A DNA stretch of 64,000 nt from Leucoraja ocellata (GCA_036785375.1 JAWMAR010000013.1:13144001-13208000); one strand, 5' to 3'. Shown: positions 1 to 64,000, counted from the stretch's first letter. The notes: generated by a model not told the origin, from the letters alone. Numbers and translations: made by a program.

Positions 1-250
1 GGCGACGGTGGAGAGGGGAGTGGACATAGTGATGGGCCGACAAGTGGACTCAGCAGCTGCTGAGATCGGAGGGTGCCGCACGGTAACAAGCGGCCTATCA
101 GTGGCAGCCTGAAGAAAGCGCTGTCTCCAGGGGCTACAATGTGAGCTGCAGCAACAGCCGTGGCAACTAGACCGTGCTGTGAGAGAAGAAGGTCTCACTG
201 GTGCAGGTCGGCAGGTCTGTCAACTATAACCGAGATCCATGATCCAAGGG
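1..250. repeat. GC-rich repeat fragment related (in reverse orientation) to the interior of the element at 19761-20230
   Basis: The reverse complement of ~100-210 (ctgcaccagtgag...ggctgttgct...gctttcttcagg) aligns by eye with ~20047-20140. Confidence 0.5.
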
Positions 251-315
251 GTCCATTAGAACAAGGAAAGGAAAGAAAGGAAATACGTTTTATGGTTGGA
301 ATCCTCAAACTAAAT

Positions 316-715
316 ACATAGAACATAGAAAGAACATCACAGGAACGGGCTCTTCAGCCCACAATGTCTGTGCCCAACATGATGCTAAGACCAACTCTTA
401 TCTCACTGCACATAATCCATATCCCACCATTCAGTGGATATCCATGTGCCTATCAAGTCGCTTCCACACCACTCTCTTATCTGTCCCCACCATCACCTTG
501 GCAATGCGTTCCAGGCACTCACCACCCTTGGGTAAAAAAAATCCAAGTCTGTTCATCCTCTCCCTGTAGTGAACACCCTCTAATCCAGGGCATCATTCTA
601 GCAAACCTCTGCACCGGTTCCAAAGCCGCCTTCCTGTATTGGGGCGACCAGAACGGCTGGAATACTCCAAATGTGGTCTGCACAAAGATCTATGAATGCA
701 CCATGACTTCCTGAC
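316..715 (-). mobile_element. CR1/HER1-type LINE 3' fragment, decayed
   Basis: (catagaa)n tail and remnants of the RPHLEY..FWSP ORF2 C-terminus on the minus strand. Confidence 0.75.
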
Positions 716-914
716 TCTTTGTTATACTAGTACTTGCACCAGTTGATGTTTAGCATTTGGAACAGTTCATTATTCCTTTATGGTTGCAAAGTGAGAATTA
801 AATTATAGCTATTTAAAGATGCAGAGGAAGACTTTATTATAATAAACAGATTTGTTTTTTGTTTTTAGTAATGTTGAATCCTTTACTCTGGGCGAAAGAT
901 TTTGTGCGTTCATC

Positions 915-1545
915 CTATCTGTTCCGCTCATGATTTTGTGCACTTCTAAGTCCTAGCTCGCCCAACCTTTCCCAATGGCTCAGGTCATCGAGTCCCTCCA
1001 ACATCCTTGTAAATATTCTCTGCACTCTTTTCATCTTAATGACATCTTGGCCATAGCAGGGTGAGTAAAACGGAATACAATACTTCAAACGTGGATTCAC
1101 CAACATCTTGTACAAATATAACATAACATTCCAACTCTGAAGAAGGGTCTCGACCTGAAACGTCACCCATTCCTTATCTCCAGAGATGCTCCAGCTTTTG
1201 TATTTATCTTCGGTTTAAACCAGCATCTGCAGTTCCTTCCTACACCTTCCAACTGCTATATTCAGTACACTGACAGGTGAAGACCAACGTACCAAAAGCC
1301 TCCTTTACCACCCTATCTAACTGTGATGCCACTTTTAGAAAACAATGTACCTGTACTCCTAGATCCCTCTGCTCAATAACACTCCTCAGGCCCCTTCCAT
1401 TCACCGTGATGGTCCTGCCCAACATGCAGGATCTTACACTTGCCTGCATTACTCCCCGGTTAGTCGCTCCTCAGCCCACTTGCCCAACTGATCAACATCC
1501 TGCGTAAGTTCTGTTCACCATCTCCACTGTCATTTGCATACTTTA
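915..1545 (-). mobile_element. CR1-type LINE ORF2 fragment, interrupted by a short PLE pLTR at ~1137-1245
   Basis: ORFs contain QRDLGVQVH..LKVASQLDRVVK and LYKMLVNPRLKYC..RVQRIFTRML. Confidence 0.8.
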
Positions 1546-1589
1546 GAAACCATTTACTATACCAAAGGGATCAGTTGTGCAGGACCAGA

Positions 1590-3040
1590 ATAATCAACCC
1601 TAATTTGATGGTTAGATAGAAACCATAGCCCCAAATGGTATTACAATCTCAGTTACAGAGGCCGACATCAGACAATCCTTTCATTGGGTGAACTCTCAAG
1701 GCGCCTGGATCCGATGGCATACCTGGTCGTGTTTTTAAAACCTGCGCAGACCAACTAACTGGAGTTTATGCAGACATCTTCAACATCTTATTACTGAAGT
1801 CTGAGGTTCCCACCTGCTTTAAAAGGGCATCAATAATAAGATGCCCAAGATGAGTAAAGTGACATGCCTCAATGACTATCGACCGGTGGCACTGACATCC
1901 ATGGTGATGAAGTGCTTTCAGAGGTTGGTTTAAATACATTTCAACTACTTCCACAACAAGAACCTGGGCCCATTACAATTTGCCTACCACCACTTCAAGT
2001 GGATGCGATCTCGCTGGCTCCCCACCCTGCGCTGGACCACCTGGACAATAAACACACATACATCAGGCTGTTGTTTATAGACTACGGTTTGGCATTTAAC
2101 ACCATCATCCCCACCAAACTGGTTATGAAGCTTACGGAACTGGGTCTCTGCACATCTCTCTGCAACTGGATCACCATCAACAAACAACCAACTGTATGAA
2201 TTGTCAGCAACACTTCCTCCTCTATAAGCATCAGTATGGGAGCACCTCAAATCTACGTACTCAGCCCCCTGTTCTACTCATTCTATATTCACGACTGTGT
2301 AGCCGGACATAGTTTGAACGCCATCTTCAAGTTTACCAATGACACCACCGTTGTTGGATGAATATATAGATGGCGATGAGTCAGAGTACAGCAGGGAATC
2401 GATCAACTGATCAAATGGTGCCAGAACAACAACCTTGCTCTCAACATCAGTAAGACCAAGGGCTGATTGTGGACTTTGGAGGAGGAAGAACGAGGATCCA
2501 CAAACCTGTCTCATCGACACGATGGTGGTGGAGAGAGTCAAAAGCTTCAAATTCCTGGGCATGCAAATCACTGAAGATCTGTCCTGGACTCGGCAGATTG
2601 ATGTTATCATAAATAAAGCCCATCAATGCCTCTACCTCCTTAGAAGATTGAGCATGTTCAGTACTGTATGTCAATTAATACTCGCTTGAACCTCTACAGG
2701 TGTGCAGTAGGGAGCGTATTGACTGGTTGCATCATGGCCTGGTTCGGCAATTCGAATGCCCGAGTCCAAAAAAGATTGCAAAGAGTGGTGAACACTGCCC
2801 AGTCCATCATGGGTACTGACCTCCCCACCATCGAAAGAGTAGCTGCCTCAAAAATCATCATCAGAGACCCACACCATCCTGGCCACGCTCTCATTTCCCT
2901 CCTACCATCGGGAGAAGGTATAGGAGCCTGAAAACTGTAACATCCAGGTTCAGGAACAGCTCCTTGCCTACAACCATCAGGCTATTTATTAAACACTACA
3001 ACCTCCAAATAGGCTCCAAACTAAATAGACTTAGGGATCT
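1590..3040 (+). mobile_element. Rex1/Babar-like LINE, RT and C-terminal region, frameshifted
   Basis: [68 protein letters not shown] motifs. Confidence 0.85.
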
Positions 3041-3050
3041 CATTTTTGAA

Positions 3051-3370
3051 TCTATACATACATGACTAAAACTCTGATCTTGTGCTCTTCCGGTTTGCGC
3101 GGATTTTCTATTTGCGCAAAAACAGTACGCGATATCGCTACGATTTGTCGCCAGGTTACCGTTCTCCTGTGTTGCGAGTGCAACAGGTTTTGTTTCGATT
3201 AGTGGTATATTGTAAAAATGATCGAGGTTTAAATCCCTTCAGTCAGCGCCACGCAAATTGGTCTCTTCTCCTGTCAGTCAATACCACAGCCGGGATGGCG
3301 ACGCCCCTTCCTGCCCTACCGGCAGCGGCCTGTCCCGCCTCACTGCAATTCACTGTGGCTTCCCCAATAT
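3051..3370 (+). mobile_element. Possible non-autonomous Helitron-like 5' fragment
   Basis: CpG-rich block starting a|TCTATACATACATGACTAAAACTC; no 3' hairpin or CTRR end seen. Confidence 0.35.
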
Positions 3371-6300
3371 ATCTTTTTTTGAAAAGGAGAGAATAAATTG
3401 CATGCTATACTCTAAATTATCATTTTTTATTTTAATGATTTTATTTTAATCATAATGTATTTTATGTTCTCAATATTCTGGTTTGCTGCAACTTTAAGGA
3501 TCGTGGAGCACAGTAATTTCATAAGCACCTCAAATCCCACTGCTGGACCTCGCAATTTGCTTCTGCCACAATGTACACCAACTGCACGGCAGATAAAACC
3601 CAACCTTGTACAACATTTCCTCACTGATTGTTCCATTTCTTAATCCAATGATGAAGCTCACCATGATCTTTCTGCATATGGCCTGAAAGATGTAATTAGT
3701 ATTTTTTAATTATCTTGTCATGGATGGCACGGTGGGATTTGAGACTAAGGTATATATTTCTAACTGCAGTATTTCATTTCAACACGAGAGCTGTTCCCAG
3801 TGTTGGGCATCAAATGTCAAACTAAGCTTTCATTTTTATGGATTTCAAAACTGGAATTAGAGAGAAGTATTTAAAGTGAATATTTTTTTTGCAGTGGAGT
3901 CACTGACAAATTCCATATAAGTTTTTAGGCATTGCAGAAAGTAGAATTAACTGAATGTACTCTTAGCATTTTCATCAGAACATCAGTGTTACACTAAATG
4001 TTGTTTTTGATGATACTGGCAAATTGTATGTTTACTTGCAACGTCAGCGATCCGTTGATCTGAGGCAGATGTTTTGACAAATTGTTTTTTTTGATATGAG
4101 GCTTAGATTGATAAAGTTGGAAAGTATTTATATTGGGTAATGCATGAAACAATGCTTATATGTGAAATACCCTCAAATTAGGTCATTTGTCGGGGTAGCG
4201 TTTATGCTGGAAATATTTATTCATACAAATCAGAATTTAAAGGAAACTGATCAATTCTTAGCTTCTACCTGCTTTGTTTAAATCACTGGCAATGAAAAAT
4301 GCACAGAGAAATAACGCGTTCTGTTCGCATCCACATGATAATGCAAGCAATATTTACCAAGCTATAATACCCATTGTAAATATTCTCACTAAGGCTGAGT
4401 TCTATTAGCCTCAGGAAAAGCTACAAGTTAGTAATTGGTGATTTATTTGGACTCAACAATACCTAAATATTTATTTTAAATATTTCACGAGGGCTTTCTT
4501 ACAACCTACAGATTGTGACATTGTGTGGTTCAGTGTTCCCCCATAAAACAGCAAGCACATTGCATGCAACTACATAGCCAGCAATGTCTTTATTTTGTCC
4601 TGTAATCTGAAGAATGTACTTTATGTCAGCACACCCTTCCTCCAATTGATGTTAGCTACAATTAATCAGACCTTTTGTTTAAATGGCTCATGTAATTGTG
4701 AAAAAAACAAAGACTTTGGTAAAATACCGTGTTAAATAGCAATGCTGAACATGACGTTGCTGGAAATATAAAATAAGCTGGTGGGAAGTTATATTGTACA
4801 TAGCTCAGAGCTGAATTTAGCAGAATTGAAAATATTTGTTTAAGAATTCATTGAGCTGATTCTGACAGACAAAAACAAAGACAAAATATTCTTTTATTTC
4901 CAGTTTCAAAGACAAAATAATTGAAATCTTATATATTTAAATAATCTCATGTGCAGAAAGAATTATACAAATAATGAACTAGTGTTGGCAAATTCAGCTA
5001 ATTACCACCTTATTACCATTATGAATTATGATATTGAATTTCAGAATTATACATCAAACATGGTATAGCTGGAATCATAGCTGTGATGTATAGATATTTT
5101 AAAGAAAATAAGCTCTGTATAAATATATATCGACTGCTCACAGTTATTACTTTTTCCGATCTTTCATTAGTATTCCATTTCATTCTTATGCCACATTCAG
5201 AGCTTTCCAGCAGATTAGAGTGCAGACCAACCTAAATGGATTCCCCAGTGAAGTTGTTTTCAATAACAAAGCAAAAGGCTACAACCTGAGTTTTAAAGTG
5301 CTTTCAGTTTAATGCGTCATTGTTATTGTTGGCATTAAGTTGGAAAACTGATACCCATTTTCATCTTTGCTACTCATCACTGGTCACTGTCCAAAGTAAT
5401 TTAATTCTTGTACTTTAGTTTCATTGTATCAACATGTTCCGACAACCCAGATATATCTTTACATTGGGCTGGTAGTTTTTAGTAACATCTGATCCTGCTG
5501 AAGGATTTTGGAGTCCTCATTCTCCCCAAGTTGTCAATCTTACCCTGTTCTACTTTTAAATATTTTCCACACAAATGGTGCTTTTGATGACCTAAGAACT
5601 TCCCAAATGCTTTACATTGGTGAAGCAATTTTAGTTATTTAATCACTACAGATAGAATTACAGCAAGCTTTTACAAATAGCATGATACCATCAGATGATC
5701 TTGTTTTAATGATTTAAGGAGAAAATGTTCTGCAGGACGCCTGAGAAAAATTATTCTCTTTCAAAATAATGCCGAGGGTAGACACAACGTACTAGAGTAA
5801 CTCAGCGGGTCATGCAGCATCTCTGGAGGATATGGATAGGTGATGTTGTCGGTCAGGACCCTCCTTCAGAAGAAATGCCCCGACCCAACACGTTACCCGA
5901 TTTGATATGGTTAGTGAATTTCAAGATGGTTTGTACTCTTATGAGTTTAGAGTGAGTAGAGCAGGCGGTGAGCACACTATCCTTATGTGCTCCTGTGCTG
6001 ATGGTTATCAAGGACAGAGTGATGTTGTCAAATCATGTTGTGATCTGTGGATAAGGAAGTAGAGCTTGCATAGGGACATGCATAGAGACGTACAGAGACC
6101 CATTTCCCAAGAAGAGTCTCGACCCGAAACGTCACCCATTCCTTCTCTCCAGAGATGCTGCCTGTCCCACTAAGTTACTCCAGCTTTTTGTGCCTATCTT
6201 CACTCTGAATTAATAACAATTTGGAGGGGATGATGGTGTTAAAAGCTGAGCTGTAGTTGATAAGCAACTGCCTGATGTATGTGTTTAAGAGGGAACTGCA

Positions 6301-6383
6301 GATGCTGGAGAATCGAAGGTTACACAAAAAAGCTGGAGAAACTCAGCGGGTGCAGCAGCATCTATGGAGCGAAGGAAATAGGC

Positions 6384-6411
6384 AACGTTTCGGGCCGAAA
6401 CCCTTCTTCAG
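6384..6411 (-). ncRNA. Minimal hammerhead ribozyme motif in PLE pLTR
   Basis: CUGAAGA-A-GGGU(UUCG)GCCC-GAAA-CGUU; helix III is only the ACGU palindrome and helix I is weak. Confidence 0.7.
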
Positions 6412-7076
6412 ACTGATCGGGGGCGGGGGTGGGTGGGGACAAGAAAGGGAAAAGGAGGAGTAGCCAGAAGGCTGAGGGATGGGAGGAGACAGCAGGGGGG
6501 CTGAGGAAGGGGAGGAGACAGCAAGGACTAACAAAATTGGGAGAATTTGATGTTCATGCCCCCGGGGTGCAGACTCCCCAAACGGAATATGAGGTGCTGT
6601 TCCTCCAATTTCCGGTGCTGCTCGCTGTGGCCATGGAGGAGACCCAGGACAGAGAGGTCGGAGGCGGAGTGGGATGGGGAGTTGAAGTGCTGAGCCACCG
6701 GGAGGTCAGCTTGGTTATTGCGGACCGAGCGGAGGTGTTCGGCGAAACGATCGCCCAACCTCCGCTTGGTCTCACCGATATAGATCTGCTGACATCTAGA
6801 GCAGCGGACGCAATAGATGAGGTTGGAAGAGATGCAGGTAAACCTCTGTCGCACCTGGAACGATTGCTTGGGTCCTTGAACGGAGTCGAGGGGGGAGGTA
6901 AAGGGACAAGTGTTGCATCTCTTGCGGTTGCAAGGGAAAGTGCCCGGGGAGGGGGTGGACCGAGAGGGAAGGGAAGAATTGACAAGGGAGTTATGGAGGG
7001 AGCGGTCTTTGCGGAAGGCAGATATGGGGGGAGATGGGAAGATGTGGCGAGTAGTGGTATGGGGGGAGATGGGAAG

Positions 7077-7592
7077 ATCTTCCCATCTCCCCCCATATCT
7101 GCCTTCCGCAAAGACCGCTCCCTCCATAACTCCCTTGTCAATTCTTCCCTTCCCTCTCGGTCCACCCCCTCCCCGGGCACTTTCCCTTGCAACCGCAAGA
7201 GATGCAACACTTGTCCCTTTACCTCCCCCCTCGACTCCGTTCAAGGACCCAAGCAATCGTTCCAGGTGCGACAGAGGTTTACCTGCATCTCTTCCAACCT
7301 CATCTATTGCATCCGCTGCTCTAGATGTCAGCAGATCTATATCGGTGAGACCAAGCGGAGGTTGGGCGATCGTTTCGCCGAACACCTCCGCTCGGTCCGC
7401 AATAACCAAGCTGACCTCCCGGTGGCTCAGCACTTCAACTCCCCCTCCCACTCCGCCTCCGACCTCTCTGTCCTGGGTCTCCTCCATGGCCACAGCGAGC
7501 AGCACCGGAAATTGGAGGAACAGCACCTCATATTCCGTTTGGGGAGTCTGCACCCCGGGGGCATGAACATCGAATTCTCCCAATTTTGTTAG
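7077..7592 (+). pseudogene. C-terminal part of PLE ORF: Cys-rich linker + GIY-YIG endonuclease (mirror copy 6528-7043 on minus)
   Basis: Open frame IFPSPPISAFRKDRSLHNSLV..FTCISSNLIYCIRCSRCQQIYIGETKRRLGDRFAEH..E..GMN. Confidence 0.88.
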
Positions 7593-7708
7593 TCCTTGCT
7601 GTCTCCTCCCCTTCCTCAGCCCCCCTGCTGTCTCCTCCCATCCCCCAGCCTTCTGGCTACTCCTCCTTTTCCCTTTCTTGTCCCCACCCACCCCCGCCCC
7701 CGATCAGT

Positions 7709-7736
7709 CTGAAGAAGGGTTTCGGCCCGAAACGTT
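7709..7736 (+). ncRNA. Minimal hammerhead ribozyme motif in PLE pLTR
   Basis: ctgaagaagggtttcggcccgaaacgtt: intact CUGANGA/GAAA core with a UUCG-capped helix II. Confidence 0.7.
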
Positions 7737-8469
7737 GCCTATTTCCTTCGCTCCATAGATGCTGCTGCACCCGCTGAGTTTCTCCAGCTTTTTTGTGTAG
7801 CCTGATGTATGTGTTCTTATTGTCCAAACAGTCCAGTGCAAAGAGGAGAGCCAGAAATGTCACATCCCCTGGTGATCTATTGTGGTAGTAGGCAAATTGC
7901 AGTGAATAGAAGTTGATATTTGTCATAACTGACCTCTCAAAGCACCATCAACATGGACATTCATACCATCGGTCGGTCGTCATTGAGGCATGATACCTTG
8001 CTCTCCTTGTGAACCAATATTATTGATGCCCTTTTAAAGCAGGTGGGAATCTCGGACCTTTGTAATGAGAGGTTGAAGGTGTCTGTAAAATTTCCAGCCA
8101 GTTGGTCTGTGCAGGTTTTAAGAATGTGTCCAGGTATACCATCAGGGCCGGACGGTTTCTGAGCATTCACCCTCAAAGTATCTTCTGACATTGGCCTCGG
8201 TGACTGGGATTACAATGCCATTGAGAGCTATGGGGGCCAGAGAAGGCACATCAGCCACCTCCCTCTCACAGCCAGTATAGAACACCTCGAGCTCACCCAG
8301 GAGTGATGTCTCGCTGTCACTTGAGATATCATAGATATTTATAAAACCTTTATATACTGTATTTTGATATATTTTAGCTTGCTTTGTATTTTGTTTGCTT
8401 GAAATTTCTGAGGTTGTGAGAAATAGTTCGAGCAGCCCACAGGTTGTCCACTTGTACAATCTCAAAGAA

Positions 8470-8810
8470 ATCGGTGGTGGTCTGCGGCATCTTCCACGCT
8501 ATCGTGTGCTGGGGTAGCAGGGCGAAGGCCACAGACGCCAACAGAATCAACAAGCTCATCAGGAAGGCTGGCTCCTTCCTGGGAGTGGAGTTGGATTTAT
8601 TGGAGCAGAGGATGCTCCTCAAACTGCAGAACATATTGGGCAATACAGGTCACACCCTCCATGACACACTGGTCAACCTGAGGAGCACCTTCAGCACCAG
8701 ACTGGTTCCACCGAGATGCAGCACAGAACGCCACAGAAGATCCTTTTTCCCTGTGGCTATCAAACTGTACAACTCCTCCCCCTTCTGTGGTAGGATAGAT
8801 TGACTCCCCT
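8470..8810 (+). mobile_element. Rex1-like LINE 3' fragment
   Basis: IFHAIVCWGSRAKATDANRINKLIRKAGS...PRCSTERHRRSFFPVAIKLYN; same family at ~55740-56105. Confidence 0.8.
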
Positions 8811-9216
8811 TCCACCTCCCCCCCCCCCCCCCCCCATTTTATGACAACTCTGCCTGTGTTGACGGACCAGAAACGTCACCCATTGCTTTTCTCCAGGGAT
8901 GCTGCCTGACCCGCTGAGTTACTCCAACCTTTTGTGTCTGTGCTGTCACTGACAGCCGGGAACAAAATATACACCATAACAACATAGTCTTCTCATGTCA
9001 TCATGTGTGCCAGTGCACTTCATTAGCAGCCACACTGATAATTGATTATTTAGTGTATGGTGTTAGCAGCACTAAACCCCCCTGGGCTAAATCGCGACCC
9101 TTCGGTGAGTTTGTGAGACATGATTAAATAAAGATGGATTGGGCTGAAACCATTTGTAAGGGGATATAGTTAGCTGCAATGGAATGCAGAATATTAAACC
9201 TGTGGAGCAAAGAATA

Positions 9217-10630
9217 CAGTGCCCTCCATAATGTTTGGGACAAAGAGCCACCATTTATTTATTTGCCGCTGTACTCCACAATTTGAGATTTGTAATAGAA
9301 AAAAATCACATGTGGCTAAAATGCATGTTGTCAGATTTTGTTAAAGGGTACTTGATAGAGGTCTTTAAAATGATGAGAGGGATAGACAGAGTTGACGTGG
9401 ATAAGCTTTTTCCATTGAGAGTAGGGAAGATTCAAACAAGAGGACATGATTTGAGAATTAAGGGACAAAAGTTTAGGGGTAACATGAGGGGGAACTTCTT
9501 TACTCAGACAGTGGTAGCTGTGTGGAATGAGCTTCCAGTGGGAGTGGTGGAGGCAGGTTCGATTTTATAAATTAAAAATAAATTGGATAGGTATATGGAC
9601 GGGAACGGAATGGAGAGTTATGGTCTGAGTGCAGGTAGAAGGGACTAGGTGAGAGTAAGTGTTTGGCACGGACTAGAAGGGCCGTGATGGCCTGTTTCCG
9701 TGCTGTAATTGTAATATGATATTTTTATACATTTTGGTTTCACCATGTAGAAATTACTGCTATGTTTATGCATAGTCCCCCATTTCAGGGCACCGTAATG
9801 TTTGGGACACATGGCTTCACGGGCATTTGTAATTGCCCAGGTGTGTTTAATGCAGTTATAAGAGAGCTTTCAGCACCTCAAGTCAAGTCAACTTTATTTG
9901 TCACATACACATACAAGATGTGCAGTGACCTAGACTTTCCTCCAGTCTTTCCATCACCTTTGGAAACTTGTATTGCTGTTTATCAACATGAGGACCAAAG
10001 CTGTGCCAATGAAAGTCAAAGAGGCCATTATGAGACTGAGAAAAAAGAATAAAACTGTTAGAGACATCAGCCAAACCTTAAGCTTACCAAAAATCAACTG
10101 TTTGGAACATCATTAAGAAGAAAGAGAGCACTGATGAGCTTACAAATAGGAAAGGGACTGGCAGGCCAAGGAAGACCTCCACAGCTGATGACAGAATTCT
10201 CTCTATAATAAAGAAAAGTCCCCAAACACCTGTACGACAGATCAGAAACACTCTTCAGGAGTCAGGTGTGGATTTGTCAATGACCACTGTCCACAGTAGA
10301 CTTCATGAACAGAAATACAGAGGCTACAATGGAAGGTGCAAACCACTGGTTAGCAGCATAAATAGGTTGGCCATTACAGTTTACCAAGAAGTACTTCAAA
10401 GAACAACCACAGTTCTGGAAAAAGGTCTTGTGGACAGATGAGACGAAGATTAACTGAGATCAGAGTAATAGCAAGAGCAAAGTATGGAGGAGAGAAGAAC
10501 TGCCCAAGATCCAAAGCATATCACCTCATCTGTGAAACACAGTGGTGGGGGTGTTATGGCCTGGGCATGTATGGCTGCTGAAGGTACTGGCTCATTTATC
10601 TTCATTGGTGATACAACTGCTGATGGCTCA
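9217..10630 (+). mobile_element. Tc1-family DNA transposon, 3'-truncated and frameshifted, with a CR1 insertion at ~9348-9720
   Basis: TA|CAGTGCCCTCC terminus; ATG at 9988 (MRTKAVPMKVKEAIMRL); later WTDETKIN and SVKHSGGGVMAWACMAA. Confidence 0.85.
9348..9720 (+). mobile_element. CR1 LINE 3' end
   Basis: LIEVFKMMRGIDRVD..TRGHDLRIKG..FFTQTVVAVWNELP. Confidence 0.85.
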
Positions 10631-11159
10631 TAGCACCTAAAGAAAGTCTTAAAATATTTGTTTCATAAAATCAGCTCCATTTGTCCACAGTACAAAGACT
10701 TTTATGTTCTTTATTAGTATCCTATCGACTTCTGCGGTCAGTAGTTGGGGGGGAAAACGGGCAGTACAACAAAGTAAATTCATGTTTTCAGCTTCCATAC
10801 TGAGTTAGCAATCCATGCTAAACAAAGGTTAGTTTCTTCCCCCCAGATAAATTGGTGAAATTAAAAAAAAAGTTCTAATTCCTTCCTGCTTTGGATTAGC
10901 TTTCTTAAACGGCCTGGATGCAATTTGTTTGCACATTTGAGAATGGCAACTGTTTTAGCTGTGGCCTGCTTCGTAATATTCTCCATTGGAAGGTTGTGCC
11001 TCATATTCCAATCCAGAGGCATGAACATTATTTTAAAAAAATCTCTTCACAGAATCTTTCACAGGTACAGCACTAATTGCTCATCTTTGAACTAGATGCA
11101 AAAAATAATTTCACTGTACCGATGTAAATGTGAAAATCATGATGTAGCTCTATAAGACT

Positions 11160-13460
11160 TCGGTCATGTCACATTTGGAGTATTACATGCAGTTCTGGTC
11201 GCCCCATTACAGGTTAGAATGTAGCCTTCAGAGAGGGTACAGAGGAGGTTTACCTGAATGCTGCCTGGATTAGAGGGCTGAAGCTGCAGGGAAAGGTCTG
11301 GTAAACATAGATTGTTTTCTCCATGGAACGTTGGTTGAGGGGAGACTTGATAGAGGTGTACAAAATTATGCATAGAGAAGCATAGATAGGGAAGACAGAC
11401 AGGATCTTTTTCCCCAAGGTGGAAATATCTAACACTACAGGGCATTGCACCTGTAGAAGTTAGAGAGAGTCCTCCTTGACAACCCGATTCTCCGTCGGTA
11501 TGTCAAGGATATGGATCATGTACAGGCAGATGGTATCAGTTTAGCTTGACATCATGTTCGGCACAAACATTATGAGCCAAAGTTTCTATTCTATGTTTTG
11601 TGACTGTAGAGAAGGACAGGAAATATAAGCAACAGAAACTAAATGCAGAGTGAATAAAAATTGTTTATGTAAAAGCACACAGCATTTGGAATCAGATAAA
11701 TACGACTTGAATCGTAACATCCAAGGCAGAAAGGTGAGGTAACTTTGTTCATCAAGAATTATGAGAAAACTGGCAAGAACTTTGGATAAATAAAAAGGAA
11801 GAGGATAATTAAGGCAAGTGTGGGACTTGGGAAATGAATGACAGGAAAAGACTGGAAATTAATGACAGAAAGCAAGTAAATGGCAGATAGGTTAAATTAC
11901 AAAACGTTGGAGTAACTCAGCGGGACAGGTTAAATCAATACTTCGCATGCGTCTTCACAGTGAAGGGCACTGCATATATTCCAAAGATATTTGATAGTTG
12001 AAAATAGCATGAAAGAAATAATAATCCATATCACAAAGGACAAGGTTTTGGAAAAGGCCAGAAGACTAAAAGCAGGCAAGGACCTGCAGGCCTGCACGCA
12101 GTATCTGAAAGGAAGCACCTGCAGAGGGAGTGGACCCATAGCTGGAAGTGTTTCAAAAATCAACAAGCTCGAGGAGGGTCCGAGAAGGGAGGAGGACAAG
12201 TAGATTGTGAAGGCCATGTTATCTTAACAGCTGATTCTGGAGACTGCAATCCAGGAAGAAGTGGCTAGTCACACAAAGAATCTAAGGCAATCAAACCAAG
12301 TCAATGTGGTTTTTGATGAAATGGAAACCAAGCTCAACAAATGAATTACATACTTTGAGGAAGTAGCAAGCAGAGTAGATTGATGAGAACCTGTAGGTTT
12401 AGTGTATTTGAATTTCCAGAAGGGATATGACAAAGTGTCATACAAAATGCTGAGATGTGTGTTAGAAAGGATTGAAGATTTATTTAAACATAGAAGACGA
12501 AGTCCAAATAAATGGGTCTTCTTCAGGCTGGATGTGTGCAACTAGTGGACTTGGCCTTGGATTGATTCTTGACACACAATTATTTACCATTCATGCTAAC
12601 AATACTCTCAAGAGGGCCAGGTTTCCAAGTTTGCCTGTGACACTAAAACGGGTGGGAGGGCAGGTTGCAGTGTGATATTTAGATATAGCAAAAGATATAG
12701 ATAGTTGAGTGATTGGGAGTTTAAGGTTGGAAAGTGGGAGGGCATGCACTTTCATAAGAGTATTCTGAAGGCAGACTATCTAAACGATCTAGATGAGCAA
12801 ATTACAAATGAATCTGTGTGTTCTTGTGCACCAACTGAAAAACATTATCAGATGTACAGCAAGGGGTTAACAAAGTAAATGGCATACTGACCTTTATTGT
12901 AAGAGGGTTGGAGTTGAGAAATGGAGATGTACTGTTACAATAGTAGGAATACATATGAAAAACTGTGTGCATTTTTGGTCCTCTTTGTAAATAAGAATAT
13001 AGTAGTATTGAAGGCAGTCCAAAAGAGATTCTCTAGGATGAGGGGACTGTTCCATTACATGTCCTAAATAAATTATGTCATTATTCTTTGGAGTTTAGAA
13101 AAATAAGGAGTGATCTTATCAGAGCACACAAGACCCGATGGGGACATGACAAGATAGATGTCAAGATGTTTCCACCGGTGGGAGAATCTTGAACGAGAAG
13201 AAATAGTTAAAAGGTCAGGGCGCTGTTAGTTAAAACTTGCGGGGAGGTGCTTCTTCTCACAGAGGATGGATGATGAATCTCTGGAGTCTCTCTCTGTGAG
13301 ATTTGCAGGTTAGATCTTTGGAGGTCTTTAAAGAGTTTGTAGATACATTTTTCAAAGACCAGGTTATGGATGGTTGAAGAGCACTGGCACAAAAGAGGAG
13401 ATGAGACGTGGGACAGTTCAATCATATCATATTAAATGGTAGGGCTTCTATGGGGCTGGG
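11160..13460 (+). mobile_element. Old CR1 LINE fragments, heavily decayed
   Basis: HLEYYMQFWSP, RVQRRFT, VYLNFQKGYDKVS (YLDFQKAFDKV-like) remnants. Confidence 0.7.
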
Positions 13461-13930
13461 CCTGCTATGTACATTTTCTGGAAGGTTTGGGCATGGTAAC
13501 TATCTCAATATGGACAATCCCCATTCATTTTCTCTGACCATCTTTTATCTGGTATTTTAATAGTGAATTTGCACAAAAAATTGAAAATATCTGGTTATTG
13601 GATGAGCACAAGCAAATCACTTAAAACTACTCCATGAGTGATTACGAGATGAAAGTGAGGTTGCGTACCTGAATATTAAGAGCATGTAAGATATACTTTC
13701 ATTTAAATAGGACCATTCTAAGCTTAAGGCATCTGATAACATTTTGTCAAAACTATACTACAGCTCTTTCACCATATGTTAGATTTGATTTGCATTAAAA
13801 ATTCTCAGCTATGACATTTATAAAACATATTGTGCTGCTTAAAATTTGATGTCCTCTTTAATAAACTAAAATGGAGAGTATTAACAATCATCAGCGTTTA
13901 AAATGTTGCTTAATGTGTATATTGGCTTAT

Positions 13931-14742
13931 ATATGGCGGATGTGCAGGAGTGGGCGCCATTTGTGTATGGCAGCCTGCCTGCAGTCCGTCTTTCCACCCT
14001 TTTTAGTGTCTAAAACCTTTTTTTGGAGGTCTAATCTTTTTATGTGGGGGGTGGTGGGGGGGAAGGGGGAAACTGTATTAATCCCAGTCCTACGTGGTCG
14101 GAGATGCGGTTTTCCTCCGAATCGCATATTCGTCCTCTCCGTGCGGCCTACCATCGAACTGGAGCGGCGTTTCCTGCCGGGACCACAGCTTCGGCGGCGG
14201 CACAGCGCTGGGACACCAACACGGAGCGGGCGATGCCTTACCGGGTCGCTGTGCGGTAAGCTCCGGAGTGCGGTGACCACTGACTCCAACATCGCGGAAC
14301 TGTGGCTGCGGAGCCTGGGTCCGAGATCGCCAGAGTCAGAGCTCCAACCGGCGCGGCCTGAGGACTTCGGGTGCCGCAGTCTCTGGGGAGGGAGCGGCCG
14401 CTTCAGACATTCCAAACCGCTGAGGAGTGTTCACCCGACGCCGGAGTTCCAGCTTACCAGCAAGAAGGCCTGAAAGCATCGGACTGGCTGAGGAGGCCAC
14501 AAATAGGCCCCGACCTCGGGTGGACTATGAGGAGGAGGAGAACTGGACTTTTTGGTGCCTTCCCTCACAGCGGATTCTGCTGTGGGGGGACGTTTCATGT
14601 TGAATTCTATAGTACTGTGTCTTTTTTCCTTTTTCTAATATATGGATGTATGGAAATCTAATTTCTTCTCTGTAAAGCACTTTGGCTTCAACGTGATTTG
14701 ATTTAAAAGTGCTATATAAATAAAAATTACTTACTTATTTAC
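13931..14742 (+). mobile_element. GC-rich non-autonomous retroelement with an L2-like 3' tail (copy 1)
   Basis: Homologous along its length to 24440-25340 (minus); ends tgtaaagcactttgg..gtgctatataaataaa plus a short tandem tail. Confidence 0.8.
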
Positions 14743-14850
14743 TAAATATAAAAACGAGAGAATTAAGGTAGGGAATACACACTAACAATACTCTTGCCTG
14801 ATCATCTGTGAATATAAATATATTTATATTAGACTATAAAGTGTGCAGGT

Positions 14851-15000
14851 AGACACAGTCTGAAGAAAGGTCCCGACCCAAAACGTCACCTATTCCGATT
14901 TTCCAGAGATGCTGCCTGACCCGCTGAGTTACTCCCTTATACCAAAGATGGGTTTGTGTTCATCTTTGGTAAAAACCAGCATCTGCAATTCCTTCCTACA
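14851..15000 (+). mobile_element. pLTR-only PLE insertion with degenerate hammerhead motif
   Basis: TSD tataaagtgt(g/t)caggt at 14835-14850 and 15001-15016. Confidence 0.8.
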
Positions 15001-15559
15001 TATAAAGTGTTCAGGTTCTGTGTAGAGAAATGAAGCACGCAGGTCACAGTGCACTGAATAGATGGGCAATTTGTAATCCTACCTATCAGGATGACTTTTC
15101 ATGGTGGTAGTAGAGGCTAGTTGTTGCATATATTCAGGTTGAAATGCGTTAAGTTTGGATAAATAATTTTGTTTGTGCAGTATTAAATATTTCACAGAAC
15201 TAATAAATGTACAAGAAAATTAATTGGTTATTTTGACAATTTATTTTGAAATAATGGCAGAATGGACTAATTATACCAAACAACAGCAAGTAGAGTCTAC
15301 ACGTTTCTGATTCTTAAATTGAAGTAAATGAGACTGTCATAATGTGTAACAAAATTAGAAAAAGCTGATTCTACTTCAGTTTATAAAACAATAACAGCCC
15401 ATCAACATGTAAACCATGTTTAGCACGTACAGATTTAATCTTCATTCCATATTCACTCATTCAGAATAAGTTACTTTATAAAATAATGAAACTCATTAGA
15501 TACATGAACTCTTGCAGAAGTGCTATTGACAGCTATTTTAGAGAGATTATATTTGGAGT

Positions 15560-15880
15560 CACTGAGTCCTACATCACAGAAGCTGGCGATTTGACCTACC
15601 ATCACAGCTCTGACTATTAAGCACTAATTTCATTTTATTCTCCACATGTTCCCATCAAGTCGCCCAGATTGTATAATTAATCATCATTCGACGGATAATT
15701 TACAATAGTCAATTAACCCACATATCTGCCAGATATGAGAGAAAACAGCAGCTCCCAGGAAAAAAAAACAACCCACATGTTGAAAGAGAACGTGCAAACT
15801 CCTCATGCAGCACAGGAGTCCAGAACTGAACCAGGTTGCTGGAGATTTCAGGCAGCAGCTCAACTGGTTGTGCATGGTGC
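15560..15880 (-). mobile_element. Old HE1-like tRNA SINE
   Basis: Diverged match to the other SINE copies (aatttaca..caattaacc, gagaacgtgcaaactc, ggcagcagctc). Confidence 0.6.
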
Positions 15881-17352
15881 GGTCCTTGATCTTATTGTAG
15901 CAAGGACTTGTTTCTTGTGAATTTCTAATCTTGTGTTATAGTCAATAATATTACAGCATAGTGCTGATTTTTGAAATCATACTGATTATATATCACATTC
16001 TATTTACTTTCAAATCATCCTTTTATTCATCGCAGTCCATAATTACACAAAGTAAAGGTGTCTCACCTTTGGAGTATTCCCTCCTGAAATAAAATCATTT
16101 CAATTTTACTGTGATTCCATGATCATACGTTACCTTAAATTAATGTAAAGCTATTTTATAACTTCTGGAATTCAGCTTTCTGCAACCGTGGACTAAAATC
16201 CTTCAAACCCAAATTAAGTGTTAGTGTGCAGGCTGTTGGTGAGTAACTGATGTAAATGTATATTTCAAAATCCCCCCTTCAGGATGCAATAAACATCTTC
16301 TGCTCCTCCACATACAAAACTCTGTATTTGAGATATTTTCCAATCTCAAGCGCTGCTAGACTAGCGTGTTCTCAGAGCAAGGTTGCTTGCTGAACCCAAA
16401 TTTACCCGCAGCTCTTTCTGCTCATAGATTGGTTTCTAATTGGCATCAGAAAAGTCAGAATTTCAATTTGAGAAGTGAGAATACAATCCAGGAACCAAAG
16501 TAGGGAACTCAGAAAAGCCCTTACCAGCAAAAGATATATTTCTGGAAACATGAATATTCAGCAGCAAAAGTTAATTTAGATGACTGCTGAAACAAGTCTT
16601 TTGGAATTTACTGGCTGAGTACATCATCTTGAAGAAAAAAAAATCTCCCACAGCATTGCTGATAACAAGAACAGCCGTTTATTGAAGAGTGCCTCGATGT
16701 GCTGAAGCTGCAAGAGATTGCACATTGGCTCTCCAGTTCTCCTCTACAGACAGCTGTGCGGAGGTGTCCAAATGTATGTCAGAAGTTCCCACCAGGGAGA
16801 GAGCAAAAAACTGAAGGGGGAATTGTTCAACATTCAGCCTGTGTGTTTCATGATATCTAAATTCATCACTGTATTGGGTCAAGGTCATTCACTTTCATGG
16901 CTCAAGATGTTCTATGAAAGAGAATTTTAAAAACGCATGGGAGAAAATCCCTTTAAACATCAAGAAGAAATGGCACGGTGGGAACTTGGGAATAATTTAC
17001 TTCTGTTGCTGCAAAGTTTGGAGTGAATGGGGAACAAAGAAAAGAAAAATGTGTTTTATACAGATATTGCCTTTAAATTAGTAACAACTAAGGCTATTAA
17101 ATTCAAAAATAATATGTAACACTGTCCAAGGAAATAATCTTCAAATGCGATATTAAATCTACAAACTGTCTACGCTTGAAGCTTGATGCTGACGTCTCAT
17201 GGTACTTTGAAATGAATAATGCAATTTCAGCCCACCATGGTGGTCAACATTTACATTTTAGCCACCGTTGATAAAGTAGATTAACTGGCCTTTAATTCCG
17301 TTCTATGTATGGAACCTTGTTGGACCGAAATCGGTCATTTGGTCTGGTTTGT

Positions 17353-17575
17353 GGGACGACAGATGGCACAATGGGCTAAGTGTTCGGCTGGCGACCGGAA
17401 GGTAGCCGGTTTGAATCCCGCTTGGAGTGCATACTGTCGTTGTGTCCTTGGGGCAAGACACTTCACCCACCTTTGCCTGTGTGTAAATGTAGTGTAATTA
17501 TGTGAAGCACTTTGGGGTCAATGCAAGTTGACTAAAAATGTGCTATATAAATAAGATTATTATTATTATTATTAT
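17353..17575 (+). mobile_element. tRNA-derived SINE with L2-like tail and (ATT)n end
   Basis: A box tggcacaatgg, B box ggtttgaatccc, core ttgtgtccttggggcaagacactt, tail gtgaagcactttgg..gtgctatataaataa. Confidence 0.85.
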
Positions 17576-17874
17576 TTCTATCCATCATTAGCATTCACAG
17601 ATGTAAGACATTGCCTCAAAAGCACTGCAAATATTTAGAGTTTTAGAAAGGAGCTATATTAAATAAGTTCTTAATGCAGCCATATATTTCTTTTGGCTGA
17701 GGAGCACGTACTGTCCCTGGAATCTTTACTGAGATTCAACTTTCCATTATTGAGATTGGTTTGTCTGGTAGAGAGTAGGTTGATAAATAACAAGGAGTAG
17801 GATATGTAAGAATCATATATGCCATAATTTTTATCTTGGCTTTTTGAATGCCCTTTCTATTATAACTTAATAAG

Positions 17875-18190
17875 TTCATACGTTATAGGAGCAGAGTTAA
17901 GCCATTCGGCCCATCAAGTCTACTCCACCAATTAATCATGGCTGATCTATCTTTCCGTCTCAACCCCATTCTCCTGCCTGCTCCCTATAACCCCTGATAC
18001 CTGTAATCAAGAATCTGTCAATCTCCGCCGTAAAAATATCAATTGACTTGGCCCCCACAGCCTTCCGTGGCAATGAATTCCACATTATTCACCACCCTCT
18101 ATGACTAACAAAATTCCTCCTCATCTCCTTTTTAAAGGTACGCCCTTTAAGTCTGAGGCTATATTCTAGACTATACCACTAATTGAAACA
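17875..18190 (-). mobile_element. CR1 LINE 3' end
   Basis: gccattcggcccatc..catggctgatctat 3'UTR; RVVN.WNSLP remnant. Confidence 0.75.
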
Positions 18191-18447
18191 TCGTTATTGA
18201 TCTACCATCAGTGATGTATACATTTTGCACTATGATTGTAACCTTATCCTTTTCATAAATATTTCATGCCTTATTTTATAGCAGTCCATTGCTTTATATG
18301 TGTTGAACCAATGTGTGTGAATGGTTATCTCTCAAGTGGGATAAATAGCATTCCAGATTTGATTCAGGGACCTTACAGCAAATGATATTCTTTATATGCT
18401 AACGGGAGTTCATCTTTAGTTTAATTCCTGTTTCATTTTTTCACATA

Positions 18448-18990
18448 CAGTCTACCCTTGTTATTACAGACCTCTTTATAACAGATTTTGGTTCCAGTGG
18501 ACGGAGTGTCCCCACAGTAAGCAGGGTGCTAGTTACACTGCATGAGGTCATTGAAACGGACAAGCATTGGCTTTGATCGACACGTGCAATGATGATGGAC
18601 ACAAAGTGTTGGAGTAACTCAATGGGTGAGGCAGCATCTCTTAAGAGCATGGATAAGGTAATGTTTCGGGTCAAGACCCACAGCTGGATAACGCTACATG
18701 CCCGAACGCCACGAGGCCAAGATTCTAGGCCCAGTGCAGACCGAGAGACTGAAGAGGGGTCTTGACCCGAAACATCACCTATCGATGTCCTCCAGAGATG
18801 TTGCCTGACCTGCTGAGTCACTCCCGCACTTTTTGTGTCTTTTTGTGTATTAACTAGCATTTGCAGTCATTTGTTTCTACTGCTTGTGCATTAATACTCT
18901 ATTACTCGATAATCCCTTACTTGGTTATAGTAGACAATCAGCAATAACAAACACCGTTTTCCCCCAATGGTCTGTTATAAGGGTTTCCTG
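18448..18990. mobile_element. pogo/Tigger-like MITE carrying a hairpin PLE pLTR (~18597-18880)
   Basis: ta|cagtctacccttgttattacagacc ... ggtctgttataagggtttcctg, imperfect TIRs. Confidence 0.6.
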
Positions 18991-19042
18991 CAAATTTTTA
19001 TTCTCTCGATTAGTGCACTCTGACCTGCTAGGCACACCCTAA

Positions 19043-19719
19043 AGGACCTGTCTCACTTACGTGTCCTTGGCACGCAAATTACGCGATCTCGTGGTCGCGT
19101 TGAGCCGAGACAGTCGAGTGAAGGTCGGGCGCGGTTACATGCGCACGTCATTTGAAGATGGACACAAAGCTGGAGTAACTCAGCGGGACCGGCAGCATCT
19201 CTGGAGAGAAGGAATGGGTGATGTTTCATGTCGAGACTCTTCTTCTGTCTGAAAAGAAGTCTTGGCCCAAAACGTCACCCATTGCTTCTCTCCAGAGATG
19301 CTGCTGGTCCCCCTGAGTTACTCCTGCATTTTGTGTCTACCTTCAATTTTCTTGGCCCCGCTCTGGGAGTAGAAGTGGGGCGGATCTGGACTGCAACGGC
19401 CGTGAGCCCCAGGCCGAGTTCGACGATCGTTTGCCTGCTTCTGCTGCTGTTGGAGGTGAGACGTTGCGTCGCGCCAGGGTCTTGGGCCTGTCCCACATTG
19501 GCCGTCAGTTCTGCGGCAGGCTGTTGGCGCGCAAAGATTTCGTTCACTGCAAGAATTTCGGAGCCCCGCGCGATGTCGGGACCGGCCCCACACAACTCCA
19601 TACCACTCCGCGCTTCTAAGAGGGACCGGGCCCGCGCGGCCATACGGTGCCCGTATGCCTCAAGCGACCATGAGGTCGCATAATTTGCGAGCCAAGGACG
19701 CGTAAGTGGGACAGGCCCT
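19043..19719. mobile_element. PIF/Harbinger-type MITE with a nested hairpin pLTR (~19152-19347)
   Basis: ~60-bp TIRs (aggacctgtctcacttacg.. / ..cgtaagtgggacaggccct); TAA TSD at 19040-19042 and 19720-19722. Confidence 0.85.
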
Positions 19720-19760
19720 TAAGGCTCTAAATGTTGCACATTTTTACACACCTGTGTTAT

Positions 19761-20230
19761 ACAGTAAACCCTCATTAAAACAAACCAGAATGGGGGAATG
19801 ATGTCCGTTATTGCCGATTGTCCGCTATAACCAAGTAAGGGATTATCATTGTATGTAATTAAAACAAATAACTGAAGATGATGGTTAATACACAAAAGGA
19901 CACAGAGGTGGAGTAACCTAGTGCCAGGCAGCATCTCTGGAGACCATGAATAGGTGGCACCGGGACCCTTCTTCATACTGATTCAGTCTGCTGAGTTACT
20001 CCAGCAGTTTATATCGTTTCACCTTAAAACTAGGCGCAGATGCCGCTGGTCTGCACCAGCGAGCTCTTCGTCACTGGTTGACGTGGCTGTTGCTATGGAT
20101 CACGTTGTTGCCCCGACTGGACGTGCTTTCTTCAAGCCGCTGTGACCAACAGGATACACTTGATCACCATTGGGCTCCCTCCCTTCTTACCCGGCAGTTG
20201 GTGATACCTTCCAAAGTGGAGCATGTGGGC
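19761..20230. mobile_element. Second copy of the pogo/Tigger-like MITE + pLTR composite, inverted relative to 18448-18990
   Basis: ta|cagtaaaccctc terminus; ctataaccaagtaagggattatc is the reverse complement of ~18906-18932; followed by the pLTR tail. Confidence 0.65.
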
Positions 20231-20239
20231 GACTACAAG

Positions 20240-21010
20240 CTAGGACTTTATTCCTTGGACTGCAGGAGGCTGAGGATTGATCTCATCGATGTATATAAAA
20301 TCATGAGGGTAATAAATAGGGTGAATGTGTATAGTCTTTGTCACAGGGTGGGAGAATCAAGAAAACAGGGCATAGGTTTAACTGAGAGGAAAGATTTAAT
20401 TTAATGGAAACCTGAGGGGCAACTTTTTCTCTCAGAGAAAGGTTGGTCCATGGAAAGCGTTGCGAGATGAAGAAGTTGAGGCAAGTACAATAACAATATT
20501 TAAAAGGCACATGGACAGGTACATGGATAGGAATGGTTTTAGAGGATATGGGCCAAATTTGGATAAATGAACTAGATTTTGTGGGACATTTTGATTGGCA
20601 TGGAAGAGTTGGACCAAAGGGATTGTATCTGTGCTGTATGGCTCTAAATATTTCCTCTCGTGCCTTAAAAAGATGCTCTCTAGCTTTAGACTCCCTACCT
20701 ATGGAAAAAGTCTGTGACTATCCAACAATTAACATCTAAAAAGTAATCTCACCCTGCTCTCCTCCCCACCCAACCTCCTGTGCTCTGGTGAAATCAAGCC
20801 CAACCTATCCAATCTCTTCTTACAATTAAAGCCCTTCATTCCAGGCAACATCCTGGTGTATCTCATCTGCACTCTTCCTGACGTAACCACATACTTTATA
20901 TATTGTGGTGACAACAAGTGTGCACGGTATTACAAATATGGCCGAAATAATGTCTTGTACTGCTGCCATATGATGTCTAAACTCTTAAACTCAATACCTG
21001 TGCCGATGAC
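20240..21010. mobile_element. Two CR1 3' fragments, + (~20240-20645) and - (~20650-21010)
   Basis: LGLYSLDCRRLRIDLIDVYKIM; RVQMRYTRMLPGM..RLDRLGL. Confidence 0.75.
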
Positions 21011-21512
21011 CAGATGACTGCTAACTTAACTCCACACTAACTCTGGCTTCCCTTTGTCTTATCCATTGCCTTCCGTCACTTAAAACTAATTTGTTTTTGC
21101 TATTTCTCAATTTTGATAAAGGGTGTTTGACATGAAAAGTTATGTCTGTTTTTCTATCCACAGATTTTGCCTGACCTGTTGCGTGTTTTTAACGGTTTCT
21201 GACTGCTTCATTTTATTTATTTTTTAAGTTCATCGGCCATCAGAGCAGAGTAGGCCATAAGCCCCATTGAGTCTACTCCACCGTACAATCATGGCTGAAC
21301 TTCATTCACTTTGATGTGAACTATTTTGGGATGTTTGGGTTGCTTTCATAGTGTCATTTAAATACATGTTTTTTTTACATTGTTATGTGTCAGGTTGTGT
21401 GAAAGCAAGTAGATGTGTGGCAAGAAATTGAGAAAAAAGGTAGCTTGTTCTTCCTAGTTTGCTACCATTTAGTTTTTTACTCACCAGAGTGGCAACTCAA
21501 CATTGTTTCACA

Positions 21513-21727
21513 TGCAAAATGTGTTGGAAGGAACTACAGATGCTGGTTTAAACCGAAGATAGACACAAAAAGCTGGAGTAACTCAGCGGGACAGGCAGCA
21601 TCTCAGGAGAGAAGGAATGGGTGACGTTTTGGGTCGATACCCTTCTTCAGGCTCGGTTTCGACCCATTCCTTCTCTCCAGAGATGCTGCATGTCCCACTG
21701 AGTTACTCCAGCTTTTTGTGTCCATCT
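21513..21727. mobile_element. Hairpin pLTR-only PLE insertion (hammerhead motif 21623-21650, minus)
   Basis: Inverted arms; 11-bp TSD attgtttcaca at 21502-21512 and 21728-21738. Confidence 0.85.
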
Positions 21728-22109
21728 ATTGTTTCACAGGCTGTCTGCACCTTGTACCCATTCATTGTGTGTTCACTAAGGTGGTAAATGTGGGCAGTAA
21801 TGCAGACCTGAATCTGCTGTGGTCTAGAGATTGAGGGAATTTAGATTTTTTTAACATTCCAGGGAATATGGCAACTTACAGGACCAATGAAACCATTCTA
21901 AGTGACTGCATGAATAATGAATTGAAACTAGATCAGTTAACATTGTACCACAACATGCCCAATAACACATAGCAAATCTAAATATAATATAACAATCTAT
22001 TTATTATAGTTCAAGGCATAATGTTTTAAAATAGCAATGTGGGTCATTAAAATAAATATTGTATTTGGGAACATTTATTAAGTTAGATTTATCAATATTC
22101 TGTTGGCAG

Positions 22110-22213
22110 ATTCGCCAATTGAAAGGTCTAGCCGGAGACGCAGCATGCCTGGGACTGCTCCGGAGGAAAACCCTCCCACAGAGTTACCCACGCCTACGCC
22201 CTTTCGAGTGACG
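22110..22213 (+). CDS. Probable internal coding exon of an unidentified host gene (104 nt, phase 1 to 0)
   Basis: Acceptor atattctgttggcag|, donor acg|gtaagt; GC/CpG-rich island in AT-rich non-repeat flanks; (D)SPIERSSRRRSMPGTAPEENPPTELPTPTPFRVT. Confidence 0.7.
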
Positions 22214-22951
22214 GTAAGTGCATTTATTAAAAAGATTAATGCTCTTTCAGTTTGTGTTGGTGGTAGTTCATTTAATTTGCTCCATCTGTCATATGCCATT
22301 TTACCTCCTAAACTGCCATCCTGCTTGTATCTGCTGACAATATCGTTTGGGACAATGAAGGCTACCATGTCCCCAAGCAGTTGGCAAGTTAAGTTTGTGG
22401 CAGGTGGCAGTGAAGGAAACAGTCAGTGTCAAGGAAGCAGATCTCATCTAAACCTGCAAGATTCTGAAAAGGCTTGACAGGCTAATTTGCAGGAGGAAGG
22501 TTCTGTTGGCAGAAGTGTCTAGGGCCATGGGTCATAAAATAATTGGAAGGCCATTTAGGACTGAGTTGAGGAGAACTTTCATTAAAGTGTGTGGAAGACA
22601 TTTGGAGTTCTCTGCCATGGATGTCTGTGAAGGTTCAAATGTTGTTCATTCAACACAAATTGATTGATTTCTGTACAATAAGGGAATTGGGGGCTTTGGG
22701 TATAGTACTGGAAAATATCCGAGGGAGGAGAACAGACCTGACCTCAAGGAATGGTGCAGCAGGTTCAAATAGTTGGATGTTCTGTTCTCATGAGGCCTCT
22801 ATATTTCTATCAGTATCTCATAAATTCCACAAATAAAGTTAAAGTTAAAAATAAAGTTAAAGTAATGATCTGGCATCTCAAAACTTGAAATAAAATGTTG
22901 ACAAATTTGCTTTTCTGATGCTCATTAAGATATCTTCCTCATGGTATGAAT

Positions 22952-23629
22952 CGGGGTCGGATTTAGTTGAAGCGAGGCCCTAGGCTATTCCACTTGTGAG
23001 GCCCCTCCCAATCCCCCACCCCCACGACGAGAGGAAGATGGAAGTCCACCAGATTGACGCGGTGTGCAACCGAGTGTGGCCAATGAGATAAGGGCTGGAA
23101 AGCTGCACTTTTTATTTATTGCCAGTGCTAGTGTCGAGTTATCGGCTTAAAACACTATTATTCTGAAATGGAGGGCAAGGAAAATTACTGAAGTGTTGTT
23201 CAGAGACGACAGTGCGTTGTGACAGCATATGTAAGAAAGGCCTATGACAGTGTCAAAAATATTATCCACCAGGCCCGTACAAAGCTTTTCAAAAAGGGGG
23301 ATGGCATGGCAGGATTACAAAAAAAATATGTGAAATAAGTGCACGCAGCGCATTTCACAAGGGCGAAGGTCAAAGACCCTTGCGGCCGGGGTCCAGGGAA
23401 ATTTTTTCCCCCAAAACAATGCGGGAATAAACTCCACCTCTCAAATCGCCACAAAACTTTCTACCTGATCTATAGACTGTTTAGACAACCTACCTCCCCC
23501 CATAGCACTCCAATTTTTTTTTTCTCAGGATTTTTTTTACTCTGGGGAAAAAACACCTTGGCCTTAGGCCCCCTAGATTTTGAGGCCCTAGGCTTCAGCC
23601 TATGAAGCCTATGCGTAAATCTGTCCCTG
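22952..23629. mobile_element. Non-autonomous hAT element
   Basis: TIR cggggtcggattta / taaatctgtccctg; perfect 8-bp TSD gtatgaat at 22944-22951 and 23630-23637; repeated gaggccc subterminal motifs. Confidence 0.88.
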
Positions 23630-24439
23630 GTATGAATATTGATGAAGGCAGAGCAGTAGTAGTTTTATGTGCAGATCTTAATGATATGGCATTTGGCAAG
23701 GTCCTGTGGGTAGGTTAGTACCAAAGGTAAAGGTACACGTGATCCAAGACGAGGTGGCTAATTGAATCTAAAATTGACCCGGTAATAGGAGGCAGAGAAC
23801 AGTGGTGGAAGGATATCTTTCTGATTGGAAATCTGTGACCAGTGATGTACTGCAGGAACTGTGGCCTTTGGAGACACAGGGAACTGCAGATGTTGCTCTA
23901 CAAAATACGACAAAGTATTGAAGTAACTCAGCGAGTCAAGCTGCATCTCTAGAGAATATGGAAAGTTGACTTTTCAGATTGGGACCCTTCTTCAGACATT
24001 TCAGATTCATGTTCTCCAGAGATGCTGGTGACCTGAGTTACTCCAGTCTTTGTGTCTTTTGCAGTGACCTTTGTTGCTTTATATACAGCAACAATTCTGA
24101 TATTAACATGGAGGGTATGATTAGTAAGTTTGTGGAGAACATGGAAGGTGGTAATGTTGTGGATAGCGAGGTAGGTTGTCTAAACAGTCTATAGATCAGG
24201 TAGAAAGTTTTGTGGCGATTTGAGAGGTGGAGTTTATTCCCGCAAAGTGTGAGGTAGTGCATTTTGGGTCATAGGACAAATGTAATAAATGGTAGGCCTC
24301 TTAAGGATTGTCAATGAACAGAGGGACCTTGGAGTTCAAGTCCATAGTTTATGAAAATAGCAACATTGGCAAAAGTGGAAAATGGCTTCATAGGTCAGGG
24401 CACAGAATATAACATAAGTTATGTTGCAACTTTACAACA

Positions 24440-25339
24440 TCATCATCATCAGTTTTATTTATAAAACACGTTTTAAGTCAACTCGCATTGACACCAAAGT
24501 GCTTTACATAAATTAAATAATAAGTTCCATTACAAACCATAGAAAAAGGTTAAAAAAAATGAATAAAATGGACACAACACATTATAGAGTTCAACACAAA
24601 CGTCCCCCCACAGCAGAATCAAAACTTTCCACTGTGGGGAAAGGCACCAGAAAGTTAAGTCCTCTTCCTCTGTGAAAAACCCGAGGTCGGGGCCCATTTG
24701 TGGCCTTGCAGCCAGTCCGATGATTTTCCGGGCCCTCTTGCCGTGAAGATGGAACTTCAGCGTCGGGTGAAACATTCCTCAGCGGCTTGGAAAAGTCTGG
24801 AGCGGCTGCCTCCTCCCCAGAGACCGGGGCACTCGTAGCCCTCAGGCCGTGCCGGTTGGAGCTCCGACCCTGGCAAACTCGAACCCTGGCTCTGCGCCGC
24901 TCCAAATCCAGCGCCGCCCGTGGCTGGACGCCCGCAGCCACAGCTCCGCGATGTTGGGATCGACAGCCACAGCACTCCGGAGCTTACCGCATGGCGACCC
25001 GGTAAGGCATCACCCGCTCCGTGTTGGTATCCCAGCGCTGCGCCACCGCCGCCGAAGCTGTAGTCCCGCCCGGTCCCGATAGAAAACGCCGCTCCATTCT
25101 CGATGGTAGGCCGCGAGGACGGGGCAAAGAAGCAGCTTGGAGGGATGCTGCCTCTCCGACCAGGTAGGGGACTAAGAAATAAAGTTTCCCCCTTCCCCAC
25201 CCCCACCCCCCACATAGAAGACCTCCACTAACATTTTTTAACAGGACTTAAAATAAAATAAAATAAAAAAAGGTGTAGAGACGGACTGCGGGCAGGCTGC
25301 CATACACAGACGGCGCCCACTCCCGCACATCCGCCATCT

Positions 25340-25340
<1 letters not shown>
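24440..25340 (-). mobile_element. GC-rich non-autonomous retroelement with an L2-like 3' tail (copy 2)
   Basis: Homologous to 13931-14742; 5' end has AAGATGGCGG; (ATG)n tail. Confidence 0.8.
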
Positions 25341-25345
<5 letters not shown>

Positions 25346-25374
<29 letters not shown>

Positions 25375-25872
25375 TTTATTTTATTAGAAGTAAGCACAGT
25401 CATATGGCACCAAAGTGCCTAATATATATTTTCATAATACATTTTATGTACAACTTCTTTTTTTTTTGTTACATTGAAAAAAGATGAGAATAAGAAAAAG
25501 AAGTTAGATAGTAAAGGATAGAAAAATGTGAAATATATAGTGTGTGAAGAAAGAAAACGAGTAAATGAAGAAAGTTGAGAGAGAAAATAGTGAAAAGAAA
25601 AGGAGATCATTATTTATAGTCTTGACCAACCCTCGTCCAGTCCTGAAACAGTTATTTTTTACAATTGTGTTGCACCATATGATTCCAAAAAAACGACGAA
25701 TGGAGACCAACTCGTTATGAATTGGTCTGATTTATCCATTAGGAGGAATCGCATTTCCTCAAGATGAGCGGTGTCCAACATACTTGCAATCCACATTTTA
25801 AGCGTTGGTATTGATGTACCCTTCCAAAATTTAAGTATTAATTTTTTTGCTATTATTAAACCATAATTAAGG
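25346..25872 (-). mobile_element. L1-clade LINE 3' fragment with poly(A)
   Basis: Poly(T) at ~25343-25368; minus frame LNYGLIIAKKLILKFWKGTSIPTLKMWIASMLDTAHLEEMRF; TSD atctttcttt at 25336-25345 and 25873-25882. Confidence 0.8.
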
Positions 25873-26761
25873 ATCTTTCTTTCTAGTGTTTCCTACAAAA
25901 CACTGGTTAGACTGCACTTGGAATACTGCGTGTAGATCTGATCGCCACTTTATAGGAAGCATATACTGTAGTTATTGCTGGGAAGAATGCACAAGATTAA
26001 CCAGGATATTGCTGGGATTGAAGAGCTTTAGTTGCAGGGGGAGATTGGATAGGGTGGGCTTGTTTACCCTCAAAGGGTTGACCTGATAAAAGTTAACTAA
26101 ACTATAAGTGCCATAAACAGGTTGGTAGTCAAAATATTTTTTCATGGTTGGTCATTTTATTTGGCAGTTTTGCAGAATATCTCAAATTAATTAGCTAGTG
26201 TGGTTCTGAACATCCGGTATCCTGTCATGTTACATCTCTATCACACTCCCATTTTGACCTCTGACACTGTTGCACAAAGCGAGGTGTAAGACTAAGCAGC
26301 ACCTTCCCTCTTGACTGGGCACATTGGTTCAATGGTAGCAATACTGAATTCAACAATTTCACGTATAAGTTTATTATTGTTACATGTGCTGAGATACTGT
26401 GAAAAGCTTTGTTTTGCATGCTATCCAAGAGAGATACCAGACAATCTGTTCAAACTCAAGTACAATAGATAGAGCAAAGGGGAAGATGCAGAGTGCAGAA
26501 TATAGTTCTCAGCATTGTAGAGCAACAGTTCTATATACAGTGGCTTGCAAAAGTTTTCATACCCCTTGAACTTTTCCACATTTTGTCACGTTACAACCAC
26601 AACCACAAACGTAAATGTATTTTATTGGGATTTTATGTGACAGACCAACACAAAGTGGTGCATAATTGTGAAGTGGAAGGAAAATGATACATGGTTTTCA
26701 AATTTTTTTACAAATAAAAAACTGAAAAGTGTGTCGTGCAAAAGTGTTCAGCCCCCCTCAG

Positions 26762-28131
26762 TCAATACTTTCTAGAACCGATGGGTTCGGCCCGAAACGT
26801 CGCCTATTTCCTTCGCTCCAAAGATGCTGCTGCACCAGCTGAGTTTCTGCAGCAATTTTGTGTACCTTCGATCTTCCAGCATCTGCAGTTCCATCTTGAA
26901 CACTTTGTCTACTCCACTGCGATATCTCCTCAAGGTATGCCTACTTTGAAGAAGTTCTCCTCCTCTCTCCGGAGACAGTTTCACAACCTCCTCTCTAACT
27001 GCACACCTTCTGTGATCCCCCCTGCCCTCCAACTGTACGACCTGGGGACCTTGCGTCAATTTCTGCAGCAATTTTGTGTACCTTCGATCTTCCAGCATCT
27101 GCAGTTCCTTCTTGAACACTTTGTAGAACCACCTTTCTCTGCAATTACAGCTGCAAGTCTTTTGGGGTATGTCTCTACCAGCTTTGCACATCTAGAGACT
27201 GAAAATTTTGCCCATTCTTCTTTGCAAAATAGCTCAAGCTCAGTCAGATTGGATGGAGAGCGTCTGTGAACAGCAATTTTCAAGTCTTGCCAGAGATTCT
27301 CAATTGGATTTAGGTCTGGACTTTGACTGGACCATTCTAACACATGAATATGCTTTGATCTAAACCATTCCATTGTAGCTCTGGCTGTATGTTTAGGGTC
27401 GTTGTCCTGCTGGAAGGTGAACCTCCGCCCCAGTCTCAAGTCTTTTGCAGACTCTAACAGGTTTTCTTCCAAGATTGCCCTGTATTTGGCTCCATCCATC
27501 TTCCCATCAACTCTGACCAGCTTCCCTGTCCCTGCTGAAGAAAAGCATCCCCACAGCATGATGCTGCCACCACCATGTTTCACAGTGGGGATGGTGTGTT
27601 CAGGGTGATGTGCAGTGTTAGTTTTCCGCCACACATAGCGTTTTGCATTTAGGCCAAAAACTTCAATTTTGGTCTCATCTGACCAGAGCACCTTCCTCCA
27701 CATGTTTGCTGTGTCCCCCACATGGCTTGTGGCAAACTGCAAACGGGACTTCTTATGGCTTTTTTTCAACAATGGCTTTCTTCTCGCCTTCTTCCATAAA
27801 GACCCGATTTGTGGAGTGCACAACTAATAGTTGTCCTGTGGACAGATTCTCCCACCTGAGCTGTGGATCTCTGCAGCTCCTCCAGAGTTACCATGGGCCT
27901 CTTGGCTGCTTCTCTGATCAATGCACTCCTTGCCTGGCCTGTCAGTTTAGGTGGACGGCCATGTCTTGGTAGGTTTGCAGTTGTGCCATACTCTTTCCAT
28001 TTTCGGTTGATGGATTGAACAGTGCTCCGTGAGATGTTCAAAGCTTGGGATATTTTTTTATAACCTAACCCTGCTTTAAACTTCTCCACAACTTTATCCC
28101 TGACCTGTCTGGTGTGTTCCTTGGGCTTCGT
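26762..28131 (-). pseudogene. Tc1 DD34E transposase, inactivated
   Basis: WSDETK, FQQDNDPKH, SPDLNPIENLW, GRPPK. Start ATG mutated to ACG at 28131, frameshift near 27785, PLE insertion just before the stop. Confidence 0.92.
26780..27117 (+). mobile_element. Partial-tandem PLE pLTR insertion inside the Tc1
   Basis: TSD acttt(c/g)tagaacc at 26767-26779 and 27118-27130; direct repeat ~26843-26906 / ~27060-27123. Confidence 0.85.
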
Positions 28132-29137
28132 GATGCTGTTTGTTCACTAATGTTCTCTAACAAACCTCAGGCCTTCACAGAACAGCTGTATTTATACTGA
28201 GATTAGATTACACACGTGGACTCTACTAATTAGGTGACTTCTGAAGGCAATTGGTTGCACTGGATTTTATTTAGGGGTATCAGAGTAAAGGGGGCTGAAC
28301 ACTTTTGCACGCCACACTTTTCAGTTTTTCATTTGTAAAAAAATTTGAAAACCATGTATCATTTTCCTTCCACTTCACAATTATGCACCACTTTGTGTTG
28401 GTCTATCACATAAAAGCCCAATAAAATACATTTACGTTTGTGGTTGTAACGTGACAAAATGTGGAAAGGTTCAAGGGGTATGAATACTTTTGCAGGCCGC
28501 TGTATGAAGTCCAATGGCCACAATGCTGAGATTTGGATTTCAAGACTGCAACTGGCCAGCTAAATGAGTGTGAGCCGTTATTGGGAACTGGCAGGGGCTG
28601 TTTGCATTAACAGACACGGATCACATGTTCTGTCTCGTTCCTTCTTCCTGGAGATGATAAGAACTGATATCCCTAGTCTCCCGTGTTTAGCTGTACACCT
28701 CTTCCATTAAGTTTGTTACTTTAGAGAAATCTCCAGGTTGATCAGGCTCTGCAGTGAATCAAGGGCAGCAACTTCATTTACCTACAACTGGTGATGACAA
28801 GAGGCGGTTTGTCAGCACCTTGAGTCGGTATTACCAGCCACCAGCTATGGCCCATACTCACTGTACCAGTCGGAGTGCAGCTCAGAATTGAATGGATACC
28901 TCACTCGCCCCAGCCCCAGTCATCACAGGTAGACTGGACACAGAGCCAAAGAGTACTCTTTGTTACAAGTGTGCTGGCAGACAGTAGGGATTAGACCAAG
29001 TTTCCAGCAGCACGCAGCCCCAATGGACCTCTCTTTTAAACTGTGGGATTACGTAGCTGAGAATGTTTGGTGTGGAGGATCAAGAATATTCCAACAAGTG
29101 AGTGCTCAACAGGCTATAACGTTACAGGTTAATAGTC

Positions 29138-29352
29138 GGAGAAACTCAGCGGGTGAGGCAGCATCTATGGAGCGAAGGAAATAGGCAACGTTCCGGGTCG
29201 AAACCCTTCTTCAGATACATTGAAGAAAGGTTTCAACCTGAAACATTGTCTATTTCCTTCTCTCTATAGATGGATGCTGCCTCACCTGCTGAGTTTCTCC
29301 AGAATTTTTGTCTACCTTCAATTTTCCAGCATCTGCAGTTCCTTTTTAAACA
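29138..29352. mobile_element. Hairpin pLTR-only PLE insertion with two opposed hammerhead motifs
   Basis: Inverted arms around ~29217; TSD tac(a/c)ggtt(a/g)atagtc at 29123-29137 and 29353-29367. Confidence 0.85.
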
Positions 29353-29934
29353 TACCGGTTGATAGTCATTGGGTTGCTCAATCATAGAGGAATTCTGATT
29401 ATCTTCCATATGTTAGGGTACTGTTTGATTCACCTCTATCTCAGCGCTGTGACCACACCACATCCCCCTAGCCCTCACACGCAGCTTCTTTTTTAATGAG
29501 AAATGGACAAATCTATTCGTGATCAAATGATCATCAGTTTTCTCCCTCCATTGATGCTAATGACATGTCGGGTATTTCTAGCATTTTCTTTCATTTCAGA
29601 AATCCAGCAACGGTAGGCATGATTCCAACATTATTTTTCTTTCTACTTCCACTGTTTTACATCTTATTCACATCAGCTATGATTACCAAGCCTCCATTGC
29701 CCTCTTTCATCACTAGCATCACTTTGTCTTTCATCTTTTTATCTGCTTCCATTACCACCCATGCATTCCCTGCATATCCATACGCTTGTCTAAATGCCTC
29801 TTAAATGCCACTCTTAACTGCTTCCAATATCACCCAAGTAATTTGCGTTCCAGGCACCCACCACTCTTATAAAAGAAAACGTGCCTTGCAGATCTCTTTT
29901 AAACTTTCCCCTCATACCTTCAAGCCAAGTCCTC

Positions 29935-30072
29935 TTCTTCTTCTTTCGTGTGGCGTGCACAGCCTAAAGTTGTTGTTCAACTTGGTCTATTTGATCTTCC
30001 GTTTGTGCATGTGGAGTTGATTCCATTAGGCGAAACAGGGCGGACCACGTGAAGGTTGCAATCTTCCACCCC
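29935..30072 (-). mobile_element. 138-bp (GAA)n-tailed retroposon inserted in a decayed CR1
   Basis: Perfect 13-bp TSD aagccaagtcctc at 29922-29934 and 30073-30085; tail ..gccacacgaaagaagaagaa. Confidence 0.9.
30019..30072 (-). ncRNA. HDV-like self-cleaving ribozyme (minimal P4)
   Basis: P1 GGGGUGG/CCGCCCU, P2 GAUUGCA/UGGAAUC, P3 ACC/GGU, L3 UUCACGU, J4/2 CUAA, in the canonical nested double-pseudoknot order. Confidence 0.85.
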
Positions 30073-31309
30073 AAGCCAAGTCCTCGAGTATGTGACATTC
30101 CCACCTTGGGATAAAGATTCTAACTGTTCTCTGCATTTCATGATTTTATAAACTTAATTTGGTCTCCAGCCTATCATACACATACCTCTCGCCTTGCCTC
30201 TCGCCCCACACTCAGCAACTCAGCATGTTTGAATTCTCATCTTTCCAAGTTCTGAACACTGATTGTTTCTCCACAGATGCTGCTTGGTCTACACAATATT
30301 TTTCATATTTTCTATTTTTGTTCAGTTTTAATTTTGCAATTAACATGTTTTATCCTTTCCCAAAACATTTTGTTTAGAAGGCAAAATTTAAAAAATGGAA
30401 ATTACTTTGCATTTTAAACATATTCTGCGAGTAGTTTTCATTCGAAAACAAATTTCACATCTCCTTTCAGCTTCACAAAATTAGAAGTCTAATTTGAAAG
30501 AAATAAAAGTCAACTATAAACACCATGATAAGTGTGTTGTGCTTACATGATGGTAATTTAATTCCAATGTAAAGATAAATCAATGGAGTGTTTTATATTT
30601 TGTAAGAATCAAAAGTAAAAGTCCATTAAAATTCAATTAAACAATAATGTTGTAATTAAAATAATCATCATCAAAGTTATCAGCAAATGGGGAATCCTGA
30701 CTTTCCTATTTTGTCCGGGCTTTATTGAGTTTGCGAGGTCTCTTTTAAAAAAGGACTACAGTTTATTTCAATGCCGAGAACAAATAGCTGAAACAATGTC
30801 AATGAAGACTCATCTTTATTTACACCGTGCTCTGCTACAGAATGGGCTTTACTTCTGCCTTCCTCAGCATTCTCTGAATAACACATCGATGCATAAATAA
30901 ATGTTAGAAGCAAAATGTTAACTTTCCCAAATGCTTTACTTGATGACCTTGCTGCCAATCATTCCTGTGGGGATTAATCTCATCAGAATTTTTACCCATT
31001 TTCATTCGCTCTTCACTATTGCTTTTTGCACTTCATTTCATCCACTGTCAATAAGGTTCCTTCCACTCTTATTGTAGGTGACTGCACTATTATAATTTCT
31101 TTGAATCGTGGCTCGGAGGTAATAATGCCATGCCACCATTCCCACACTCCAATCCCATTCAACCTTCTAACTCTGAAATCACCTTCAGATGGATCTTGGG
31201 GTCCACTGTGGACCTGTTGCTGAGTAAACAGCACTGCAGTAGGTGAATTGCATCGAGGCTGGATGGGAGGCTGGAGTTGAAGTGCTCCATCCAAGTGCCA
31301 AGTGCACCA

Positions 31310-32410
31310 AATACGGCCAAACCAATGATTTATAAAGCTGCAACATGACTTCCTCACTCTTATATTCAATGTCCCGAACAGTGAAGGTGAGCTTACCATA
31401 CGCCTTCTTTAGCACTGTAGCTTCTTGTGTTGCCCCTTTCAGGGAGCTGTAGACTTTGATCCCTCTGTACATCAATGCTGTGAAGGGTCTTGCCATTAAC
31501 TGTATACATTCCTCTTACATTTGACCTCCCAGAATGCAGCACCTCATACTTGATTGGATTGAACCCCATCTACCATTTCCCCAACATATCTATAAATACG
31601 TGAAAAAAGCCAGAAGCCCTCGTGCAACCGAGTTCATAGATTAGTTAGTTGTTTGTAGTGTTCAAGAGCCTGATGGCTGCTGGGAAGAAGCTTAGTTTAG
31701 TTTAGGTTAGAGATACAGCGCGAAAACAGGCCCTTCGGCCCATCCAGTCCACGCCGATCGACCATCCCCGCACATTAACACTATGCTACACACACTTGGG
31801 ACAATTTTTTTGGAGTGTTTTTGGAGTGTGGGAGGAAGATCTCGGGAAACACATACAGTCACGGGGAAAATGTACAAACTCCATACATACAGCACTCGTA
31901 GTCTGGCTTGAATCCGGGTCTCTGGTGCCGTAAGGCAGCAACTCTGCCCCTGCACGACCGTGCTGCCCTATGCTAGTCTTGAAGCTGGTGGTCATGGATT
32001 TCAGTCTCCTATACCTTCTACCCGATGGTACGAGCGGAATAACAGCATTGGCAGTGTGGTGTGGGTCTTTGATAATGCTGGCTGCCTTTTTGAGACAATG
32101 CCTCTTATAGATCCCTTTGATGGGGGGGAGGTCAGTACTCATAATGGAATGGACAGTCCTCACTACTTTGTAATCTCCTTCACACCTGGGTATTCCAGTT
32201 GGCAAATGAGTCCATGAAGCGGCCAGTCAATACGCTCTTCACTGTACACCTGTAGAACTTCTAGATAGTATCCACTCACATACTGAATCTTCTCAAATCT
32301 CTAAGTACGTAGAGGCGTTGATGGACTTTCTTTTTGATTGCACCAATGTGTAGGGCCCTGGATATGCATGACTAGGAACTTAAAATGTTTGACTCTCTCC
32401 ATTGCCAACT
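31310..32410 (-). mobile_element. CR1 fragment (~31310-31590) followed by a Rex1-like fragment containing a SINE
   Basis: IEYKSEEVMLQLYKSLVWP; TDLPPIKGIYKRHCLKKAASIIKDPHH..PSGRRYR. Confidence 0.75.
31692..31968 (-). mobile_element. HE1-like tRNA SINE
   Basis: gggcagcacggt..agagttgctgccttac..cccggattcaa head; CR1-type tail with (aaact)n. Confidence 0.85.
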
Positions 32411-32504
32411 CATCCTTTGACAGGCTTCCTCATTGTCCACAACTTCAATGTTATGGTTGTCTGCTAACTTACTAACCAAACAATGTGCATTGACATCCCA
32501 GTTC

Positions 32505-32538
<34 letters not shown>

Positions 32539-32802
32539 ACAACCAACAGAGGTCACTGCACAGTTTCCCTGTGGAACACCTCTGGCCAGAATAACACCCT
32601 TCCACCACTATCCTGTGACTTTCTTAGGTCAGCCAGTTCTGAATCTATATGATCACATCACGATCCCATGCATCTTAATCATCTACCATGAGGGACTTTA
32701 TCAAATGTCTTACTAAAGTTCATGTAGACAACATACACTGCCCCAGCCTCATCAATTGTTTTTGTCACCCCCCCCCCCCCCCCCAGCAAACTTAAACAGG
32801 TT

Positions 32803-32997
32803 CTTCTTCTTTTGTGTCCATCTTCAATGTTTCAAATGTTGACATCACTGCCATCGTCCGTCCTGAAAAGGACGCAAGCTTCCGGCGTCAGTCAGTGGGA
32901 GCCATCACTTGTTGCAATAGATGATGGTGGTAGCAGAATTAGCTCGGGATACTTCCAGTTTCCAACCCCGCCACATGGACGCTTCTGCTATGGGGCC
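32803..32997 (-). mobile_element. 195-bp (GAA)n-tailed retroposon inserted in a decayed CR1 (~32480-33070)
   Basis: Tail ggacacaaaagaagaagaa; degenerate 13-bp TSD acttaaacaggtt (32790-32802) / actcaatcatgtt (32998-33010), 10/13 match. Confidence 0.75.
32931..32997 (-). ncRNA. HDV-like ribozyme, slightly decayed
   Basis: P1 GGCCCC/GGGGUU, P2 UAGCAGAA/UUCUGCUA (8/8), P3 GCG/GGC (1 mismatch), L3 UCCAUGU, P1.1 CC/GG, J4/2 GCUAA. Confidence 0.75.
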
Positions 32998-34173
32998 ACT
33001 CAATCATGTTAGTAAGACATGATCTGCGGCAGACAAAGCCTGCTGACTGTCCCTAATCATCCTATTCCTCTACCAAATCTAATTCAATTGTGCCCAAAAC
33101 AATCTTTAATCAGCAATGATTGGCTCTTAAATCTGTGAACATTGAAAATCTAACATTCTCAGGGCAAATATATTTAATGAAATGATGGGCAATGTATTGT
33201 TTTTGTGCCAGAGTCAACGAGATAATATGGAGCCATAATGAGCTCGACAGATGATAACATACAAGTGCCAAAGTGGAAGCTGCAGGGGCATTTTGAATAT
33301 CCATACATTGGAATTGCATTGTAAAGGCCAAGGATGCAATTATTTACAACAGGCCTTGGTATAAAAACAATATTACAGTTAGAAGTTGGCCAACTCCAGT
33401 AAAACATTATTTTATGCCATGGAACATGAGCTTTGTTGTTTTCAGACTTGACTCTGAAATGACTAGGATAATTGTAGCTCTATTGATAGAGCATTTAAGT
33501 TTCTCAACCACATCTATTGACCTCTTGCCTCAAATTGCAAATCATTTCACTTATAGGCTTAGTAATATATTTTATGTCTAATAAAATTCATTTGGGAGTT
33601 CCAGATCAACAAAAGGAGGGTGAAAGTAGAAGCATTCACTTGAGTTCTTTCGCATTTGGTACAAATAAATCTTTGATAAACAATGGAATAGTCAAGCATA
33701 CAACTGTATCCATAATGTAGACAGCAGATTCTGCAAGTAATCTGTCTAAACTCCCACTGCATTTTAGGATTAATTAGCTTGGCTAAACTCAGTCGATGAG
33801 GAAATTCTGAAATTTGGTGCTCCCTCTGAGATAAGCATAGTCCTGCAACCACTGTACTGTTGGTAATCACATCAGCTAATGTACTTTTGCTAAATAATTC
33901 AGTTTAATAGTTTTAAATTGCTACCTATATATAAATGAAATCACTGTACAAGATCACTTGTACATTGTGCTGTTTCAAAATGCATCTCTGTGCTTCGAAT
34001 AATAGAACAGTTTGGATGATCACATTCATTGATATTCAAAGTCCAGAAGTGAACATGGATTGTTGTATCTAACACAATTTCCCTATGATAAGTAAAATTA
34101 GGATACATTTGTATCTTATTTTAATTTATGGAATTAATCACCTGGTGAGATGATAAATTTGGAATCTGGAGCT

Positions 34174-34930
34174 AAACATAGAAATTAGGTGCAGGAGTAG
34201 GCCATTCGGCCCTTCGAGCCTGCACCGCCATTCAATATGATCATGGCTGATCATCCAACACAGTATCCCGTACCTGCCTTTACTCCATACCCACTGATCC
34301 CCTTAGCCACGAGGGCCACATCTAACTCCCTCTTAAATATAGCCAATGAACTGGCCTCGACTACCCTCTGCGGCAGAGAGTTCCAGAGATTCACCACTCT
34401 CTGTGTGAAAAAAGTTCTTCTCATCTCAGTTTTAAAGGATTTCCCCCTTATCCTTAAGCTGTGACCCCTTGTCCTGGACTTCCCCAACATCGGGAGCAAT
34501 CTTCCTGCATCTAGCCTGTCCAACCCCTTAAGAATTTTGTAAGTTTCTATAAGATCCCCTCTCAATCTCCTAAATTCTAGAGAGTATAAACCAAGTCTAT
34601 CCAGTCTTTCTTCATAAGACAGTCCTGACATCCCAGGAATCAGTCTGGTGAACCTTCTCTGCACTCCCTCTATGGCAATAATGTCCTTCCTCAGATTTGG
34701 AGACCAAAACTGTACGCAATACTCCAGGTGTGGTCTCACCAAGACTCTGTACAACTGCAGTAGAACCTCCCTGCTCCTATACTCAAATCCTTTTGCTATG
34801 AAAGCTAACATACCATTCGCTTTCTTCACTGCCTGCTGCACCTGCATGCCTACTTTTAATGACTGGTGTACCATGACACCCAGGTCTCGCTGCATCTCCC
34901 CTTTTCCTAGTCGGCCACCATTTAGATAAT
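34174..34930 (-). mobile_element. Young CR1 LINE 3' fragment with open ORF2 C-terminus
   Basis: 214-aa open frame QRDLGVMVH..RPHLEYCVQFWSP..LEFRRLRGDLIETYK..WNSLP; close sibling at 53595-54371. Confidence 0.92.
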
Positions 34931-35214
34931 AGGGGCTGTCCCACTGCTGGGACCTAATCCACGAGTTCTGGCGAGTTTGCCCCTCGACTCATACTCACAG
35001 CATGGTCGACATGAGGTCGTAGGAGGTCTTTGTAACTCTCCTTCATGCTCGAGAATAGTCCCCGTGTACTCGAGGCCTCAGCTAGGTCACGGTGTTTTTT
35101 CAACATAGTCTTCAACATAGTCAAACGAGGTCGAAGGAGGTCTTCAACATTTTTTCAAACTCTCCTGAACTCTTCTAAACTCACAAATTAGGTTGCCCAA
35201 GTGGGACAGCCCCT
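34931..35214. mobile_element. PIF/Harbinger-type MITE (family of 50565-51089, opposite orientation)
   Basis: TIR aggggctgtcccact / agtgggacagcccct followed by TAA. Confidence 0.8.
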
Positions 35215-35669
35215 TAACTGTAATACAAGTCTGATAATCTGCAATCTCACAATTCATAAATCCTAATAGTTCGGCAACTGGTTCACCATGGCCCTGTTCC
35301 CATGCTCCTGTTGAAACACAAGGCTTGGTTCCCAGTTTCTGTTAAACACACTAGGCCTGATCCCTATGCTGGTAAGGTTGCTCAACTCCATTGCCACACT
35401 CCCATTAAACACATTGGTTCACTGCAAAAATTGTCATATTACTGTGTAACATCTAAACAAAAAGTGAATTGTTATATTAATAGGAGCAATTTTCAAGTGG
35501 AAAATCTGCCAGGCTTTCACCACAGAAGACCCCACATGCCTCCCCACATTCTTCAGCTCTCATTCTTTCAACATAACTTTCCATTTTATCCTTGTGTTTA
35601 TCTTGTTTTATCTTGCATGCATAAATTCCATTGGCCTCAATTAGTCTTTGGACAAAATATATCACTATG

Positions 35670-38200
35670 CTCATGCCCCTGTTCTACTCACTCTCTACCC
35701 AGGAGTGTGTAGCCAGATACAATTCCAACGCCATCTGTAAATTCACTGACGATGCTATCATTGTTGGACAATTTACGTGTAATGATTAGTCAGAGTATCG
35801 GAGGGAGATCAATTATCTGATTGAATGGTGCCAGAACAACAACCTTGCTTTCAACGTCAGCAAGACCAAGGAGTTCATTGTTGCCTTTGAAGGCCAAGGA
35901 TCCGCAAACCTGCCTTTATCGACGGGTCGGTGGTGGAGAGAATCAACAACTTTAAATTCCTGGGCATGCACATCTCTCAAGAAATCTCCTGGGCCCAGAA
36001 CATTGAGGCAATCATAAAGAATCATCAACGCCTCTACCTCCTTAGCAGATTGAAGAGATTTGATATGTCAACAAATATTCTCTTGACCTTTTACAGGTGT
36101 GTGGTAGATAGCATATTGACTGGTTGCGTCACGGCCTGGTTCGACAAGTCGAAAGTCCAGGAATGAAGATGAAAATCTTGTAGATAGACAGAAAAAGCTG
36201 GAGTAATTCAGCGGGACAGACAGCATCTCTGGATAGTAGGAATGGGTGACGTTTTGGGTCGAGACCTTCAGACTGGTTAGGGATAAGGGAAAACAAGCGA
36301 TATGGACAGTGATGTGTAGAGAAAAAGAACAATGAATGAAAGATTTGCAAAAATGTAACGATGATAAAGGAAACAGGCCATCGTGAGCTGTTTGTAGGGT
36401 GAAAATGAGACGCTAGTGCGACTTGGGTGGGGGAGCGATAGAGAGAGGGAATGTCGGGGCTACTTGAAGTGATAGAAATCAATATTCATTACCACTGGGC
36501 TGTAAGCTGCCCAAGCGAAATATGAGATGCTGTTCCTCCAATTTGTGTTTAGCCTCACTCTGACAATGGGGGAGACCGAGGACAAAAAGGTCTGTGTAGG
36601 AAGGGGAAGGAAAATTAAAGTGTCCGGCTACCGGGAGATCAGGTTGGTTCATGCGGGCTGAGCGAAGGTGTTCCGCGAAACGATCGCCCAGTCTGCATTT
36701 GGCCTCGTCGATGTAAAAGAATCCACATCTTGAACAACGGATACAGTGAAGGTGGTGCAAGTGAAACTCCGCCTAACCTGAAAGGACTGTCGGGGTCCCT
36801 GGACAGAGTTGAGGGAGGAGGTATAGTGACAGGTGTTGCATCTTCTGCGGTTGCAGGGGAAGGTACCTGGGGAGGGGATAGTTTTGGGTGGGAAGGGATG
36901 AGTTAACCAGGGAGTTGCAGAGGGAACGGTCTCTGCGGAAGGCGGAAAGGGGTGGAGATGGGAAAATGAGGCTAGTGGTGGGATCCCGTTGGAGGTGGCG
37001 GAAAATTCGGAGGGTTATGTGTTGTATGCGACGGCTGATGGGATGGAAGTTTCTGTTTCGACTAGGGGGAGGGGGAACAAGGGCGGAGCTGCGGGGTACC
37101 GAGGAGACACGAGTGAGGGCCTCGTCTATGATGGGAGAGGGAAACCCCCGTTCCCTAAAGAATGAGGACATCTTGGATGATCTTGTATGGAACACCTCAT
37201 CTTGGGCGCAGATGCGGCGTAGACGGAGGAATTGGGAGTAAAGGATAGAGTCTTTGCAGGAAGCAGGGTGGGAAGACATTTAGTCAAGATAGTTGTTGGA
37301 GTCCATGGGTTTGTAATAGACGTCAGTCAATAGTCTATTTCCTGTGATGGAGACTGAGATCAAGAAAGGGAGGGAGGTGTCGTAGATGGTCCAAGTAGAT
37401 TTGAGTGCAGGATGAATATTGATGGTGAAGTTGATGAAGTCCATGAGTTCTGCATGGATGCAGGAAGTAGCACTGATGCAGCCATCAATGTAATGGAGAT
37501 AGAGTTCGGGGATAGAGGCCAGTGTACGCCTGGAACAGGGGTTGTTCAACGTACCCTACAAAGAGGCAGTCATAGCTGGGGCCCATGCGGGTGCCCATAG
37601 CTACGCCTTGGACGGAGGAAGTGGGAGGAGGCAAAGGAGAAGTTGTTGGGGGTGATGCCTAACTCCGCTAGACGAATGGTTCTGCGGTCGAGGAAGAAAC
37701 GGAGGGTTTTAACGCCTTCCTGGTGGGGAATGGAGGTGTAGAGTGACTGAACGTCCATAGTAAAGAAAGTATTGGACATCGTCTGGTCCATCACGCATAC
37801 CGACCTCCCCACCATCGAACGGATCAACGAGAGGTGCTGCCTCAAAAAGGCAGCCAGCATCATCAAGGATGCTCACCACCCTGGCCACACTCTTATTTCA
37901 CTGTTGCCATTGGGAAGTGGGGAATAGGAGATTGAAAACTGCAATGCCCAGGTTCAAGAACAGCTGCTTCCCGACAAAACCATCAGGCTCTTGAACACTT
38001 CCAACACCAGCTAACAATGAAGTATGAAGTGTCTTGTTTGCATTAAGGACTAGGAGCTTTTTTGCACTAATATTGGCTTTTTAATTCATTGACTTTTTTT
38101 TGTTTATTTTGTTATCTATGAATATGTGTTTACAGACCAGTTATGCTGTTGCAAGTAAGAATTTCATTGTTGTCGTGGAACATATGACAATTAAAAACTC
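35670..38200 (+). mobile_element. Rex1/Babar-like LINE split by a PLE
   Basis: KFTDDA, VERINNFKFLG..CVTAWFD (35670-36170), resuming at TDLPTIE..CLKKAASIIKD (37765-38200). Confidence 0.8.
36180..37762 (-). mobile_element. Penelope-like (Neptune-type) element, 5'-truncated, frameshifted
   Basis: FTMDVQSLYTSIPH, YLHYIDG, SSHPASCKDSI.YSQFLRLRRIC, decayed GIY-YIG, pLTR at the left end. Confidence 0.9.
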
Positions 38201-38756
38201 TGTTCTATTGGATTTATTATTAGTGTAGTGTCTATTAACAGTGTCTATTGTGTTCTCCTGTGAATGGGAAGCACTGTGGTACTGAATGGCTCTTTTTGTC
38301 TTTGTCCATTTCCTGGACATACAAGTTACGCAGTTACCGTCTCACCGTTGCAGAAAACCGGGATGAGTTCTGATCGGTGATGCTGCCTGTGTGGAGCTTG
38401 TGGAGCCATTGTAAGGAAATATAGAAACTCGCTTCATGTTTACCCTATCATTGTCTTAAATGATTATCTGCAGGAAAAGAACTCCGTATCTTAAGTCTGT
38501 TTTGATATTTGTAATCTTTTGTTCTGGTATCATCCTCGCAAATCAGGAGATCAAATTTATTCATAACTTCTAGGAGCAGAATAAGGCCATTTGCCCCATC
38601 AAGTCTACTCTGCCATTCGACCATGGCTGATCTATCTTTCCGTCTCAACCCCATACTTCTGCCATTGCCCCATAACCCCTGGCACCCAACGAAAGAATCT
38701 GTCAATCTCCACCTTAAAAATATTTATTGATTTGGCCTCCACGGACGTCTGTGACG

Positions 38757-40600
38757 ATGAAGAAAGGAAGAGGTGGAGCCAGTGGGCTGAGGGAGAGCTG
38801 AGAAGGAGAGGAGAAAATAGGGACTACCTGAAATTAGAGAAGTTAATGTTCATACCGCTGGGGTGCAAATTGCCCAAGCGAAATATGAGGTGCTGCTCCT
38901 CCAATTTACGGTGGTCCTCATTCTGGCCATGGAGGAGGCCCAGGATAGGAAGGTCAGATTCGGAATGGGAGGGGAGTTGAAGTGCTGAGCCACCGGGGAT
39001 CAGGTTGGTTATTGCGGACCGAGCGGAGGTGTTGGGCGAAGCGATCGCCAAGCCTACGCTTGGTCTCACCGATGTAGAGCAGCTGACATCTAGAGCAGTG
39101 GATGCAATAGATGAGGTTGGAGGAGGTGCAGGTGAACCTCTGCCGCACCTGGAAAGACTGCTTGGGTCCGTGAATGGAGTCAAGGGGGGAGGTAAAGCGA
39201 CAAGTGTAGCATTTCCTGTGGTTGCAAGGGAAGGTGACCGGAGACGGGGTGGTTCGGGTGGGAAGGGACGAATTGAGCAGCGAGTTACGGAGGGAGCGGT
39301 CTCTGTGGAAAGGGGAGGAGATGGGAAGATGTGGCAAATGGTGGGATCACGTTGGAGGTGGCGAAAATGTTGGAGGATTATTTGTTGTATGTGACGGCTG
39401 GTAGGGTGGAAGGTGAGGACAAGAGGGACTCTGCCCTTGTTACGAGTGGGGGGATGGGGAGTGAGAGCAGAGATACGGGGTATAGAAGAGACCCTGGTGA
39501 GAGCCTCATCTATAGTAGAAGAGGGGAACCCCTGTTCCCTGAAGAATGAGGACATCTCCGACGCCTCATCCTGGGAGCAGATGCGGCGTAGACGGAGGAA
39601 TTAGGAGTAGGGGATAGAGTCCTTACAGGAAGAAGGGTGGGAAGAAGTGTAGTCTAGACAGCCATGGGAGTCAGTGGGTTTATAGTGGATGTCGGTCAGA
39701 AGTCCATCACCTGCGATGGAGATGGTGAGATCAAGAAATGGTAGGGAGATGTCGGAAATGGTCCAGGTGTATTTGAGTGGTGGATGGAAGTTAGTGGTGA
39801 AATGGATGGAGTCAGTGAGTTGTGTGTGGGTGCAGGAGGTAGCACCAATGCAATAGTTGATGTTGCAAAGGTAGAGTTCGGGGATAGGGCCATGGTACGC
39901 CTCGAACAAGGATTGTTCGACGTACTCTACTAAGAAGCAGGTGCATGCGCGTGCCCATAGCTACGCCTTGTGTTTGGAGGTAATGGGAGGAGTCAAACGA
40001 AAAGTTATTAAGTTATTAAAGGTAAGGACCAGCTCCGCTAGGCGGAGGAAAGAATCAATAGACGGGGATTGGTTGGTTCTCCGGTCGAGGAAGAACCGGA
40101 CGGCTTTGAGACCCTCCTGGTGGGGGATGGAGGTGTAGAGTGACTGGACATCCATGGTGAAGATGAGGGAATGGGGGCCGAGAAAACGGAAGTCCTGGAG
40201 TCGATGAAGAGCGTGTGTGGTGTCTTGAACATAGGCAGGGAGGGATTTAACCAGGGGGGATAGAATGGAGTCCAGGTATGTGGAAATATATTCGGTAGGA
40301 CACGAACAGGCAGAAACAATGGGTCTGCCAGGACAGTCAGGTTTGTGGATTTTGGGGCGAAGGTAAAATTGGGCCGTGCGGGGCTGGGGAACTAAGAGGT
40401 CGGAGGTTTGGGAGGGCACAGAGCCGGAGTTGATGAAGTCAGTGATGATGCTAGAGATAGTGACCTGGTGCTTGTCAGTGGGGTCATGGTCCAAGGATAA
40501 GTAGGAGGAGGTGTCAGAGAGTTGGCGCGTGGCCTCAGCCTTGTAGAGATCAGCACGCCAGACTACCACGGCACCTCCCTTGTCGGTAGGTTTGATAATC
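38757..40600 (-). mobile_element. Penelope-like (Neptune-type) element with RT and GIY-YIG remnants
   Basis: IIKPTDKGGAVVVW, PKIHKPDCPGRPIVS, FTMDVQSLYTSIPH, YIGETKRRLGDRF. Confidence 0.92.
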
Positions 40601-40929
40601 CAGTCTTGATTCAGCGTGATTGTTTTGCTCTCCCTCTCATCCATTGAATAGAGAATTACTCTTTTACAATTCCTCAATCCTTTGTGGTCTGTGGCCGGCA
40701 ATGTGGCACTGAGACTGCTGTTGTGTCATGAGATCCTCCCACAGTGGGAAAAAAAGAGAGACTCGTATTCACATTGTCTTTCTGGAGCTCTCAAAGCATG
40801 ATGCATGCAGCCAGTGAAGCCACTGTTGTAAAGCAGGTATCAAAGCAGGTCATTTGAACGCAACAAAAAGAAATGCAATTTAAAAACAAATATCTAGGTT
40901 CTGAGACATTGGCTACAAAATGACTATGC

Positions 40930-42290
40930 ACAAAGATGCTGGATACCTCATCCCGATCACTCCCTCTTCTCCCCTCCCCCATCAGACAAGAGGTACAGAT
41001 GTTTGAAAATGCATACCTCCAGATTCAGGAACAGTTTCTTCCCGGCTGTTGTCAGGCAACTGAACAGTCCTCTCATCAGCTAGGGTGCAGTCCTGACCAC
41101 CCATCCGCCTCATTGGAGATCTTTGAACGATCTTTAATCCTACTTTATCAGACGGCAGTGTTATATCATTGCACTAAATGTTGCACTCTTTATCCTTCAT
41201 CTATGCACTGTGGACATGTTGATTGTATTCATGCTCATTGTATTCTTTCTTTGACTGTATAGTATGCAAACAAAAGCTTTTCACTGTATCTCAGGACACG
41301 ACAATAATAAACTAAACTAAACTAACAAAGTAAACTAAACTAATGGGCATGGATAATTTTCATCCATTTGAGAGTGAGCTTCTGGCAATGCAGCCCTTCT
41401 GTTCTGTACTGTAGACTCTCAGCCGAGATGAGTTCCAAATTCCTGCCCAAAAACGAGAATCTATCTAACGGTGGACTCATACATGAAAAGGAAATTCAGA
41501 GGGATATGGGCAAAACATCGGTAAATGCGACCAGCTTAGATGGTGAATCTTGGTTGGCATGGACAGGTTGGGCCGAAGGACTTACTGCAGTGCTGTATGA
41601 CTCTATAACTCCCTATTAACTAAATCTTGACTGAGTTAAACCTCCAGAAAAAACTTGTCTTGGCAAGAGATAGATGCAGGGCATAGGAGACTAAACATAA
41701 GTGTGATCGAAGTGCACCATAGAAAGCATTCTGTTGGGTTACGGCACAGCCTGGTTCACTGCCCCAAGACTACAATAAATTGCAGAGAGTTGTAGATGTA
41801 GCCCACTCTGTCACACAGACCAGAGATGCCACCATAGGTCCCACCTAGATGTACACTTCAATCTGCCTCAGAAAAGCAGCCAACATAATCAAAGACTTGT
41901 CCCACCTTTGTCCTGCCTTCCTTCTCCCTGCTCCCATACAGCAGGAAGTACAGAATCTTGAAAGTGCACATCTGCCAGACTCAGGAGCAGCTTCTTCCAC
42001 TGTTATTAGACTTCGAAGCATCCCTTCCATAAGCTAGGATACTGTTGGATTCACCTCTACTCCACTAGACATTGGATTTTGACTAAGGAACTGATGCACT
42101 GCAATACTGACAGTATTTTGCACTCTGTATTGTTTGTCAGACCCTTTGGTCTGTCTATTGTACTTGAGTTTGAATTAATTGTATAGTATGGTTAATCTGA
42201 TTGCATGGTATATCTGATTTGGTTTGGACAGCAGGCAAAACAAAACATTTTACTGTACCTTGGTACATGTGACAATAATAAACCTAAACA
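40930..42290 (+). mobile_element. Two Rex1-like LINE 3' fragments (~40930-41340, ~41690-42290)
   Basis: YTSICLRKAANIIKD; shared tail tttcactgta.ct.gg.ac..gacaataa.aaactaaac. Confidence 0.7.
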
Positions 42291-43584
42291 TAAACAGGTT
42301 ACGTGTGGCAATGGAACAGTGTTCTGCCATGTCTCTTTCCATAAACTGACGCATTCATGGAGAAAAATATTTAATTACTACAATATTCAAATGAAACTAA
42401 ACAATTACGAAAATACTAATTCAGTTAATTCCAACTGTTCTCACAGATGCCAGTCATTCATTCTGATGCACAGGTGCAGCATGTTCTCAGCAATCACAGT
42501 CAGTAGTTCTTTAGCATCCCACTTAATACATTATATTGTTTTTCTAAATGAGTAACTTGTATGGAGATTAAACAGTGAAAGTGATCCGATGAAACTTGAT
42601 TGCTGATGGGTTTCTGTCAAAGAGCATTGGTTATTGAGAAAATAGCCACCATTCTTATTCAAGGTTCTGGAACAGCTCGCTCTCTGCAAAATGTTTAATG
42701 AAATGAATTTTTTAATTGTCTTCCCTTATCTGAGAAAGAAGTATGTTTGAATGTGTGTTTATTTTTCATTAACAGGTTCATAGATCTGTGGTTTAGTCGA
42801 TACAGACTGATTGCCTCTATTAAATTTAGTCTGTAATGAGATTCAGAATTTTAACTGAGTTTGAGTCCTAAGGCTCTCTGTTATTAGATCTTGATTGTCA
42901 GGACTGGGTGAGCATTTTTATTTCTTAGTTATATTGCAAACACAAGTATTTTATTGGTGAGGAGGCATGGGCTGAGAAGGAGCAAGGAACAGTGTATGAC
43001 AAAAACATGGGGCAGTGGCCGTCTCCAACAGGATGGAGCCTCGACACCGCCTTTTGACATTCCCACTGCCAAGTCCCCCACCATCAATACCCTGCAGGTC
43101 ACTGAATAGATTAGAAACCGAACCGGACCAGCTGCATAATACAATGGCTACAAGAGCAGGTCAGAGACTGTGTATCCTGTCGTGATCATCAGTCTCAAGA
43201 AGGGTCACGACCCGAAACGTCACCCATTCCTTCTCTCTAGAGATGCTGCCTGTCCCGCTGAGTTACTCCAGGATTTGTGTCTACATTCGATTTAAACCAG
43301 CATCTTCAGTTCTTTCCTATAATGTCTACAAAATGCATTCCAGTTGCTAACCCGGGTTATCCCGTCAGCACCTCCCAAACCTATGACTGAGAATTCACCT
43401 CCATGTTGCAGACATTCATGTCATTCCCTGCCCAACAGCAGTGTGGGAATATCTTCACCAGAAGGACTGCAGTGATTCAAAAAGGTGGCTTACCTTCTCA
43501 GTGGTAATTAATAATGGGCAACAAATACAGGTCCTGCCAGTGAAGCCAAGTTCACAGAAATGAATATTTTCTAAAATCTGAATC

Positions 43585-43902
43585 TGTTTAGAGTTTAGAT
43601 GGAATTTAGGAGTTTAGAAATACAGTGTGGAAACTGGCCCTTTAACCCACCGAGTGTGAGCCAATCAACAATCACCCATACACTAGTCTTCCTACACATT
43701 CCGGACAATTTACAGAAGGTCAATTAACTTACACACCTGCACATCTTTGGAATGTGGGCGGAAACCAGAGTACCTCAACAAAAACCAACGTGGTCACGGG
43801 GAGAACGTAAAACTCTGTACAGACAGCATCCGTAGTCAGGATCAAATCCATGTCTCTGGTGCTGTAAGGCAGCAACTCGACCGCTGTGCCATTGTGCCAC
43901 CC
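43585..43902 (-). mobile_element. HE1-like tRNA SINE
   Basis: gggtggcacaatggcacagcggt head, B-box-like gatttgatcc, CR1-type tail. Confidence 0.85.
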
Positions 43903-43994
43903 AGGAAATGAGTCACTTGCAGTGAGATACACAGCTTCTGATCTGCTCTTGTCACTACTGTATTATGCAGCTGATCCATTTGGGTTTCTAATCA

Positions 43995-44527
43995 GTAGTG
44001 ACTGTTTGAGTTGGTTGCTGGACACTTTAACTGCCCCTCTCATTCCCACATTGACCTTTCTGTCCTGGGCCTCCTCCATTGTCAGAGTGAGGCCCAGCGC
44101 AAATTGGAGGAACCGCACATCATATTCACTTGGGCAGCTTACACCCCAGCGGTAGGAACATTGACTTCTCTAACTTCAATTAACCCTTGCTTTCCCTCTC
44201 TCTCCATCCCTCCTCCTTCCCAGTTCTCCGACCTGTCTTACTGTCTCCGACTACATTTTATCTCTGTTACTTTGTTGTTACCTTCTCCCAGCTAACAATG
44301 ATATATTCTCCATTTTCCTTGATTTCCATTCCCATTGCCCTGTTTTCACACCTTCACAATTCCTTATCTATGTATCTCCCTCCCCCTTGACGTCAGTTTG
44401 AAGAAGGGTCTCGACCCGAAACGTCACCCATTCCTTCTCTCCAGAGATGCCGCCTGTCCCGCTGAGTTACTCCAGCATTTTGTGTCTACCTTCGATTTCA
44501 ACCAGCATTTGCAGTTCTTTCCTACAC
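43995..44527 (+). mobile_element. PLE 3' fragment with pLTR (hammerhead motif 44398-44425)
   Basis: VAGHFNCPSHSHIDLSVLGL..RKLEE; ttgaagaagggtctcgacccgaaacgtc. Confidence 0.85.
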
Positions 44528-44719
44528 ACGTATGTAAATTGGTTGTCTCAATCCTGTTACAAAGTAACTGATTGCACTTATGTTAAATGACATGAAGTCA
44601 TTCTGCTTCGAGGTTAGAGGTTACTTTCTGGGGAGTTTACCATTGGAATTTTAATCAAATAATATATTGTCTCCCCCTGCATAGCTATACTTTTGTAAAT
44701 ATTTCAAATTGATTACTCA

Positions 44720-45700
44720 GCAAGTAAATCTGCAGATGCTGGAAATTAGTATTAAAATAGAGAATGCTGGAATTATCCGGCAGGCGAGGTAGCATTTATG
44801 AAGCGAAACTAAATACGTTTTTCCGTTTGATGACCTTTCATCAGAACTCAACACGGTTAGAAGTCCAGTATTTTTAACTTGCAGATACAGCAGGGAGGAG
44901 GTTGGGGGAGAAGAATGTGGAGAGGACCAATGGAAAGTCTGAGATGGGTTGGAGACCAAGAAAGGTTTGTTAATCTCAACAAACTCTGCGATGGACTCGG
45001 GAACAGAAAAAGATGAAAGAGACAAAGTTGCTGGGACTGAGATACAACACACTGATGGTACTGGAAATCTAAAATTAGTCAAGATGAAATTGGACACCAT
45101 TGTGCAGAAAATTTGCTTTACTGTGGGAGATTGATTCCCTTCCATCAGGCGAGCTGATTCTGAAACAAATGGCAGTGTGAGGGGTGGGGGAGAGGAAATT
45201 GCTGATCATCTGAAGTTGTTGAATTCTGTATCGATCCTTCAAGGCTGCAACGTGTCAAGTCAAAAGTTCCTTGAGTTGATATTGGACTGTGTTGGAAAAT
45301 TGCAGGCGACCAGACATATCGGTAAGAGGATAGGATGGCAAATTAAAATACAGTTTTCTGAAAGTTCAAAACTACCTTGAAGACTGAAGACAGGTGTTCT
45401 GCAAACCAGTTACTAATTTGGTTGCTCCAATAGTTGAGACCACTCCGTAGAGTACATTCAACTGGAAGTAGTGCAAGTGAATTACTACTACTGGAAGGGA
45501 TGTTTGGTCCCTGGATAGTAAGAAGGGAAGAGATAAATGGGCAAGTGTTGCAGTTGAGTGGGAAGTTGCCATGAGAATGGGATTGAGTAAAGGCGGAGAT
45601 GAAAGAATGAACTTTGGAATGGTGAAAAGAATGGTTGGTCCCTTTAGGCTGCTGAGAGAGAACTGCATGGTGGCAGAATCACTGAGTATGGCTAAAATTA
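44720..45700 (-). mobile_element. Old, heavily decayed PLE 3' region
   Basis: ctgcagatgctgga tail, cgttt..gacctttcatcag hammerhead-like remnant, faint GIY-YIG similarity. Confidence 0.55.
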
Positions 45701-46804
45701 TGAATCGAAGCAGAACACTTGTACATTCCAAGTCAGTGTATTACTTTTGGTTCTCGTGATGTGTTTTCCTCGACTTTGGAAGACTGATTTGTGGAACACC
45801 ATTCCTTCAGCCTGAAACATTACTTCCTGAACTGTTGATTCTCTTTCCCTCTCTTCTAAGATGTTGCCTGTTATGCCGGCTTATCCATTTTTTAATTTCC
45901 CAATATTTGCAATTATTTTTTGTTTTCAACCTTTGATTCACACAATGCACAAGTATAAATAATAATATAATTGAAAATTAAACCAGAAAATTTAGTGTGA
46001 CCATTTTATGCACTCCTTTAAAGTCTCCCTTAACTTTCTCTTACTATTCAATCTTGCAGACGTTTAATTCTTGTTCTAGTCCTAATCTACGAAACACTGT
46101 GATTAACACCTACGCTGGTTTATTTATTGTTCCAGTGGTTAGCTTCTATTTTTCAATCAATATTGGTTCAGTGAAGTGAGTCACCTGTCAACATTAATCG
46201 AAATATAGCTCTTGTATTAAGACATTCTCAGGAAGAGTCATTCTGTGGCTACATGCAGTTTTTAAGGGTCGTTAGCTTTATTGGATTTCCCTGGATAATC
46301 AACAGAAACCTGAATCTGTCAAAAGAGATTGATGAACAGAGGTACACTTTGTTAATGAAGTGTAAAAGTTAGTTATTGCTACCAATTTTTTAAAAGTTTA
46401 GTTACAAAACTTACAAAAACAAAAAGTTTAGTTCTATTCAGATTTTTGTTAAAAAAACCCACAAGACTAATCCACTGTATACTTAAGATTTCTTTTCCTC
46501 TACAGTTACTAATATGTTAAATTTCTTGCGATTAAGAAATGCTAAAGTTATGAAGCAATTACTAACTGTTATGGTTAAATTGTAATGAGGTATGGAATGT
46601 GTATTTAATCCATACAATTAACTATTTTGCAGAAGGGAATGTAATTAAACATTCAATAAACATTTAATACTAATTACTTTGTCGGTTTTCTCCATGTGTG
46701 GAGTCCCTACATATGGAACTATTAAACAAACTCATTTCAAATAATTTACAGATTAGCAGGGAAGCAAAATATCTTAATTTATTCATTGTAAGAATCGGCA
46801 TATT

Positions 46805-47085
46805 TGATTTAGTTTTGAGCTCTAGCATGGAAACAGGCCCTTTGGCCCACCACGATCACGCTGATCATCGATCACCGTTCACACTTATTGTATTTTATCC
46901 CACTTTCACAGCCTCTCCCAACACACCAGGGACAATTTACAGAGGCCAATTAACTCAAACCCACATGTATTTGGGATGTGGGTGGAAACCTGAACACCCG
47001 GAGGAAACCCACGTGATCACAGGGAGAACGTGCAAACGCCACATACATTGTGAAGCAACTGCTTTACCAGCTGCGCCACTGTGCT
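46805..47085 (-). mobile_element. HE1-like tRNA SINE
   Basis: Homologous to the other copies; head at the right end. Confidence 0.8.
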
Positions 47086-47146
47086 GGAAAATGCCACACA
47101 GTTTTGTAAAGTAAAGCTACATAATTGGAATTCTTGCTTGATGCAA

Positions 47147-47460
47147 ACACAGCACGATGCGCAACGGTAGAGTTGCTGCCTTACAGCGTCAGAGATCCAG
47201 GTTTGATCGTGACCACGGGTGCCGTCTGTATGGAGTTTGTACTTTATCTCCGTGACCTGTGTGGGTTTTCCCCTGGTGCTCTGGTTTCCTCCCACACTCC
47301 AAAGACATACAGTATTGTAGGTTGATTGGCTTTGGTAAAATTGTAAATTGTCCCTAGTGTGTGTAGGATAGTATCGGTGTGCAGGAATTGCTGGTCGGTG
47401 CAGACTCGGTGGGCTGAAGGGCCTGTTTCCATGTTGTATCTCTATACTAAACTAAATTAA
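47147..47460 (+). mobile_element. HE1-like tRNA SINE
   Basis: gcgcaacggtagagttgctgcc, B box ggtttgatcg, tail gggctgaagggcctgtttcc..(aaact)n. Confidence 0.85.
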
Positions 47461-48321
47461 ATCCAAAACTATGCTTCTCATCTGATGACATCACATGCAT
47501 CATGGTCAATTAAGCTCTGTGCTGTGGTATACAAATTGTAGTTCAGTTTTAGTGTGGGAGAAGTCAACTAAACTGGCAAAATTGAAAAATAATTTTGAGG
47601 TTTCCTAAATTATAATGTATTTAGGATTTGTTTTTGCTGCAAGAAGAATTAAATGAACATTTCTGGAGGTGGCCTTAAAATTCCTGCCAAAACCTGACTT
47701 GGGTGATTTCAGAGGCAAATTATAATGAGCAGTTTTAGCCGATGTAACACTCTAGAACTGCTGTGCATCCACCATTATGTTGTCAAATAGATGCACCAGT
47801 TCAAAAGTGCATTCTTCAGAATTTAAATACTATTTTTTGCAAATAAGTAATTAGAGCACAATCGTGATCTGTTAATGACTGGTTATGTACCAGACTGTCA
47901 TTGTGGAAGGAGAGAGCCACCTAATGGTTAGTTGTTTAAATTATCTTTGTTAATGTGAACACTCTTAAAACAATTATAAAAGTTTTTTTTGAAATAAAAC
48001 TAATGGCTTAGTTTTACTCTGCATAATGGAAATGCAAAGTTGTCATTTGTTCTTATTTCATGGCAAAGTTAGATACACAGAGAGAGCAGTTATTTCTCCT
48101 TTCATAGCAATGAATTACTTTTGACATATGGTTATTATTATTTATTTGGCAAACCAAGGTCTCAATTCCAACAATTGCAATGCATGACCATTTCATTTGT
48201 TGATTTTCTACTATTGTTGCCTGAACACAGAGAGGATCATTAGTTCCTGAAATGGTCTGTTATCTTTTATGACTACTAGATGGAGCCTTAAACAACACGC
48301 TAGTCTCTTACTGCACTACAG

Positions 48322-48632
48322 GCCAACACAGTGGCACAGCTGCTAGAGCTGCTGCCTCACAACACCAGAGGCCTGGGTTCGATCCTGACCTATGGTCTGT
48401 ATGGATTTTGTGTGTTGTCCCTGTGACTGCGTGGGTTTCCTCCGAGTGCTCCAGTTTCCTCCAACATCCCAAAGATGTGCGTGTTTGTAGGTTAATTGAC
48501 TGCCGTAAATTGCCATTAATGTGTAGGGAGTGGATGCGAAAGTGGGAGAACATAGATCTAGTGTGGACGGGTGATCGATGGTCGCTATGGACTCGGTGGG
48601 CTGAAGGGCCTGTTTCCACTCTGTATCTCCAA
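48322..48632 (+). mobile_element. HE1-like tRNA SINE
   Basis: A box tggcacagctg, B box ggttcgatcc. Confidence 0.85.
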
Positions 48633-48784
48633 GTACATAACTGTTATCCTAGATTATCTGCAGTTTGAGTTCAAAATCTTCTGACTCAAAGGTAAGTGTG
48701 TGCTGAGGTAAAAGAGCAAAATCACTTTTAGCCACTACTCTCAATTGCCTATCCACCTCAGTGTTTATCAAGTGCAAGCATGGA

Positions 48785-49810
48785 TAGAGTCATACAGCGT
48801 GGAAACAGACCCTTTGGTCAAACTTGCCCTTGCCGACCAAGTTGCTCCATCTACACCAGTCCCACCTGCCCGCATTTTGCCCATATCCCTTTAAACCTTT
48901 GCATGCACTAGTCCAAATGACTTTTAAGTGTTGTTATAGTGTCTGCCTCGACTACCCCCTTTGGCAGTTCGTTCCATATACCCACCACCCTCTGTGAAAA
49001 CGCTGCCCCACAGGTTCCTATTAAATTTTTCCCCTCTCATCTTAACCTATGTCCTCTGGTTTTTACCCTATCTATTCCCCCCTGATTTTATACACGTATA
49101 AGATTATTCCTCATCCTCTTGCGCACCAAGAAATAAAGTCCTAATCTGTCCAACCTCTCCCTGTAGCTCAGGCCCTCAAATCGTGGCAACATCCTGGTAA
49201 ATCCTCCCTGCACTCATTCCGGTTTTAACAACTTTCCTGTAGCAGGGTGAACACATACTCCAATGTAACCTCACCAACTTCTTGCACAACTATAAAATAA
49301 CATCCCAACATCTGTACTCAATGCCCTCACTGATAAAGCCAATGTGCTGACAGCCTTCTTGACTACCCGATTTACCAGGTAGTATATAATTCCACTTTGA
49401 GGGAATTATATACTTGCACTCCAAGATCTCTCTGTTCTACAACATTTACATAACCCTGCCATTCACTGTGAAGTTCCTGCCCTGGTTTGACTACCCAAAA
49501 TGCACTTATTTCCATTAACTATTCCTCAGCCCACTTACCCAAATGATCAAGAGACTACTTGTGATAACCATCTTTACTATCTACAACCATACCCACTTAA
49601 GTGTTATCTGCAAACCTGTTAATTATAACATCCACATCCAAATTGTTGATATAAACTACAATGGGCCCAACACCGATTCCTGAGGAACATCACCGGCCTC
49701 CAGTCTGAAAAACATCCTTCCACCATCACCCTCTCCTTCCTTCCATGAAGCCAAATTTCTACCTAGTCAGCCAGCTTTCACTAGATCCCTTGCAATCTAA
49801 CCTTTCAGAA
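48785..49810 (-). mobile_element. Decayed CR1 LINE
   Basis: 3'UTR catagagtcatacagc-type end; RFADNT (KFADDT-like) remnant. Confidence 0.75.
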
Positions 49811-49888
49811 CTTTAGAGAACAAAGAATATAGGATGATACAGAATTTTCCCTAATTAAACAGTGGGAAAGCAACGCTTTCTTATTCAG

Positions 49889-49989
49889 GGTACACAACAA
49901 TGCTGGAGAAACTCAGCGGGTGCAGCAGCATCTATGGAGCGAAGGAGATAGGTAACGTTTCGGGCTGAAACCCTTCTTCAGACCTTCTT
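49889..49989 (-). mobile_element. pLTR-only PLE insertion (hammerhead motif 49954-49981)
   Basis: TSD aa(c/t)gctttctta(t/c)tcag at 49872-49888 and 49990-50006. Confidence 0.8.
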
Positions 49990-50564
49990 AATGCTTTCTT
50001 ACTCAGCATTGTTTCTGAATCCACTTTCTCCTTGTGATTTATGCAGTCAGAACAAGTAATGTGCCCACACAGATAGGTTTCCAATCCAAGTTTATTGATT
50101 GCTGCGATAGCTACTCTACATCCCTCTCATCCACTCATCCACTAATGTGATTGTAACACATATTCACAATTGCATTCAAGACTCCTCTTTCCAAACAGGA
50201 TGTTTACCTTGTTTCCTGAGTTGCCTTCTACAGCAAGAATATTGTTTAAAGAACTCTTGGCTCCTGGCTTCTGTCTGCATTTTAACTCGCCCACACGTCA
50301 TTCTGTCCTATCGAAGTTTTCTTAAAAGCTAAGCTCCCATTACTCATTCTCTTTGCAAATGTCACATTAGTTCCCTATTATTTTCTGCATTTAGCTTCAG
50401 CATTTGCTCCAAAATACTGAAGATCAGCAGCTGCAACAGGGTGAAGGGAAGTGATGCTGGGAGAAAGGAACTCAATAGAGAAGTGAAGCCCTGCTGTGGG
50501 TAGAGAACGATGTTTCCATGGTTCTATGGAAAACGAGCAAAAGGATGGAAGCTGAAGATTCTAA

Positions 50565-51089
50565 AGGAGCTGTCCCACTTGGGTGACCTAATTGGCGAAT
50601 TTAGAAGAGTTTGAAAAAATGATATGTTGAAGACCTCCTTCGACTATGTTGAAGTTTGCCTCGACTAGCTTTGATTAACATCGGGAAAATTGGACACCGA
50701 ATAGTGGAGAGTGAAAACGACCTCCTTCGATCTCCTCCGACCTCCCTTCGACTATGATGAAGACTATCTAGGATTACCTTCGACTACCCTCGATTACCTA
50801 CGACTAACATGTCGACCTACTACGACCTACAACGACCAAGCCTACAAGTAACAAAAGTATTGATTTTTACCATGGCGACCTTTTTTAACTGGCTGGCATT
50901 TTTTAACGTATTGAAAAAAACGCCGCGACCTGGCTGAGGCCTCGAGTACGCGGAGACCACTCTCGAGCATGAAGGAGAAGGAGAGTTACAAAGACCTCCT
51001 ACGACCTTGTGTCAACCATGCTGCGAGTATGAGTCGAGGGCAAACTCGCCAGAACTCACGTATTAGGTCGCTCAAGTGGGACAGGCCCT
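50565..51089. mobile_element. PIF/Harbinger-type MITE
   Basis: TIR aggagctgtcccacttg / caagtgggacaggccct, TAA/TTA flanks, many internal cgac(c/t) motifs. Confidence 0.85.
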
Positions 51090-51499
51090 TTACTATATTG
51101 TGCAGTTGCATACACTGATTAAGAACTGAAAGATAAACTAGTAGGATTTTCAGTAGAGATCCCTTCAGTTATTTTATTCAAACACTTTGTGCATGGTTCT
51201 AGAAGCAGTTCTGGGATCCTGCTTTGAATATTTATCTTTATCAGGGCTGCCAACATTGGGTGAGAGTTGAGAGTGAGAAATTGCAAGGGAGCGTAGCGAC
51301 CGAGGGAGGGGGGGGGGGGGGGGGGGGGGCTATGCAGCTCAGTTTAGAGGTACAGAGCTTTTGCATTTTTCAGCTTGAAATTGTGCAATCTGGTGCATAC
51401 TGTAGCGAGTTTTTTAACTAACACTTGAATGTAACAGTTATGCTTTAAATTGGATTAGGTATGAATAAGGTTAGGCTAAATTACGTTCCTAATTACATT

Positions 51500-51693
51500 G
51501 GAGAAATTCTACGGGTGAGGCAGCATCTATTGAGCGAAGGAAATAGGCGAAGTTTCGGGTCGAGACCCTTCTTCAGACTCGACCTGAAACGTTGCCTATT
51601 TCCTTTGCTCCATAGATGCTGCATAGCCCGCTGAATCTCTCCTGCATTTTTGTCTACCTTTGATTTTCCAGCATCTGCATTTCCTTCTTAAAC
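51500..51693. mobile_element. Hairpin pLTR-only PLE insertion
   Basis: 14-bp TSD ttcctaattacatt at 51486-51499 and 51694-51707; inverted arms. Confidence 0.88.
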
Positions 51694-51897
51694 TTCCTAA
51701 TTACATTCCACAATAGAGCCAGGCTCTGCTCAACAGGTGCAACACATGAATGACCTTACTATATTCATGTATGGAAATCAGATTATAATTCAGGCTGTTA
51801 TGCATATATATAGAGAAAAAACATTGAAACAAGGCAAGAGGAGTCAGACTTCCATCACTGTTCTGCACAAATAAATAAATCAACCTTACCCTTTGAC

Positions 51898-52409
51898 AGT
51901 ACACAAAAATGCTGGAGAAACTCAGCGGGTGCAGCAGCATCTATGGAGCGAAAGAGATAGGCAACGTTTGGGGCCAAAACCCTTCTTCAGACTGATAGGG
52001 GGTGGGAGGAGGCGGGGAGCAGAAAGGAAAAAGGAGGAGGAGGAGCCCGAGGTCTGAGGGAGAGGTAGGAAGGGGAGGAGACAGCAAGGGTTAACAGAAT
52101 TATGAGAATTCAATGTTCATGCCACCAGGATGCAGACTCCCCAAGCGGAATATGAGGTGCTGTTCCTCCAATTTCCGGTGTTGCTCACTCTGGCCATGGA
52201 GGAGACCCAGGACAGAGCGGTCGGATACGGAATGAAAGGGGGAGTTGAAGTGCTGAGCCACCGGGAGGTCAGGTTGGTTAGTGCGGACCGAGTGGAGGTG
52301 TTCGGCGAAACGATCGCCAAGCCTACACTTGGTCTCACCGATATAGATCAGCTGACAACTAGAGCAGCGGATGCAATAGATGAGGTTGGAGGAGGTGTGG
52401 CAGTAAACA
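51898..52409 (-). mobile_element. PLE 3' fragment (GIY-YIG + pLTR)
   Basis: SSNLIYCIRCSSCQLIYIGETK; 13-bp TSD cttaccctttgac at 51885-51897 and 52410-52422. Confidence 0.9.
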
Positions 52410-52503
52410 CTTACCCTTTGACTATAGAAACAAGACAAAAATAATGTCACATATTCAATCGTATGTGGTTCAAAGAAATTAAGATATATATGTAAAATAT
52501 ATA

Positions 52504-52781
52504 TATGGAAACAGGCCCTTCAGCCCACCAAGTCCACAACGACCAGTAATCTACCATACACCAGTTCTATCCTACACGCCAGGGACAATTTACAGAAGCC
52601 AATTAACCTACAAACCGGCACTTCTTTCAAATGTGGGAGAAACTGGAATATCCAGAGGAAACCCATGTGGTCATAGGGAGAATGTACAAATTCAGTACAG
52701 ACAGCACCCGTAGTCAGGATCAAATCTGGGTCTGTGGTGCTGCAAGGCAGCAACTCTACCGCTGCGCCACTGTGCCACCCC
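52504..52781 (-). mobile_element. HE1-like tRNA SINE
   Basis: gggtggcacagtggcgcagcggtagagttgctgcc head. Confidence 0.88.
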
Positions 52782-53594
52782 ATTAAAAAAAAATGTCTGT
52801 AATATATTTATTATGGTGTCAGGTCAATAAAGATGAACACATGATTCTGATTTCTGCCCTTAGTTGGATAACACACATCTCCAGTCATTGTGTTTTATGG
52901 CTGATTTTCAACCTCTTCAGTCTGAAGGTCTCGAACCGAAACATCACCCATTTGTTCTCTCCAGAGATGCTGCCAGTCCTGCTGAGTTAATCCAGTTTTT
53001 AGTGTCTGTCTTCAGTTTAAACCACCATCTGCAGTTCCTTCCTACACTCTTTGTTAAGCGAAACAGGTCCTATTCTCATAATATTATTCACCTCAACAGT
53101 ATTTTCTTCACCTCCGTTGCTGCAGAGAATTCAATCCCAGTTATCAAATCTTTCTTCAAAGTGAAAAAAAATGTCCAGCCCTGCCAACATCTTCATAAAT
53201 CACCCCTGGATCCTCTCCAGAGCAATTGCACCCTTTCTACAATGTGTCATAGTCTTACAGCATGGAAACAGGCCCTTCATCCCAACTTGTCCATGCAGAT
53301 CAAGATGCCCCATCTAAACTAGTCCCATTTATCCGCATTTGGCCCATATCCCTTTAAACCTTGTGTGCGCCAGTGTGTGTGTGAGAGTGTGTGTCAGTGA
53401 AGCGGCGACTTGGTGATGACCGGGGAGTGTCTCCCTCTCCCCACCCCGTCACCGCCGTGTCTCACCTATCACACCATCTGCACGGGAAAAACTAAACTAC
53501 CTTTTTCCCCAAAATCATCCCGCGGGCTGGATTGGATCCCTTCGCGGGCCGGTAGTTTGACAGCCCTGCTTTAAACCAATGCCCTCTAGTTCTT

Positions 53595-54371
53595 ACATAG
53601 AAACATAGAAAATAGGTGCAGGAGTAGGCCATTCGGCCCTTCGAGCCTGCACCATTCAATATGATCATGGCTGATCATCCAACTCAGTATCCTGTACCTG
53701 CCTTCTCTCCATACCCCCTGATCCCTTTAGGCACAAGGGCCACATCTAACTCTCTTAAATATAGCCAATTAACTGGCCTCAACTACCTTCTGTGGCAGAG
53801 AATTCCAGAGATTCACCATTCTCTGTGTGAAAAATGTTTTTCTCATCCCGGTCCTAAAAGATTTCCCTTTTATCCTTAAACTATGACCCCTTGTTCTGGA
53901 CTTCCCCAACATTGGGAACAATCTTCCTGCATTTAGCCTGTCCAACCCCTTAAGAATTTTGTACATTTCTATAAGATCCGCCCTCAATCTTCTAAATTCT
54001 AGCGTGTACAAGCCGAGTCTATCCAGTCTTTCTTCATATGAAAGTCCTGACATCCCAGGAATCAGTCTGGTGAACCTTCTCTGTACTCCCTCTATGGCAA
54101 GAATGTCTTTCCTTAGATTAGGAGACCAAAACTGTACGCAATACTCCAGGTGTGGTTTCACCAAGACCCTGTACAACTGCAGTAGAACCTCCCTGCTCCT
54201 ATACTCAAATCCATTTGCTATGAATGCTAACATACCATTTGCTTTCTTCACTGCCTGCTGCACCTGCATGCCTACTTTTAATGACTGGTGTACCATAACA
54301 CCCAGGTCTCGTTGCATCTCCCCTTTTCCTAATCGGCCACCATTCAGATAATAGTCTACTTTCCTGTTTTT
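53595..54371 (-). mobile_element. Young CR1 LINE 3' fragment
   Basis: 207-aa open frame nearly identical to that at 34251-34895; (ttctatgt)n tail. Confidence 0.92.
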
Positions 54372-55109
54372 GATTCCATCTTCTTGAATCACATATCCCG
54401 GGAAAATGACTATGCATTCACCTTATATATTCCCCTCATGGTTTTTACTCATCTCTAAAACAATTTTTGCTTTATTTTGAATTTCTAGCACCTGCAGATT
54501 TTGGTTCCATGAATGTCAAATGTACTGCAGTTTGCCATTTTAAATAGTGTGCTTAAAAGTCTATAGCAATTAAATTGCTCGTTCTTTACGGGAAACCCGA
54601 CGACAGAAAACTCATTGGTGAGTGTGGAGGAGATCTGGAAGCCTTGGGCGAATTGAATTGTTCTTGACTTTATGTATTTACGTTTCAAAATTTGAGCGTG
54701 AGAAATTTGTGATCAGCTTGAGAGCGTGAGAATTTCGTGAAATGTGTGAGTCTCACGCTCAATGCGTGAGAGTTGGCAGCCCTGTCTTTATGCAATGTTG
54801 ATTTTGGTCAGTCCACAAAATGGACAGGAAAAAATAATGGTGGAAGAGCTACCTATGCAGGTTTGCTGCAAATTTATGTTCAGACATGAGAATTTGATGC
54901 CCCATATCTTAGTCAAACAACACAGAACCAGGTCCTTCGGCCTAACTCCATACCGACCTAGGTGCCATTTGCCTACATATATATCGCTCTAAATCTTTGC
55001 CATCCATATTTGTGTCCAAATGACGTTTAAATATGGTTATTGTACATGGTTCACCTACCTTCACTGGAAGCTCAGTCCATATATCTAAGTGAAAACATTG
55101 CCCACAAAA

Positions 55110-55305
55110 TGTTTAGGAAGGAACTGCAGATGCTGGTTTAAACCAAAGATAGGCACAAAATGCTGCAGTAACTCAGCGAGACAGGCAGCATCTCTGGAGA
55201 GAAAGAATGGGTGACGTTTTGGGTTGGGAAGTCTGAAGAAGGGTCTTGATCCGAAACGTCACTCAATCCGTCTCTCCAGAGATGCTGCCTGTCCCGCTGA
55301 GTCTG
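55110..55305. mobile_element. Hairpin pLTR-only PLE insertion (hammerhead motif 55233-55260, +)
   Basis: Inverted arms; ctgaagaagggtcttgatccgaaacgtc. Confidence 0.75.
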
Positions 55306-56307
55306 AAAAAATTGCCCTTCATGTTCCTATTAACTTTTTTCTCTCCTACCTTAGTCCTATGTTCGCTGGTTCCTGATTCCCCTATCCTGGGTATAATACT
55401 CTGTGCATTCACCCAATCAATTGACCTCATGATGTTATACACCTCCTGAGCTTCAAGGTATAACTCCTAGCTTGCCCAAGTCCTCCCTATAGCTCTTAGG
55501 GCTAAGGGAATCAAGGAATATGGGGAAAAAGCCGGAACTTGGTACAGATTTTGGACGATCAGCCATGATCATATTGAATGGCGGTGCTAGCCATTTTTTT
55601 TAATGTTTCAAGCCCCCAAGGCCTGGCAATGTCCTTGTGAATTTACTTTATACTCAATACCTTGATTGATGGAGGCCAATGTACCAATAGCCTTTATTGT
55701 CCTCTCTACCTGGATGCTACTTTCAGGGAACTAGGTACCAGTTTTCCTGGGGGCGGAGTTGGATTCATGGGAGGTGGTCTTGGAGGGGAAGTTGTTCTTC
55801 AAACTGCAGAGCACCCTGGACAATACAACTCACCCCCTCCATGACACACTGGTCAACCTGAGGAGTACCTTCAGCAACTGACTGGTTCCACCGAGATGCA
55901 GCACAGAAAGCCACAAGAGATCCTTTTTCCCAGTGGCTATCAAACTGTACAACTTCTTCCCCTTCAGTCGTGGGGTAGACTGACTACCCCCCTCCCCCTC
56001 CCAAATCTTTGCACATTGCCATCCTTTCCACTTGTCTTGTGTATCTTTTGTTTTATCTTGACTGTTGGTAGATTAATTTCCATTTTGGGATAAATAAAGT
56101 TCTATCGTACTTCTAGATCACTATAATCTAATATTCCCCAGGACCCTGCCATTCACCGTGAATAAACCTACCCTGGTTAGACTTCCCAAATTGAAAAACC
56201 TCACACTTATCTGCATTAGCCATTCATCAGCCAACTTGCCCCACTAATCAAGATACAACAGTATTTTTTGATAACAATCTTCACTGTCTTCAATACCACC
56301 TACTTTA

Positions 56308-57021
56308 TGGGCCTGCCCCACTTAGGCGACTTTTTAGGCGACTGCAGGAGACTATGTAGTTGCCACATGGTTGCCGGGGAGCCGCCTCCATGGTCGTAAG
56401 AAGTTCCCGCATTCTGGGAACTAGTCGCAGCCTCATTATGGTCGCAGCGAATTTTTCAACGTTGAAAAATTAGTGGTGACCAGAATGAAGCCGCCATGGA
56501 GAGTAGCAAGAATTCTCGTGCCGTAGGTGCAGTGGTAGTGGGTCGCCAGTAAGTCGAAGGTTGTCATAGGTTCTCGTAGGTTGTATGGTGCTGACCGGTG
56601 AATTTCAGTGGCTCATTGGGGGAAAAAAACGTAAGCAGTAGTTTTCAGAACCAAGGATAACCAACCGGTAATGTTAATGTCTGCCGAGCTTCACAGCCGT
56701 GTATCTCAGTGCTTCTTAAAAGTTGTTTCCACTCCTTCTCCCCCCTCTTTTAAAGTGCTTACATGACCCTTCCCGTACACTGTGCTTTCACCGTCTTAAT
56801 TACTGCGCCAACCTTCCTGTTCATCGCGGTGTGTGTCTGAATCACATTGGCTTTGCACCGTATAAATTTCAATCAGCGCTCCCTGCCCTGTCCCCCGCCT
56901 GCATAACGGGCTGGTGAATGAAGCGACGTGTATGTGTTCCACTCTGACAGTCGCCGTTCCAGGTGCCGGTTTTTCAAGTGACTGCCAGCGACTTGAGAGT
57001 CGCCTAAGTAGGATAGGCCCA
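56308..57021. mobile_element. PIF/Harbinger-type MITE inserted in a CR1 RT (~56110-57170, minus)
   Basis: TIR tgggcctgccccacttaggcgact / agtcgcctaagtaggataggccca; TTA TSD at 56305-56307 and 57022-57024; removal restores KFADYTKVGGI. Confidence 0.88.
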
Positions 57022-57659
57022 TTAGTGTAATCTGCAAATTTACCGATCGATCCTTGTATATTCTCATCTGAATCGTTGATATAAGTAACAACAGCAATGT
57101 GCCCAGCACTGATCCCTGAGGCACACCACTAGTCACACGGTTCCTGGCCAAAACACAGCATTCCACAGTCATTCAGAGATATGTTATGGAATTTGGGCAC
57201 TATGAATGTAACATGAGAGGCAGGAGTGCACCCACTTGACCCCAAGCCTATTTCATCACTTAATAAGATTATGGCTGATCTTTCACCTCAGCACCTCTTT
57301 CTTGCATTAATCCTGTGTCCCTCTATTCCCTTAATGTCTACAAATCTATTGATCTCTGCCTTGACTGTCTGCAGTGACTGAGCCTCCACTGTCCTCTTGG
57401 ATTGTGTATTCCAAAGATTCACCAAAATGCACTTTCCAAACTGTATTCTCATGTTTCATTCTCTCTTTCATCTGTGAAGAATGTCAGTATTTCTTAAGAT
57501 ACTGAATATGCTAATTCTTTATTACATAATCCTCAGATGCTCTTTGTTTCTCTGCAATTTTAATATCAATAATCCATTTGACAATAATCCTTGAAATTAA
57601 CTGCACCAAAATGAGAACATCATATGGGGATAAATTGTACCAGTACTTTTTCATTTTCA

Positions 57660-59260
57660 GGTGCATGGTTCCTTGAAGGTGGAATCGCAGGTAGATAGGA
57701 TGGACATAAAGGCTTTTGGCACAATGGCGTTCATCAGTCAGAGTATTGAGTATAGAAGTTGGGAGGTCATGTTGCAGTTGTATTAGATGTTGGTGAGACC
57801 GCATTTAGAGTATTGTGTTGGAGCACAGGAGGATGAGGGATGATCTTATAGAGGTGTATAAAATCATGAGAGGAATACATTGGGTGGATGTACAGATTCT
57901 GTTTCCCAGAATAGGTGAATTGAGGACCAGAGGACATAGGTTTAAGGTGAAGGGGGAAAAGATTTAATAGGAATCCGATGGGTAACCTTTTCACACAAAA
58001 GCGAGGTGGGTGTATGGAACAAGCTGCCAGAGGAGGTAGTTAAGGCTGGGATTATTCCAACATTTAAGAAACATTTAGACACGTACATGGATAAGACAGG
58101 CTTATGGACCAAACGCGGGCAGGTGGGACCAGTGTAGCTGGGACATGTTGGCTGGGTTGGACAAGTTGGGCTGAAGAGCCTGTTTCCACACTTTCACTCT
58201 ATGACTAGATAGAATGGCATTGGCATTAAGATATTGTTTAACTTCCTGCTGTTGTTTACCTTTGCTTTCTGGTTAGACTGGAGCATGTCCAGTTAGATAT
58301 TCAATGTAACTGTGGCATAATAATAATAATAATAATAATGTTTTGTTTATAGGGACAGTGCATATTAATTAAAATTTGCATGTAAATATGCAAGATTGTA
58401 GCTAATCAGTAGCTAATTTCCGTCCTAAGATCGTTGCGTGCATGATTCAACTGGATGATACAAGCCCAATTTTAATATCCTGGAGTAGATAGCAAATACT
58501 CATTGTAAATGTTCTTGCATTCATCAAATTCTTTATTTAGGTTTGTTGATTTTGATCATGCATATCCAAAGATGCAATAATTGAGTTTAAACTGGTTGTA
58601 ATCACAACTCAGTCAGTTTTAAGAGGGATATGACTGAATGTTGCAGGAAGGGACTAAATTGGAGTAAGGCAAATTATAACTTTATTAGTCTGGATCTTTG
58701 AAGGGTACATTGGGAGCAGTTGTTATTGGGTATTTAGAATATAGTGTGCAGTTATGGTCGGCCCATTACAGGAAGGATGTGGAGGCGTTGTAAAGAATGC
58801 AGATGAAATTTACCAGAATGATGCCTGGATTAGGGGTATTGGCTATGAAGAGAGGTTAGACAGACTTGGATTGTTTCCTCCGTAATGCCAGAGATAAAGG
58901 GGAGACCTAACAAAAGTATATGAAATTATGAGAGGCACAGCTGGGACAGGCAGTCAGAACCGTCTTCCCCAGGATGGAAATGTCATATACAGAGGGCATC
59001 GCTGTAGCAAAGTTTAAAGGGGATGTGCGGGGAAATTGCTTTGCACAGAGGGCGATGAATGCCTGGAACACATTTGGTGATGGTGAAGGCAGCTACTATG
59101 GGGTGGAATTTAAGAGAGTTTTAGATAGGCACATGGATATGCAGGGAATAGAAGAACATGAATTATGTGCAGGCAGATAAAAGTTAGTCTAGCATTGTAT
59201 TCATCACAGACATTGTGGGCTGAAGGGTCTGTTCCTATGCTTTACTATTTTATGTTTGTG
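57660..59260 (+). mobile_element. Two CR1 3' fragments (~57660-58205, ~58730-59260)
   Basis: IEYRSWEVMLQLY..VRPHLEYC; YLEYSVQLWS..FTRMMPGL. Confidence 0.75.
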
Positions 59261-59884
59261 TTCTGAAAAATATTTTCAGACCAACCATATCTTGTCAGGA
59301 ACAATTAAGATTTATACTAAATTAAGACAGTAGCATTAATTTGGCCAATTTCTTTCTGTTAAGAAGGTATCGGATGATCAATTCGAGTCAATTAAGCAGA
59401 TTAAGGGATACAGTACGCTAGATACAGGAATATAATTTCCTCTGGGGTTAAATCAAAATGGCATAATCTTATGTTAGATCCAGTATATTTAAGGGTGAAA
59501 TTCAGAAGCACATTTTTCAAAACACAGGTTTGTGAAAAGTTAAAACTCTCTCCTGCCAAAAAAAAGGTTGATTTTATGTGATAGATAGATTTTTTAAGGT
59601 TATGGAACTAAAAGGATGTGGATCAATAGAGTTGAGGAAAAGTTCAGCCATGGTCAGGAATACAAATGTTCTTGTGGGGTTGGATCAGTGTAAATGGGTA
59701 GGTGATGGTCAGCACTGGTTCACTGTGCCGCTTCTCTGCTGCATCTGTCTATGGGACCGATTTCTGATATTACACAGGGTGTTTTGAGGCTCCGCGTGTC
59801 AGAAGAGGAAACATGGGACCCGACAGAAGCCATCACAAAATAAGTGAGGGCAAAGTAGGAGTGTAGATAATTAACTCAAAACCA

Positions 59885-60920
59885 AAAGTCTCAAGGTGCT
59901 GGAGTAACTCAGCGGGTCGGTTAACATCTCCGGAGAACATGGATAGTTGACGGTTTGGGTCGGAACTCTTCTTCCCACGGATTGTGGGGGTGGGGAGAAA
60001 TTTGGAAGAGAAGTGGGGAAGGACAAAGCCTGGCAAGTGATCGATGGATACAGGTCTGCATTATTTTTGATAGGTAGATGGTTAGACAGAGGCCAGAGAT
60101 GAAAAGACAAAAACTGTGAGTTCATGATAGAGGTGGGAATTGTGAAGCAGAGGAATGAATACAAGTGGAAATGGAGGGAGGAGGAGGAAGGGGAATAATA
60201 GGTACAAATCCAAGTGGGGAACAGGGAAGAAGGGTAGAAAAAAGAATGGGGAGGGGTAGTTAGTTTATAGGTTAGTTGCTTGAAATTGGAGAATTTGTTG
60301 TACATTCCATTAGGTTGTAAGCTCCACAGCCTGAATGAGATGCCATAACTCCAGTTTGTTGTGTCCACACTCTGCCAATGAAGGAGGCCCAGGACCAAAA
60401 GGTTAGTATGGGAAGGGGAGTTAAAATGGTTAGAAACCAAGAGATGCAGCAGGCCTTGATGAATTGAGCACAAGAGTTTGGCGAAATGGTCGCCTACTCT
60501 GCATATAGACTTGGCGACCGCTTCTCTGAACACTTGGGCTCAATCCGCCAAGCCTTGCTGGATCTCCCGATTGTGAACCATGTTAACTAGCCTTCCCATT
60601 CACATAATGACTTTTCTGTCCTGGGCCGCCTACACCAGAGTGATGTCACATGCAAAATGAAGGAACAGCACCTCATATTCCACTTGAATAGCTTACAATT
60701 CAATAGTATGAACATTGAATACTTCAATTCTATTTAACAAATCTACAAATAAGCACACCTTCTCCCCCCCCCCCCCCCACCACCACGATCAGTATGAAGA
60801 AATATCAAAAGTACCAAAAAGTCACCTATCCATGTTCTCCAGAGATACTGCCTGTCCCACTGAGTAACTCCAGCACTTAATGTCTCTTTTTGTTAAGCAC
60901 CATTTGCAGTTCCTTGTGCC
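59885..60920. mobile_element. Old inverted pair of PLE 3' ends (hairpin centred ~60503)
   Basis: Minus-strand RVGDHFAK..HFNSPSH and plus-strand RLGDRFSEH..EEQHLIF diverge from one point; pLTRs at both outer ends. Confidence 0.75.
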
Positions 60921-61584
60921 TAAAAAAGAAATATCGTTATCAAAATAATGTTCCATACAAATCAAAAGGAGAGAAAATAGAAAAAGTCCTCGGTAGGTAG
61001 GACTGAATGTGTGAGTAAAGACCTTTTGTTAGAGAGACCCTTTCACCTCCTTGGATCTGTTGAAGGTTTTATGATGTCTAGGAAATGAAATATAGGCTCT
61101 TTGGGCCAAAATTGCTGCCTACCCTTGGGCTCAACATGTTCAGTAATACCAGGCTAAGATATGAATGCTAAAACAACTGGACCAGAAGTTTCAGATTTTG
61201 TAACTGTACTACTAACACAAATGCTTATGTGAAATGTCTAAACAAATTATCAATGGCAGCAATTTGCTACTTCTGTTCAACTTAAAACAGTTTGACTCAC
61301 AGTTTAATAAAAGATTATGAGAGTATGAAAGGCCCTTTGAAATTTTATTTGTTACTAGTGAAATCTTTAGTGAAGTTTTAACTCTTGCTTAGCGAACAGT
61401 AATTAACACTTAATATCATTTGTATGAATAAAAATTATAAATGATTAGGGAATATCAGCAGGGGTATTGGGTAAGATATTAAGGTGATTTCCCCCTTGAT
61501 TAATTCCTAATTGTAGATTAACATATTTGGGAGGCGATGAACGAAACCATATCAGTCTCTATCTGAAAGAAATTGCAGAAGTAT

Positions 61585-61890
61585 GGGGCGCCGCAGAAGT
61601 ACAGTTGCTGCCTTACAGTGCCAGAGACTCGGGTTCGATCCTGAACACGGGTGCTGTCTATACACCGTTTGCACGTTCTCCCCGTGACCGCATGGATTTT
61701 CCCCGGGTTCTCCGGTTTCCTCACACACTCCAAAGACGTACAGATTTGTAGATTAATTGGCTTTGGTAAAATTGTAAATTGTCCCCAGTGTGTGTAGGAT
61801 AGTGTTAGTGTGAGGGGATCGCTGGTCGGCACGGACTGATTGGACAGACATGGCCTGTTTCCGCGTTGTATCTCGAAAATAAACTAAAAA
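61585..61890 (+). mobile_element. HE1-like tRNA SINE
   Basis: B box gggttcgatcc and conserved body/tail. Confidence 0.85.
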
Positions 61891-63401
61891 GATGTGTTAT
61901 CCCATGAATGTTCTTTCACTTCTTCGCGGCTACTATTTCTTCATATCATTAAGAGACTAACCCAAAATTATCCATCCTCTGCACCTCTCAATTTGTGGAG
62001 GAAAAACAAATCAACAAATGTTGTACAGTGACAGGTGTAACATTTGTTTTTGCCATTGTTTTGCAGTATAATTGATTCCCAAAAGTTAATTCAATTCAAT
62101 GCTTTGGAAAGATGGGACCTTTGGGTTTTACTTTTTAAGTTTCCAAACAACCAGATTTGCATATAAAATTTGAATTTAATTACCAGCCTCATTACTATGT
62201 GATTAAACAACATAATACACTCAGAAGTTCCATAAAACTCAAACTTTAGTAAAGAAAGGGAAAGCTATTTTCCAGCCAGAGTTTGCATATGTAATTAGGC
62301 CCTAATTAGAGCTATATTACAAAATAGTCAATGAAGGTATTATCTACATCATTTGTGATTACATTTGATTAATAGTAACTGTTCCCAGACCTGTGTTTTG
62401 GCCTATTTTTGTAAATATGATTCATGGTTATAAACTTGCAATGCATTGCCTTTTAAGTGGAAAATTAGTTATTTATAATGTTGGAGCAGATGTAACAATT
62501 AGCTTAAAAATGTTCATTTAAAAATCCTTGGAACTGCCTCATAAATACATCTGGACAGATAATATTCTGATTATTAAAATAAAATGTTACCACCAAGACC
62601 TCAAATTACAGAGTTGTGAGCACAGCTCAGACCATGATGGACCACATGGATAGGAAAGGATTAGAGGGATATGGGTTAACGCCGCCAGGTGGGACTAGTG
62701 TAGATGGGGCATCTTGGTCGGCATGGACATGTTGGGCCGATGGGACTGTTTACCTGTTGTATGACTCTATGACCTTTACGGAAACCAGCCCCCCCCCCCC
62801 CCCCCCCCCCCAATCAACTCTATGCATACTGCATGCTGCCTCCAAAGCAGACCACTCACCCTGGTTATTCTCCCTTCCTCACTCTCGCATTGGGCAGAAG
62901 ATACAAAACCTTAAAAGCACATGCACCAGGTTCACAACCAGCTCTCCCCTCTGACCTCTCATACGTTAGGGATGAATTTTCAATCTTCCAATTTACATAT
63001 TTTAAACTGCCCTTTCTCACGAGTTGTAAAACTATTTTCTGTTCATTTTGTCTTTTGTTCTACCCGATGTACCTATGTATGGTATGATTTGCCCGGATAG
63101 ATCCAAAACAAAGTCTTTCACTGTATCACGGTACAGGGACAATAATAAGCCATTACCCATATCAGTAGCATCGCGTGAAGTCCCAGTGAGTGAACAATGT
63201 TGATCTGTAACATCAGAATTAATGGCACATATTTCCCATTATGATTACTCATGCTTACCATAAGTAGCCCCTATATATGGTTCCAAGCTATTCACTACAC
63301 ACATTTGCATTAATAGCAGCTTTATTTAATTGGAAGATAAAATAAACAGAGCCCTATATCAAAAACAATTAATTTATCGTAGAATGTTTTACCTGCTGCA
63401 G

Positions 63402-63495
63402 ATTGTGTTATGCAAGTATGAAGATATTAAAATCTGTATGGGTTGTGATAAGCCAACTAAAGACAAAAAAAAAGGCAGAAAAAGGTTCAAAAACG
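63402..63495 (+). CDS. Weak candidate exon (94 nt)
   Basis: Acceptor gttttacctgctgcag|, donor acg|gtgagt; two frames open; no recognisable protein. Confidence 0.25.
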
Positions 63496-63651
63496 GTGAG
63501 TCAGCAATGGGATTTCCAGAATGATGTTTTTCCTTCCCTCCTCTTGGCTTTCAGTCATTCTTGCCTTTGAGTCCTGGTCGGCCAGATTACATTGTTCTAC
63601 CTCAATGTTAATTTACTCCTAAAATGTATTTTTGAACAAACATGTTACACT

Positions 63652-63783
63652 ACTAAGAAGGGTCTCAACCCGAAATGTCACCCATTCCTTCTCTCCAGAG
63701 ATGCTGCCTGTCCCGCTGAATTAGTCCAGCAATTTGTGTCCATCTTCGGTGTAAACCAGCATCTGCAGTTCCTTCCTACACAT
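63652..63783 (+). mobile_element. pLTR-only PLE fragment
   Basis: aagaagggtctcaacccgaaatgtc..ccagcatctgcagttccttcctacaca. Confidence 0.75.
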
Positions 63784-64000
63784 TTAAAATGTAACATTCT
63801 ATCTTGGCTTGATTTCAGAAGTATGAAGTATGAAGTAAGAAAGACTGTGAGCGCAATCACTATTGCCCACACCTCTCAATATCTCAAAATAGAGGAAGTT
63901 TCCAAAGGTGTAGAAATTAAAAAGAGCAGAACACGGAAACATTTGTAGGATTTCCCAAACTGAAAATGTCCATCAATAGAACCCGCAGCAAGGGCAGTTT

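Follow-up and report, generated by a model that had tools for sequence, protein, structure and literature searches.

How did two inverted copies of one Penelope-like element (PLE) come to be joined at 6286–7799 of the 64-kb window, that is, of the whole stretch of DNA analysed? The formation of the inverted 5′ copy of PLEs is described as unresolved in the accessible text of three papers (PMC3846280, PMC8557442, PMC11167929), and this locus preserves one such copy.

A single inverted insertion

We compared the two 723-nt arms, 6321–7043 and 7077–7799, and found them to be reverse complements with exactly four differences (left/right positions 6475/7645, 6548/7572, 6675/7445 and 6809/7311), an identity of 99.4%. 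The divergence is 0.28% per arm (95% interval 0.08–0.71%). The first-pass annotation had reported near-perfect inverted arms enclosed by one 16-bp TSD, and both points held: 6270–6285 and 7800–7815 are identical at 16/16 positions around the whole unit, against a top score of 10 among 300 random position pairs. No TSD was found at the centre of the unit. The two copies meet at their truncated 5′ ends, with their 3′ ends outward, and the features are arranged as follows.

6270–6285, no strand: left TSD, 16 nt, the last 5 nt being also the element's 3′ end (microhomology)
6286–6320, minus strand: element 3′ 'tail', confined to the left arm, a tail as in the accessible part of PMC8557442
6321–7043, minus strand: left arm, a 5′-truncated PLE 3′ end (part of the endonuclease coding sequence plus 3′ UTR)
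6384–6411, minus strand: minimal hammerhead-like motif of the left arm (own descriptor)
7044–7057, minus strand: continued element, 14 nt, left arm only, from alignment with older copies in the window
7058–7078, minus strand: 21-nt re-copy of 7023–7043, its last 2 nt (AT) common to the right arm
7058–7097, no strand: perfect 40-nt palindrome (re-copy plus start of the right arm)
7077–7799, plus strand: right arm, the same 5′-truncated 3′ end without the tail
7077–7592, plus strand: open C-terminal coding remnant, 171 codons plus stop, with no start and no RT
7709–7736, plus strand: minimal hammerhead-like motif of the right arm (own descriptor)
7800–7815, no strand: right TSD, 16 nt

The segment 6286–6320 has no counterpart on the right arm, as annotated. 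Its length of about 35 nt needed refinement: 5 nt at the inner edge of the left TSD (6281–6285) also read as the 3′ end of the family (compare the copies at 26776+, 27058+ and 29217+), and since they match both target and element, the tail is 35–40 nt long and overlaps the target. Overlap with the target amounts to 5 nt at the left outer junction and 3/4 nt at the right. A 5′-truncated copy beside an inverted one, a TSD around the unit and a one-ended tail of 30–40 nt are traits of endonuclease-bearing (EN+) PLEs, and this locus shows all three. We conclude that 6286–7799 is a single, dead, 5′-truncated insertion of an endonuclease-bearing PLE in the standard head-to-head form. It is also young in sequence terms; insertion as one recent unit, as annotated, agrees with the single TSD and the low divergence per arm.

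The arms carry the 3′ end of a GIY-YIG element

The coding remnant of the right arm contains, before its stop, CNRKRCNTC, LIYCIRCSRCQQIYIG, RFAEH, QHF, LEEQHLI and GMN, with a CX4CxxC linker motif, LIY-CxxC-YIG, RxxEH, HF and conserved E and N as features. A C-terminal GIY-YIG with two cysteines between GIY and YIG (CCHH) and the R, H, E and N residues is thus present in motif form. Pfam GIY-YIG matched with E = 2.5e-4 but with 21.7 bits, below the 22.6 cut-off; among Atlas neighbours (0.96–0.97), 13–56% of members have GIY-YIG. By its motifs, each arm is the 3′ end of a GIY-YIG PLE, and the GIY-YIG and linker motifs bear out the Penelope identity given at first pass. According to the accessible part of PMC8557442, Neptune and Nematis PLEs have a CX2–5CxxC linker and GIY-YIG motifs of the CCHH type, and CNRKRCNTC conforms to that linker pattern. 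We class the arms as Neptune/Nematis-type, a call made from the zinc motifs at a truncated locus that lacks the telomerase-related RT which EN+ PLEs encode ahead of the endonuclease in the same ORF. Related decayed copies lie at 36.2–37.8 kb and 38.8–40.7 kb and are 73% and 83% alike. Upstream stretches in these copies, MDVQSLYTSIPH, QGVAMGTRM and YIDGCI, are ones we take to be RT-like; Pfam RT had no match in any of six pieces from these longer relatives.

Both arms further carry, as the terminal repeats of EN+ PLEs do, a minimal hammerhead-like motif, a putative ribozyme, composed of CUGANGA, one bulged base, a 4-bp stem II, GAAA, a palindromic CG and GUU. The core, the bulge, a G–C first pair and the palindromic CG are found at 7709–7736 and, mirrored, at 6384–6411. 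Our descriptor followed the minimal hammerhead features in the accessible part of PMC4209133. Stem II, at 4 bp, is shorter than the 7–8 bp quoted for Schistosoma, and Rfam gave no hammerhead match to the insertion. A MITE or other DNA transposon with TIRs was rejected on three counts: the ends are unequal owing to the tail, the arms consist of retroelement coding sequence, and the TSD is 16 nt long.

Head-to-head pairs are common in the window

We used a profile built from ten copies in the window to find PLE 3′ ends and detected 37 in the 64 kb and none in a shuffle. Neighbours within 10 nt of each other were head-to-head in 7/7 cases (strand shuffle P = 3e-5); random placement expects 0.06 such neighbours, and none of 20,000 trials gave seven. 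Within 400 nt, 9/15 neighbours were head-to-head (P = 0.00075). The window holds 11 head-to-head pairs, including 6286–7799 and an older, roughly 1-kb pair at 59880–60915, whose arm ends are also nearly matched, and the head-to-head layout is therefore common here. The tail sits on exactly one arm in 9/11 pairs, on either side, on neither arm in 2/11 and on both in 0/11. TSD scores for nine other short or close pairs lay above the background maximum of 10 in three (11, 14 and 11), near it in one (9) and within background in five; the TSD at 21.5 kb does not abut the ends of its arms, and the 60-kb pair yielded no TSD. An arm was most similar to its own partner (rank 1) only at 6286–7799, the ranks in nine other pairs being 2–28 of about 32, so that for old pairs arm identity tells nothing about a shared source.

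These counts bear on the idea that the arms are two separate insertions, the second placed at the 5′ end of the first. PLE ends are dense in the window, and the pair 5769/6108, which is 70% alike with a 237-nt gap and no TSD, resembles chance neighbours and may be just that. At 6286–7799, however, one TSD surrounds both arms with none between them, the arms are almost identical, and close neighbours are head-to-head far more often than the 0.06 expected; we consider two separate insertions very improbable.

The layout that the first-pass annotation singled out is no surprise. Besides the ten further pairs in the window, the head-to-head layout, the one-sided tail and the self-priming idea for junction palindromes are already in print (accessible parts of PMC3846280 and PMC8557442). 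Fig. 2 of Craig et al. 2021 (PMC8557442) draws an inverted 5′-truncated copy and a one-sided 30–40-bp tail as general PLE traits; unlike that scheme, as far as its accessible text goes, 6286–7799 has no partial tandem and no full-length ORF. For Adineta vaga, the available text of PMC3846280 describes inverted-pLTR (head-to-head) insertions of the EN+ PLEs Pen2a_Av, Pen2 and Pen3a, with head-to-head as the commonest form. They share with our locus an inverted copy at the 5′ end, one TSD around the insert (9–10 bp there), a tail (31 bp) on one repeat only and an inverted repeat that overlaps its partner. They differ in that here both copies are cut within the coding region, the arms measure 723 nt and the TSD 16 nt.

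Sequencing runs

Part of the left flank occurs in 20/24 of the runs listed; no RNA run is listed among those with the flank, which has no bearing on expression. Contigs of four of the 24 runs (X1, X3, X2 and X6) were compared with 5300–7078, which comprises left flank, left arm and spacer. X1, with a depth below 5, matched the left flank without a difference, and may be the source sample and hence not independent. The element family is very abundant in the sequenced runs, and at all four arm differences the family-majority letter is that of the right arm. The right-arm letter made up 93, 90, 90 and 69% of depth at 6475 (X1, X3, X2 and X6), more than 99% at 6548, 96–98% at 6675, and 75, 75, 75 and 99.9% at 6809 (same order), so that at 6809 it was missing from about 25% of the family depth in X1, X3 and X2 and from 0.1% in X6. 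The left-arm letter at 6475 matches older copies, and that at 6809 is a CpG; two of the differences are nearly private to the left arm, and 6548 is a CpG change. The arms agree at all 21 other family-variable sites among those listed between 6434 and 7023, and the chance of all four differences falling on one arm is P = 0.125. The arm differences do not decide between the formation models.

The runs also bear on whether the palindrome could be a fold-back read or assembly artefact, the outcome against which the first-pass annotation had guarded. Among the contigs listed, none crosses the centre (7057/7058) or the left junction (6285/6286), which is not evidence of absence, and X1 is shallow. 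Against an artefact, the sequence to the right is new and does not mirror the left flank, the TSD is intact, each of the four sites that distinguish the arms has the family-majority letter on the right arm, and the window contains decayed old pairs of the same build. We regard an artefact as highly unlikely.

Joints from 5821–5847 (minus-strand end) to 6109–6146 (plus-strand end) were present in 4/4 runs among the joints listed, and we read them as further junctions of the head-to-head kind, at loci other than this one. In X2, a 120-nt contig (organism B, depth 22.6) follows 6175–6285 and then has nine more letters that depart from the insertion, which hints weakly at an empty site.

The centre of the palindrome

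At the centre, 7058–7078 repeats 7023–7043 directly over 21 identical nt, and 7058–7097 forms a perfect 40-nt palindrome with AGATCT in its middle. Both had been annotated, and both exceed the background from 300 random 121-nt stretches (99th percentiles, 13 nt for direct repeats and 12 nt for palindromes). The 33-nt spacer, by contrast with the 13 nt of continued element annotated at first, comprises 14 nt of continued element (7044–7057) and 19 nt of the re-copy, whose final AT (7077–7078) also opens the right arm. In element coordinates, the end of the re-copy coincides with the start of that arm. The continued element aligns with older copies at 36.5–37.3 kb and 38.8–39.7 kb, and the family contigs X2 15 and X2 16 fit up to 7057.

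Contig X2 15 then diverges from the window sequence, an observation that speaks against a non-autonomous palindromic element spread as a ready-made unit, of which 6286–7799 would be one copy. Some joints near the hammerhead end do reach many times single-copy depth, among the joints listed, as such a unit might. All 11 centres in the window nevertheless differ, and no second copy of the 6286–7799 centre occurs there; we give this reading very little credence.

Past the 21-mer, the right arm continues as the complement of 7022 downward and not of 7057, so either a second cDNA or the original 21-mer (7023–7043) would have served as its template. The palindrome is as perfect as the annotation had it, but it need not mark the loop-less turn that was read into it, and is probably a by-product rather than a hairpin turn. 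The purine-rich end 7000–7078 has a predicted fold of −1.6 kcal/mol, with its 3′ end unpaired. The palindromes of 18 bp and 38 bp in Adineta vaga lie at pLTR 5′ ends, and self-priming was proposed for them (PMC3846280, accessible text), whereas here the palindrome stems from the 21-nt re-copy at the joint.

A genome-wide survey of PLE centres had been suggested, and we carried it out for the 11 in the window. A clear re-copy of the 21-nt type occurs at one of them, that of 6286–7799. In the 23.9-kb pair the centre repeats 9 nt, a length that corresponds to the 95th background percentile. Palindromes at the ten other centres do not exceed 10 nt; traces of re-copying in old pairs may have been lost. 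A search of the main text of accessible papers returned no description of short re-copied segments where inverted PLE copies meet, nor of twin priming by PLEs. Short templated insertions are a general phenomenon at joined DNA ends, and the templated pieces at DNA-break joints (about 5–34 bp) resemble the re-copy (PMC11724301, accessible part).

Formation of the inverted copy

We favour, with moderate confidence, a model in which two cDNAs are primed at both target nicks and their ends are joined over a 2-nt overlap, and we place it above the snap-back of a single cDNA. From the observed anatomy, family, single TSD and junction overlaps, we infer, at every step, the following order of events. 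The GIY-YIG nuclease of the element would nick the two target strands at positions 16 nt apart. At the left nick, the 3′ end would pair with the RNA 3′ end over 5 nt and prime a cDNA from the tail end, and the right 3′ end would prime a second cDNA at an internal start site 35 nt further in, which would leave the right arm without a tail. Both cDNAs would halt close to a common point in the element, after which the left end would re-prime and copy 21 nt, up to the end point of the right cDNA. Finally, the self-complementary AT would join the two 3′ ends, each of which would template the other's second strand.

Priming at both nicks fits the single TSD around both arms, the target overlaps at both outer junctions and the occurrence of the tail on one arm, either side and never both, in 9/11 pairs. 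The outer end of the right arm falls on the tail boundary, which by analogy with an anole PLE would be an internal start site. In vitro, according to the accessible text of PMC11167929, the protein of that element (PAc, a Poseidon PLE of Anolis carolinensis) cuts and extends both strands and RT starts at two sites that bound the tail; the protein is modelled as a dimer, and a minimal hammerhead lies near the end of the element, as here. The analogy has limits: the element is of the Poseidon clade, which lacks the CX2–5CxxC linker present at 6286–7799, its RT start site is non-homologous to the cut DNA whereas here the target overlaps by 5 nt and 3 nt, and the accessible part of the paper shows no inverted products. 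At the centre, the stopping point of the re-copy coincides with the start of the right arm, which is what run-off copying of that end would produce, and 7000–7078 is nearly without a fold of its own. The left letter at 6809 could reflect variation at the source, and two RNAs could then have given rise to the arms, but CpG decay on the right arm explains this site equally well, the occurrence of all four differences on one arm has P = 0.125, and agreement at the 21 other listed sites is as expected from one cDNA. Two further points weigh against both-nick priming. The arms stop 14 nt apart after more than 720 nt, and the 59.9–60.9 kb pair behaves likewise; independent cDNAs would not stop so close, and the model therefore has to assume coupling. 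Nor does any overlap account for where the re-copy starts (7057/7058).

Matched arm ends, here and at 59.9–60.9 kb, need no extra assumptions if a single cDNA snapped back, a realistic alternative although we hold it to be less probable. A 772-nt cDNA would slip 35 nt, re-copy 21 nt and then copy itself back, its terminal AT pairing with the AT at 7042–7043 over a 33-nt loop, and a nuclease would resolve the hairpin at the tail boundary. This accounts for the subfamily letters common to both arms; self-priming is also how PMC3846280 reads its junction palindromes, and PMC8557442 ascribes the tail to nuclease resolution of an intermediate (accessible parts of both). The snap-back would, however, require a 2-bp anchor at precisely the homologous AT, one of eight AT sites in the preceding 100 nt, in a stretch without a stable fold. 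It would also require a second cut at the tail boundary, a position explained as an RT start site in the accessible part of PMC11167929, and 0/10 other centres have a perfect palindrome above background (maximum 10 nt). The first-pass annotation had offered snap-back and two-sided priming side by side; the latter fits the tail boundary better.

Priming at both nicks also has a likeness in LINE-1 twin priming, in which the second nick serves as primer. What LINE-1 twin priming inverts is a different segment, lying further upstream in the one RNA, whereas here the same 3′ part was copied twice. More tentatively, and with some doubt, we suggest that the centre could be a well-preserved record of the joining of two separately primed PLE cDNAs, with coupled termination (within about 15 nt), a run-off copy and a 2-nt self-complementary seal.

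Context and significance

We searched 1–32,000 for host exons with Pfam, using 133/153 stop-to-stop stretches of at least 62 residues (the three shortest and 17 over PLE pieces were omitted), and found none; 3/133 stretches matched, all to Tc1/mariner transposase. With no host exon in the first 32 kb, an intronic position is neither supported nor excluded. Repeats of this kind point to a cartilaginous fish as the probable host. The predicted fold of the insert RNA has 729 pairs, and a transcript crossing the insert is predicted to form duplex RNA of about 720 bp. MicroRNA precursors (Rfam MIR1437 and others) were considered and rejected, as 51/51 matches were sub-threshold (best 134.4 of 168 bits) and tracked the perfect stem.

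As a single locus, this dead, truncated copy in the standard PLE layout matters little. What it offers is a single clean data point on the formation of the inverted 5′ copy in PLEs. If the centre is truly a record of joined cDNAs, young long pairs could separate self-priming from priming at both nicks and, since the family is so abundant in the sequenced runs, a genome-wide catalogue of such pairs could decide between the models.

Head-to-head pairs of PLE ends

We found eight short head-to-head pairs of Penelope-like element (PLE) ends in the window, in which the truncated 5′ ends of two copies face each other and the 3′ ends point outward, and one older, longer pair:

18588-18867, short head-to-head PLE-end pair
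19152-19349, short head-to-head PLE-end pair
19866-20013, short head-to-head PLE-end pair
21518-21735, short head-to-head PLE-end pair
23878-24057, short head-to-head PLE-end pair
29131-29353, short head-to-head PLE-end pair
51497-51694, short head-to-head PLE-end pair
55108-55303, short head-to-head PLE-end pair
59880-60915, older head-to-head PLE pair of ~1 kb, extending into the endonuclease coding part

TSDs of 14-15 nt were detected at three of the short pairs (29.1, 51.5 and 55.1 kb), that at 51.5 kb being perfect (51486-51499 / 51694-51707). The 18.7-kb pair has a spacer of 64 nt of unrelated sequence. The 23.9-kb pair has a direct repeat of 9 nt at its centre (23964-24008); this repeat, which lies at the 95th percentile of background, is possibly a second small re-copy, like the 21-nt piece at the centre of the main insertion. 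The arms of the older pair, about 67-75% identical, join near 60500 and have matched ends. The right arm carries the tail, and the pair no longer has a TSD around it.

Unpaired copies and other repeats

The window also contains unpaired PLE copies and other repeats:

51897-52397, solo copy of the main insertion's family, 5′-truncated, without tail
36178-37766, minus strand, long decayed PLE copy
38797-40725, minus strand, long decayed PLE copy
26599-28447, Tc1/mariner element, inverted repeats of 165 nt (96%)
10082-10438, further transposase piece
14192-14416 / 24787-25051, inverted dispersed repeat pair (82-88%), ~10.5 kb between

The solo copy is flanked by a 13-nt TSD (51885, 52410). In both long decayed copies the GIY-YIG part is preceded by RT-like stretches, and no inverted partner was found for either copy within the window. 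The transposase pieces of the Tc1/mariner element are on the minus strand, and PLE end pieces lie inside it at 26776 and 27058. A perfect 20-nt palindrome (14811-14830) lies immediately upstream of a PLE end.

Boundaries of family copies

At the arm/tail boundary (6320-6321), the left arm of the main insertion has one additional base compared with the family loose-end consensus and the other copies in the window. Among the matches listed, many family contigs lose their match right upstream of the core of the hammerhead-like motif (6413-6414) and continue into unrelated flanks, and the majority of short PLE copies in the window start just upstream of this core. Since contig loose ends and most short-copy starts fall there, the 5′ ends of family copies seem to cluster just upstream of the hammerhead core, at 6413-6414.
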